The notes beneath the pieces are model-generated. The model worked only from the letters and a program-made list of their open reading frames with translations, ran no database searches and was not told where the DNA came from. Below, piece after piece: positions 1 to 64,000 of a DNA stretch of 64,000 nt. This DNA comes from Tubiluchus corallicola (lineage: Eukaryota > Animalia > Priapulida), in assembly GCA_030141605.1 (NCBI GenBank), contig JAQGDQ010000038.1, positions 682,001 to 746,000 of the forward strand, read 5' to 3'. The position numbers and the translations under genes are program-made. The first letter of the stretch is position 1; the number at the start of each line of letters is the position of its first letter.

Positions 1-3000
1 TAGTACATTTACCTCCTGCAAACATTAAAAAGATATTTGTAGTCAAGCAACTTAAATCCATAGCATTAAGTGAAACCTCAAACGTGATAAGAATGATGAC
101 ATGAATGATAAGGACTAATGAGTTAATGTGAAAGTTATGTTACTTCACCTGAACACATTAACAAAACACGTTTGCTTTTCATGATTATTTATTTGAAACA
201 ATTTGCAGGCATTTTCAGCACCTTGTAACAAAATTTTTGTATATCTTTGTATATCAAAATGTGTTTACCTAACAACAATATTCATGTCAGCATGTCTAAA
301 TGACTGTGCCCAAGAAAGTGACTCATTTTCAACCTTGCTCTAAGTACAGTCAGTGTAACAGGAATTGGCACAAGTCAATGTGCTTACATGTGCTTCTCGT
401 GTAAAACAATGAAAGAAAAGTAAACCTATCTTTCTTTAGCTACAATTGTCAATGACAGTGCTCGTGAAAATACATGAAATTTTCTGATGATTCAGAAACC
501 AAAAACATTGTGTGTTTGATAAACTAGTACAATAATTATAAATGTACACTGCAATCATACGAAGAAGTGAAAGGCAAAAGTCAGTGGCCTGCCTTAATAT
601 AGTAATAATGAAATTAGTCAAAGTGAGAATGTTTTACATATATCATATGGGACAAAATAGCATAGCCAGTGTAAAATCAGGATTGCTTGAAGTTGAGAAC
701 GAATCTCTGCAACTTCTCAAATTTCAATAATATAAAGTTGCAAATCACACAGTAAGTCCAAGTCTCATACCTTCTCGATAATTTCATCGCTAATACCACG
801 AGCTTTGCGTTCTGAGACACATTTTTCTCTGAATTGTATAAACCAACCTTTTGATTCTTGCTCAAGTATGGGCGTCACGAGACGTAATGCTTTCATACTC
901 AAATCTGCAAATATAAAATTGCCAATATAGATACAATACATTAAACAATGTAATTTCAAGAAATTGCTTAAATACCTATGTGATGATTCATGCATGAATA
1001 AACTTTATACAGAAAATCAGACAAGATGAAGATTTAATTCTTAATTAACAAAGTGAATTTGTTCCATAATTGCGATGTTAAATAAGTCCATCATTAGACG
1101 AAGCTTTCGTAAGAATAATGTAAAATTATGCAGATGTATTCAATACGTCAGAATTGATAATGCTTACCTCACATAAATTGTTTTACGAGTTTTAAAGTAA
1201 ATATTTATTGTAATTTAATAACTAATGGTTTGTTTTAAAGTAAATATTTATTGTAATTTAATAACTGCATGGTTTGCATAAAATTAAACATACAGAGAAT
1301 CTTGTATTTTTGTAAACACTGAATTTCAATTTTTTTACTGCAGCTTTGATGAAATTAACATGTAAGAACAGGCATAATGTTATCCTTCCATTGTTGGTGT
1401 AAATACTGTTAGTGTAGCAGTTTTCATGTCTACTTTTATTTGCTTATTTTTTTGAATAATTGTGAACCTTTGTTATAGTTGATTCACATTAAATGAGAAT
1501 ATTGCTGATGCTTACTGCTCAGTTTCTATCAGTAAAAGAAAAGACATCTCAGTGGTGAGCATCTCAGAATGTTCAAATTAACTTCTATTGTTATGGATTT
1601 TCTCTTCCATGCTAGCTAACTATACTCGCTAGAAAGTTTATAAGCATATCATTCTTTCAGCAGCGCAAAGACAAATAACAAAGTTACTACTCTTACATGC
1701 ACATTGTAAGTGTAGCACAGCAGAAGTTTTTTCTCAGAGCAGGTAGCTTTACTTTTACGTGGGCATGTGCCATCAATAAATGATGTTGAAGAGGCATGTA
1801 TTAGCATCTGACAAATTGCTATGACTTAGTAACAAAATTTACAGCAGCTTTAACAGACATTAGTAACTGTTTCTTTACAAAGCATCACCACAATAAACAA
1901 GCTCTCAGTACTTAAAATATGGCAAGAACTATTGTTAAAATCAAACATCGCCATTAATGAGACAAAAGATTTCTGTTATCATTAAAATACATCATTAAGC
2001 GAGGACTTATTGTATTATGTGCTATACCTTGATTATATAATCGTAGATCTACTTCAATGCCCTTAGGACTTTGGAACAAGTATGGTAAAAGCGGTAGCTG
2101 CTCACTGTCTTCCTACAAATCACAATTAAAACCAATTATCTATAATTTCAAGTCTTTCGACCAAAGATATTTAGATAGCTGTCTACAATCTTAGAAAAGA
2201 CGTTCACTCAGTCTTAAGTTTCTGAAACCAAACTTGGTTGAAAAAGAGAAATTTGAAAAATTCACAATTGTCTTTTTCATATTTTCTCGCTTTGGCCAAT
2301 TTTAGTTCAAAAAATTGATTGACCGCGTGTTCAATCCTTCAATTAAATAAATGAAATTAAAGGAGAAAAACGTAATGCCTTTTATATCTCAAAGATTATG
2401 ATATTTATTCATAGCGGGCCTCATCAGCTGAAAATAACAGAAAAATGTTAAAGCAGTACCAATGTAAGAACATTTAGAAGGGCACAGACAAAATTTAGTA
2501 CAAAAGCATTCAGTTGGTGCTTATTAAAGGAAAACAGGATGATTTTTCATATCCTACCTGATTTTGCAATATGGTAAAAAGTATACATTTTAACACCAAT
2601 AATAATGCCAAAGTGTTTTTTTGATAATTAAATAATAAGTTGATAGTTAATAATAGCTGGGGAGTGCAGCGAACAATGATATCAAAAGTGAACATAATTT
2701 TCAACATTACAAACATGCCACGAGTGTCTTGCAACGTATTTGCAAAAGCAAAAATTAAAATACAGCGCTACTGTTCAGCGTGATATAAAAAAACTCGGCA
2801 AATTTTAAGTTTAAAATTCAAATTTCAAGTTTGCTGTCCATGTCCACGCACAAACTCTTGACCGGGTGCACTACATCATAACCTAAACATCTGAACAGGA
2901 AGGTACAGCACCTGATTATGGTGCAACACATATCCGAGATGCAAGCACTAGTGCCCATCTAACTAGCCAAATGCGAAATGTATGTAACAGCAAAAAACTA

Positions 3001-6000
3001 GCCACGCGAAGGTTAAATTAGCTTTTTTGCAGTAATGATTCTCTCACTTATGGAATTCTGAAAATATGTTCCCTTTCAATATTTCATAGGTTAGATCATT
3101 ATGAGCTATTGTTTAAGACTGGGTCCAGTTTTCCTTTAAGAATTCCCAGTTAACTATTTAGTAGTGTACTAGCATAGGATGCCAAAAATGTGAAGTTAAA
3201 ATCACTTTTAGGTAACTATTAACTCATCTCAAAACCAGCTTTAACACAATCAGAGTGACAATGTCTAATCATGTTTTGGCTAAATCTAATTTACATACTA
3301 GACGGTATTTCTCCATACTATGCTGGCGACACTTTTGCTTTATGTATAAACAATAATTCTCCCATGTCGGCTCCTGCCCTCTCTGAAACAAAATACAAAT
3401 AATGACACACAATAGTCGCTAGCAAGTTCAAATACAAAATGTATTTCTAGCCAATAACTGTAATACGATCACTGTACAGATGTTCCTTGCTTCTACAAAC
3501 TGCAACTTCCTTTTTCAGATACCAGAACTGGTTTTTTGCATGTACACATTAATTTATTTTGGACGTGTTATATGGCAATATAGCCGGGTGATATTGAATT
3601 AATGGGTTTAGTTGTGTCTGTTCAGGCTGTTCTCTCCAGCAAATTATGTGGAGGGGAACCACAGTTGTAAAACAACGCAAACTATTGATAAATTTTACAT
3701 AAAATAGCCTTCAGACTATTATAAACTAGTGAGCCGTAACAGGGTTTCTTTTTATCAAGCCTACAAAATTACTTATTTTGGCCTGTTTTCACAAATGATT
3801 GACTGTTTTGTTCCACTTACCCGAGTTCTGTAGCACAATAATACAATTATTCAAACATTGTAATCTTTGTAACCCATTGTAAATGATATTGTAGAATTAG
3901 CAATTTGCAAATAATGCAACGCATCTGCCAAAAAAGAGACATAAAAGATGTCAACAAATTATCTTAAAATATTACACTATCCCAATGGTTTAACAGCGAC
4001 AACGTAGCTATAAAAAAACAAAGAATGGTAACAAAATATATAAAAGTGACTTGACTCACCCTACAAATTAGTTCGGCCACAAGATACTTTCTTCGTTCCT
4101 CCCAGACTTTCTGCTCTAAGTTTACAGCAGAATTAGAAGGAACGCCAATCACAACATCTGCACAAAACAAAAAGAAATACATTGTAATTATATCAAACCA
4201 TTCAATAAATCAAAACAAGGATAATTTTATTATAAATGTTGTGGTATAACAAATAGTGATACAAGCTTCAGAGAATATAAAACAGTTAAATATATGACTG
4301 AGCAACACATCTCAATAATGACAAATTCCAATGTAAAAATATAGTACTAAAATTATTATTATTAGGTCATGACTGTAGACGCAGAACTTAATAAACCATT
4401 GTGGCTTATTTCACAACAACTAGTATTAAAATTAGCCAACCTACATTCTTAATGGCACTTTTCAACTCTATTACTCAGCAAAAAACAGCTACATGAAAGA
4501 TTCTGGGTTACTGATTGATTTTCTTTCTGTTCAAGCTTTTCTTAACTGAAATTTTTGGCTTGTGTTCCAAAATTTCTTGCCTAAATTAAATTGTGTCGAA
4601 TGGATGTCAAGCTACATGTGCAGTACCTAGCAGTTTAAGAAATCCTCGCAGTAAAGCCATGAACGACTCTGAAAGACTGAAGAAATGGGAATATATCCTA
4701 TTTCTAGCTGTGATTATCAACAATCTCAGAGCTAGCGCTGTATCCTAAAAAGAGAAAAGCACTGATTTTTGAAAACTCATGTCTAAGTGTACAGATTTAT
4801 AATTTTATTTCTTGATGTTAATATTTTTATTTCAGACGTTACTGCAAAATTTTCATTTTTTGCATCATGTTACGTATTGCTATGATAAAACCATTACTTT
4901 TAACTATTTGCAAAAAATTTTATTTAGTATATTATTTTGATTCAAAGTTGCCAAATTTACTACCTGTAGCATATGTCAATCAACAGCATTACATAACCAA
5001 GTTAAGTTGTATTTTATAATAAATCCAATTCATTAAATGGTAAAATAAATGTTAACATATTTACATCTAATAAAGAGTGATGAGCTCGTATAATTCCCTT
5101 CTGCAGAAGTTGACTAAGACGCCACCTATGCACTTGGTTGGGAAAGCTGATACTGTCAACCTCAAACTCCCTGCAAAATACAGGCAACATTAGAGTAATT
5201 ATCAGTAACAAATAAAACCTAACTTTTTAGCTAGTTGCATTGTTTCTGAGTTTCTCAGGAACCTGATATTTAAACGTACAATCCTAATTGATAATTTAAA
5301 CTCCACGTCTGCTACCTGTTATAATTACCAGTCATAATTTTAATGGCACAGCAGATTTCGTCTTTTTCTAATACTGTATATGCCCTAGTTGCATATTACT
5401 GAATATCAATAGCCAATTGACATCTTGGAAATCTCATTTTGTGTTGGCATACCACAAACAATTTCAGCATAAGCAACACGATGGATGGCATACAAGAACC
5501 ACACTGTTAAAATCAGCACCATTGATTATATTTTAACTGACAGTGCTTTAATGGATAAGGAAAGGGGTAACTGAAGTGGTTTCAAAAAATCGCCTTAAAA
5601 ATTACATTACTTTGTAGCAATTTTATGCGTATATCATATTCGCATTGAAAGGAATTTTCATTTGTCTTTATTTTAAATCTCCCGCAATACTGTTCCGAAG
5701 TCACCATTACATGACTTCACCATGCAAACGTAAATCCGCAGAAGAAAAGGCAATGTTAAATTATGTCCCACAACACTTTCCATGCAAATCTATATTACTT
5801 AGCTTTTCGCTTACCTGCTGAACAGGCTTATGTAATTAGAAAAGAAATTATTAATTATTTAAAATGTTTTCACCAATTGGTAAAATCTCGCTGACTTGCC
5901 CTCCAGGGTGCACCACTCATTAACCAAAAAAATGTACTTTTAATCTTATTAACAAGATACAGTAATTTATAATTTTACTTAGTTAGTAGCGTTACAAATG

Positions 6001-9000
6001 CTCAGATTATTTCTTCAAAGTTTCAACATGGTTATCTAAACTCGTTTCAAATGACCTGTCGTCTAAATGGCTGCGTCTAACGGTCATCGCGGGAGTTTAA
6101 ATTACATGTTTTATACAGCATTACTGCCAAATGAAGTCCTGTATGTAAAAAGTCAGTATGTAAGAGGTATAGAATTTCAAGGCGAATTTTTTAAGCTTTA
6201 TCTATATGGAGTGTTTTCTTGTGCTGTAAAGAATAACACCTGTAATTCCATTTTAGCTTTTTTGACAGTCAAATGACCCAAATAACTACATGACATAAAA
6301 TCGTACATTACCAATAATTTTTTTCAATTCTCACATTTTCTCTACGCTAACTCCACCACCACTTAACTTTCAGACTGCCATAGTTTTCTACACATCAAAG
6401 TTTAATTCCTCTTTCTGCAAGCTTTTAAGTGTGTATAGTACAATGCATACTTTGCACAACCACCAACAAAGTTAGAACTCCACATTTCTGATACACAAGC
6501 TCAGCCCTACCCACCATATTCCAAATTTATTTACTTATCTTGTCTAATAACAAACTTTCAAACAACTAGTTAGTTGCACACTTTTTAATCTAAACTTGCG
6601 TTTTGTAGACCACAGTCCTAACCACTTAACCAACGTAAATTAATTTAGTCCCATGCACCAGAACTCCGCACCCACCAGGCCCATAAGCTGATGAAGTTTT
6701 TTCCCCAAGTCTTTATAGTTTCTTAGTTATTAAATGAAATAAAAGTCAAAGTAAAAGAAACAATTAAACGAGAAACTCGTCCAAAGCAAAAGTATTTCAA
6801 TGTACATGCGAAATACCAATTAATTAACGAACACGTCATTATTAAATGCTGATATAAAATTAGAAAAATAATTCGAACCCATTTTCGCGAATTGCTTGTA
6901 ACTGCTTGTCATCGAGACGTTTAGCATCGCCATTACTATCTAGTGCCACTTGGTCAAGCTCGTCGAAACTAGGAGCGATAAAGAGGTCACGCATGCTGAT
7001 ACCCTATTGACAAAGAAATTTAATCAATGCCTTAAATGTACTTACACAGACATTCATTATTAGTTACATTTGCTAAGCGCAATAAACTGATTTAATTCGT
7101 GGACAACAAAGGTATATACGTATCTGTTAGTATACATACATCGAAGTACTACACGATCGTTAACTGAGAAAATCCGTAGCCATGAACATGACCAGTTTGT
7201 TTAATGTAGGGACGAATGCAGTTGGAGAAGCTGGTGTAAGTTAGTGTGTGCCGGGTCATTCAATAAATGTATATTTAAATACATCAAAAGCAGTATTGTA
7301 AGAGCACATATCAGAGCAAATGAAACAACATTAGCTTCAAATTTATACAGAAGGTTCAAAACATGCAATAACTAAAACTCTAAAACTCAAATATGTAAAG
7401 AAGGTGCTGAATTTCCTGCACAAAATAAAACAAATGTGTCTGAAGATCAGTAGCATTGGCCCTCCTGCAGATGTGATTTTTCTCAACTACTGTATATTAC
7501 TAATAACAAACCAAATAGAGTTCATGCCAAAATGATATCTGAATTAACTTGACAGATTAATTTTAATTTGTAATAATGATTCAAGAGGCCCACTTTGGGT
7601 TCCGCCAACCAGGAAACTGTTCACAAAGTCTAACTTACCGGTGTAGAATCTCTGGTGAGTATGCCCACTGGAGAGGGAAGCTGTATGGGAAAGGTTTTCC
7701 AGTGGTAAAGAGTTTGCTGTGCCACATTTTGAATGTTTGTAATGCATTCTGCCATTTCTGATGTCAGGCCTTCAGTAGAGACCTGAAACTGGAGTGGCTC
7801 CCTCTAAAAAAATGGATAGAAATAAAATTATAAACACGGGATAAACAAAATTAGTGGGAACAAAATATTATAGTCAAAAAAGGTAGTCTAAACACACAGG
7901 TATCACAAATGACAATTCTGCTTATAACAAAGAGTTTGAAAAACATCAATACATACTATTACAAGGCATTCTAATTAATTATCCATCCAGATGCCACACA
8001 CATACTCCACAATTGTTAAAATCTACACAATTACTGTATCAAATAAAAATATTTAACTTTTGATTGCAATTAACTAACTATACTATTAACTTCATGCAAC
8101 TCAGGAGTACACTGAAAATATAATTAGCAAGAACTTAGAAGGCTGGATGTAATTTATCAACATGCTACACATTTACAAATATTTACAGTGAAGCGGCAAC
8201 CAAAACGTCTAAATTACCAGTCCTAGCTAAGCAGCTTGCAACTTTTAAGTTTACTTGGCAATGGGACTTAAAGGGATTTACACAACAACTGAAGCCAGAA
8301 CAGTGTAAATATCTCGTTAACTAGAAACTTTCAGGCATAGTAAATCTGTACATTTTACAACTTTTAGTACTACTGACGTTACGAAAGGCAACTAATGAAA
8401 GCCTTTCTTACCACTCATATATGGTACTTCTTAAAACTCATTTATAAGACAGAAAATCTCAAACAGATGAAACTCGAGCCAAGACATGTTTTAACATAGG
8501 AGGGCATTAATCAGCTGCAAGTTATAGATGTCAAGTGGAAAAACCTTTCAATTCATTGTATTTTTATGGTATTGTGATTTTACATTAACTTTATTAAAGA
8601 CATAAATCGTGTGATATAAAAATAAAATGTTTCCATTGTTTACAGTTAGAAAGAACTTTGTCTCAAATAAGCTAAATTAACTTAATCAAACTAAAGCACT
8701 ATAATCACGTAATCATGTAAATTGTAAAACTAGGACCATTGTTCGGTGTCATCAAAAAATTCCTAAAAACATGCAAAGTTGAAACTTGAGTTAAGTTGAT
8801 ATCATTTACCAAAACTCATTATAGCTAAAATACAATTTTATAGAAAATTTGTTTTGCCATTATTATCATGCCTTTGATCAAAACGAGTTACTATGAGTAT
8901 CCGTATTTCACAATTAAGATGCCATCCTTCATGATCACTGTTCATGTTACAAACGCATTAGAAAGAAAATTTTGTTAAATATTACTTACTAACTGCACAA

Positions 9001-9441
9001 TAGAGCCGACAAAAATAATATTTATAAATAATAAAGATGGTGAATTTAGAGCAGTGTTTACAGTAGGACCATGAAGATAGTAATGAATCTCTCACAGATT
9101 AATTAATCAATATGCAACCTACATTCTCTCTTGCAAATATTTAAACAAGCTGCCAAGTAGAAGTATGAGCTACACTAATGCCATCGCATATTGGTGCATC
9201 GTTGATAGAATTAAAGTGTAGAACCACTGGCAAACAAAAGTAATGTTAAAACCAACAGAACACTAGAATCGTCGATTTAGTTAAACCCATTAATTTTCCA
9301 ATTATTTACATATTACTTCTAGTCACTCAGCAGGGATAATGAGTGATGAAATTCAAACACTGCTTTACTTTAGCAGTTTGAAATTAATTGAATACACTTT
9401 CTTACCTCTGGATCCATAGGCCCTTCCGTACTTTCATCCAT
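1..9441 (-). CDS. Conserved uncharacterised invertebrate protein, 5' part (3' end runs off the window)
   Basis: Phase-consistent GT-AG exons: 9441-9406, 7803-7639, 7003-6879, 5170-5065, 4744-4627, 4157-4060, 3382-3299, 2112-2028, 904-771, 15-<1 (966 nt, 322 codons, no stop). Translation: MDESTEGPMDPE-REPLQF...QQTLYHWKTFPIQLP...MRDLFIAPSFDELD...GEFEVDSISFPNQVHRWRLSQLLQKG...ALRLLIITARNRIYSHFFSLSES...EERRKYLVAELICR...PYLFQSPKGIEVDLRL...GWFIQFREK...EVNVL. It resembles, from memory, an unnamed arthropod protein family. The start codon is uncertain: exon 9452-9406 has an upstream acceptor. Confidence 0.8.
1189..1276. repeat. ~43-bp tandem duplication in an intron
   Basis: gttttaaagtaaatatttattgtaatttaataact...atggtttg occurs twice head-to-tail. 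Confidence 0.8.
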
Positions 9442-9879
9442 AATTACAATTTCTGAAAAAAAAACATTATTTTTTTTCAGTTGTTAGAAACAAGTTTACC
9501 TGTTAATCCATGTTATGTAGGGATTAGGTATGAAAAAGTAAAAACTAGCAATGTGAGCTCAACACACAACACTTGTTGACAATCAACAAACAGACAGTAT
9601 GATTAGTATTATAGCAACCTTCATAAATCAAGCTAAATAAAATAGTATTGCTAAATAAAAAAAAAAGCTCACTTAAACCTCAATACAATACAGTACGTTC
9701 TAAGACGTAATAAGTTAGTACCACTACACGAATACAACACTAAATTTTACTTAGGCTCTATACAATGTTTTTCGGTCGGACAATAACAGAATAGCAGGAC
9801 TTGCTTTTACACTATTCGAATCCACAAGATTGTGGCTAGTTAATCCCTGTTTACGCTATGGATAAGATAAGATACGGGG

Positions 9880-10030
9880 AATCCAGGTAAAAAAGTCACT
9901 GGTAAAAAATTACATAAAAAATCGTAGGAAAAAAGACACAGGAAAAAAACCTGATCCTAACATTAGCCCGAACCTCTAATCCTAGCCAAAATTAAATGTG
10001 ACTTTTTCCTGTGACTTTATTACCGGTCAC
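9880..10030. mobile_element. Short foldback MITE-like element
   Basis: ggtaaaaaagtcac... at the left is mirrored by gtgactttttcctgtgactttattacc at the right, with internal sub-repeats and a cctaa-rich centre. Confidence 0.55.
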
Positions 10031-10778
10031 CAATAAGGGATGCGTTGTGGATATTCTTAATCCATTTCGCATCTTTAATGACTGTCCACTCGCACCCCTT
10101 TTTACACCACATATAGATACATATACTGATTTTGCATTTGTGGGTCATTAAAACCTAACCTGTGCTGTATTAGCAGAGCGCGTCGGGACGGATACATGTT
10201 GAATTTAGATTATCTGTTTACAATACTTTAAATATATCTGGTTCCTAGTAGATTTTCTAGGACCACATTTCCTAGGACAGGACAGCAGATGACGTCATCA
10301 CTGCCCTTGGCATACATAATATATTTCTTTACATTTTATGGCGTCACTTGCAAGTTATGAACAAATACTTGAAAGTTTATGAGTGGATAGGGGGTACTGA
10401 CGACGTAATTTGGCCACTTCATGTGTTCTAATGTCACTAACGGTATCACTAAATGAAAGCCGATATATAACTTTCTATTCGTCCCAAATGTTAAAAAGTG
10501 TCTATCTGGGACAGTTTTGGAGTTACAAGCCTCTAAAGTGCAGGACCATATTTTGACATTTTAATGTCCCGGGACAGTGGGCCAAAATATAAAATGTTAT
10601 AAAAATGTCCAAAACGCTGTTGGAATGGACTAAAAAAATTATTCCTGGAAATTTGGTACCCGTATCTAGTTAGTCCCCTTTTTTTCGGCTAACAGCCCGG
10701 ATTATCTATGATACATCACCAAAATGAGTATGTCATACTGTTGTGGTAATAACATACTGTAACACAAATAAAACTTAA

Positions 10779-11517
10779 CCCTTAGTCGGCCAAGGTGTTT
10801 TTATATTACACTAAAGACCAAGCGGGGGTAAAAATTACTCCATGAAAGTATTGCTTACTATGTATTACTAACTGGATGGAATGAGCAACTGGTAATCGAG
10901 GTGCTCCTATTAGTACAAAGCCAATTCTGCGGCAAGTTGGCATAGATATATGAGGGCACCGAGGACAAAAAGGTTTTCCACTATTGCACTATGTTGTTTA
11001 TGGTATATTATTTATGTTTGGTTTTTCAAGTCTTGTGAAAATTTTTATAATAGCCTAACATGTTCACTGTTTAATTCTAATACATCCACTTAGTCTTCAC
11101 TTGCTGGACCTCATGAAATTTTATCTTCATCAGCTTCATCTACAGCTGTATTTCCACCTATATCACTAAATGAAGAATGAAATTTCATACTATATGAAAT
11201 TTCCTCAACAGATCGTTAGAAAAAACACTCTGCAGAACTGCAGGCTGCAATTGGGAGGTTTGCAGCATATCTCAGTTTTAAAATAAACACATATTGCTGA
11301 CAGAAAGAAAAATACTGCAAAGTAAATTCCAAAATTTTGCCTACGTAAAAGGGGGTAATAAGTTACCCCACATCAGGTAGTATCTATCACCTGTGCTTTG
11401 TAAAAAAGCGTGAATAATCACTATTAGTTTGTATAATTTTTCGTTGTATGCATCAATATAAAAATGTGAGCAAACACTCCTGGGGTAATTTTTTACCCCA
11501 CCTTGGTCGGCTAAGGG
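10779..11517. mobile_element. piggyBac-type non-autonomous element (MITE)
   Basis: Terminal inverted repeats cccttagtcggccaaggt / accttggtcggctaaggg, flanked by TTAA (10775-10778) and TTAC (11518-11521). Subterminal ggggtaa...ttacccc motifs. No transposase ORF. Confidence 0.8.
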
Positions 11518-12828
11518 TTACCAGGCATGAATTGGAACTTACTGGTCCAGGTAGCCTAATTATGTATGAGATTACTGCTAATGACTTAAACATAACAGCA
11601 AGTATTAATAGAAATCAAAAATTTGATTGGAAACTGCAAAGAGGAAGTTGCAACCCATAAAGAGGTGCGGGAGGTACCTCCTGGACAGCCTCCTAACCTA
11701 TACATCGCCACCCTCTCCCCAACATCCCAGGGCCTTCTACCCATTTATATGCATTGCTTTGTCCAGTTCACAAAGAAAGAATTAGCCACTGGAATTGGAG
11801 GATTAACTGACCATGCAGTGAAAATATTCATTTTTTACAAAGGGTCTCATTTTGAAAATCCAAGATGGCCACCAAGCTGTTTTTGAAAAAATGGAAAGAT
11901 AATTTTTAGGTTAAGGCAGATTCTTGGCCTTTCAAAAATGTATAAGATATCTAATCTCTAAAAATTTTGAACGACCTTATGATCACTAGACTATAAACTA
12001 ATTTGTCAAATTCGTTCATTGCTGGCTCAATTCCCTAATAGTTAGCCTGCTACATTTTCCTGATAAGAGAAAACCAAAGGCTTATCTAAGCTATCTATAC
12101 TAAGTAAAAACTCTGTTAAAATGAGAGGTGCAACTACTAAACTTGCTATTCTATTGAGGGAAATATCTAAAAAGGTGATTAAAACCAAGTTAACCAATGG
12201 GTCTTACACTCTCATTGCGTGAGCACACAATCTCATTTCTTCAGAACGTATGTATATCCTGGGGAAGAAAACTTCTCTTTGACCGAGTGGAGTATCGAAA
12301 TCAGCTTCTGATTAAACACACGTGGGCCATGCATGTTTTTAAAAGAGTTAAAAGTACTCTTCAGAACAGATTCTCCAATAAATGCCAGTCATTCACCTCT
12401 TCATTTTACAACACCCGTAATTGATACTAGAGACGAAACGCAGGCTAATATTCCCAATAAATTACCAATTTCTCCCCATCTGTGGAGAAGCCAGCCAGAT
12501 GAATTACATAGCTTTGAAACGGGACAAATTAATTTATAGCCTTCCCAGGCTGCATGCTGTGAGAGACTGGGCTTCTTAAAGACAGAGTTACAAGGATGAT
12601 CAATGCTGCCCACAGTCAATGCAAGAAAAGAAAAACATGTCTGGACATGAATGGTGTGTTAACAGTGTGTGTTTAATGATCAATAATAATTTCCTGAAAT
12701 GCTTCCATGTTGAGACCATTAGATTTAACATTGTAGAAAGTGTATTTTTTAGTTTTCAAGTGCCTGTAAAATCTGAAATAGGATAAGCTGTGTAAATCTT
12801 GTGTATAGGGACAACATGATTTAACTGG

Positions 12829-13198
<370 letters not shown>

Positions 13199-14687
13199 TT
13201 AACAAGCAAATTATTGTGGAGCAATAAAAGGAGACATGAAATTGTGATGACAATTTTATTGGATCATTTATCGCAAAAACTAGCCGTGCATGCATTGCAC
13301 GATGAGCTTAATGCATTTTGTTTGAAATTATTTCTCTGCTTTTCCATTACGGACTGTAGCTGGACAAATATTGGAGTTTTTGCTTTACAGTCTGTTTACG
13401 ATGACAGCATGGCATGGCAAAATATTGGGTATCATATACACACCCACTGAATGCACAACTAAAAAACGAAGAATTCCAGAATCTGTATACTTTCATCATT
13501 ATTTGATACTTTGTGTGTTTACCATTCTTGTTAGTGTAATATTTTGAGCACGATGGTAAGATGAACTTAAAATAACATCGTTTCACTTTCAGAGGGGAGA
13601 AGCGTGAAAGGACATGCAGGGTATGTTAGAGTTGTTTGATATGACGCATGTGACCATGACCACACCGTAGGTTTATTGTGGAACCACGTAAATTTGTTTA
13701 AATTATATAATATGCCTAGAGACTTATATTAGATGCTGAACACGTAAAGAAAAAGCTAGCTTTACATAGTATAGTCACTACCACATTCGCACTACAAGAT
13801 AGTCATAAAAAGCTAATCAAAATGAGTGTGAGTGTGTGCGTGTGCGTGTGCGCGCATGTGTGTGTTCGACTGACAAAACAGAAATACCATGCCTACAAAT
13901 TTAGCAAAAGGATAGACAAATAAGTTTCTATTAAACCATAGACGAACCTGTAAGCTAGCCACATTTAGGGATAACCATAGATAGTTGTTTCTACACAAGC
14001 GGCCACTACGTAAAGTTAATAAGTTTCTAATAAGATTCAACTATAATTTAAAATTAGTATTGTTAGTAGTATTAGTACTTGTTGCAGCAAAAGTCTCCAA
14101 GCGTTGCAGAAATTTAGATCGGCGCACCTCCTTTGCTAACTCCATGGCCGTTATAGGCGTCGCCGCAGAAGCGGTCTCACCGGTTGGCACAGGCGCATAC
14201 ATAGTGTCTTCCATAAAAACCATGCAAAAATGAACAAAAACTTCTGTATTAGTGAAATAACCAAAATACTATGTAGAAAGTGTAACAATGTTAGTGAAAA
14301 TCATAATATTAACATAATCTAAAAGAAAAAAAATGTGAAAATCCCGGGCATTGCTGAAAATTAAAAGCAGTAGCAAATCGGGCAAAGTGAACGTTACATG
14401 CAAACACAAGCCGCAGTCAAAGCTCAAGTCGCAAGAGGTTATTTAATTATTAAACCAAGCTATTAATGTAGATCTAGCGATGGGCTATTTACTTTCATTC
14501 ATTCGGAGAGTAATTAATATTGACTATACACAGGACACTGATTAATGAAAGTGCACACTACAACCCCTTTACACAAGCAAGCTAATTGATTTCACTATAG
14601 GTTTTAATATGGACTACAAGAAACTGAGCAAGATAAAGAACCACAGAACGACAGAAAGAGAAAGAAAGAAAGAGAAGTAGAGGGAGG

Positions 14688-14698
<11 letters not shown>

Positions 14699-14749
<51 letters not shown>

Positions 14750-14752
14750 AGA
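14699..14752. repeat. (GA)n microsatellite
   Basis: Seen directly in the sequence. Confidence 0.95.
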
Positions 14753-17700
14753 AGGGGCAGAGTGGAAAAGGAGAGAATTCTATTTTATGAAAAAAACTAC
14801 ATAAGAAGTTTGCATTCTTGACGTTTAATTTTATTAATTTAACGAATGAAATCGCACATGCCATGAAAGAAAAAAGTATTCCGGCTGCCCAAGCAACCAA
14901 GAATTTACAACTGCAGGAGGTGTAAACGAAGCCCATTGGGAAGATTTGGAAGCGCATCTAAGACCAGGAGAGGTGAACCCAAGTAGCACCAGAAACCTAC
15001 ACGTGTTACATTTCATGACGGATCTATGAGTCATAACTATCTCACACACCATAAATCAAATGGTACAGGAAACCAACTAATATCGTGTGAATTATGGTCC
15101 TGTGTTAATTGGGCTTTTGCACAAATACATGATTAGTAGAGATTTACATCCAAACTGGTTGAGCAAACCCTGCCAGGCTGACATACACACACGATCATGT
15201 ACACATCTGCAAAGTTCTGCTAGCCTACTCATCTGGTCATCCAGATAAGCACAAGTTTTAAAAAAGAAAACAGGAAATGGTGACTTATCCAACCTTTGAA
15301 TATAATTAGTTATATTCTGTTACAAGCATTTTTGCTCAGAGTTTGTTATTTAACTTTTAGCACAAAACCATTCTTCAAAAAAGCATATTGAAATTGCATT
15401 CGCCTGTCTAGATCTCACAGAAAAAACCAGACCTACATTATTACAGTTAGCAAAAACTTAATCTCAATATTACGCCTCTAGGTAGTTCTGAAAGTGATTT
15501 AGGGAAAAGCTAGAAAAGCACATTGAAGTTCTGAGTCCAGAAATTTTAAAAAAATATTTAATATGAAATATAAACATGAAATGACGATTCAGCAAAGAAT
15601 ATTCAGGTAAATGTAGCAACAGGAGTGAGAAGCAAGCTGGAATTTCTGTGATGCTAAAAGTATAAGAGAGAGAAAGCTGCTACTGTAGTCTGTAGACCAC
15701 AAGGACACTCCAAACTCAACTTTGCCTAATATCTGCACCAACCACGTAAAGGCTTGTTTTATGTTTTGAACAAGCCAACAACAGATTTATTTCGAAATTA
15801 TTTGATGTGAAAATGATAACCACACAGTCAACCAATATGATATTCCGGATCATATCACGCTTTTGAGTATATCACAACAGATTATTTAGGAATGTTCTGC
15901 ATGTAATTTGTAGCATTACTTTTTATAGTTATAAATATGGTTAAGACACACAGTTACCACGTTAAGACACACATTAGGTACTAGTGATGCTTACCAAATA
16001 TGACAGTCTCATAAAACTATCCCATTAAATTGATGATAATGGTCAGGGGCAAGGAATAACTCACGCACAATCATATGATACAAATCTATTTTTAACCTGT
16101 GTATAACAGTCTTCAATCTAGTTTTCTCAATGTTATGATATTTATGCATCCCATGATTTTATTGAAATGCCGCGCAATATCTACACATGATTACAGTTAA
16201 TAACACAAGACAACGAACTAATCAATCATAGTTTCAACGTGATTCCATGACTGTCACCAAGTGGTCAATTTTAGCACAGTCATTAAACGAAATTAGCCAA
16301 TATTCACACGTACTCACTGAATGACTCTCACTAGTTACTCTCCTAACTGAAAGGAAATGTTTGGTCACAGCCCAGACGGGCTTCATGCTGTACATTAGCT
16401 TGCTTGCCAGCTGAGCTGTTGCAGCAGCAGACCAGCAATGAAGCTGGGAATCAATAATACATTACTGTAGCTAGGTACAGGGGCTTAGTCCTGGACCAGA
16501 CAGCTTGTGAATCAAGTATGCAACCAGAAACCGTATAAATGAAGTCACAAATTTCTGTGATGTTATTTACAAAGCAAACTTATTGAGATGCAGAATCAGA
16601 CAAAGTAAAGCAAATGCAGCATTCAGACTGTTTTAAGAAATTTGCGAACTTTTTCCCTGGCACCTAAGATCTTATATACAATGGTATGAAATATACAAGT
16701 TTAGCGTATTGGTGCTAAACAGTGTCGCGTTATTTTTAAAACCGGCAACAAAAAGCATTTTATTATGAGTATGACTTTACCACCTATCAACGACCTATGA
16801 TCTGGTTACGTGAACTTATACCTCAAATCAAAAAGTAATAAGTATCGTAATGTAATAAATTGCAATAAAATTTTCTCCTCAGCCTCTGACAAGACAATTA
16901 TGGGGTGTTGGTATACATATGTACTAGGTAGCCTTAATAATTATGATAAACAAAACAAGCTATATTCATAAACGATTTTCTATACATGATCACGCCAGTA
17001 TAATCAAACTTAGAATAATTACAGAATGATTACCAAAATCTCAGGTAAGCAAACAACTTATATGGCCTATTCTGTCAAGTATGACGAAGTATGAGCAGTA
17101 CCTATTAACAGACGTTCCAGCACGGATATGAGCATCAGGCTTGATCTCAGTAAGATGCATAACTTAAAAGAATACACAACGGATTGAGGGAGTAAGATAA
17201 CTTTGGACTGGGATATAACTAAATAGTCAACTAACCAAATTTTTGGCAGTACATTTGAAAGGCTCAATTCTTCTGATGATTGCGTGCATTACCTAGCTAT
17301 TGTCGTGTGTCTGCTAAATTAATTGCTGTCAAACAAGAGAGTTTATGTCATTGATATATTAATGATTAATGCAGAGATTTGAAGGAATGACCACTTCAAA
17401 AAGGCATAATATCTTCGAGACTGCTCTTTAGAAATATTTTATATGGCTTGTACTATCTTTTATGTCATCAATATTGCTCATGTCCACTTATAGGATATGA
17501 TGTACACGTACGAATTCTGTTAATACTGAAAATACAAGAAATAATATAAGACTGCTGGATTTCATGAGTAAGATAGTTTTTACATCAAAAATTTCATGAC
17601 AAAAGTCTTGTGTTAAGAAACGAAATTGTCCCCAATTTGAAAATTTTGTTAACAGCGGACCCAGCAAATTCAGACAAAGTTACTATTGTTTGACTTTGTA

Positions 17701-19139
17701 CAAGGGAAAGTAAAATGATAAAGCACTAAAACAGTTAAGCACACAGTCCTTAGTTATTGCAGTACTGAATGTAATTACCTTCAGATTGGCATTAGTGCTG
17801 ACGATACTATTGCTGCGTACACACCTCATACATACAAGCACTATGCACAAAATATGAGCATATTTTAGCAAAATGGACGCAGAGTGCTACATTTTTTCTC
17901 ATTTTTAGGGAAAACACGTTATTAATTTTAGCAAACTAAAAGCCTAACATTAATGGGAAGCTCAGTAAGTCCAAACAGTATGCTCACTACAGGTACATTT
18001 TTTGAGCCCAAGTTTAATAGTGGACACAATGTGATTTGTCTGTCCATGTATTTTTACAATAACTATAAGCAAAAGCATTTTTACAAAATTTAAATTTTTA
18101 TAATTTTTTACAATTTTTTTTGTTCAACATCAACTCTGAAGTACCATATTCTAATCACTTATGTGACAATGACTATTCAAATATTAAACTACAAAAAGTG
18201 TATTTATATGCTATTTATATAGTATATGTTTATTTTTTATTTTGTTTTTATCCACTTCGGCATTACAATCCAGCATCCAACATTCAACAACACCCTACCA
18301 ATTGAACACGCTGGAATCTGGCTCATTGTCAAGGATACTCCTCTAAAATAAGCCACTGAATGGCAGCGGTGTCTTATCCACATTCAGATGTGGATGTATA
18401 TAAACAGCCTCTCTCTACAAGGTAAACAGCTACAATCAGTGCAACTTGTAAATGAAACCAACAAGAATGAGTACTGAAGTCAAATGTTCAGGAGCCATTC
18501 AAGTGAAGCCTAAGCATGTGACCAGTGCACTGGACCTAGTCTCACGGACACTTTAGGCCAACATACTTTGCAGATTATTGGGCCTAAAATAATTACATAG
18601 ATGACTGCATAAAACTATAATATAATCTCCAGCTACTGTCATATACAAGCCACAAAACCATAAACGTCAAAGTGTGTTTTTCTAAGAGCCAAGTGAATAA
18701 AGAAAAGAAAAAGAAGAGAAAGATCTTTATTCATAAAGCTGATATAATTGGTTTTAACAATAAAGTGCAAAGTATAAACTGGGATTTATTATTTAATAAC
18801 AGAACTAAATGAGAAATGGTCTCTCTTCATTGGAACTTGGGAAGAATTAGTAGACATTGCGACGTTTATACTTCGCACACAGTGGTTAAAGATGGTCAGT
18901 GTTATCAACACCTTTGGACTTCTTTCGGGTCAGTTAAGTAAGCTAAGCACCAGAAAAGAAATACTTGGGTAAAGAATGGGCCTGAAAATTTAAATGTGAA
19001 TGGTCAGTAGTTTAGATAATCCAAAAAGGTTCTACAACTAAACTTGTAAGTTCACTGGAACTTCTTCCACTTCCTCCAGTTAACTAGCGGTTTAAACACG
19101 TTCAACTGCTAGAGTTTGACTGGACCAAAGTAATTGACA

Positions 19140-20480
19140 ATGCTCAGAAAGCCAAGGTGCTAAATAAATTTTTTGCCTCCGTTCTATTCGCTCATCTAAC
19201 TGTGAATCTATCATTTATACTGTTAATATTACACCAGACAGTAGGAAAGCAAGAAAATGAGGAAGCTGAAGAAAGACCATGAAAGTAGACCAGATAATAT
19301 TCACATTAACATTTAACATACTTTGAGAGGGTAGCTAATCCATTATTCTGTATGTTCAATCGTTCAATCTGGCAGGGAACCTTACTGCATCAATGGAATG
19401 ATGCAAATATGTGCCAATATTTCAATGGTTTGAGAAGTGGTAAATTATGGTCCCGGTGACACTTACTAGTCAGAATCGGATAGTTAAACTGCTTGACAGG
19501 TTTAGTCTGGATGTAGTTCAACAGACCATGTAATACAAGGTACAATATATCATCTGTGTAAGCAACATGCACTCCAAGCTAGATCTTCGTGCATTACTCA
19601 GTTGCTTGCGGCTTTTAATGACTTGACAAGTAACTGGGGTGACAAAGTTCTCACTGATATCATTTACCTTCACTTTGCAAGGCTTTTGATACTGTTGCTT
19701 ACTGCATCAATGCTGTACAAGTTAGATAATCTGCAGTGGATCGAAGCTTTTTTGTAGGCACCAACCGATAATTTTGCAACAGTCATGATCTTCATGAGAA
19801 CTGGTCTCAGTTTCTTAATGACCCTTCCCTCCCATCTAGTGGTATTTTGTACAACGATTTTAGGAAGGTATTTGATTCTGTTCATCTTCATACTCTCAAA
19901 TTAAAATTAGAATTCGCAGATAAGAGGTAATCACCTCCAATAGTTTCAATATTTTATAATGCGCAGACTTCTAAGAGCAGTTTTAAATGGTCTAACTACT
20001 TCCTGGAGAAATGTAACCAGTGGCATTCCTCAAGGGAATTTGTCGGGCCCCTACAGTTTTCTCATTTTTATCAATGACATTACTGATTGTGTGTCATCTG
20101 ACACACATACATTATTTTGTTGGTGATATAAAACCTTACCGTCCCATTAGAAACACCTCTAATCAAGAAATATTACAAGCAGACCTATATGAAATTGAGC
20201 AATGGGGTGACAACTGGTTAATATCCCCCCAAACACAGTGAATGAAGCACACTTCGTATTCATTCTAATTCTGCAACACCTTATTATGAGACATAGTGTT
20301 ATTGAAGAAAAAAACAACTGTATTTGATTTGGGAGTATTAACCTCAAACAACCTGAAGTTAACTATCATGCTGAACATATTATTTCTCAGGCCAATAGAT
20401 GCATTAGAATGTTAAAACGCTACTTAACGGAAAACGATCTGAACTGCAGATGCATACAAAATTTCAAGACATATTAAGCA
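19140..20480 (+). mobile_element. Degenerate non-LTR retrotransposon (CR1/Jockey-group-like RT relic)
   Basis: Ordered but frameshifted RT motifs: KAKVLNKFFASV (~19149), PDNIH, WNDAN..PIF, NY.PVTLTS, F(A)KAFDTV (~19675), SGIPQG..GP (~20019), FIND, (F)VGDIK as the FADD equivalent, LQADL..IEQWGDNW. Many stops; interrupted at ~19760-19980. Confidence 0.8.
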
Positions 20481-20979
20481 CTAGTAAGTAGTAGATCTTC
20501 TCGACGTAGTTCTAATTTACTTCAATTTTATGTAACTATGTAAAGAAATTTAGAGAACTTTGTAATTCATTATTAACGACAAAGTACGTCTTATTAACTA
20601 TAAACAGATTGTTAATTTAAGTTAGAGTGCAATGAATCGTAAGTAACTCACGCCAACTGTAGATAAGGTATCATCGAATAAAATCGGCATAATTAAACAT
20701 AACATGATAGTCAAATGCTTACCAATCAGACAAAAGCAATGTAACTAAGTAATAAAACGATTCTAGTAAATTTTTGAGCATGAACGTCGCTTTCCATTCT
20801 AGATCATTATATTATAAGAAGCACAAAACCGAAAGCTAAAATCATCACATAGTCCACAAAAAACTTCAGCTACAAAGCTAGTCTTCAACGAAAATAGAAC
20901 CTACTTCGCCCTTTACTACCACTGTGTGTCAGCACTTTACAGGGCGATGTCCATAGATATCTATATTGTTGGGAAACAA

Positions 20980-21990
20980 TGTTGGGAAAACGAACCGGGA
21001 AAAATAAAATGATAATTAATTATATCAATACAATAGGAGGTGAGCTGAAAGTGGGAGATTGCTCAACAGGGGTTACACTAATGCTGTACGAGCTTCTTTC
21101 AGTGAGTGCAGTGCTAAATAGTTCTGAGACATTGTCAAATTTGACAACAACTGACTGGGAGAAATTAGAAATGATTCAAGCAAATGCTTTAAAAACCTTA
21201 TTTAATCTTAGTGAATCAACGCCATACTGGTGATTAGTAACTGAAATAGGCATATGGCCTCTAAAACATAAAGTGAATTATAGGAGATTGATGTTCTATC
21301 GGAATTCACCAATTAGTAAACCAAACAGATTAGCATCAGAGGTACTCGAAATGCAAATAAACAGTTTACATGAAAGGTCATGGTATAATGAAGTAGTTGA
21401 GGCTGCAAAAAATATACCATAGATGCTAATAAAGAAAGGGTGAAGGTCATGAAAAAGTCTGAATGGAAGAAAGAAATAAAGAATAAGATTGGATGTTGTA
21501 TAAAGAGCGAATGTGCAGAAAAATGCAGGAGCAGCACTAAATTAAGATTTTTAAGGCATACCGAGTGGAAACGACAAAATTACATAGACACATGCAAGCC
21601 AGAAGAGGTTAAAGATATATTGAAAATAAGACTGAATATGATTAAAGTTAAGGGGAACTACAAGAATGAGTTTAAGGATCAGTTATTATGCCCAGTGTGT
21701 GAGGAAGATGATGACACTACTGAACATATGCTTAGATGTTACAGATATGGAGAATGGAAAAAAATTTTGAACTCGGAAGTATTAATGAACAGTGAAAAGG
21801 AAGGATTGCTAGAAATTAGAAATCTAGTGAACGAATGTATGGAATACAGGATAAAGACAAATAAAGACATTAAACTTGGAAAAGACAAATAAAAGATCAG
21901 CGTTAAAGAAGAAGAGACTTTGCACCCTATAAAGGTGCCCGCCTCGGATAGGTGGAGAGAGTCGAGTATCGCAATCGTAATCGCAATATA
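20980..21990 (+). mobile_element. 5'-truncated LINE fragment (ORF2 C-terminus plus 3' tail)
   Basis: Broken ORF LN.SETLSNL...LEMIQANALKTLFNL.ESTPYW*...EIGIWP..., continuing into the 150-aa ORF 21440-21892, which has the LINE C-terminal zinc knuckle CPVCEEDDDTTEHMLRC. Ends in a short (atcgca/atcgta)n tail at ~21968-21987. Confidence 0.8.
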
Positions 21991-22784
21991 TTGCTACCTA
22001 ATCAGAAAAGGCAAATATCACTTTCTCGCGTTTATCCGCATCCCATATTCATGAAAAATTTGAGAAGCTCCAGGCACAAGGATGTACTGAATGTAGCAGA
22101 CTAGCGGTGAGGAACTACATTGCAGAGGACCTCAGTCTGCAGAGGGCAGAGCAGACTTGCGGCAATTATCACTTGCGGTCTCAGTCCTAGGCTTTATTAT
22201 AAGCTGTTCTACCTGCCTGGAGAGTCATGACTCCTTTATTCATTTCGTTCTTTTAATTCTCCGTTTTTGTTTAAATATTTGCTTTGTTCATTCCTTCTTT
22301 CTGTTCTTTTTTTGTCTTTCTTCTACCCTTTCTTTATCGTTTTATTTCTCCTTGTAACTTCTCTACCCTGCCTTTGTTCATCCCTTTCTTTATATCTTTA
22401 ATATATAGTTCTTCCTCGTTTTCTTTTTTTCTTTACTTCTTCATCTGCTTTGTCTGATTTTTTTATTCTTCCTTTCTTCCCTCCAGTTCATATTTTAGTG
22501 TTTGTTTGTATTGCCTCATTTCTGCCTTCCTGCTTGTTTTCACTCTTTCTTTTATTTTTCTTACAATGAATTAACTATAATTAAATCTGATAAGGTAAGT
22601 ATATTATCTTTACTTCTATCAATTTTTAATAATAAAATTTACTTAAGAATAATAATCTTGGTGTCGAATGTGAATTATTCTTTGAAAGTTTCGAGATGAT
22701 GTTCAATATCTGATGTTGGAGAATCGCCAGAAATCCCTGTTCCGCATGCGTATTAGTAATGAACTACGTCATTCGTGTCATGTG

Positions 22785-22826
22785 GTTTCTCTGCCTCTTT
22801 GTCTCCATAAGCTGGAGGAGGAAAAC
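22785..22826 (+). promoter_or_regulatory. RPS2 polypyrimidine (TCT/5'TOP) start site and non-coding exon 1
   Basis: tttctctgcctctttgtctcc followed by gaaaac|GTAAGT donor at 22827. It would splice to the acceptor at 24241-24242, two bases before the ATG, a layout typical of ribosomal protein genes. Confidence 0.75.
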
Positions 22827-23026
22827 GTAAGTTGAAAGTCGCTTTTCAAGAATCCTTGTTAATCACTTTTATTTACTTATAAAAACTGCTTTTAATTACA
22901 TATTTGCGTAGCAGACTTGTCTGGTTATTAGTTACCGGTAATATTTATGCGAATTTAGCTTTGTTGACGCTAATTTTAACGAACAAAAATTTTTCAATAT
23001 GAACTTCGCTGTTAGCGACGTGGCAA

Positions 23027-23037
23027 AAAATGGCGGC
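23027..23037 (+). promoter_or_regulatory. YY1-type motif in RPS2 intron 1
   Basis: aaaatggcggc ~230 bp downstream of the inferred start, within a CpG-richer patch. YY1 sites are common downstream of RP gene starts. Confidence 0.45.
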
Positions 23038-24244
23038 TTGTTGCGGGGAGTGGCGAGTTGCCGACGACCTTGAACAATTGCTATTCTGTTTTCAGAATTA
23101 CTAAATACCTTTAGCATATATTATTAAAACAATATATTTAGTTAGTTCTAAATAAATGCACCTTCTTTTAAAGATAAAAGTCGACTTTGGTGATAAAAGT
23201 TAAAAATCAGTGTCGGTAGTCGATAGTTATGGCATTTGGGCATAACTGATACTTTTTGAAGCGTAAATTTTGCTTTTTTAGTCTATATTGCCTCTGTTCT
23301 TGTTTTATGAAAATATCTTGTACACTGACATGGCAGTTAACGATTTTGCATTTTTAGGTTATAAGGTTAAAATGACAGCCTGATATCATTAAAAGGGAAA
23401 AGTAGTATTTGAATGTTTTTCATTTTGTTAAGTTTCTAATTCATTTATTTTCAAAAAAGAAAACCGATTTGAAACATTACTGAGGCATGTGTAACCAAAT
23501 CCATATTTTACAATTAGGGGTTAGAGTTGCCACTGAATTCCACACCACTTTTTATTTTAATTCTAAGGTTGTCCTTTATTAAATTTGATTTATGAACACA
23601 AAACAGCGAAATATTTTGCCTTCTCTTGTCCTCGTCCTGCATGCTTTTATTATATGTTCTTACTGGATAGTAATCAGTCAGAAGCAATATTTTGGATTGC
23701 TTATTTACGACACCTAGACAGGCTACAACACCATTTTGCTCAGCAGTGGATTCAGACCACACATGGTTGTTATCAGGGCAAACTAAACTTTGGCCATCCG
23801 TGTACAGTGTTTGTCCTTGTGTGTGATACTTTTCTGGTTAATGCTGGGATACTCAGTGTTTCCAGGCTTTAGTGCAGTGTTAAATGGTGTAACTTTGATG
23901 TACTTTGTTTCTGTATATCAGTCCTATTGTCTGCTAAGAGACCGCATTATGACTGCAGATTTCAAATTAGTTTGTCTCAAAGTAATTCACAGTACACTAA
24001 AATTTAGCCTAATATAATATAATTTAGCAACATTTAGCAATTGCAGTTTATTTATGTTGTAACATGGGAAGTTAAAAAGGGTAATGCAAAATGTACAGTA
24101 AAGTGTGTTAAAGTGCTTATAGTTCAAAAGAAGAAGACATGATAAGGTACATCTTGTATCTGCCTTATATAAACTTGAGGGCCAAGCTATTTGCTTTGGC
24201 TACATCGATATCACATAGTTTTCTTTTTCTCTTCTTTTGCAGCA

Positions 24245-27256
<3,012 letters not shown>

Positions 27257-27362
27257 GCAATGAGTTCATTTTTGTGTGGGCAGTGCAATTACTTACATAA
27301 TGTCTGCTTGTCTCATGTTGGCAAAACCTGTTTGGCAATGTACAATGTGTTGTTATTTGCGA

Positions 27363-28430
27363 CATGAATGAGGGAGGGGAGGGATTTGCTGCTTAGAAAG
27401 CTGTTAAGTGGCAGAAAACTGTCGAGTACCCAAAGAGGTCAAAGTGGTCCCTAAAAAGTAAAAAAAGAAGGGTCTTTGACAAAGGGTAAATTCTCGCAAA
27501 GTGACCCCTAAAGAAGGGGCAAAAGTCCAGGGTGGACAAAGATGTCCCAAATGTTGGGGCGCAAGTGAACCCCAGTTGAGGGGAGTCGTCCTGTAAGGAC
27601 ATTGGGCCTTGAGTTGCAGAGGCATTCGTGATCTAAGTGGTAAGATTCTATAAAGCTCTTGATTCCGAGCATTTAATTCACTTGTATATTGCTGAAGTCA
27701 CTTTGCCAATGCTAGACTTGCAGGTGATAAAGTAAACAATTGCACTGCTTTTTTATTATAACTGTGCTATCAAGTGTTTTGTTTCAGGTGTTGTGTGTAA
27801 AAACGCAAAAATGTTAAATTTAAAAGAAACTGGTAAAAAACAATTGTTAAGATAAGAAGCCTAAGAAATAAGAAGGCTGAGAAAAATAGTTGTATAAATG
27901 ATGTTATGGTGAAAGAAAGTGCAGAGCAGAAGTGATAAAATATATAGAAATAGGGAATGTTGTAAAAAAAATGTTGAAAACTAGGAATAACAAGCACAGA
28001 AAACAAGAAAATCCAAAAAAAGTTGAATTTGTAAAAAAGTGGCAGAACAGTGCCGTTGATGTATGCAACTTTGTTGCAAAAATGTTGTGAGAACACAACT
28101 ACCGTAAAACAAGTGTAACTATTGTTACAAAATCGTGTTGAAGGTTACATAGCAATCCTGGGCTACAAGAACCGTTTCGGGAACATCTCCCCAACTGATG
28201 TTCTGTAGCCCCTCCCTGTACTAGATGTACGGGAATGTCTACAGGTGCGATGTTATGTAGCTCACATTCGTTGCGACGGGCTGACGGTGCCCTAGCAATC
28301 TCGGGCCACAAGCGCCAATTCGGGGATGTCTCCCCAATGATAATCCTGTGCCAGAAACATGGGCAGGAGTCGTGTCTTCGGTGTACGTGGCGAGTGCAAC
28401 ACTCGCCCGTATAATCAATGCTGCGAAAAA
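27363..28430 (+). ncRNA. Putative long structured non-coding RNA or structured 3' extension downstream of RPS2 (family unknown)
   Basis: Two GC-richer domains (27363-27630, 28134-28425) consist almost entirely of nested inverted repeats with + strand G-U pairs. They are linked by an A-rich tract with small hairpins. No credible ORF. Confidence 0.55.
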
Positions 28431-30086
28431 AGGAAAATTGCAAAAAAAGTATTGTAACTAAGCTATTTAACGAGATGGTCACACTGTTAATGAATACTTG
28501 GATTGTCATCTTTCAGTAGTTAACAGTCTTGTAAGCTGCTAAATAATAAAAGTGTCCATCCAGTCTCCATCGTGTTCAAGTTTTTCTATTGTTATTGTGA
28601 TCTTTTTGTTGAGACAAGTCGAAGATTTCTCTTCACTGTGCAGAAAAATGCAATGTGTTGCAGTATTGTAACCATATAAACCACTCATCTGCTCTGTCAA
28701 AGTGTCTGTAAGATGAGATAACTGAACCATGGTGCTGTTACTCTGAATGAAACATTGGTGTTGCTGAATACTGCTAGAATTTTTCATTAGCCTAATTGGT
28801 GTCCAAGAGAGATTCCGGTTGTAATAACAAAAACATTTTTACAAAATTAATTGGTAGTACAGTATACTGCTATCATCAGTGTTGCTAAGATTATTTTTGG
28901 CCTAACAAAAACTAGTGTCCAGATTTAACAGTCAAAATATTTTTACGAAATATGTGCTTGCATGCATCACAGTTCTTGACAAATTATTAATGTTACAATC
29001 AAATTTAGGGTGTTTCTAGACGTGCGAAATGACTTAGTTCTGGATGATGCTTATACAAGCTAGCTTATGGTCGGCGGCAACAACTAACAAAAATAATGTT
29101 GAATTTCACATTTCCTTATTCTTCCGCCCCGACGTTCTTTCTTCCTAGGGCTTTGAGTTTATCTACTAATTATGTGCAGTTGGCTTTAAAATGCTGGCAC
29201 TCTTCAAGTGGAGATAGGAGCCAAACTGTAAAAGTCAGGTCAACTGTCTGGGTGAAATTGTCAAGGGCAGTGGAACAGTTTGCATCACCTCTAGCCTTTT
29301 TGTGTATAATTCATGTGTTACAAGTATTTGGGTATAATAGGGTTAGACGTAGACGTTGTTTTAAACAGCTTAACGTTTTTCAATGTGTAAAATGGGATTT
29401 GATTTTGTCGTATCAGGGTTAATATAAACAAGGAAAGGTAAGGTGTGTTCCAAAAAAAACGTGACATTTGGACATCAATAAAATTTCATGTTGTGTCTAA
29501 TTTTTTATTTTCGTTTATAAAACTTAACGAATCATTAATTTTGGTAATTTACAGTATTTTTTAAGATTCATCACTTTACTAAATTAAATTGATCAATTTC
29601 TTATTTTTCAGTATTTCGTGTACGTGTAGTTTCTAAATGAACGAAGCAGAAGACAGTTTAGATCAGCATTTTATTAAAATATGACTGAACTTTGATTCAA
29701 AAATATCTAGCCTATCATAAAAACGGGTACAGTAATAAAAAATCTATGCACACCAAAACAGCTAGTGCATCATTCATTACAGCATTTTGCGAGTAGCGGA
29801 ATGCTCCATGTAAAGCAAGTTAAGCCATAGGAAATTTTGGCACTCACCATAGGTTGTTATGAGTCGCTGGTTGTAAAAAGTTTTATGACAGTTATCAAAC
29901 CTCTGGCTTTAGCACACCTTTGATTTTCCCAACGTGACAATATACAGATGGACGAACGTCGATAAACAGCGAAGCTCTACCTCCTGATCCAGGCACTCAG
30001 CACTCCTGCAGTTGCTCTATTATATCAAAAGCTACTTGCAGACAGACGTGGAGAATGATTTGAAATACATAAAGCAAGAGAAAACC

Positions 30087-30470
30087 ATACGAGATTTCTG
30101 CGACTAAAATTTGTTTTGCTGTAAAACAGAGACGTTATATTGGTGAATTACTGTTTGAGTATGCAGACTATAGTGCCCTAAGAGGTTAGAAAGAGTCAAA
30201 TCTATAAGTTTCTCGAATATGAGACTCCACGTCTTAGAGTTCAACGTCTAGAGTGTATAGTTATTATTTTCTTTATTAACCCTACAAGATTTCTCTGCAA
30301 TTAAAATCTTTCTAGCAGTAAAATGGAACCATTATAATGGCGAAATATTGTGCTTGAGTATGCAGAGGTATGGTGTCTGGGATGATTAGAAAGAGTAAAA
30401 TCAATGCTTCTCCGGGCCAAAAAAATTGAGCAAACCTGTCGCTGGATAGCAAATCTCTCCCAGCTTGGAA
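30087..30470 (+). repeat. Dispersed repeat family, two adjacent copies (30087-30214, 30283-30470)
   Basis: Shared core ac(g/a)agatttctgc.actaaaat...gtaaaa...ttata.tgg.gaa...gagtatgcaga...ttagaaagagt.aaatc. A third copy lies at 49428-49620. Confidence 0.75.
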
Positions 30471-30963
30471 GACAATATGAGCTGAGCGAACCCTTTTCCG
30501 ATTAATAAAGACCCTATTTGTTTTTCAATAATTGGCTTCATTTTTTGTTTGAATTTTTATGCTGATAGATACAAGAGACTGTACGTAGTACTTTTCAGCG
30601 TCAGTGTTTGTTAAGATTGAACTTCCAGTATTTAACAGATTCATCTTCATGAACTTTATCTTGGGGTATTTAATTGTTGTTTGAACCCACACTGCGTACA
30701 TAAGTCTTAGACTGATTACGCACACGTTTAATTTATACCAAGGCACTGCGAATTAATTCTATTGCGCATGTAATTAAAAAGCATTATTTCACAACAAATT
30801 TAAATATATGGGGATTGATATTAAAATACTATGAACGCCCAGCATTTTGGTCGTAGGATTATTATAGGAACGCCTAATTTTGCGCGCATATTTTTGAGTG
30901 AAATGAGTCCTTTTGCGTCATTTGGCTTACCGTGTAATCCGTGTAAATATATAACAGTGACAG

Positions 30964-31116
30964 CCTAGGCAGCACGACAAAATTGTGGACTTGCCATAAT
31001 ATTGTACCTATATTTTTTCCATAATTATTGCGATGTTTTGACAATATGGAAAAAATACATGTATTGCCAAAAAGTATTGGTAAAATATTATGGCAATATT
31101 TTTCGAGTTGCCTAGG
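30964..31116. mobile_element. ~150-bp palindromic (foldback) MITE
   Basis: cctaggcagcacga...ttgccataatattgtacc is mirrored by ggtaaaatattatggcaa...tcgagttgcctagg. Confidence 0.7.
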
Positions 31117-31949
31117 AAATTTTCTGAAATAATTGCTACAAAACGTGCATGCGCCACGTATTTGTGTTTGTTTTTCCAGTTTGCCTGCATAGATTTTATA
31201 TTGTAGCCACCACATATTTGTGGACGTACTGGGCCACGCGTTTCCCTTAACACAACAAACTTTAGTTACATCAAATTTAGCAGCTTGATAGCAGGATGAG
31301 CGATTAAGCATAAATTAGTACATTTGGTGTACTAACCAAATACATGTAATGGTGTTCAAGCTAAATGTATCTAAAGTTAGCATGAGTGTGTATATAAGTT
31401 GCATAAATCAAACTGAAATTGCCCCTCATCTCGTTTGAACTGCTGCGCTAATGATTACTGGGTTAGGCATTGCCAGTCTTTGATTAAGAGATTTATACAA
31501 GTTTACTAAAAAGTAATCAGAGCATTCGTGTTGGTAACACACTCGTAACTAGCTGTAAGCAAAGATATAAATTACTTCATCTTGTCAAAAAAGCAGCTAT
31601 GGGACGGCTGCCCTGAACCAGCCTTGACTTGAGCTAGGCCACGTAGGCCTGAGACATTGTTACATTACTCGATCACGCAAGACCTTTCTGTGTTGAGCTT
31701 CAAATCACACTGCTTATAGTTAAACTTCTACAGGCCTTGTCGTCCATTGCCTGATTAGTGGTACCTCACAACTTTTAATTTAAATCGCAAAGTTTTTTTA
31801 GGAAATGACTGTTGCTTTCGTGGCACAATCGTTTAATTAAAACACCAAACTATAACTCACGATAGTCAGTTAGCGCATGTAAAAACAATGCGCAAACCTT
31901 GCATTTCCCAAGAAACAGCGCTCACTGAATATGGTACTTAAAAGTGAAT

Positions 31950-32112
31950 GCTGTCGTGGAGAAACTTCTTTTGTGTGCGGTATTACAACCAGCGCGTCAA
32001 CTACGACGGGGCAGCACCCGGTCGTGAAGATAGTCGCTTGTGCTTCGCATGCTGCATCACTACGCGAAAGAGAAGGTCTAGTGCGCTTGTGCGTTTTGTC
32101 CTTGTCTTGCAC
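31950..32112 (+). promoter_or_regulatory. Probable mitofusin promoter and non-coding exon 1
   Basis: CpG-rich patch ending in gcac|GTATGT donor (32113). The first coding exon has an acceptor at 34418-34419, 9 nt before the ATG. The 5' boundary is approximate. Confidence 0.5.
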
Positions 32113-32469
32113 GTATGTTCTTGTTATGTGAATGAAATTTATTAGCGTTTTACTTAGGCGGTAAACTAAATATCGTGGAGAAACTGCTGACTTATATAGT
32201 GGTTGAAGTATTATACGGCGTCTACATATGCAGTGAATACTGGGTTAAGCCGTCCGGACGCCCAGAATTACCTATGCGATTTACTCGGTACTACTAGTGA
32301 TTTCAAAAAATTAGTTTTTGTGGGCAAAATAACGATATCTAAACGAGGATGGAAATTAAAAGTTTTTGCTTCATCTCGTTTCTTTTTCTTGAGTGATGTT
32401 TGTTGCAATTTTATTGTTTTATATCTACGTAGAATGTATTTTTATAAGCTTATGTGGGAATTTTATGCG

Positions 32470-33926
32470 GGCGCTATTGCACTTTCGCACCTCCTACTTT
32501 TTTCTGCTTTATTACTCGTTTCTAGGCTCGTAGGTCATCGTTGAATGTTTCCGATAATCTCGTGATAATTTAGTCATATATCTAATGTATAATTACGTAC
32601 GTAGTAAATTAGTAACTAGTATTCACAGTTGTACACTATACAGTTCGGATCGCCATTATGTTTGTGTAGAGTAACGTGACGAATTTCGTACAGTATTGGT
32701 TTATGCATTATCAGAGCCTAACTTAAAATAATTTCATTGTATACTGTATGGGTCCTGGGGGGGGGGGTAGTGGAAAACAAATAAAAAATTCTTTTTGTTG
32801 TTGTTTCTGTCCACAAAAAGTATTACATTTTGCATAATTTTTTATTTTAGCATTGTTGTAAATGAAGTATAATTATTTGCAGTACTGCCAAATAAATACT
32901 CCCTCCGTATGCTCACAACCCCCGCCTACTGTCTTTTTTACTGTATACTTAAAACAATGGCTTACTCATTAGTTTTAGGGGTTTGTGTAGTCACAAAATA
33001 TTATCGTTAAATTGCTTTTTTGTCGCTTACTGCATATGAATACATTTGATGGCAGCTTTCTAATTGGAATTCACCTAAAAAACCACCCCTCAGGATGTCA
33101 GGACATTTGAAAACACTGAACACCTGCATACTTGTAGTTCCATATGCAATAAATAATTTTAAACTTTCCAAAAGAAAAATATGATTCCTGAAGAATTGAA
33201 GAAAAATAAGGAAAAGAACAAAAAGAAGAAGAATAACAACAGACAGACAGAGACAACAATTAAGGAGAAGAAGAACATGAACAAAAAAGAACAAGAAAAA
33301 TAAAAAGAAGAACAAGAACAGCAGCAGCAGATAGATAAAGAAACAGAACGACAATAACCACAAGAATAGGAACAAGAAAAAGAAGAAGAAAATTACGACC
33401 AATGATAGTGATGATGGTAACGGTTTGGTGGTTTGATAGGTAGTTATGATGTCGCTTAGTAAGATTAATAAAAAATAGCTGGAAAATACAATAAAAATAA
33501 ACATACATATTTTTAATATTGAGAGCAATTTATTTTTGCGTTACAAGTTGACTAACAACTTAACATACATGAAAAACATGTTTGTAGGCCTGTAATTAAT
33601 TATTATAATAATACGACACAAACACCCGTGGGTGCAACTCATAATAATCATAAATTATGTAACGATACTAAAAATACAGGTTAAGGGCCACATACGTCAC
33701 TGCGTGATAGCAACTGTGCATTAATGTGTAAACACATTTATTCACATGGAGCTTCTTGGGTGTGGCGGCGGTAAGTAATGAATAACTTTAATTTGGAATA
33801 GCAATGCCTAAAAACCTATAATACTATGGGAATATCATATATATTATGCCTGTTGGTCTGCTTTATGGCCTACAGGCGTGAAAACAAACAAGAAAAAAGT
33901 AGGAGGTGCAAAAGTGTAATAGCGCC
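32470..33926. mobile_element. Mutator-like (MULE) non-autonomous element in the mitofusin 5' intron
   Basis: ~58-bp imperfect TIRs ggcgctattgcactttcgcacctcctacttttttct... / ...agaaaaaagtaggaggtgcaaaagtgtaatagcgcc, with a perfect 9-bp TSD ttttatgcg (32461-32469, 33927-33935). Internal GAA/CAA low-complexity tract; no transposase. Confidence 0.9.
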
Positions 33927-34428
33927 TTTTATGCGTAATACTATGTAAATAGTTTCGTAAGTCGTTGAATAAATTTATTTACTTACTATTGTTTTAATAT
34001 ACCCTTTTATCAGTCCTACATTATTGATATAGGATGATATAGACCCTAGAAATCTAGAAAAACTAATCGCTCTCTGTATCTATCAGTTTTTTAGGGTGCG
34101 AAGTAGGCCACTAACCAGTGTAGGGCAGTTGCGCTAAAGCGTATGCATAAAATTTTGTGGAAAACCAGTGCTATACATGAGCAGCCTAAGTAGCCCACTG
34201 GTGATTTCTTTCACTCTTTTAACTTTACGTTGAGAATTATGTCAAATTTTTAAAAATTCTGTGCATGTTTCTTCATATTGAATAAAAATTGGGCTTGTTG
34301 GCTGAGTTGCCATCAGTTTGGTATTGTGAAAACTTGCTTAGACAAGTGTTTAATTCACGCCAGCATGCAGTACATGAAAATGAATGCAGTGCGATATACA
34401 GTGACTTCTTTTTCTATAGGTACAAACT

Positions 34429-34726
34429 ATGGCTGGATATGTAAATCGCTCTTTGTCTCTTGTTGATGCGCAGACTTTGAGCAAACCAAGCAACGGATCA
34501 TATGAGAAACGGAAAATGGCCGAAGAGACACAGGAAGTGGCAACGTCGCCTTTAAAGATATTTGTGAAAGCAAAGAAGAAAATAAATGATATATTCCATG
34601 AGATAGAAATATATACCGGAGAAAGTGCAAAATTCTTAGAAGGTACCCTATGTATTATATGTACATATCTATGTATGTGTTTGTATCTATATGTATATCT
34701 ATATTTATATGTATCTATATATACAT

Positions 34727-34766
<40 letters not shown>

Positions 34767-37700
34767 GTGTGTGTTTAACAAAACAACAAGAAATTATGTA
34801 AATTTTGACACGACTAGGTTTATATAAAAGGAGACTATTTCGGGTTTGGTGATGGGATGTCCTTAAGTAATGGCCTATTCGCAGCTTCGATTATTTGTTA
34901 TTATTCGTATTGTAAAATACTATTTAATTATCCCATGCCACCTGCTCACTTATAGATTCTTTAAACTTTTCAGTAAGCCAACATCATTGTCCCATTATAA
35001 CCAGTCTGCCATCATTGCTGCCGTATAGCAGGAAAACAATCATTCCACTATCAGCTCACTGCCCTGGATAATAAAACTAATTCACTAGTAAGTCGGGTAT
35101 GTCCATGTGGCATCAAGGAGCTCAGAACTTTGTGTGGGAACATTTTGATAAAGCTCATTGAAACACTGCAAAATGTTCGTTATGAAAAAGCTAATTATCA
35201 AAAAGCAACATGCTATATGTTAAATTCCATACAGTTAATTTTCAAACCAAACATGCTGTAATAGTGCAGTAATAACATTACAATTCAGTCTAGACAAGAG
35301 CATGGGTGCAGGTACATGTATGTTTCCAGAGCAACAGGGGTCAAGACTCAACCCGCTCAACAATTGCGTGGGTGTGCGTAAATTTATCATTCCAACTCTA
35401 CAACTAACATATACAGTGATGTAATAACTGCTGCACTGTATTTCTGTTTCTACGTGTTGTTTCCACATTATCTGTTTCCACATGCTGAGCATGGAAGGAA
35501 AATATCCCAAGGTCAAATATTCGATTAATAAATTATTTGAAATTCCCTGGGCACTCTTAGCTTCGAGAGAATAAGCAGAAAAAATAATTGCTACTAGTCT
35601 GGTATGCTAATTTAGTCAGTACATTGTTTTTTTAAATTAGCAAGCTTTTGTCAATGCTGCTCTTATGTTAAAATGATCTGTTAACTCATGCTGTTTCCTG
35701 TTTCTTGCTGCTCATTTAGAAATTGAAGCTCAAGGTAAGAGGATCAGTGTTAGAGAACGTAATTTTATTATTAGCTATAACAATATGACTTATTACAATA
35801 TTACAAGCCTTTATTAGACTAATATACTTATGTTTTATTAAATTATGTACTTTTCATTGATGTGTATTTATAGTTCTTTTGCGATATTCCAACATTTTTC
35901 AGGCCATTTAAAAAGTAGATGTTGCAGCTTTCTGTCATAGTGTAATATCATATGGTTCTGAAATTCTGAGACTTCTCATATACAGCTGACCAAATTCGTT
36001 CAAGTTGAACAATTCATATAATGCTTTGCAGTATACAACTCTTAAAGAGTTCAACAAAAGAGCTGTTAGAGCTCTTTTTTATGTTTGCGTACATGTAGAC
36101 ATGTGGCTTCTTTCAAGGTGTACAAGATGCTAGAATTGTAACAGAGGACGAAAACACTGTAGTGAAGAATTTTCTCCAAAAAATAAATGGAATCACAGAA
36201 GTGATTGGAAGAAAGCAGATGAAAGTAGCCTTTTTTGGACGGTAAATGTTTGTTTTTTCAACGTAATAGTCACTGAGTAGTTTAGAAAAACATTGCAAAT
36301 TAAGGTGGATTTTTGCAGGATTTACTTTTTTGAAAAATGAACATACATAACATACACATGACATTAATAGTTTTGTCTGGGACCAACTAATAGCTCAAAT
36401 AAAATAGCTGTTACTAATGCCAGATGTCTCCAAAATTTATTTTAAAATTAGTAATATCTTTGTGTACTGTGTAGTTAGAATATAGCTATTTTGTGCTATG
36501 GTTGGTAATAGTAAGAGTCACTTATTGATGTTGAGGCTTCCTAAATCAAGCAACGATAAGAAAATATTTGGTAAATTAGAAATTGATTCTCAAGGTAAGA
36601 AAATCATTGTTAGAAAACTTTGTAGTATTCCATAATTAGCTATACCAGTAATCAGTATGACTTTTTACGTTATTGCAACAAAATTGTGGTTTTGTAATAA
36701 TGTCACATGCTAGGTGGCACAAACACCAAGGAAACCGTATAAGACATTGTTTTACTTCCACATTTGTGGTAGCCCAACATAATAATTTTATAAAGTTTAG
36801 AATTATTATAAAAATATTTTCAAGGACGCTGCAACTAAGACATGAGCCACTGATAAATGTTGTTAATATTTCCCATATTTTTTTCTAGGACCAGTAATGG
36901 CAAAAGTACGGTTGTTAATGCAATGCTAAAAGAGAAACTGCTACCCAGTGGAATCGGACACACCACAAATTGTTTTCTACAAGTAGAGGGGTCTGATGGG
37001 GGTGAGGCATATCTACTCATAGGGGACAGTGAGGAAAGGCAACCGGTAGAGGTGAGAACATTTAATAATATACGTGCGTAATCGGTAAAGTTACATTCGC
37101 TGTTTATGTGCGTTACGGCACAGTTACATGATTGATACAAATTCTACTAATTCTACAGAAATTATTAGAAGCAGTGGATACCTTGTGTGAAATTGATTTT
37201 TTGAGCCGATTTTCTGTTTTATTCGTTTACCACAAATTGAACATCACACCCGAAATATGAAATTGGTTGTTGTTATTTGGTGTAGGTGGTGGGATGGGGT
37301 TTTGTATTTTATTTTCATTGCTCTTCTGTGAATCTGGCTGGCAACTCTCATGGGTTAGAATTAAGATTTTATGACTTATGAAGCTTAACTGCACCAAATA
37401 CCACATTTTAAGTGCCAGTCATTGCAATTTGCTATTCAGACTGTTTTGTTATGTTAGCTGTGTTTTGTTATAATTTTTGTCTATAATTTGTTTTGTTATC
37501 TGTGATTATAAAAATGTTTATTATAAATTTTTGCTCAAATCTCTTGACTCGGTGTAGAGCAAAGAGCCTTTGAAAATGGTTGAAACATTTTTCTGGTAAC
37601 GCTTTCAATTTCTTTAAGCAAACGGAAAGTTGAAGGTGTGCTTTCTTGTGAATGCTCCGAAAACTGGTTTGCACACCCCGAGGCTGTTAATGATAGCATT

Positions 37701-40700
37701 TTGATCTTGGCAGATCATGTTTTGTGACTACTAATTTTAACTCTTGTATGGGTCACATTAACCATAATTCTTTTGCATTTCTTATCTGCGCACATTCATG
37801 ACTTGATAAGTTTGTAATTTAGAATCAGTATGTATACAGAGTGGCCCTCAAATGTGCACTGCAACATGAGTTTCGTGATACACATGGCTTAATAGAACTC
37901 ACATATTTTATGAAGTGTACAAGCCATTCTTAATGTGGCAGTCTGTCAGTAACAAACTCGTTTAAAACTACAGCACTTGGTAAAGGTGTCAGTCACTTTG
38001 ATCTTTGATCTTTTAATGGAAAAAGCAATGTATTTCCAGGCATTGCCGATCCCTGTGTAAAATTTACGCGCGCGCGCACACATGCACGCACACACACACA
38101 CACACACACACAATATCATATTGAAGAGTGAGTTAGCCACTTGAGCTCTTCCTTGTACTGTTTTAAAATAACGCCTATTAAAACACTATGTTCTCTTTAC
38201 GAAATATCGTAATTTTTATAACATAAGGTGCTTTTGTTGATCGTGTTTGTACATCATCTGTGTAAGCTCTCATAACTCCTGTTATGTGTCTTCTTGTACT
38301 GCTGTGCTTGCTCTTATCATTCCTGTGTTGCGTGTTAATAATCTTAAATATGCTTTTTTGTAATTATGCATGCTATCCTCATGTTATTTGTCGTTTCACA
38401 AATGTTCTTAATAAATATCCTTATTATCACAGCTGTTGCTGATTTTGGAGAATGCTTTGTTTATGATCTATTTTAAATTATTATTTTTTGGTCATTTGTG
38501 CATGTTTTGGATTTACTAAAATTTGTAATCAGATTTTACGTGGCCTATCTTTCATTTATAATTACAGTCTGTTGGTCACCTTGCACATGCTCTACACACA
38601 TCAGAAATGGGTGGCCAGGGTTTGGTGAAAATACGCTGGCCCAAAGAAAGTTGCGCCTTACTCAAAGATGATGTGATTCTTGTGGACAGGTAAGTAGCTG
38701 GCACTTTTGAAGTCAGAGATCTTTCTGTGTTCAGATAAATTACACCAAACATCACTGTAGAGACAAGCATTTAATTAATTTTTATTTCGAAACATTTTGA
38801 ACCAGAATGCCCATGTTTCTGGCTCCAGATTAGTCAAAATAAAAGATTAACCAAGTTAGTTAAAATTGCCCTAGTGTGAGCAACATATCACTGGAATGTT
38901 GAATTTGGTTGGCTAGTTGTTAGGGATGAACTTTGGACTGCGTTGACCATTCGGAAATGCAGTAGCCAAGTGGTTAAGTCATTTGCACCATTTGCAGAAG
39001 GTCCCTAGTTCAAATCCAGGCTGCTGCATCCTGGTTTTTTTCACATTTCTTTGAAGTTTGTTATCAAAATTTAATTCCGTATAGGAATGTAATAATATCT
39101 TGATATTACGATTATAACAATTAATTTACACTAAGTTTGAGTTTTGGTACATCTTATATTTCAACTCTTTAATATATTGCTTTGTTTATAGCCCTGGAAT
39201 TGATGTGTCTCCAAACTTGGACAAATGGATTGATGAGCATTGCTTAGATGCTGATGTTTTTATTCTTGTAGCCAATGCAGAGTCAACACTTATGCAAACG
39301 GTAATTTACTTTGAGTAAACAACTATTGAAAGCACAATTTTAGAAAGTTTTTATTAACTCTCAAGAATTTGCATGCAGTGTCATTTTAATTTGGAGAAGT
39401 AGTCTTAAAGGTCGAATATCAAAGTAAAAACTTAAATTTAACACTAATTTTATTAAATTTTGTGGCTTGCTTCCTGGTGAAATCGTGGGTCAAAGTTGCA
39501 TTTCCCCCCCAAAACGTTTTGTTCGGTTTTCTCGTGAAACTTCGGAAAATCGCAGATTAAACAAAGGTGCTAGCAACGGCTTCCTTTGGTAAAGCGTCTT
39601 TTCGGTGACACCTGGATTTGTAAACAATGCTACGCAGTGAAATGGGACACATGGGAAGCAAATGCAAATGCTCCCACAACTGAGGACTGAGATTTCGGTG
39701 GCATCACCTAACATGTAAAATGCATGTATCAGAAGTTCTTAGTTAGAACATTTTATTTCTGTAAAGTTCACCATGAAAGTGCAAGTTTTAGTGCAACGTC
39801 TTTCTTGTATTAATGAGAGTGCAGTGGCAGTTTACTTTGCCATAATTAATTATATATGTAATTCGATGGAATAGAACCATGTTAAGTATTTTTTAATCAA
39901 AACTTGACCAAAGGGAAGAACATACAAAAAAGTCGGGACTCAGCGTCAATTTAAAACAGGTCTTTTCTAATCCAATATTCGTCTTATAATTTACTTTGTC
40001 GTGTTACAGGAGAAGAATTTCTTTCATAAAGTTAGTGAAAGGCTTTCAAAACCAAATATCTTCATTCTCAACAATCGCTGGGACGCTTCAGCTTCTGAAC
40101 CGGAAATGATGGGAAAGGTAATAAACTGTCACGTGTTATAATACGTAGTAGATTGTTTCCTCTTAATTATTAGTTGTTTGGACGGTAAATGACAAATCCA
40201 TTAAATGAGTCCTTGACGCTAATTTTGATAAACAATGTTATATTAATTACATTGGCAGAATTTTTAACCAATTACACTGCATCTCTTGTACTAGTTATCT
40301 TTCTGTGAAATTGATTTTATTTTTGTCCTTGAGCTGGAAAACAACTTACACTCTGTAATGTAATGTTGCTTACATGGTGTTACCTTAATGACTTTTTTCA
40401 GTATTCTACAGCTTTGTTTTACAGCAACACCAGTTATTTCAAAATTTTAATTTGAATTTCATATGCGAAAGTAGGTTGTAATAATCACATACTTATGCTC
40501 AACAATATTAAGATTACTTGCAAATGCGTCTTCTGAAGTGGCTTTAATTATTATGGATATTTACTCAGAAATTCTGATGCCAGTTCAAATTATGAATTGT
40601 TAAGCATTAGAGTAATACATTTGTGTTATTTTTTTAAATTGAAATAGTAAGTCTAGGTCAACCATGCTTTTGAAAACTCATTTCAAATGACATGAAATTA

Positions 40701-43700
40701 GTTTAATTTAATTTGATTTTTTGTTTTGGCTATATCGATAATATTCTATTTTCAGACTCCTTAGCAAAAATCCTAGCAAATTTGTGTACAAGCCAGCCCC
40801 AAGTGGTAACTGTCACATTTTTTTCTTTGATAGCCCTTTTTTGCTGATGCTTTTTATTCAGGTGCGGCAGCAACATTTAGACAGGAACTCTTGTTTTCTG
40901 GTTGACGAGTTAAAGGTTGTGAATAAACAGCAAGTAGAAGATAGAATATTCTTCATTTCTGCAAAGGAAGCTCTCTTTGCGAGGTTAAAACAGAAACAGG
41001 GGAGCCCTCCTCAGTCGGCTGCATTAGGGGAAGGTTTCAATCAACGTATGGTGGAGTTCCAAAATTTTGAACGTAAATTTGAGGTGATTATAATATTTTT
41101 GCTTTTGACATCTACAAAAGTCATTGTAAGTGCGTAGCGGTATTAATTATAAGTAAATTAGCTATGCTGGAGGGGGGATGGTGGCACTGATCATAATGAT
41201 ACTCAGTAATATATATTAAAAAGATTTAGAAATTATATTGAAAAAAAGAGGCTTTTAGACTAGTGCCAAAATATTCTTTATGTCTAATTGTCTTGCATTA
41301 ACTTTTACTTTTACTATTAAAAATGTTTAAAAATTTCCTGCAACTGTATCTAAATTGGAATTTTATTTCTGCACAATCATATAGAATGTGTAGAATATAG
41401 GACTACGTCACTTGCTTTACAAGAATTTTTGCTTATTCCAGCTTTATGAGCACAAATTCTACTGTGTCGAGTCTCTTGCTATTAGTCTTCTATCCCCTAG
41501 AGCATTTTAAAAGTACTGGTTGTCAAGTGGTGTAGTATTTTGTCTTTTTTTAAACTGCTGGATGGTACAACTAGAACATTTCTATCAATTAATTTTCTGT
41601 AGAAGAAATGGAATAAAACCGTTTAAGGACTGCCTTTTCATGTTTCCTTACAAAATGGTTGTAAAATGTTTTTTTACATGTAGGAATGTTTGTCAAAATC
41701 AGCTGTGAAGACTAAATTTGAACAGCATACTGAGCGAGCGAAGACCATCTCTGTGGAACTGAAGACTATCTTAGACGAAATTCTTCTCAGAGCTTTGAAA
41801 TGCAGGTAGCTGCATTTGTTTGTGTCTGCATTTTATTCAAATCTCTACTTTGAACTTTTCTTAACTGGTTGCATCTTTCCAAGCATTCAAATTAGAGGTT
41901 GAAGCTGTGCAATCAACTAGTTATGGGCAGAAATTCTTGGCAGCAGGATGAGAGTGGTGGTGGTTCAATTTCATTTTTAGTTTGTCACACTTTTTCACTA
42001 TCTATCAAAGATCACTATCAAGGATGTCTTCTAAAATGAGACAATGAACTGGCAGAAGTGCCAGCATTACATTACTGTTGGGGAATTTTTACAGCTCACT
42101 CAATGACATAAGTAGCAGGGGTAGTATGGTTGGTGAAACTGCTTAGAAGCAGTTTTCCTAATAATAACACGTTCATTTACTAAGCAGGCTCAGTATTGTT
42201 TAACTTCTTTCGCTAAGTGCCACTGTGACCACTCAGTTATAACTCTCATACTGAATAGAAGAAGTGATTGTCTACTTGAAGTTCATACATCAGTAGTCCT
42301 GGTTAAATTGCAAAAGCAACTACTTTTTTGACCCTTTGTACATTTCTTACCAAAATGTGCTGCACTATAGTTTGCATTAGAATTCAACTTCTATTTCTCA
42401 TTTTTTGAACTGTGAAAGCATATATAAAATACATAGAAATGAAATCCATTGCAATTTACTTATTTTTTTGAACCTGATATAGGGCATTAATGAAAGTATT
42501 ATATTTATGTATTTCAAAACCAAAACTGCATAGAAATGTTTGAATTCATTGTTAACTTCAACCCATTAATTAACCTTGCATAAAAGTATATAGCAATTAT
42601 ATTTTTATCATCACTTGGCTTGATTAGAAATATTCAAACGGTTCCTGTGCTTTCAGACAAGAACGCGAGAAGCTGAGACATGAGCAGGCCGATCAATTAG
42701 ATTTTGTAGAAAAACATCTTAAGTTACAGACAATAGAAATGAAGGAGTTGATAAATCGCATGGTGGAGGAAGTTGAAATCAAGGTGAATTTATATAATCC
42801 AGTATATGTGCTTCATGAATTTAATTCATATACTGTATATAATGTTAATTTGCTTTTACTCTTTCTCATTTGGTGTATTTTGTTCTTGTGTTATCAGTAT
42901 ATTGTGAAAAATTGTGGAACCAACAACATGTGCATATTTTTCACCTATCTATTCCCTGAGAAGCAACATACTCGCTGTAGTGATGTTAGCAGTTTGATTG
43001 AAATTAACTAGATGACGCTGTGTTTGCAGGTATCTGCTGCATTGAACGAGGAAATCAAACGTCTTTCATTGATTATTGATGAGTTCGATCGACCATTTCA
43101 CCCTGATTCGCTTGTGCTAAATGTTTACAAGAAAGAACTACATTCTCATGTTGAAAACGGTCTAGGACGTAACTTGCAGGCCAGATGTAACACTGCACTC
43201 ATGAACTGCATTGAACGTACAGAGAATACTATGAAAGGTTGCATAAATTATTTATCAATTATTTATTTGTTCTGTAGTATGTAAGTTAGTGTGTAGAATG
43301 CACACTACACTTGTCATTTTTAAGTAAAAAAGTGGATTGCTGTTCATAGTCAAATAGTAAATGTTCGACTTGACATAATGAAACTCGTCATAATAAATAA
43401 GCTTTCTTTTAAATGCACTGCTTTAATTGGCATAATTAATAAAGTGAACGTCTTAATAATTATGTTCACAATTTAAAAGAACAATATAAACTGCTTTTTT
43501 ATCCTGTAATGTAACCTAATTGTCACGTAGGACAGTTTCGTCATTTTACAATAATGTAGTATTCTAGTTTTTGTAGCTGCTTAGATTAGATCATTATTTC
43601 AATGTAAAGCAAACATTGCCTTTAAAATGTTTTGGGATGTAAATAATATTCGTTACTTAGGTACTAACTTTTTAGCCATTGTACTGTGGGCTTTGAACTA

Positions 43701-46700
43701 CCCTATCAGACAGGTTTGTTAAACTAGCTAGGAAGTATTGCTTTAGTTGCAAAAATATGTTGTCTTTTGTAGAAAGGATCTCTCATCTTTTGCCTCAAGA
43801 GATGAAAGCGCAAGCTAGTCAAATTGTGGCCAGACGGGAGTTCGGTATTCAGTACAACCTGGACTGCCGTAATTTATGCGCTGAGTTTCAGGAGGACATT
43901 GAGTTCCGTTTCTCATTAGGCATAATGACGTTAATGCGCCGGTTCCTAGGTTATTCAAAGACAAGATCAACTCTTCTTGGTTTTGCTGACAGAGTATGTT
44001 TGCTAACTATTTTAATTTCTTAATTTCATTTTAAGTTTTTACTCCGTTGAAACCATTTTGTATGTTGTTTTAGGTTTTTCTCATTGGTTAAATTTTTAAT
44101 TTATTTATGAGTAATTTTTGATCATAAAGTTATGTGACTTCAAAATCGTGCAAACTGTTTTGTGCTTAGTTTAGTGCAGGGCAAACCAGTCTAATGCAAA
44201 GGCTTGCTCTTTTTAAACTGTAAAATGTAAAGAGCCAAACTTCCCCACTTTTAAAATAACTGCATTCACTTATTGTAAACTTGATAAAATAAAGCAGTTT
44301 TTCTTCTTTCTTATAATATAAGCTTATTAACTTCTCAGCTTATTATGTTTTTACATAAATATAAACTCTTATAATCGTTTGACAATAATTAATCTCGGAT
44401 AAAATTTTACGTAATATTCAATCTTGCAGCTGTCCTTGATGCTTACCATGACTTTTGCTTTCAGATACCCGGATCTGTTCCTGCCACACCGTCTACCCCT
44501 AGCAACGAACAGCCTTTCCCTGTTGCTAAGGAAGAAGATTTAGTCCTCAGCATGTTTACTAATGTTGCTGCAATCGGTAGTCGATCTGTTGTGGTTGGTT
44601 TCATTTTAACGGGAATGGTACGTGTGATTGACAATTTTTTGTTCATAAATGTTTTGCTAAGTGGATTTAGATGTCTAATCTAGCATCTCCTTAGCTGACA
44701 GTACTTTTCTATTTTTAGGTGAAATTTTCATCAAACTAGCTTATCTGGTTCTGCACAATTCATGTATTTTTGTGGAATTTCAATTTTGTTCTGCTTGTAG
44801 TTATTGAAAAACTAGCTTTTTTCGTTAAGGATAAAAAGTTGCTTTTGCCTTGAGTACCACATGGCTTTCGTGCCCTGAATGGTAGAAGAAAGTTCATTTT
44901 GTCAACCGAGTTATTTTTAATTTATGATGAAATGTTTCCCGTTTTCACTTATTCAGACTTGTCATCATTCAAAATTTAAAATTTAGATGCATTCTAATAA
45001 TAATGTTATTGGTTAGAAAGTAAAAACATTAAAAGTTAAAACAGTTAGTGATAATTCTTTGTTTCAGTTTTGGAGAGCAGTTGGGTGGCGTATAATAGCC
45101 ATCGGTGGCACGGTATATGGATTAGTTTATCTTTATGAGCGGTTGACTTGGACAAACAAAGCTAAAGAAAGAAGCTTCAAGCAACAATATAATGACTATG
45201 CCTCAAGAAAGTTAAGGCTGATTGTTGATCTGACTAGTTCAAATTGCAGCCACCAGGTGCAGCAGTAAGTGCTCTAATTGTTTAATGCATGTACAGTATA
45301 GTTAACATTAACATTTAGAGTGCATGTGTATAAATTAGATTACCAAATTTGTGTTATGTAGGCCAGCAAACTGCATGCCAGTAATCCAGCACTCAGTTGG
45401 AAGACCTGCTTAATATATTGTTGAATGTGACAGAACTGGAACCAAGCATAATCCTTTAAGATGAGAAACTAGCTTGAGTGCCTTAGCCATATTCAACTGT
45501 ATATATATTTTTCCTCAACAAAAGAAATTGCTGGGGCAGATAAAGCATAACAGAGGTAGTGCTGCTGAATTTACGAACCAGGTCTAGTGACTACTACACC
45601 TTTTTGCAGAACATTGCATACGACCCATGTGGTGCACAGGGAATCAAACTGAAATTCATGGGTTGAGAACCAAGCGAAACTGAATGTAAAGATTTGCATC
45701 TGACAGTGATTTGATTTATCTGACAAAATATTTTAATGCAGTCTAATGGTTGAAGTAAACACACTGAAACTGTATTGGGACTGAACTGTGAGGAGAACCG
45801 TAATCACTTACAAAATGAAAATGAGCCTTGTGCAGGCCTATATTGCATTGATCTTTGCATTCTACAATTCAGATTGTCAAAAATTTGTCAAAATATGTTA
45901 TCCTCTTTAGTACCGTTTGTTGTCTTGTAGTATAAGGTCAGTCCTCTTACCCCGAGAGACATTTATGATCTCTAGCCTGCTATGGATTTCATCTTTTTCA
46001 TCACTTTTTTAATCATAGTAGACTGCAGACTTAGCCAGCTAGTCTACATAGCTTGCTACATTTCTGTAAGTAGTGGAAACTATTTTAGTATTTAAAGTAT
46101 AAAATTTTATATTTTCTTAGTTGTTGATAGTTTCTAAACATGTGCTTGCATACCGCTGTGTACTGTACTTGTAAAAGCTGTGCAAATAGATTTGTGAACT
46201 GAAAACGTCTAAAAAAATATAACTGTGCAATCGAGCAACTGTGGAAGCTTGAGTATGTAGTCTTACATCTTTGTACTTCATACACGCTTACCTCTCATTT
46301 TGTTGAAGAATACATTAGTGATCATTTTTTTAACTTGTGTTATGTGCCTTCCTGTGTGCATTTTTTAAGAAGAACATGTGCTAATAGTGTTTGCTGTCTC
46401 ACAGGGAATTAAGTTCAACATTTAGTCGCCTCTGTCACCTGGTGGATCAGACGAAAATCGATTTGCAAGAAGAAATATCTGGAATTGATCGTGATATCAA
46501 TAAACTCGAACAAGTGGCTACAAAAGCTAAAGTACTTCGGTAAGTCTACAGTTTTCAGCAAAACAATTTTAACAGCATTATGATGGGCTAATAGTTACAT
46601 GATTCTAAAACTTGGATTAGTGGTTATGTGCAAAACATTCCTTGTCATTTTATTGGTGTGTTGACTTTATAAATTAAAGATTTGTTCCAATATTAGTTTG

Positions 46701-46886
46701 AATGTTTCAAAAAAAGATTGTTTATCATTTTTCGATATTACAAATTTATAATTGTTGTGTTTTCTGTTACGTATTTACTTTTGTTACTCAAATTTTCGAA
46801 ACGAATTTTATTTTAGCAACAAAGCTAACTGGATTGATAATGAATTGGATTCATTTATAAGTCAATATCTGGTGCACGAAGAATGA
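34429..46886 (+). CDS. Marf: Mitofusin (Marf/MFN-type dynamin-like GTPase), ~769 aa with the microexon
   Basis: Exons 34429-34642, 35720-35734, 36118-36241, 36889-37051, 38568-38689, 39192-39300, 40010-40117, 40862-41083, 41684-41805, 42657-42783, 43030-43237, 43773-43993, 44465-44617, 45068-45264, 46405-46539, 46817-46886 (2310 nt). Motifs [18 protein letters not shown]1 [21 protein letters not shown]3 DSPG, G4 [18 protein letters not shown]-like [16 protein letters not shown] region, [27 protein letters not shown]. Confidence 0.97.
34668..34773. repeat. Compound (TA)n/(CA)n microsatellite
   Basis: Seen directly, in the mitofusin intron after the first coding exon. Confidence 0.85.
38066..38112. 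repeat. (CG)n(CA)n microsatellite
   Basis: Seen directly in the sequence. Confidence 0.9.
38956..39028 (+). pseudogene. tRNA pseudogene or tRNA-derived SINE head in a mitofusin intron
   Basis: A box tagccaagtgg, B box gttcaaatcc, anticodon-like stem tttgc/gcaga around accattt. The acceptor stem and T stem are imperfect and the loop lacks the conserved U33/purine-37, so it is not a functional tRNA. Confidence 0.65.
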
Positions 46887-49427
46887 CCAGTGGTACCACC
46901 GTTTAGAAAAAAGTGACAAAATGTGATATTCAATTTCGATGACTGATTCTAGAAGTTGTGGCAGACACTAGACTAATCACAGACAGTCCTCCATTGACAA
47001 AAGATATTGTTGAGTAGAAGTATACTGGCAGTTATGTTTAGTTTGCTTATAGTAATAATTAGCGATAACTGTACTGATAAGGTGTGTTACAATTATAACG
47101 TGATCCCTGTCTTTCTAGCTGTGCTAATATTCAGCTTTGTTAGCTAATGAGATTTGAAATAGCTGTTTGAAGTAACGCAAGTAATGCCTTTGCAATATAT
47201 ATTGTGAAATTGAGTAGCGGTCGTTAAGTATAGTTTGTTGCTTGCTATTTTTTAGCAGTTCAGTGAATTAATGACCAGTTAGTTCAACTAGTTAAACGTG
47301 TTTTTAAGCTTGAAGCATGCTTATGTGATTCATATGAACTTGTCCCTAAATGCAAGGATTGATGAAGTGTTTTCAATTTTACAATTTTTACTGTAGTCTT
47401 TATGAGGAACCTTTACTTTAGGGTGAACTGGAAAAAAGTTACAGTTTTTTTACATTTTAGGCTTTGAGTTTTCTTCTAGTTTATTTTTGCCTAATGAAAT
47501 AAAATTTTACAAATTTTTTGAACACAGTTAATGAACTATGAAAAGTTTTTTTTGTTAGTTAGCATGCACTTTATTTAGTGCAAGCAAACAGTTTTTTAGC
47601 ATAAAACTAAGTTTATGTTTTTCCATGGAAATTGTTGCAGACTTATATTGTAAATGTTTATACATGCTATTAGCACAGAAATTTTGTTAGTGTTGTTTCC
47701 ACAAATTGACATGCAAGGAAGGTTGTGCATAGTTTAGGTATTCAACACATCGCGCTGTAAATTTTTTTTAAATAGCTTGCTATGTAAATTAGTTTATTTA
47801 TTGCCTATTAGCTACATTTTTACGTGCAATAAACTTAATTTGGTCAAACTCAACTTGTAACATTGCTGCTTGCTGTTTTACTTGGAAAACATTTGCATGT
47901 ATCATAAGTATTGTCCTGGTCAGGGGGAAAATCTGCGACAATATTTTTATTAACAGTTAGTTCATTTTATCATTGTGAGCAGAACTTTGGTTGCAACCCG
48001 TCAAGAAAATTGGAAGCTTCTGCTGGTAGGTACAAATGTATTATTCATTGTTATTCCTTTTATTGAATATTACGAAATGTGATTTTGGCTTTTAGTTTTT
48101 TGTGATAATATTATTTTTACCAAAATGAACAGTTTGAACCAGTTAACCTTGAAAACCAGCTAAACTCGTTTTTGTTTTTGTTTAATTACAGAATTCCTGG
48201 GAGAAGGTGCATTGTTATAATTTTAAGCAAGACCTGAAATAACCAGCTTTCACTTGTGGCTATCATTATCCAGGTTAAGGTTACTTTTATCTTACATTGT
48301 GTACTAGTGTGATTACGTTGTAGATTTACTGCAAAATGAAGGGTAAGATTTTCTTACATTTTATTTATATATTATTGGTACTTGTAAAAGTTGTAGTGAT
48401 TTATGATGTAGCTGTTTGATAATAGGAGTATATGTTTAATAAAGGAGCTTAATGTCATAATTGTATATTTAAAGTTGTTTACTGAAATGTAAATCTTAAT
48501 TTTCCATTTCGTCCTTTTCTAAATTTGTTCACAAAATATCACTTATATATATATATGACCAAAGTGATATGGGCTTGCCGCACTTTCTTTGGCTAGAGAT
48601 TTTGGTAGTTGTGTTTCTTAAGTTTCCTGAAGAAAAAGATGACCATATGTTTATATTTTAACCAGTGCTCCTTATAGTGTGTAGGCTTCTGAATTATTGC
48701 TGTACCACAGTTGAATGAAAAGCACTTTGTCATCTTGTTTACTGCTAATACACATAGGGTCACTTATGATGGTAACCGTTTCTGTGCAAATTTGCCTAGC
48801 AGATAAATAATAGCCCGAGGTGGCTTTAATTGCTGATTATACATCTTGCAATAAAGAGCACATTGCACAGCATTTAACTCCATATTTGGTTGTAGTTTTA
48901 ATGGTATTGTAAGTCAGTACATCTGGATTACTTCACAGTTTTGAAGCCGAATACTTCCTACAGTGTACTTAGCATTAGTGACTTGTAGAAACCTCAGTAA
49001 TGAGCTAATACAGCTTGCCCTCATACCAATAGTAAGATCACTGATACCAATATCACTAAGATCTTGGAGATTACGTGGCTTATATATTTAAACAACTAGT
49101 GTCATGGACCAGGAGTCAAGTCAAAGTCACCATTGATGTCAACAACCATACCAATGGTTCTTTATGAAACTTCTTATCAGTACACAAGAAATCAGTAAAC
49201 GTTGGTCAGCCAATAAAGGTACATGTCGCAATGGCCAATGAGGCACTCCTTTTATCTTCTCAGCTGATGGGTCGCTGCAGTGTCAGAAAAGTTAATCACA
49301 AACAGACACGGTGAACGTATTGAAATGTGTGTGAGAATTAAACCCAAGCGTGTTTTAGTTTATTTAATTTATTTAATAAAAGTTTCAGTTTTTATTTTAT
49401 ATGTTATTATTTTTAGTTTTTATACCT

Positions 49428-49620
49428 ATACAAGATTTCTGCAACTAAAATTTGTTTAGCAGTAAAACAGAACCATTATAATGGTGAAATATTGTGTTTG
49501 GGCAATAGTAATGCAGATGTATAGTGCCTGAAAGGTTAGAGAAAGTCAGATTTATAAGTTTCTCCTAGATAAATAAAACTAAACAAACATGCCACTGGAT
49601 CAAATCTCATCCAGCTTAGG
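49428..49620 (+). repeat. Third copy of the dispersed repeat seen at 30087-30470
   Basis: atacaagatttctgcaactaaaatttgtttagcagtaaaacagaaccattataatggtgaaatattgtg...ctggatcaaatctcatccagctt aligns by eye with both upstream copies. Confidence 0.75.
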
Positions 49621-50584
49621 AGCAGAATGCTTTCAAATGAATAAAAACCAAGTCTGCCCCAAGGTAATTAGTTTCCTATTTTTTAATTTAAGTTCTTATG
49701 CTGTTTGTGTTGACTGTTTGTTATATGCAAGACTGGGATGCAGACTTTTCATGTTAGTTATTGTACAGCAACAGATTACCAAATACTACTACTCTACAGC
49801 ATCAAATAGCCTTAATGTGTATTAAGGCTGACTGACAATGAATGTCCAATATTTGAAGGACCTCTTAATTACTATTCACAAAGTTTGTTTGGGGTAACTT
49901 ATGTTTAAACCCATTTTGCTTACATCAGTCTTTTATACTGATTATGTATAAATTTTATACCAATACACTGTAGAACTCATTTTATTGAGGTCTATTTAAA
50001 AAAAATCACAACACGTTTGTAAGAGAATTTACATTTTTTTCATTAGTGACCACCATTTTGTAAATAAGACCACAACATTTGATCTTTCACACAAAATCTT
50101 GATATAATGCACATACTGTTAAGTGAATTAATCAAATCTTTTTTTGCATCAATTTGCTTGACAATTTCTTGTTAGTCAGGTATGCACATAACAGTCATAC
50201 ATTTCTAGAATAATTGACAAATCGCCACTAAACATGTACGCATTCTTATTTTTTTTGGTTTGTTTCCGCTGTCAGGCGTGCCAGCAAGCAAGAGTCTGTG
50301 AGGCTGATCTGTATAGTTTGGGCTTAGTGTGAAAGCTGAACTTTGTATTTGTTACTGCCACAACCTATGCCATAACAGAGCTTGACATGTCTATCTGACT
50401 GCAGACTTCAATGCAAACATCAGTCCAAGTAATTCAGAGAAAAGGATTTAATTTTCGTGATAATCATTGAAGTAGGCCAACCAAAATCTTTGTTGAACCA
50501 TTATGACAAGTTTATCTATACATTATAGCTTACTTTGGCAAGCTTGCTGTGTATGTTATTTGTAAAAATTATGAACTTTTTCAG

Positions 50585-52506
50585 TTTCAGCGTGCTGTTG
50601 TTTCCTGTTTCTTCTTTCACAGTTGGTAAGTTCACAGTTGAATTGCAAAAGATACCCAACACATTTCTTTTGTAGTTGAATAATAATAAGTTTTAGTGTG
50701 CTGCTTCAAAGTGATAATACTAGTACAAATGTTTCTGGAGGAGCTGGACTTGCAGTCAGTCCATATTATACATTGCTGCAGGACAGTACGTACACCTAGT
50801 AGTTAATACCTAGCATTGTATATTGAAATGGCTAATAGCTGGAGTATATTTTTTATTGCTTGACAGCATATGGATAATTACTATATGTACGATGTAAGAA
50901 GATAAAAAAACTTTTTGTTGCTTGAGTTGCACCACAAAAGCATTTGGTGAAGTAAATTTGTCAATGAAATTTTGCAGGCAACTGGAGATGGAAGGCAGGT
51001 GAACAAGGCTCAGGCAAGTGAGGAATGTAAAGGAACTATGGAGTATGGCGAATGGAAACAGGAACACGAATGTACTGCTTCTTGTGAAGTTGGGCCGAGA
51101 ATACAAGTGAGCATTTATTGTACTTGACAAATCAGGTCAACATGCTAATTAATTTTCGCACAGAGAAATTTTGCGAATACGTGCATTTAATGCCAGACAA
51201 AACTAATTGTGTGTGTTTTGTACAAATCTGTTTTATTTATACTACAGTATGTTAAATTTTGAACTTGAAATATGTAAAGCCAGCCTTTTCTAACTAAATT
51301 AGATACAATGACAGTAACAAGTTGCCTTTGGGTTTCCACACAAACTGGGGTTCATGGTTGCCACCTGACGTGAAGTGTTTTCAAGAGCTCTACCTTTATA
51401 TTAAATGCAAGGTACCCAATTGTTCAACTGATACTCCAAACAAACGGATATCTTCTATATTTATACTTGATTATCGAATAGTGCATAATCTTAAATTATT
51501 GTACTAGAAAACTGCTTTGGTTTCCCCCTACCAGGTGTTCACAAAATAATTTAGAAAAAGCCATTTCAAATGCTGTTGCTATACATGTATTTTACAATTT
51601 AATGAACTGGATGTAGTATAACTTTTTGTCATGACTGTCATGTTAGCTAGGCTTTATCTCTTGCAGACGTTCACAAGGAAAGCTTATTGCAAAGACAAAA
51701 AAGGAACATACACAGAGTTTACCAAACAGAAAAGATGCACAAGAGATCAATTAGAAAAAGAATATTATGTGAGCTCTCAATTAGAATGGATGAATGAAGC
51801 ACCTTTCAGTTCCAGAAATGATGACAGTGAATATGACACCGACGAGGAAGAAAGTCAAGACAACAGTACAGGAACTGACACAGAAAATGATGGTAAGCAT
51901 TCACGACACACATCACTAAGACGAAAAAAGAAAAAGAAGAGAAGGAAACGTGTCGATTACTGTAATATGAAAATTGTTATATGCAACGATGATTCAGACT
52001 GCAATGAATCGCCAACCATGGATGCAAATACAATCACAACTGCAGGAACCACGGTGACTGAAACAACTGCAGATCAAATTTTGACAACCCAAAGTCGAAG
52101 AACGGAGCATCTACGAACTACAACCACCACTACTAAAGGTACAACTATGGCTAATACGTCGGAAACTACCGAGGAACCAACAACAAAACGCCGACGTAGG
52201 CTGCGACCACGAACTACAACTACCACAACTGAAGGCAGAACATCAGCAACTACAACAGAAACAGTACAAACTGTAGAGAAAGAAACAACAACATCAACAA
52301 GACGAAGACAAACACAAACACAAACAAAATACCCAAGAACTACAACTACCACAAATGAAGGTACAACAGTTATATCAGAATCTGTAGAAGCTACTGAGGA
52401 ACCAACTGCATTATCTACTGCCAAAGGTACAACTACACCAATAGGGACAATCACTGCAAACAAACTGGAGGCTGTTGCATTTGTGGGAACTACTTATGAC
52501 AAGTAA
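50585..52506 (+). CDS. Putative secreted protein with a TSP1-like Cys module, acidic and polybasic tracts, and a Thr-rich mucin-like tail (start exon unresolved)
   Basis: In-phase exons 50585-50625 (.SACCCFLFLLSQL, signal-peptide-like), 50978-51106 (ATGDG...CKGTMEYGEWKQEHECTASCEVGPRIQ) and 51668-52506 (TFTRKAYC...RRKKKKKRRKR...TTTTT repeats, TAA). AATAAA at 52629. Confidence 0.65.
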
Positions 52507-53802
52507 CAAAATGGCTTTCTTTGTACTTGATGTTTAAACAAAAATGTGAAATCAAATGATTTAATGCAAACACACGTTTTATATACAAGAATTTATTACA
52601 AGTATATCTATACTGCATATTAATTCACAATAAATTTGCAATACGATGGATTTCAATGGACTGGTTATACAGAATTTAATTAAATTTCATTCTTTTGTGG
52701 AAATATTGTTATTAGAAGAGTTATTTGTGTTAGTCAAGACTACTAAGACTTTTAACGATTATGAATTTACAAACAATGCTTTGTTTTATGTCACCATTTT
52801 TATAAACTATAATGCAATAGCTGTTTATCATTAACAAAGTAGCACTAAAGTGGTACAGAATTAAATTTGTTTGTTTTCAGTGAATAAGTATACATATAAT
52901 TTACAAGCCCATGATTCCCATAATGATAGTGGATTTCATTTAGAGTTTCTCTCTTATGTACATCTTCATTTCACCCCTGCACTTATTTACATTTTAGTGT
53001 GCATAATATAGACATCAAACGTACATTGCACAACAAATAGAAGCATGATAGAAACAATAAATCGGCTTTATGTAACTGTCAGATAATATTTCATCAGGCG
53101 TGTTTCAAACTATCGTTATTACATGAGTATTGGGAGCATTGCAAAAAATTTAAAAACTACTAAATGCAAATAGTTAATTCAGAAAGCACCCCCAGTTTCT
53201 AAGTGATGTAGAAAGACAGGAATTTATAAACTTCCAAATATAATTGAGTATATACCTATTCAGCATTTGACTTGTCTTTCAATTAACTTGCAGCTAACTA
53301 CAAACATGATGAAAGTAATAAAGACATATAACTGGCAAAAGTGACTTATTAATTACTTGTTTTTGAACATGAAAAGTATGCATCATGAAGACCTGACTTG
53401 TTACAGTGTTAAGCACTGACTTCTTTGATAAAGCAAATGAGCAACCTAGCGCCTAGAAAAAAAACATTTACATTCACATAATAAGCTTCATTCATTCATC
53501 AATAAAAGCAGATATATTTTTCTTCAGTAAGAGCAAATACAATTACTAAATTACTGACTATGATACATTCATTACATTAACAGTTGTTATATTTTGCAGT
53601 TACATTTGCTTTAGCAGAAGGTTACTGGTGGTAAAAGCTACATCATGAGAATATTTAAATTTACAACAAAAGAGCGTATTATAGGTTTCTAGATGGCCTA
53701 ATAAATATAACACTTTTTGCATAATTTTTCAAGCTCTTATATGCACATAAAAAGTTATATGCACACAAAACGCTAGAAAGGTGTGGTATTATGCAATCAT
53801 GA

Positions 53803-56800
53803 CTAGAATGTGTGTGCATTTCGACACACACCACAACCAAGTGCAAACTCTTCACCAGTGGGTGGATGCTTTACGTGTAGTGGACACTCATCACCTTCTA
53901 ATTGTTTGGCTCTGGGCCCTGCCGGACAGGTTGGTAAATCAGACTTAAGAATGCTCGTTACACGCTGAAAATCATCATGACATGGCCCGCAAAAATGAGT
54001 TGTTCCAAAACAAAAGAACACAGCCACGGAGCAGCAGTAACGACACTTGTATTCCAGGAAGTCCGGCCCATGCCGTGGACACATCTGAGCACGAGATACA
54101 TCTGAACATGCTCCACACACTAGTTCAGTAGGATCGTATTCATCCCCTATGCCCGCCTCAACGTCACATCGGGCTTCACCACCATAATATGCTTTTTTAC
54201 ATTTGAAACAGACATAATAAGCATACCGTTCCAATGCAAAGCCAGCAGGGTCATTGTAAAATCTGGCACCGGGTGTCACTATTGTCTCAGAACTCATCAG
54301 GCCCTCATACTCGAGTCGCATCAATGCTTTGCGACGAACATCTTCATAAAGAGCATGTATTGGTGCTAGTAAATCTTGCAGGACCTCATGATCAATCTGA
54401 GCCTATGAAAATAAAATTTTGGATTAGTATAAGAAACATCCAAACAAAACAGTAAAACACAAGAACAATCAGAAATACATATTTGGTCAACTGCACACTG
54501 AGACATGATACATTTCAAAAATAAAAAGTTTGCTGTTATCCTATTTTACCAATACCGCAAAATGACTTCTGTTAATGGGAATGGTCTGCTTAGCATCATA
54601 TACTAGTAGAACCACAGTAAGTTTGTTCAAAAATCTTACCAATGAGATTCTGCAAAAAATATTCTGTTTTTGTCATTTGAAACTACTTTATACCATCATT
54701 TAAACAAAATTCACATTCACAGTGAGTCCACGTACTGTAAGTACAACATCATTATAGCGAACCTCCTACTCTATAACCATCAGGAAAAAGTACTCTATAA
54801 CCAAGATACTCTATAAGCATACACGACTGATAATATGTGTATGTCTACTAGATGGACAAGCATTTATTAATAATAAAAGTACATAAATAATGTACAATGT
54901 GTGGCTTCATAGAGGACGTAAAGTACTTCTAGAAGATGCTGTCAAGTACCAGATAATTTGCAGCATGTTCAGATTCAGTAAAAAGCATTGTGTGTGATTT
55001 CAGTACGCTAAAAATTAATATAAGTTTCTCATTCGTGTAAACATTTAGCTGTAAATTTACATGACATATGTTCAATAAACTCAAAGAGATTCGAGAAAGT
55101 TGGTCAGTTTTCTGCATAAAATTTTTGTTTGTCCCTTATATAAAAAGTTTTCGCTGAATGCCTGCCAGTGGAATGGAGTGAGCTGCCAGTGTACGTACTC
55201 AAACAGATGGGCGCCTAGCCGCTGCATGAGTGACTCATCATTTTTATGCAGTTAGTAGACAAAATAATCTTTCAACACGTTAATGATTCGCACTTTATTG
55301 CAGCACCAGAAATGAGAAGTTAAATTTAATTAAAAATTAATTTGCAAATGGCTGGCAAAGCTAAAATATGAGATAAAAACTTATACGTCCCCTTTACAAT
55401 GTTAATGTCGCATAACTTTGGAAATTTGTTTCCAAATACATAAATGTCTATATTTGCACAGAAATGTATGTATTCATGCGCTTCATTATAATGCCAACTT
55501 TCGTTAGGGAGGTTTCACTGTAAATACATAAAAGCAAGCAAATAACTAAGTATGCTATATTTAAAACTATTGTACTAATTAAATGAATGGTGAAAGTTCG
55601 TTCTTTTTTGTGAACTGGCATTACCAGCATGTATGCATTAAACCATGGTCGCTATAATGGTGTTTTACAGTATAAAAACTCAAAATAACCAAGACAACTT
55701 TTGAATGGAGTGAATTAGCCAAACTGTTGGACAGCGACTATTATATGTCTGTGTTTGTAAAACAGGAAAGCTGATTTAAAGTGAAAAACAAAATCATATA
55801 ATTACAGTAGACTTACGAACAACACAAACTGTGAGTGAAAAGAGTTGGAGATGAGGTTATTTAATGCTCTGTTTGATGTCGTAGGTGTAATTGGCTGAAG
55901 ATAGCCACTAAGCTGTAGAAACATATCAATGAAGTTCAGTAATGTTTTTCTTTTACATTTTTGGTGTTCTTATTTTTAACTAGACATTGTTTCCCACCTA
56001 TTAACAGTGCATTTTAAATTATACAGAGTCAAGTACCTTGCAAATCGGACATGTGCAGAAGTTGAAACTGATGCGAGGTCCTGCCCATCTTTTTGTCAAT
56101 ACATTTTTGGCACAGTGCAGATGGAACACATGAGTGCATTTTAGCTGTATTGCAGGAGCACATGAGAGTGCCTCCGTAAAACATATCATGCACATATCAT
56201 CAGCATCTTGCTTTAGTGCTGCTCCCTCTTGGCAGTTATGTAGGCATGGCAAGCAGGTTGTTTCCCCGCTGATTCCACCACACTGATGACCACATGGAAG
56301 CATCTTTGAACAAGCATTTTTAGAGTATTCCTGACAGTCCGTTTCATTGCATACATTTCCTATAGCAAGAAGACTAGAAGCCGACGGTCGACCACAGAAG
56401 CGACAACTGCCCAGTTCTGACCCTGGGCCTTTTTCGCGAGACACATCACGGAATTCTACCATCGCTTTAAGCGTGGTGGAGTCTGCCAGAGCCATTACCC
56501 AAAAAAGTTTTGTCCTGCCACAGCCTTCATGAAGATCAACTCTTATCGCTTCTTCTTCTTCCTTGAATACTTGTCTGAAAAAAGATTTAAGCTGTTAACT
56601 AATATTAGCTGTTGTAACTAATACTCCTAAAATAACAATTTAGAATTTTAATCTTTCTACCTCAAATTTTGCATTCTTTAAGAAACAGGTTGCATATTGC
56701 TAAACAAATTGGTTATAAATTTTTTGACATATACCATATATACTTATGTACAAGTCGAATTTTTGGGAGGAGATTTCAAGGTGAAATTTTTGGGGTCGAC

Positions 56801-59800
56801 TTATACTTACGATATGTTTTTGGGAGACGTCGCCAAAGAGTCGTCTACAATACGAATATGTAAAGAAATAATCCTTCATTATACGCTGGACTGAATGAAC
56901 ACTCATACTGCGATACTTCACATCAGAGAATGTTTGCATCTTGACATTACTTCACAAAATTAACAAATATTGCTGTAATTTATGTTAATGTATGTGAAAT
57001 TAAGCTAAAATTTATATATTACCGGTAAATAAACTAGCGGCACTTCCACGTATCTTACACACTAACACAGTAGGCTATTCATTTATTACAAGGCCATTGT
57101 TGACATCATTTACTCTGGAAGATCTTAATATTTTATGGTCGACTTGTACACAGGTAATATATAAAATGATGCAATTTTTGGTCTTAAAATGCACATCGAC
57201 TTGTACATAAGGTCGACTTGTACACACGTATATACAATATTTGCCCAAAACATGTCAAATGGCACTTTGCTGCTAATGGGCTCCTACAAATTAAAACTGG
57301 AACACATGCAGAAACAGCTTAATGAACAAAAGATGTGAAATGGTAATTACATGGTAAGACACCCACCTGTGATGCATTCTTGTTTTTCGGTGCAAGTGTA
57401 GAAACCTGTCACAGTCTGCACATAAATTTCCACATAAATTGCACAGAATAATGGCAACTGTTTCTCCATCATCATGATTATCACATGTGGGACGAGGCTG
57501 ACCCTTTGCCGACGCTTGTGCTCCAGCTACCCACTGACCAGAAGATAATTTTTCCACGTGTTCTTTATCTAGGACACAAAGAGAGGCCAATGCCAGCCAC
57601 AATGTGGGTGTCTTTAGACACTCGGCAGGTATTCTATACAATTCTGATAATTTAGTCAGTGAAAGAATGGCCTGAGCTATCGCAGATTTTGTTATGTTTG
57701 ACCAAGCTTCTGTCAGTGTACCTGCCACCATGTCTTTTAGCAATTTTATAATCAATTCGGCTAATGTTCGATCCATAGAACCGCGCAGCCACCATCGTGA
57801 GCCGACATAGTTACCGGAATTCATGGTTAGTGCTAATGTCACGCGCTCTAAGCCTTTCAACCCAGTGCTTCGCTTCTGTTTTACCTGCACACTCAAAGAT
57901 TTTGCAATACAGCCGAGTAACATATCCAGAATTCCTACTTGATTAGGATCATGGTCACCATGAGATATACTAGTTTCTGAGGAATTAGCATCTATTCCAA
58001 AGTTGCAGGGAGGAAGAGCGGTAATACCTAGGATGTTAGCTAAAGTTTGTGGAGACACTTCAGGCAGAACACGTCTCAACAATGAGACAACCTGACGCTG
58101 TACACGAGGCGATGCTGTATGCAACAAAGTGAATAAATCTTGCAGAAGACTGTACTGCTGTGCTAAGTAACTTCGACCAACTACCGATCCACTAAGTGCT
58201 AAAACCATAGACAGCAACTCAAAGCAGTAAGTATCAGAAGCTCGTGATGTATCTTGAGAGTGTGGACTAGAGCTTAAATTAGTGGCCCACTCGTCATGCA
58301 CTCGAACAGTCTCTTTACAAATAGCCATTACAATGTGGGCGCAAACTTGCTTCTGCAGATGACTGAGCTTGCTGCGGCTAAACAAAATACCAACCATGTG
58401 TTCCTTTAAGTCATTCTCGCTCTCACTGACTTCCATTTTGTCATCAATCCTTTCTTCTTTGCTATAGTCAGCAACACTTCCATCTTCGTGTATCAAGCGA
58501 CCAAAAACTTGTGAAGCTAAAAGCCTAAACACTTTCAGTGTTTCGCTTTCACAATTTCGGCTTTGCACTCTAATGGCCGACACTTGCTTCGGAACAGGTA
58601 GTAGCTCACCTTCCACTTGTCCAAGAACTTTAATTTGTCGTACTCTCAGGGTGTTATCTGGACCACGCAGATCAACTCGAATCACGCTGAGTTTTACTGT
58701 TCTATCGAGAAAGCAGTTCACCCACCCGTAATGCCGACTTTCAAGATCAACTGCACTAATTTTATTCATCTCCTCTGCTGTTGTACCAGCACTGAAAGCC
58801 ACAGAACCAACTTTGTATGCTAGATCCCTGGAATTATCAATGTGAACATAGACTGCCAAAGGATTAACTTGGTCCTGACATGTCAGAGTGATCTGTTTCG
58901 TCTTGTTTCGATCTTCCTCACCACTTTCCCAAAATGTTTCTGTGGAGCCGTCAGTCAAGCTGCCAATCATTGCTTGTCGACTAGAGACCTTTACATCTAT
59001 CATAGTCGTAAAATCTTTTAACATTTCAACTTTGCTTGTGATCTTTTCTACATCCATCATTGGATTCTCCTCGGCTGTCTCATCCGAATGCGACAAGATC
59101 TGGCTAATGTTACTGAACACATGGCTTTTGTGCAAGAATAAATGATCTGACTGCTTAAACTTTAGACAAAAGCACTGCATTGCCATCTGCTGTACTGAGC
59201 TGCCAGTTGGTAGCAACATCATGATGTCAGAGATCGTTTGCAACAAAGTATGGAAAGCGTCAGTGAGCGGTCGCACTGCCTCACCAGCAATACTTATGTC
59301 ATCAAGCGGATGTTCACACACGCCAACATCCAAGTCTTGCTCTTTTTTCTCTAGTTGCTGTTCTTCAACATCTGTAGACAGGACTGGTAACAAAGCAGAC
59401 ACAAGGTGCCACAAGAGATCATGTAAGCAAACAGTCTGAGTAACACTGCACAGCAGCCAGTTTAGTGCTTGCATTGCATATATTTTGCACGTTGCTTTCC
59501 GTAAAGCATGCATCATTGCAGCCCGCAATCCATCAAGGTCATGTCTCTGTATGATAAAAGTCATTACAGACCTCGTCAGAATGCGATCGGGGGAAGATTC
59601 TGCAGCTGCCAGTTTGGTGAGGAGTGCACTAGGATTTCGTAACAAGGAAGAACTGCCGTCAGGGCTGCTGCACCCACTGCTGTTGTTGCGTTTCCTGGTT
59701 AACATGATCCGCTGTTGGTTCCAGTCGTTGTCGCCAGCTGACACAGAACGCTGGAACGTTGTCCGCCGCATTAAATCAACATCACTCATGGGACTGCCTT

Positions 59801-62800
59801 CAGCGCTAACAGCCATTCCTTGTGGACTAGAATCTGTGCTAGAAGCTCCATCTGCACTTGGTAAGAGCAGTTTGCCAGCACCATGGCAAGCCGAAGTAGA
59901 ATGCCAGATGCCAGATGCTGGAATTCCGATGCCATTGAACATAAGATGCTCACTGGCTTTATTGCCACGCATACCTAGTGTATATAGAAATTGAAAGGGA
60001 ACATGGGGAAATGGATTGACATCTGACGGCAAGTTTTCGTTTAGAACTGGAAGGTTGAGATCATACTTGACACCAGGCTGCTTTTTAGCAGGCGTCATAA
60101 ATGGTTCAATGTTTATTTTAACACCAGAAGCAGTGGCTAAGTCCAAAAGAAATAATGCATTTGATTTCATTACCAAGTGAGGTTCCAAGGCAGGAAATGG
60201 AGTATTCTGCCTGGCAGCCGGCAATCGTTTCTTTGGCTTTTTTACTCGCTCTTTTGAAGCTTGACGTTTTAACTGTAGATATTTTTCTCGACATGAATCA
60301 CAAATGAGATACCAGCTACTACCACCGACTCCCCCATCCCCACAGTTACCTGAGAAAGAAAAAAGAAAAACAGTGCAAACAGTTGATTATTTTTCACATG
60401 CCAAACATATTATCAATTATTTGCCACAAGTCTTTAGGCCCGAAAATAAGGGATTACACATTAATTTAATGGAGATGGAATTAGCTTGTAAATTTCTCAA
60501 CAACGGACTTTAATGTAGTTCAGTACAGAATCACAGCTTGTTTAAACACTATTGCTGGGGCATGCTTGCAGTTAACAGATCTCTTGATTTGTATATGACA
60601 GAATCCGTGACACGGTATTTGCTTTGCGAGAATGCTGTTCCATTTATTACATGCAGAATACTAAGTAGAGGCTGTTACATCAGACTAGTTCAGCTGTTTC
60701 ACCTCTTTAATAATTTACAGTACAAACATTTACAACAGTATCTTACCTGCCCATCCACCACATAATGTGCCTCCACTGTTATAACCTTGCCCGCCTGCAT
60801 GGCGTCCACAGCCAGGATGGATTTGTCGCATGTGGAACGTTACAGGATGTGGAAAAATGCCTCCACACAGCTCGCAAAGTGTTTCACTGCCTCCTAGTGG
60901 CTCTCCAAGATCGCCCAAAGAATTTCCTCGTGCACCAAATGGCTGCCGAGGAAAATCTTTCTTTTTCTTAATTTTGCGTTCCTTATCTTTAATTATATCT
61001 GGTTTACTTGCCCTGCAACATTTGATAAATAATGCTTAGCAAGTACTGCGCAGTTTTAACAAATGGCATTTGTTTTTCTTGTGGTATCATTCTTCAAGTA
61101 ACCAATGCAATATGAAAGAATAAAGAAGACAACAAAATGAAACCAATGTAAGAAAAGACCAAATGGTATTAATGAGTCTGATATTACTTGCAAGTAAGTA
61201 AATACACTGTACACTGTAGTGTGAGCAAGCCGTAAAAAATGATGAAAAATACCATTTTATTCATATATTTTGCTTTTCATCTGTCAAAAATCCTAGTAAG
61301 TAAAGTACTTAATGTAGAAATTGGGGTGTGAATGCGGTAAGAGACTCTTGAGTCATCAAATTCTTTTTAATTTTGAGACATTGTTAAAAACCACAAGAAA
61401 TTGTGTTACCTAATAACAGATGGTCCAGTTGCAGGACTTGGGAGTATTAAATGCTGCTTTACCACACGGCCCACAGCTGTAGAAATGTTGTCCCAGAGTA
61501 CCACCAAATGGCGAAGTGCTTCAGGGAGCTCAAGTTCAGGTTGCACTTCTGCAGCCACATTTTTTGTTGATTCCGAATTTCCTTCCCCGCCAGCGAAACT
61601 GTCAGATCTCTCTCGCTTCACACTTGCCACATTTGTAATTTCCTCGTTTAATGCTGCAGAAGTACAAAGAGGTGTTACACTTGTGACGTTGGCATTTACT
61701 GGCAGCCGATGCAATGGATCTGTAAACTGCACTTCGAGCAAATTTTTGCTTGGCACGGCATTAACAGAATGCCTCATTTTTCTTTGATTGGTATTTATTA
61801 CAGCCACAGGTTTGTCTGAAAGTTTGTGTGACTGTTTAGAAAGATTAGGGTAGAATTTTAAAAAAGATGCACAAGCCATTGCGTCATGCGCTATACCTTC
61901 ATGCCACAAAAATGCAGCAAACACTGCTCGTGTACATTCGGCAACACTAGGTGATACAGCCTGTCGCGGGATCTCTTTTTGCTGTAGGTGACCAATAGCA
62001 AGCTGTTCTTTAGGAGCGGGCGAATGAGCATGGTCACGCTTACTTCTCCCTTTTGTACGATCTTTTCTCTGCATCTTAGGTGAAACTCTCACTGCTTCTT
62101 CCCTTAAACCTCCAGTTCCAATACTGAAATGTCCTTTGATATCTAAGGGACTTGTTTGTGTGCCAGTCTGTATTACTCTCTTTCCTGTGGACAGCAGCAC
62201 AGACTCTTTTGTCACAAATGGACCATCATGTTGTTTCAGCAATGGAGATGGCCCTCGTAATGGGCTGCCAGATGGAGAAGAACCAAGGCTTATGCAATCT
62301 TCTTTAAGTGTTGAAGAGAGAGTGCTGCAACTATGCTTCTCTCGTTCCAGTGTCGAAAACGGGCTTGTCGAATCATCTTTTGTCTCTTTATAAACATGGA
62401 TGGTTGCTGGATCCCGGGTTATCCCAGCAGATGGATTTGCCCCAGGACTCGGATGTACCGCACTAGATTTCAAAATGGTAGAATATGGACTAGTCCCTGG
62501 GCTAGGATGTCCTGCTTCCTCGGGTTTTGTCATAGCAAAAGGACTTATTTCTCCACTAGAAATGCTCCACAACGAATCTCTTCTTGACTCGGGGCTTGAA
62601 CAGAAACTACCCCTTAGTGGTGATGGGATAGGTCTGGGACTTGAGCTTCGACTATTGCTCCGTTTTGGAGTGCATGGTGGGCTTCGTGGTGGTGTCACTC
62701 CATTGCCATTAACTCTGCTTTCTCCCAGTGCTTTCACTAGTTCCTTTACAGACATGCCATGCAATTCTGGTGGAATGTCTTTATTGAAACTCATATGACG

Positions 62801-63754
62801 ATCTCTTAAAATAACATCAGGCGGTTTTTCATCTCTCACAACTCTGCGATGTATATCTGCAGATCTTTTAATACTACTCAATGATGGTTTTTCTGGAATT
62901 GGAGGTTTTATTATTGGCACATTACGAGGAACATGTTTAACATTTGTCAAATCACCAATTGCACTATCATCCTGATCAGAAAATACAGACAGATTCGGTT
63001 CGTCCCCTAAGCCGTTTGCAACAAATGTGGGCTGAAGTAAAGGTTGCACTTCTGCTTGAAACACAGAGGAATTGGCTATCACACTACCACCTATAATATC
63101 ATCACATACATCTGAAAGCCCGTTTGACAAAATAACAGTTGAACCAGTATGCAAATCTTGTTTAGTAGATGGCCTAGACAAAGTGCCCATGCGTGGAAAT
63201 TCAGAATCGCCACTACTAAAAAGGCTGCTACAATGCTTTATAAATGACGGTTGTGGTTGTTGAGAAACATTACTAAAATCAAAGCCCTTTTCATCATTTT
63301 TCTCCTTTAACCTCTCATCTACTGCATCATCTTGTTGAAGATAGTAGAGGTCATAAAATGTACGACACAGTGACCAAGCTTCACCTTCAGGATTAAAACA
63401 AAACTTTCTCATGCTCTCTTTATCTAGTTTCACCCAAGTTCCCTCACTGTTGGTAATTTCATCGACTACACCAATCTGATTACCAAGTACTAACATACCA
63501 ACTGCAGCAGCTTTCAGGTTAGGCCGTGTCCTGATATTGTGGCCTGATGATCCACATTTTACCACGCGATATATTCCGCATCCATTTTGCTTGGCTTGAC
63601 CTGTGTTTTCTGTGCAAGATATATCAGGCATTTTGCGCATGATGGTTTCTTTGACAATTTCATCTAGTATTGACTTTGGCTGATCTAATGGTACAAGTAG
63701 TGTCTTGCCCAGATGCTGATTGTACTGTAGTGCCCAAGCCTCTATGTGACTGTT
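53803..63754 (-). CDS. MYCBP2: E3 ubiquitin ligase MYCBP2/Highwire/RPM-1 (PHR family), C-terminal ~2240 aa; the 5' part is outside the window
   Basis: Exons 63754-61410, 61012-60747, 60349-57367, 56574-56037, 54402-53803, all phase-consistent. [51 protein letters not shown] domain ([13 protein letters not shown]), B-box (CDNHDDGET), RING-H2 ([27 protein letters not shown]) and tandem-cysteine domain ending [10 protein letters not shown]. Confidence 0.98.
54735..55670. mobile_element. Tc1/mariner-type MITE in the last MYCBP2 intron
   Basis: TA|ctgtaagtacaacatcattatagcga ... tcgctataatggtgttttacag|TA: imperfect TIRs with TA flanks. Confidence 0.65.
56734..57237. mobile_element. Tc1/mariner (pogo/Tc2-like) MITE in a MYCBP2 intron
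   Basis: TA|ccatatatacttatgtacaagtcga ... tcgacttgtacacacgtatatacaa|TA, with several internal gtcgacttgtaca subterminal repeats. Confidence 0.7.
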
Positions 63755-64000
63755 CTGAAATTAAATAAAACAGGTGTAAATTACATGCAATTTACTTGAA
63801 GGTTTTCTAAATGTAATTTTGATTTTTATGACAGTTACATTTATGGATCTTCTTTTACACATTTGTAAAGTTACCTAAAGCTTAATATTTGTTTCATGGG
63901 TGCAGCTGAAATGGTTTCATTAATAGAGATCGATTTATTAACAAATTGTTACTGAAACAGGCCTGTTGTAGTATACGAATCAGAATAAAAATAACTTAAA

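What the first reader, a model, noticed from the sequence alone, without database searches (positions are those of the whole stretch)
27363..27630. Unrecognised multi-hairpin RNA domain ~105 nt downstream of the RPS2 stop
Seen: an outer stem catgaatg/cattcgtg encloses a G-run tract (gggaggggaggg) and seven helices. These are tgctgctta/taagtggca; a long arm cgag-taccc-gtcaaag-ccct / aggg-ctttgac-gggta-ctcg; cccct/agggg; gtcc/ggac; cccaa/ttggg; cccc/gggg; gtcct/aggac; plus gcct/aggc. Linkers are A-rich, and an aagtg(a/g)..ccc motif precedes three helices. G-U pairs work only on the + strand. Inference: selected RNA structure, not a DNA palindrome. It lacks the landmarks I know for RNase P/MRP, SRP, 7SK, hammerhead/HDV ribozymes and telomerase templates.
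Basis: partly seen in the sequence, partly recalled or inferred. Interest (0 to 1): 0.8.

Follow-up and report, generated by a model that had tools for sequence, protein, structure and literature searches.

The report
Tree-shaped RNA in RPS2 messenger tail
In an invertebrate outside the arthropods, the messenger RNA for ribosomal protein RPS2 runs on past its stop codon into a likely 1.3-kb tail, where about 560 bases are predicted to fold into a long stalk topped by eight hairpins, likely a protein-docking platform that would control this messenger's fate.

Summary
The listed helices exist and the 268 nt fold better than shuffles (z -3.3), with no Rfam family. The boundaries and two helices need correcting. 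With its flanks, the region is predicted to be the eight-hairpin head of a ~560-nt tree (27261-27822) whose ~100-bp stalk starts 5 nt after the RPS2 stop (z -4.7). Spliced RNA contigs from two studies run from RPS2 coding exons into the head, so it lies in the RPS2 3' UTR, likely ~1.3 kb long (other RPS2 loci: median 86 nt to the first poly(A) hexamer). It is single-copy. Differences in two relatives mostly fit the revised fold, but the data are thin and many partner bases were not visible. An A-rich linker and a second folded domain follow. Best reading: a cis-acting protein-docking 3' UTR platform working like yeast RPS28B's, function untested (0.45). Rivals: a hitch-hiking non-coding RNA, or a decayed fold-back insertion. 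No homolog was found in 80 other RPS2 loci. The scan had not noted this on other DNA.

The parts
27084..27256 (+). RPS2 (uS5) last exon, coding part; stop TAA 27254-27256
   Evidence: Relatives are named 40S ribosomal protein S2/uS5; spliced joints into this exon in X5 and X6
27261..27397 (+). 5' arm of the predicted irregular stalk, beginning 5 nt after the stop; includes the G-rich tract 27370-27383, which faces an internal loop
   Evidence: Most helices with pair probability 0.76-1.0, G-tract pairs only 0.42-0.69; 100 stalk pairs in the centroid: 53 AU, 29 GC, 18 GU
27385..27397 (+). 5' strand of the 13-bp helix that closes the head (partner 27632-27644)
27409..27424 (+).
   Evidence: Probability 0.90; in X5 two G-U pairs become Watson-Crick and a double change adds a pair, one loop-closing pair is lost (hand reading)
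27427..27488 (+). Head hairpin 2: long three-helix arm with an A-rich loop
   Evidence: Probabilities 0.92-0.97; base of the arm diverged in X5 and X6, partners not visible
27505..27623 (+). Head hairpins 3-8 (27505-27519, 27525-27537, 27543-27561, 27570-27583, 27588-27600, 27606-27623): short C-rich/G-rich stems behind AAAG-type linkers, looking like degenerate tandem units
   Evidence: Probabilities 0.64, 0.92, 0.48, 0.83, 0.94, 0.95; units listed; 27543 (X6) and 27610 (X5) change U-G to C-G
27632..27822 (+). 3' arm of the stalk, with a side branch 27751-27802
27823..28100 (+). A-rich, weakly folded linker
   Evidence: 48% A; mean unpaired probability 0.56 against 0.39-0.45 in the flanking parts
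28101..28460 (+). Second folded domain with an internal 61-nt duplicate (28139-28199 / 28282-28341, 75% alike); holds 28209-28217, the exact complement of the G-tract 27371-27379
   Evidence: z -4.72, 0 of 100 shuffles for 28130-28430; duplicate; complement
28545..28550 (+). AATAAA, likely poly(A) signal of the long 3' UTR
   Evidence: Only AATAAA (and no ATTAAA) in 27257-29100; RNA contig cover of X5 and X6 stops in the bin 28425-28641 while DNA runs go on (weak hint, one X6 contig has a 211-letter loose end at 28595)

Best explanation
The element lies in RNA contigs continuous with spliced RPS2 coding exons and is predicted to be the eight-hairpin head of a ~560-nt stalk-and-head fold at the start of a likely 1.3-kb 3' UTR, where it likely acts in cis as a protein-docking platform that would set the stability or translation of RPS2 mRNA. 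Shown: position after the stop, continuity with spliced RPS2 RNA in two studies, single copy, no known family. Predicted: the fold. Inferred: the stalk loops out 560 nt so that the A-rich linker, and any poly(A)-binding protein on it, would sit next to the stop codon and spare the long UTR from nonsense-mediated decay; the head's repeated linker-hairpin units would bind several copies of one factor (free uS5, its chaperone PDCD2/ZNF277, or a decay factor), giving feedback control in the manner of yeast RPS28B. No partner was identified.
For: One 869-nt X6 contig is spliced across two RPS2 introns and continues to 27400, then 27499-27583; one 853-nt X5 contig runs 27170-28020, and X5's RPS2 contig is spliced at four introns. 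DNA run X2 has flat depth 12.4-13.7 over 26472-29292. 27257-27830: -184.6 kcal/mol, z -4.74, 0 of 100 shuffles; lowest composition-corrected energy of 442 tile-strands, residual z -3.83, next -2.69 (tiling was anchored on this start). Of 35 listed substitutions 21 are unpaired and 6 keep a pair in the centroid; hairpin 1 is rebuilt by four changes in X5. G-U outnumbers A-C 20 to 7 in a strand-neutral alignment of the arms, p 0.0096 against 50:50. Other RPS2 loci have short tails: first A(A/T)TAAA at a median 86 nt in 36 of the 39 loci with at least 574 nt of flank, out of 80 (many are close kin). Precedents: RPS28B 643-nt 3' UTR with an Edc3-binding stem-loop (PMC8062979, passages; PMC6884704, passages); PABPC1 near the stop or a folded-back tail suppresses NMD (PMC5118804, passages); how PDCD2 is recruited to nascent uS5 is open and affinity for uS5 mRNA is suggested (PMC10216425, passages).
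Against: No binding or functional data. 8 of the 35 substitutions would break a centroid pair if the partner is unchanged; 2 are real losses of loop-closing pairs, 1 is kept in the hairpin-1 extension, and 5 have partners that were cut from the table or unaligned. The middle of the head is under 80% alike in X5 (27466-27552) and 27401-27498 in X6. Stem-versus-loop test on hairpins 6-8: 1 of 13 against 6 of 21, p 0.15. G-U excess is not significant against arm composition, p 0.27. The minus strand folds with the same z. Three other places in the window have a higher strict stalk score (59, 58, 56 against 54). Contigs do not prove one molecule, an end or a level. No homolog in 80 RPS2 loci, so it is not a general RPS2 feature.
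Confidence: 0.45

Rival explanations
1. A hitch-hiking non-coding RNA: the head (or head plus second domain) is cut out of the RPS2 transcript and works in trans, using a highly expressed host gene as intronic snoRNAs do.
For: Multi-branched, GC-stem/A-linker head on a long bulged duplex that could be a nuclease substrate. RPS2 here also hosts a C/D snoRNA-like intron sequence. Precedents: telomerase RNA cut from an mRNA 3' UTR in Ustilago (PMC9564094, abstract); intronic RNase P RNA in insects and crustaceans (PMC4287351, PMC6797745, search listing). Summed contig depth in X6 climbs from 276 at 27123-27339 to 167,042 at 28425-28641. A 9-nt complement links the G-tract to the second domain.
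Against: No Rfam match to RNase P/MRP, SRP, 7SK, telomerase, snRNA or ribozyme models. No template longer than one repeat for TTAGGG or TTAGG. Contigs run unbroken from coding exon into the head. The X6 depth rises steadily to the AATAAA and is lowest over the head, as a 3'-biased library of one mRNA would give (inference; contig depth is not a level). A 9-nt match between two regions of this size is expected about once by chance (hand estimate).
Confidence: 0.2
2. A decayed fold-back insertion (MITE-like or viroid-like element) landed behind the stop codon and lengthened the UTR; the structure is a tolerated relic with little or no function.
For: The arms are 87 Watson-Crick matches in 133 aligned columns, as old terminal inverted repeats would be; both strands fold equally well by z; the head looks like degenerate tandem units; part of the head diverges fast; lineage-restricted.
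Against: Single copy: no second contig at 80% likeness in DNA runs X2 and X3 over the element, whereas a repeat in RPS2 intron 3 reaches depth 2046 in X2; no second copy in the window. G-U over A-C 20:7, not expected from symmetric DNA decay (p 0.0096). Wobble-to-Watson-Crick swaps at 27303, 27340, 27367, 27422, 27424, 27543, 27610. No hammerhead core.
Confidence: 0.2
3. The first reader's smaller fold (outer stem 27363-27370/27623-27630 plus hairpin 27387-27413) is the working form or a co-transcriptional alternative, making the element a two-state switch.
For: 27387-27395 can pair with 27405-27413 or with 27634-27642, which share seven bases; the small fold has probability 0.94-0.96 when the RNA ends at 27630.
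Against: 8.4 kcal/mol worse in context; X5 breaks a central pair of that hairpin while improving the competing hairpin 1.
Confidence: 0.08
4. A splicing-and-decay switch: the closing helix hides a 5' splice site at 27640, and opening it would remove a 3' UTR intron (acceptors at 27723 or 27788) and send the mRNA to nonsense-mediated decay, as other ribosomal protein genes autoregulate.
For: Donor-like site at 27639/27640 inside the closing helix and pyrimidine-rich AG sites downstream; splicing autoregulation of ribosomal protein genes is common (PMC6884704, passages).
Against: X5 (27553-28020) and X6 (27660-27940) contigs are unspliced here and no such joint is among the 15 of 65 shown; an X6 loose end differs at the -1 and +5 donor positions (hand reading).
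Confidence: 0.07

Closest known systems
Saccharomyces cerevisiae RPS28B 3' UTR (Edc3-binding stem-loop; PMC8062979 and PMC6884704, passages read)
   Same: A small-subunit ribosomal protein mRNA with an unusually long 3' UTR that carries a structured element.
   Different: Different gene, kingdom and sequence; here a predicted ~560-nt multi-hairpin tree plus a second domain rather than one stem-loop; no partner or regulation shown. Works-like candidate only, not a homolog.
Ustilago maydis telomerase RNA from the emi1 mRNA 3' UTR (PMC9564094, abstract read)
   Same: A large structured RNA of about 1.3 kb in the 3' UTR of a protein-coding mRNA.
   Different: No TTAGGG/TTAGG template, no Rfam match, no sign of release from the mRNA.
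Pol II-hosted RNase P RNA of insects and crustaceans (PMC4287351, PMC6797745, search listing only)
   Same: Multi-hairpin RNA of similar head size inside a housekeeping Pol II transcript.
   Different: Exonic 3' UTR rather than intron; no match to RNase P or MRP models even at E up to 10.
Drosophila bicoid 3' UTR localisation element and branched viroids such as PLMVd (both recalled, not read)
   Same: Overall shape: long irregular duplex with a branched head.
   Different: Shape only; no sequence match, no hammerhead core, no Rfam hit.

Membership tests
RPS28B-type autoregulatory 3' UTR element | Lies in a long 3' UTR of a ribosomal protein mRNA | tested here: met
   Spliced contigs run from RPS2 exons into and through it; the 3' end near 28570 is a weak hint
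RPS28B-type autoregulatory 3' UTR element | Structure conserved by covariation | tested here: inconclusive
   Two relatives, partial tables; consistent swaps but p 0.15 and five partners unseen
RPS28B-type autoregulatory 3' UTR element | Binds a protein and changes mRNA decay or complex assembly | not testable with these tools
   Needs binding and reporter assays
RNase P / MRP RNA | Match to the covariance models with the P4 pseudoknot core | tested here: not met
   No hit at gathering score or at E up to 10
Telomerase RNA | Template of more than one telomere repeat | tested here: not met
   None for TTAGGG or TTAGG; one 9-nt TTAGGC-type match at 27857 lies outside the domain; the host's repeat is unknown (repeat units recalled)
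H/ACA or C/D sno/scaRNA | Boxes in the standard layout and a family match | tested here: not met
   No box C or box D in the head; only Pab19 at 20.1 bits against 55, E 1.8-6.1
Hammerhead, HDV, twister ribozymes; retrozyme or viroid-like | Catalytic core | tested here: not met
   No Rfam hit; no hammerhead core motif on either strand of 27257-27830
MITE / fold-back transposon | Many genomic copies | tested here: not met
   Single-copy depth and no second contig at 80% likeness in X2, X3; copies under 80% not testable, no genome held
MITE / fold-back transposon | Terminal inverted repeats | tested here: inconclusive
   Arms 87 of 133 columns Watson-Crick, with G-U excess
SRP, 7SK, vault, Y, spliceosomal snRNA | Family covariance-model match | tested here: not met

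The most novel reading that the evidence does not exclude
The 1.3-kb tail is a new kind of large structured RNA that an animal lineage makes from its RPS2 mRNA: two folded domains joined by a G-tract/C-tract long-range pairing, with the eight-hairpin head released from the stalk to work in trans as a multi-valent RNP scaffold or ribozyme.
Probability: 0.15. Interest if true: 0.85.

Novelty: new variant of a known kind. Interest (0 to 1): 0.46.

Why it matters
Ribosomal protein mRNAs usually have very short tails (median 86 nt to the first poly(A) hexamer in the RPS2 loci checked). A 1.3-kb tail with a 560-nt ordered tree starting at the stop codon would be an animal counterpart, much larger, of the yeast RPS28B element. 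It offers a concrete test of an open question, whether the uS5 chaperone PDCD2 or free uS5 is recruited through uS5 mRNA (PMC10216425), and a natural case of a fold-back that could protect a long UTR from nonsense-mediated decay. If it is instead a released RNA, it is a new RNA family. Its narrow distribution so far limits the general weight.

Tried and rejected
No whole genome is held, so diverged copies elsewhere in the host could not be sought. The run search listed no holder on record as RNA; X5 and X6 were judged RNA from their spliced joints. Exact-pattern scans found nothing: viral contigs three patterns, genome contigs one; blastn against phages none. blastn and nhmmer of the tail against 80 RPS2 loci gave only three 18-30-nt A/T-rich matches at E 0.23-0.82 and no nhmmer hit. 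A permissive stalk score did not discriminate (141 for the element, 95th percentile 137) and was replaced by a strict one. The steep X6 depth near 28500 first suggested a separate abundant RNA; set aside as likely 3' bias, and contig depth is not a level. Stop-codon read-through: the 36-codon extension is broken by a stop and deletions in X5 (hand reading). Three-tier G-quadruplex: only three runs of three or more G. A-to-I editing: no clear A>G excess (X5 21 A>G against 19 T>C; X6 25 against 15, with G>A 27), but single A>G differences could be editing. The careful tree did not finish; the quick tree was used. Paper searches that found no description of this element; one search returned 0 papers; subscription journals are mostly not in the library and no supplements were read. 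Look-ups of earlier findings by sequence, place and words found nothing on it.

Full report
Observation. The twelve strand pairs named in the finding are all present in register, and the AAGTG(A/G)..CCC motif occurs three times in the element and once elsewhere in the window. The stop of RPS2 is at 27254-27256 (gene identity). The 268 nt fold at -85.6 kcal/mol, z -3.30, with 1 of 200 shuffles as good; the minus strand gives z -2.74, 2 of 200, so energy alone hardly tells the strand. Among 238 tiles of 268 nt the overlapping tile ranks fourth by raw energy. Rfam gives nothing at gathering score in the whole window and only sub-threshold chance-level matches at E up to 10.

The element is larger than reported. 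Folding 27257-27830 gives a tree: an irregular stalk between 27261-27397 and 27632-27822 (100 pairs in the centroid: 53 AU, 29 GC, 18 GU), closed at the top by a 13-bp helix 27385-27397/27632-27644 (probability 0.89), and a head of eight hairpins. Energy -184.6 kcal/mol, z -4.74, 0 of 100 shuffles; minus strand -140.2, z -4.66. It has the lowest composition-corrected energy of 442 tile-strands (residual z -3.83, next -2.69), though the tiling was anchored on this start; on a strict stalk score it is the fourth-best place in the window (54, 99th percentile 38). Downstream lie an A-rich linker (27823-28100, 48% A), a second folded domain (28130-28430, z -4.72) with an internal duplicate, and the only AATAAA within 1.8 kb of the stop, at 28545.

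It is transcribed as part of RPS2 RNA. No genome is held, but six public runs were listed and four laid. X5 has an RPS2 contig spliced at four introns and no cover of the unique upstream and intron-2 DNA; a second, 853-nt contig runs from 27170 in the last exon to 28020. X6 has one 869-nt contig spliced across two introns that continues into the head (27083-27400, 27499-27583). Both differ from the window by about 4-5% in coding exons (X5: 29 of 640 letters), so they are relatives and serve as a small comparative set. Cover in both stops in the bin 28425-28641 while DNA runs go on; this is a weak hint of the 3' end, and one X6 contig has a 211-letter loose end at 28595. Contigs cannot prove a single molecule or a level. 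DNA run X2 has flat depth 12.4-13.7 across the element and tail, against up to 2046 over a repeat in intron 3, so the element is single-copy at 80% likeness (X2 is the same sample as the possible source of the window; X3, another sample, shows one 1072-nt contig with no differences).

Comparative evidence. Tables were cut (40 of 277 rows; differences within about 30 letters of a piece's end are not listed). Of 35 listed substitutions, 21 are unpaired in the centroid, 6 keep a pair and 8 would break one if the partner is unchanged. Of those 8, 27424 keeps a pair in the hairpin-1 extension, 27419 and 27592 are real losses of loop-closing pairs, and five have partners not shown. Selection on the fold is therefore likely but not shown.

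Distribution. A quick tree of a neighbouring MYCBP2 exon (27 rows chosen from 120 listed) places the host outside arthropods and outside spiralians plus deuterostomes, best identity 57%; no priapulid row was included, but earlier notes on this genome suggest a priapulid (not independent). None of 80 RPS2 loci from metagenomes (80 kept of 176) shares the tail. In the 39 with at least 574 nt of flank, 36 have a poly(A) hexamer, median 86 nt after the stop, 29 within 225 nt (many are close kin and some are not animals). Pattern and blast searches of viral, prokaryote and phage collections were empty.

Mechanism. Shown: location in RNA continuous with spliced RPS2 exons, single copy, no family. 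Predicted: the tree. Inferred: a cis-acting platform. The stalk begins 5 nt after the stop and ends at the A-rich linker, so it would bring a possible poly(A)-binding-protein site next to the terminating ribosome, the arrangement that suppresses nonsense-mediated decay of long UTRs (PMC5118804, passages). The head repeats one unit, an AAAG-type linker before a short C-rich/G-rich stem, as a multi-copy protein-binding array would. The nearest working model is yeast RPS28B, whose 643-nt UTR binds Edc3 through a stem-loop for decay and co-translational complex assembly (PMC8062979, passages; PMC6884704, passages). For uS5 the candidate ligands are free uS5, PDCD2 and ZNF277, whose co-translational recruitment is unexplained (PMC10216425, passages). 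I put 0.45 on this reading, about 0.9 on the 3' UTR location alone. Rivals: a released non-coding RNA (0.2; precedents PMC9564094, abstract, and PMC4287351/PMC6797745, listing; but no template, core or model match), a decayed fold-back insertion (0.2), the small fold as a switch state (0.08), a splicing-NMD switch (0.07).

Novelty. No Rfam family, no homolog found, and no description in searches (empty; library incomplete, no supplements read). It fails the membership tests for RNase P/MRP, telomerase RNA, sno/scaRNA, small ribozymes and multi-copy MITEs. It works, if anything, like a known kind (structured cis element in a long ribosomal-protein 3' UTR) but in a much larger form and in an animal: a new variant of a known kind. 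Interest 0.46: real, unusual and testable, but lineage-restricted, with thin covariation and no function shown.

Noticed in passing
window 26645-26729 (+), RPS2 intron: Likely box C/D snoRNA: terminal stem, box C-like and box D motifs, and a 10-nt guide shared with snoR77Y; 23.5 bits against gathering 52, E 0.027.
   Followed up: partly
window 28101-28460 (+): Second folded domain of the same tail (z -4.72) with a 61-nt internal duplicate and the exact 9-nt complement of the G-tract; no Rfam hit.
   Followed up: partly
window 22786-22833 (+): Pyrimidine-rich start followed by a consensus splice donor: likely the non-coding, TOP-like first exon of RPS2; not covered by the stretch laid.
   Followed up: no
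window 25632-26279: Multi-copy repeat in RPS2 intron 3 (depth up to 2046 in X2, many loose ends).
   Followed up: no
window 20898-21892 (+): Broken frames that look like the C-terminal part of a non-LTR retrotransposon protein (resemblance recalled).
   Followed up: no
window 34420-44700 (+) and 53800-63760 (-): Neighbouring genes: mitofusin-like exons (recalled resemblance) and MYCBP2/highwire with very large exons. A Thr-rich mucin-like frame lies at 51622-52506.
   Followed up: partly
window about 11185-11760, 30700-31350, 34400-35000, 56650-57300: Other places with long self-complementarity or low fold energy; not examined.
   Followed up: no
run X5, loose end at window 27651: A second X5 contig carries a more diverged version of the 3' end of the head (134 loose letters), so X5 holds two alleles or paralogues.
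   Followed up: no

What the first reader, a model, noticed from the sequence alone, without database searches (positions are those of the whole stretch)
28134..28425. Second ~290-nt highly branched RNA domain (IRES/ribozyme-like complexity)
Seen: closing stem gtgttga/tcaatgc. A long helix ggttacatagca.atc/gat.gttatgtagct leads via cctg/cagg to a junction with gggctaca/tgtagccc, which itself branches into ccg/cgg and gaacatc/gatgttc, plus tccc.gtac/gtacggga. Then come gttgc-gggc/gccc-gcaat; gcgcc/ggtgt enclosing gggga/tcccc and atgat-tcctg/cagga-gtcgt; and gtacg-ggcgagtg/cactcgcc-cgtat. There are many + strand G-U pairs and CpG is retained in an AT-rich context. No sequence similarity to domain A and no TIR/TSD seen. 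The function is unknown.
Basis: partly seen in the sequence, partly recalled or inferred. Interest (0 to 1): 0.78.

Follow-up and report, generated by a model that had tools for sequence, protein, structure and literature searches.

The report
Folded long tail on ribosomal-protein mRNA
This branched RNA fold is real, is found in spliced transcripts of related animals and keeps its base pairs where its letters differ; it sits near the end of what is likely an unusually long (about 1.3 kb) folded tail of the messenger for ribosomal protein S2, where it likely works as a protein-binding control element rather than as an IRES or ribozyme.

Summary
The fold is real: z -4.3, and the most stable and most GC-rich of 436 windows. 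The domain lies 880 nt after the stop codon of rps2 (uS5), same strand. cDNA contigs of two related, about 90% alike animals from two other studies skip the last rps2 intron and run from coding sequence into the downstream region; in one they overlap on into this domain. The only AATAAA lies 120 nt past the domain, before a U/GU-rich tract. So it is probably the distal module of a ~1.3-kb folded 3' UTR: rod domain A (z -7.8), A-rich linker, domain B, terminal hairpin. One hairpin keeps 7 of 8 pairs through two double and three single changes. No second copy in a DNA run, no Rfam match, no downstream cistron, no hammerhead or telomerase-RNA hallmarks. Best reading: a cis-acting platform controlling rps2 mRNA, working like yeast RPS28B's long 3' UTR (function inferred). 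Main rival: a non-coding RNA released from this tail. No family found.

The parts
22786..22826 (+). probable non-coding first exon of rps2 with a pyrimidine tract (5' TOP-like), ending at a GTAAG donor
   Evidence: sequence only; start site and TOP function inferred, not tested
24243..27256 (+). rps2 (uS5) coding exons 24243-24466 (ATG 24245), 25325-25432, 26382-26555, 26806-26965, 27084-27256 (TAA 27254-27256)
   Evidence: Pfam Ribosomal_S5_C E 2e-18; last exon hits 40S protein S2/uS5; splice sites; last intron of 118 nt skipped in X5 and X6 contigs
27280..27748 (+). domain A: long irregular rod (27280-27401 with 27628-27748) capped by a multibranch loop of short hairpins
   Evidence: -165.3 kcal/mol, z -7.8 on 40 shuffles; most rod helices at probability 0.9-1.0; 13 differences in 217 covered sites in X5
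27750..28050 (+). A-rich, C-poor linker (47% A, 8% C), locally unstructured, about 90% alike in relatives with many indels
28064..28129 (+). three short hairpins ahead of domain B; in the third the 5-bp stem is kept and the loop changed in X6
   Evidence: probabilities 0.85-0.99; X6 loose end
28134..28425 (+). domain B (the finding): long left arm 28143-28262 with two sub-hairpins (28160-28211, 28213-28234), then hairpins 28270-28299, 28322-28335, 28337-28373 and 28383-28412
   Evidence: transcribed pieces and pair-keeping changes in X5 and X6
28469..28576 (+). terminal hairpin that contains the poly(A) signal in a largely paired state
   Evidence: -27.9 kcal/mol, z -4.0 on 200 shuffles; pairing of AATAAA
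28545..28610 (+). only AATAAA (28545-28550) on + in 27257-28700, followed by a U/GU-rich tract at 28581-28610; cleavage inferred near 28565-28577
   Evidence: end not mapped directly

Best explanation
The domain is a transcribed RNA fold downstream of the rps2 (uS5) stop codon and is likely the distal module of a ~1.3-kb 3' UTR, where it likely acts in cis as a protein-binding platform that would set the stability or translation of this mRNA, most plausibly as part of a feedback on uS5 supply. Shown: the fold, its place and strand relative to rps2, cDNA contigs of relatives crossing from spliced coding sequence into the region, the single downstream poly(A) signal, pair-keeping changes in three helices, no second copy in a DNA run. 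Inferred: that one molecule runs from cap to about 28570; that this long form is the main rps2 mRNA; that proteins bind it. Least certain (about 1 in 4 on its own): that the sensed ligand is free uS5 or its chaperone complex, as in yeast RPS28B.
For:: X5 record 17 joins 26804-26964 to 27083-27400 and 27499-27583, skipping the 118-nt GT..AG intron; X6 skips the same intron, and its records 26 (27170-28020) and 27 (28009-28191) overlap from coding sequence into domain B; one search adds X6 pieces at 28291-28341 and 28421-28460 and X5 pieces at 28393-28460. X5 and X6 come from two studies other than the possible source; one AATAAA and no ATTAAA on + in 27257-28700, against 33 of 46 other uS5 loci with one within 250 nt of the stop., compared by hand: hairpin 28213-28234 keeps 7 of 8 pairs in X6 with two double changes (U-A to C-G, C-G to A-U), three single ones and the bulged C; 28278-81/28289-92 keeps 4 of 4 (one G-C to G-U) round a changed loop; 28115-19/28124-28 keeps 5 of 5 round a changed loop. 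G-U-forming changes fit the + strand. X5 differs at 14 of 81 synonymous sites (0.17) but at 13 of 217 rod sites and 4 of 60 at 28393-28452. Precedent: RPS28B has a 643-nt 3' UTR whose stem-loop recruits Edc3 and drives feedback decay (PMC3814365, PMC8062979, passages).
Against: No single contig runs from the coding region through domain B to the poly(A) site, and contigs show neither strand, ends nor level (tool caveat). A proximal site with a non-canonical signal is not excluded: a U/GU-rich run follows the stop at 27269. Covariation rests on 30-letter loose ends from two runs; the partners of several changed positions were not seen; X5's change at 28382 would break the gcgcc/ggtgt stem; one X6 contig has 42 letters before 28421 that do not resemble the window's last hairpin. 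The permutation test for pair-keeping in domain A was not significant (p 0.23 and 0.17). No similarity to the flanks of 80 other uS5 loci (best E 0.23), so the element seems lineage-restricted. Nothing here tests function, ligand or feedback.
Confidence: 0.52

Rival explanations
1. The region is a non-coding RNA that hitchhikes on the highly expressed rps2 transcript: it is cut out of the long 3' UTR (or made as a nuclear-retained long form) and works in trans as a two-domain scaffold with an A-rich linker, as Ustilago telomerase RNA is cut from an mRNA 3' UTR.
For: Two large independent folds joined by a conserved, frameless linker is more structure than most UTR elements need. Ustilago TER is 1,291 nt, has two domains and comes from a 3' UTR (PMC9564094, abstract and section 6). 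Domain B's left arm differs at 10 of 56 sites in X6 yet keeps pairs nearby, as scaffold RNAs do.
Against: No Rfam family at gathering score in the window or at E below 10 on domain B. No H/ACA pair, C box, Sm site or RNase P/MRP core motif. Contigs cross from coding sequence into the region and a canonical poly(A) signal closes it. For telomerase RNA in particular: the only 1.5-repeat match (TTAGGC type, 27857-65) has p 0.18 over nine repeats tried and its core is predicted paired.
Confidence: 0.2
2. The fold is the tail of an old mobile element (LINE/SINE or retrozyme-like) that landed behind rps2, displaced its poly(A) site and is carried along, perhaps now domesticated.
For: Other uS5 genes mostly have a signal close to the stop, so the tail is a lineage-specific gain; it is GC-rich in an AT-rich setting; a weak UnaL2 LINE 3' element match lies at 28518-28552 (17 bits against a cut-off of 55, E 6.8); LINE-like remnants lie at 19500-21900 (identified from recall).
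Against: In DNA run X1, read whole at 80% likeness, one contig covers domain B while the repeat at 29459-29700 draws many; no copy in the window; present at the same place in two relatives about 17% apart at synonymous sites, with lower divergence in much of the tail.
Confidence: 0.12
3. It is an IRES or self-cleaving ribozyme.
For: Size and branching are in the range of such RNAs; an ATG at 28418 opens 33 codons.
Against: That frame is broken by a one-base indel in X5's loose end after 28485; the next gene starts about 6 kb away, beyond the poly(A) signal; no Rfam IRES or ribozyme match; no CUGANGA core; only two 5-bp loop-loop complements where IGR IRESs need three pseudoknots (PMC12221177, passages); no match of a 22-nt core in viral contigs.
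Confidence: 0.05
4. It is a GC-rich patch that folds by chance or by local duplication and has no function.
For: After composition regression it ranks only 13th of 872; other windows reach z -3.3 to -3.9; domain A permutation test not significant.
Against: z -4.3 to -5.3 where GC-matched windows give about 0 to +1; adjacent domain A at z -7.8; double-sided changes in X6.
Confidence: 0.07

Closest known systems
Saccharomyces RPS28B long 3' UTR with Edc3-binding stem-loop (PMC3814365, PMC8062979; passages read)
   Same: small-subunit ribosomal protein mRNA with an unusually long, lineage-restricted 3' UTR carrying conserved structure
   Different: here about 1.3 kb against 643 nt, two large multibranch domains against one hairpin, an animal uS5 gene; no ligand or decay effect shown; no sequence comparison was made
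Ustilago maydis telomerase RNA, processed from an mRNA 3' UTR (PMC9564094; abstract and section 6 read)
   Same: about 1.3 kb of structured RNA in two domains behind a conserved protein-coding frame
   Different: no single-stranded template for TTAGGG or TTAGG, no H/ACA domain, no evidence of processing; the host is a ribosomal protein gene
Insect and crustacean RNase P RNA embedded in Pol II host genes (PMC4287351, PMC6797745; search listing and abstract starts only)
   Same: a structured RNA placed inside the transcript of another gene
   Different: exonic 3' position, not intronic; no Rfam RNase P/MRP match and no core motifs
Dicistrovirus IGR IRES (PMC12221177; passages read)
   Same: compact multi-helix RNA of a few hundred nucleotides
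   Different: no triple pseudoknot, no downstream cistron, no Rfam match

Membership tests
Structured cis-regulatory 3' UTR of a ribosomal protein mRNA (RPS28B-like) | lies in the same transcript as the coding sequence, before the poly(A) site | tested here: inconclusive
   overlapping cDNA contigs from spliced coding sequence into the domain and a single downstream AATAAA, but no one molecule spans it
Structured cis-regulatory 3' UTR of a ribosomal protein mRNA (RPS28B-like) | structure conserved in relatives | tested here: met
   three helices keep 7 of 8, 4 of 4 and 5 of 5 pairs in X6, two double changes; fragments only, no formal covariation statistic
Structured cis-regulatory 3' UTR of a ribosomal protein mRNA (RPS28B-like) | binds a factor and changes mRNA decay or translation in response to the ribosomal protein | not testable with these tools
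   needs experiment
Animal telomerase RNA | single-stranded template of 1.5-2 telomere repeats (PMC8480181, passages) | tested here: not met
   best match 6 nt for TTAGGG, 5 nt for TTAGG on +; a 9-nt TTAGGC-type match is within chance over nine repeats and its core is predicted paired; the organism's repeat is unknown
Animal telomerase RNA | box H/ACA domain at the 3' end | tested here: not met
   no unpaired H box and ACA pair round a stable hairpin in my scan; no Rfam match
Animal telomerase RNA | template-adjacent pseudoknot and CR4/5 with P6.1 | tested here: inconclusive
   no U-rich run between 27781 and 28580 for a triple helix; no dedicated pseudoknot prediction run
IRES (IGR type or cellular) | a cistron directly downstream | tested here: not met
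   33-codon frame only, with an indel in X5; poly(A) signal follows
IRES (IGR type or cellular) | three pseudoknots with SL IV and SL V loops | tested here: not met
   no Rfam match; motif and loop-loop scan negative (motif letters recalled)
Small self-cleaving ribozymes (hammerhead, HDV-like, twister) | family catalytic core | tested here: not met
   no Rfam match at E up to 10 on the domain; no CUGANGA on either strand; an undescribed class cannot be excluded
RNase P / MRP, 7SK, snoRNA or scaRNA | Rfam model match or box motifs | tested here: not met
Dispersed repeat or LINE/SINE tail | several genomic copies | tested here: not met
   one contig over the domain in DNA run X1 at 80% likeness; older, more diverged copies not testable without a genome

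The most novel reading that the evidence does not exclude
A lineage of invertebrates produces an abundant, so far undescribed two-domain scaffold RNA of about 1.3 kb by cutting it out of the 3' UTR of a ribosomal protein mRNA, coupling its supply to ribosome biogenesis; it could be this lineage's missing version of an essential RNP RNA (telomerase RNA itself about 3%).
Probability: 0.15. Interest if true: 0.85.

Novelty: new variant of a known kind. Interest (0 to 1): 0.52.

Why it matters
Ribosomal protein messengers in animals are thought of as short-tailed and controlled from the 5' TOP end (recalled; in line with 33 of 46 uS5 loci here). A conserved 1.3-kb folded tail on uS5 mRNA would be an animal counterpart of the yeast RPS28B feedback or scaffold element, or a new route by which a structured RNA rides on a housekeeping gene. 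It also hides its own poly(A) signal in a predicted hairpin, a possible switch. It is directly testable by long reads, probing and reporters.

Tried and rejected
No whole genome is held, so no genome-wide copy search or model search was possible. No RNA holder was listed by the run search; X5 and X6 came in by species label and are taken as cDNA only because they skip the intron. Contig depths were looked at (X5 rises from about 276 over the spliced coding contig to over 400,000 at 28401-28500 and carries a Nextera-type adapter, recalled; X6 is of one order over last exon and linker with dips over the strongest helices) but the tool states they cannot rank parts of a gene, so they are a hint only. 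Parts without cover in X5 and X6 (left arm of domain B, beyond 28600) are not used as evidence. The narrow lay listed no substitutions at 30% share, so only loose ends could be compared; one search showed 40 of 117 difference rows, none beyond 27843. 80 uS5 loci from metagenomes (best 80 of 176): no similarity to the tail and no comparable folded region next to the stop in 23 scanned, though the 150-nt scan is weak, missing most of this UTR too. Exact 22-nt patterns: 0 hits in viral contigs and prokaryote genomes. Rfam: nothing on domain B. Three frames overlapping the region have no Pfam match. Domain A permutation test not significant. A weak X5 contig suggests a 4-bp shifted version of helix 28337-41/28369-73, but it is one low-depth contig and about 1 in 10 by chance (my estimate). 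Taxon: a MYCBP2 exon tree leaves the organism unplaced among bilaterians, weakly near arthropods (89/68, not starred). Earlier-findings look-ups by sequence found nothing. Paper searches listed no description of a long structured rps2 3' UTR; only listings were seen, the library lacks most subscription papers, and the term '3 UTR' matched poorly.

Full report
Observation. The segment 28134-28425 folds on the + strand at -114.4 kcal/mol with z -4.26 and no shuffle of 200 as good; the - strand gives z -3.53. Among 436 windows of the same length on both strands it has the lowest energy and the highest GC; corrected for composition by regression it ranks 13th of 872, while six GC-matched windows have z between 0.0 and +1.2 against -5.3. 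Three (ccg/cgg, gaacatc/gatgttc, gcgcc/ggtgt) are at 0.04 or less, and the closing stem is replaced in context. The fold is real; its exact outline is not settled.

Setting. The domain begins 880 nt after the stop codon (27254-27256) of an rps2/uS5 gene on the same strand. The next gene, mitofusin-like (Dynamin_N; name recalled from the sequence), starts about 6 kb further on. Between 27257 and 28700 the + strand has one AATAAA, at 28545-28550, and no ATTAAA; a U/GU-rich tract follows at 28581-28610. For comparison, 33 of the 46 other uS5 loci that had 300 nt or more after the stop carry such a signal within 250 nt (34 of 80 loci dropped as too short; the loci are not independent and include protists and processed copies).

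Transcription. No genome is held. Two runs with the same species label, from two other studies, are about 90% alike and skip the last rps2 intron, so they hold cDNA. X5 record 17 runs from exon 4 through the last exon to 27583; X6 records 26 and 27 overlap from 27170 to 28191, inside domain B; further pieces cover 28291-28341 and 28393-28491. No single contig spans everything, and contigs cannot give strand, ends or level. The simplest reading is one mRNA with a 3' UTR of about 1.3 kb.

Anatomy of the tail. Domain A (27280-27748) is a long rod capped by many short hairpins, z -7.8. A linker with 47% A and 8% C follows, locally unstructured and kept at about 90% with indels. Three short hairpins lead into domain B. 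A last hairpin (28469-28576, z -4.0) holds the poly(A) signal mostly paired.

Conservation. X5 differs at 14 of 81 synonymous sites in the last two exons (from the rows shown) but at 13 of 217 rod sites and 4 of 60 sites at 28393-28452, which points to purifying selection.

What it is not. In the DNA run X1 (possibly the source) a single contig covers the domain at 80% likeness while a repeat at 29459-29700 draws many. Rfam gives nothing on the domain at gathering score or at E up to 10. Hammerhead, RNase P/MRP, C box, Sm and IGR motifs are absent from the + strand (motifs recalled), as is an H/ACA pair. No cistron follows: the 33-codon frame from 28418 has an indel in X5. A 9-nt TTAGGC-type template match at 27857-65 has p 0.023 alone and 0.18 over the nine repeats tried and its core is predicted paired; animal telomerase RNAs need a single-stranded template, pseudoknot, CR4/5 and H/ACA (PMC8480181, passages; the Caenorhabditis template in PMC12921731, passages). 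No homologue was found in the flanks of 80 uS5 loci, in viral contigs or prokaryote genomes.

How it most likely works. I commit to a cis-acting 3' UTR platform (0.52). [quoted passage not shown] The main rival (0.2) is a non-coding RNA released from the tail, for which Ustilago telomerase RNA, 1,291 nt from a 3' UTR, is the precedent (PMC9564094, abstract and section 6). A domesticated mobile-element tail (0.12), chance (0.07) and IRES or ribozyme (0.05) follow.

Novelty. Five paper searches (listings only) and two sequence look-ups in earlier findings showed no description of such a tail on rps2. The organism is an unplaced bilaterian in my tree; earlier unreviewed notes on this genome suggest a priapulid. 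I rate it a new variant of a known kind, interest 0.52: real and conserved, larger than the finding's coordinates, with its function open.

Noticed in passing
window 26644-26729 (+), rps2 intron: Box C/D snoRNA-like element: C-like and D boxes with a terminal stem; weak Rfam matches to snoR77Y, snoR41 and snoR117 (19-24 bits, below cut-off), sharing a 10-nt stretch with the snoR77Y model.
   Followed up: no
window 27280-27748 (+): Domain A is the stronger fold (z -7.8) and belongs to the same probable 3' UTR; its roughly 85-bp irregular rod could be a substrate for double-stranded RNA binding proteins.
   Followed up: partly
window 28469-28576 (+): The only poly(A) signal is predicted to sit in a hairpin (z -4.0), a possible control of 3' end formation; X5 has a contig running 211 letters past 28595.
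   Followed up: partly
window 28421 (X6 record 14): One X6 contig matches 28421-28491 but has 42 preceding letters unlike the window's last hairpin: a diverged allele, a template switch or a second transcript sharing this 3' piece. Unexplained.
   Followed up: no
window 27857-27865 (+): A 1.5-repeat match to the nematode telomere repeat TTAGGC in the A-rich linker; within chance over nine repeats.
   Followed up: yes
window 53803-63760 (-): The long frames are exons of MYCBP2/highwire (APC10 domain), including single frames of 1031 and 784 codons, not a retroelement.
   Followed up: partly
window 51622-52506 (+): A 294-codon open frame with Thr-rich repeats and an acidic and basic stretch between mitofusin and MYCBP2.
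   Followed up: no
window 9884-10175, 30908-31199, 54706-54997: Other windows that fold well on + (z -3.9, -3.3, -2.9); 30991-31096 has 28-nt inverted arms.
   Followed up: no
window 32470-33926: 44-nt inverted arms 1369 nt apart, like a non-autonomous DNA transposon; a dispersed repeat also lies at 29459-29700.
   Followed up: no
L046, L047, L048 after the uS5 stop: These loci have their first AATAAA about 1045 nt after the stop while close relatives have it at 70-100 nt; no strong fold in between at 150-nt scale (two of the three scanned).
   Followed up: partly
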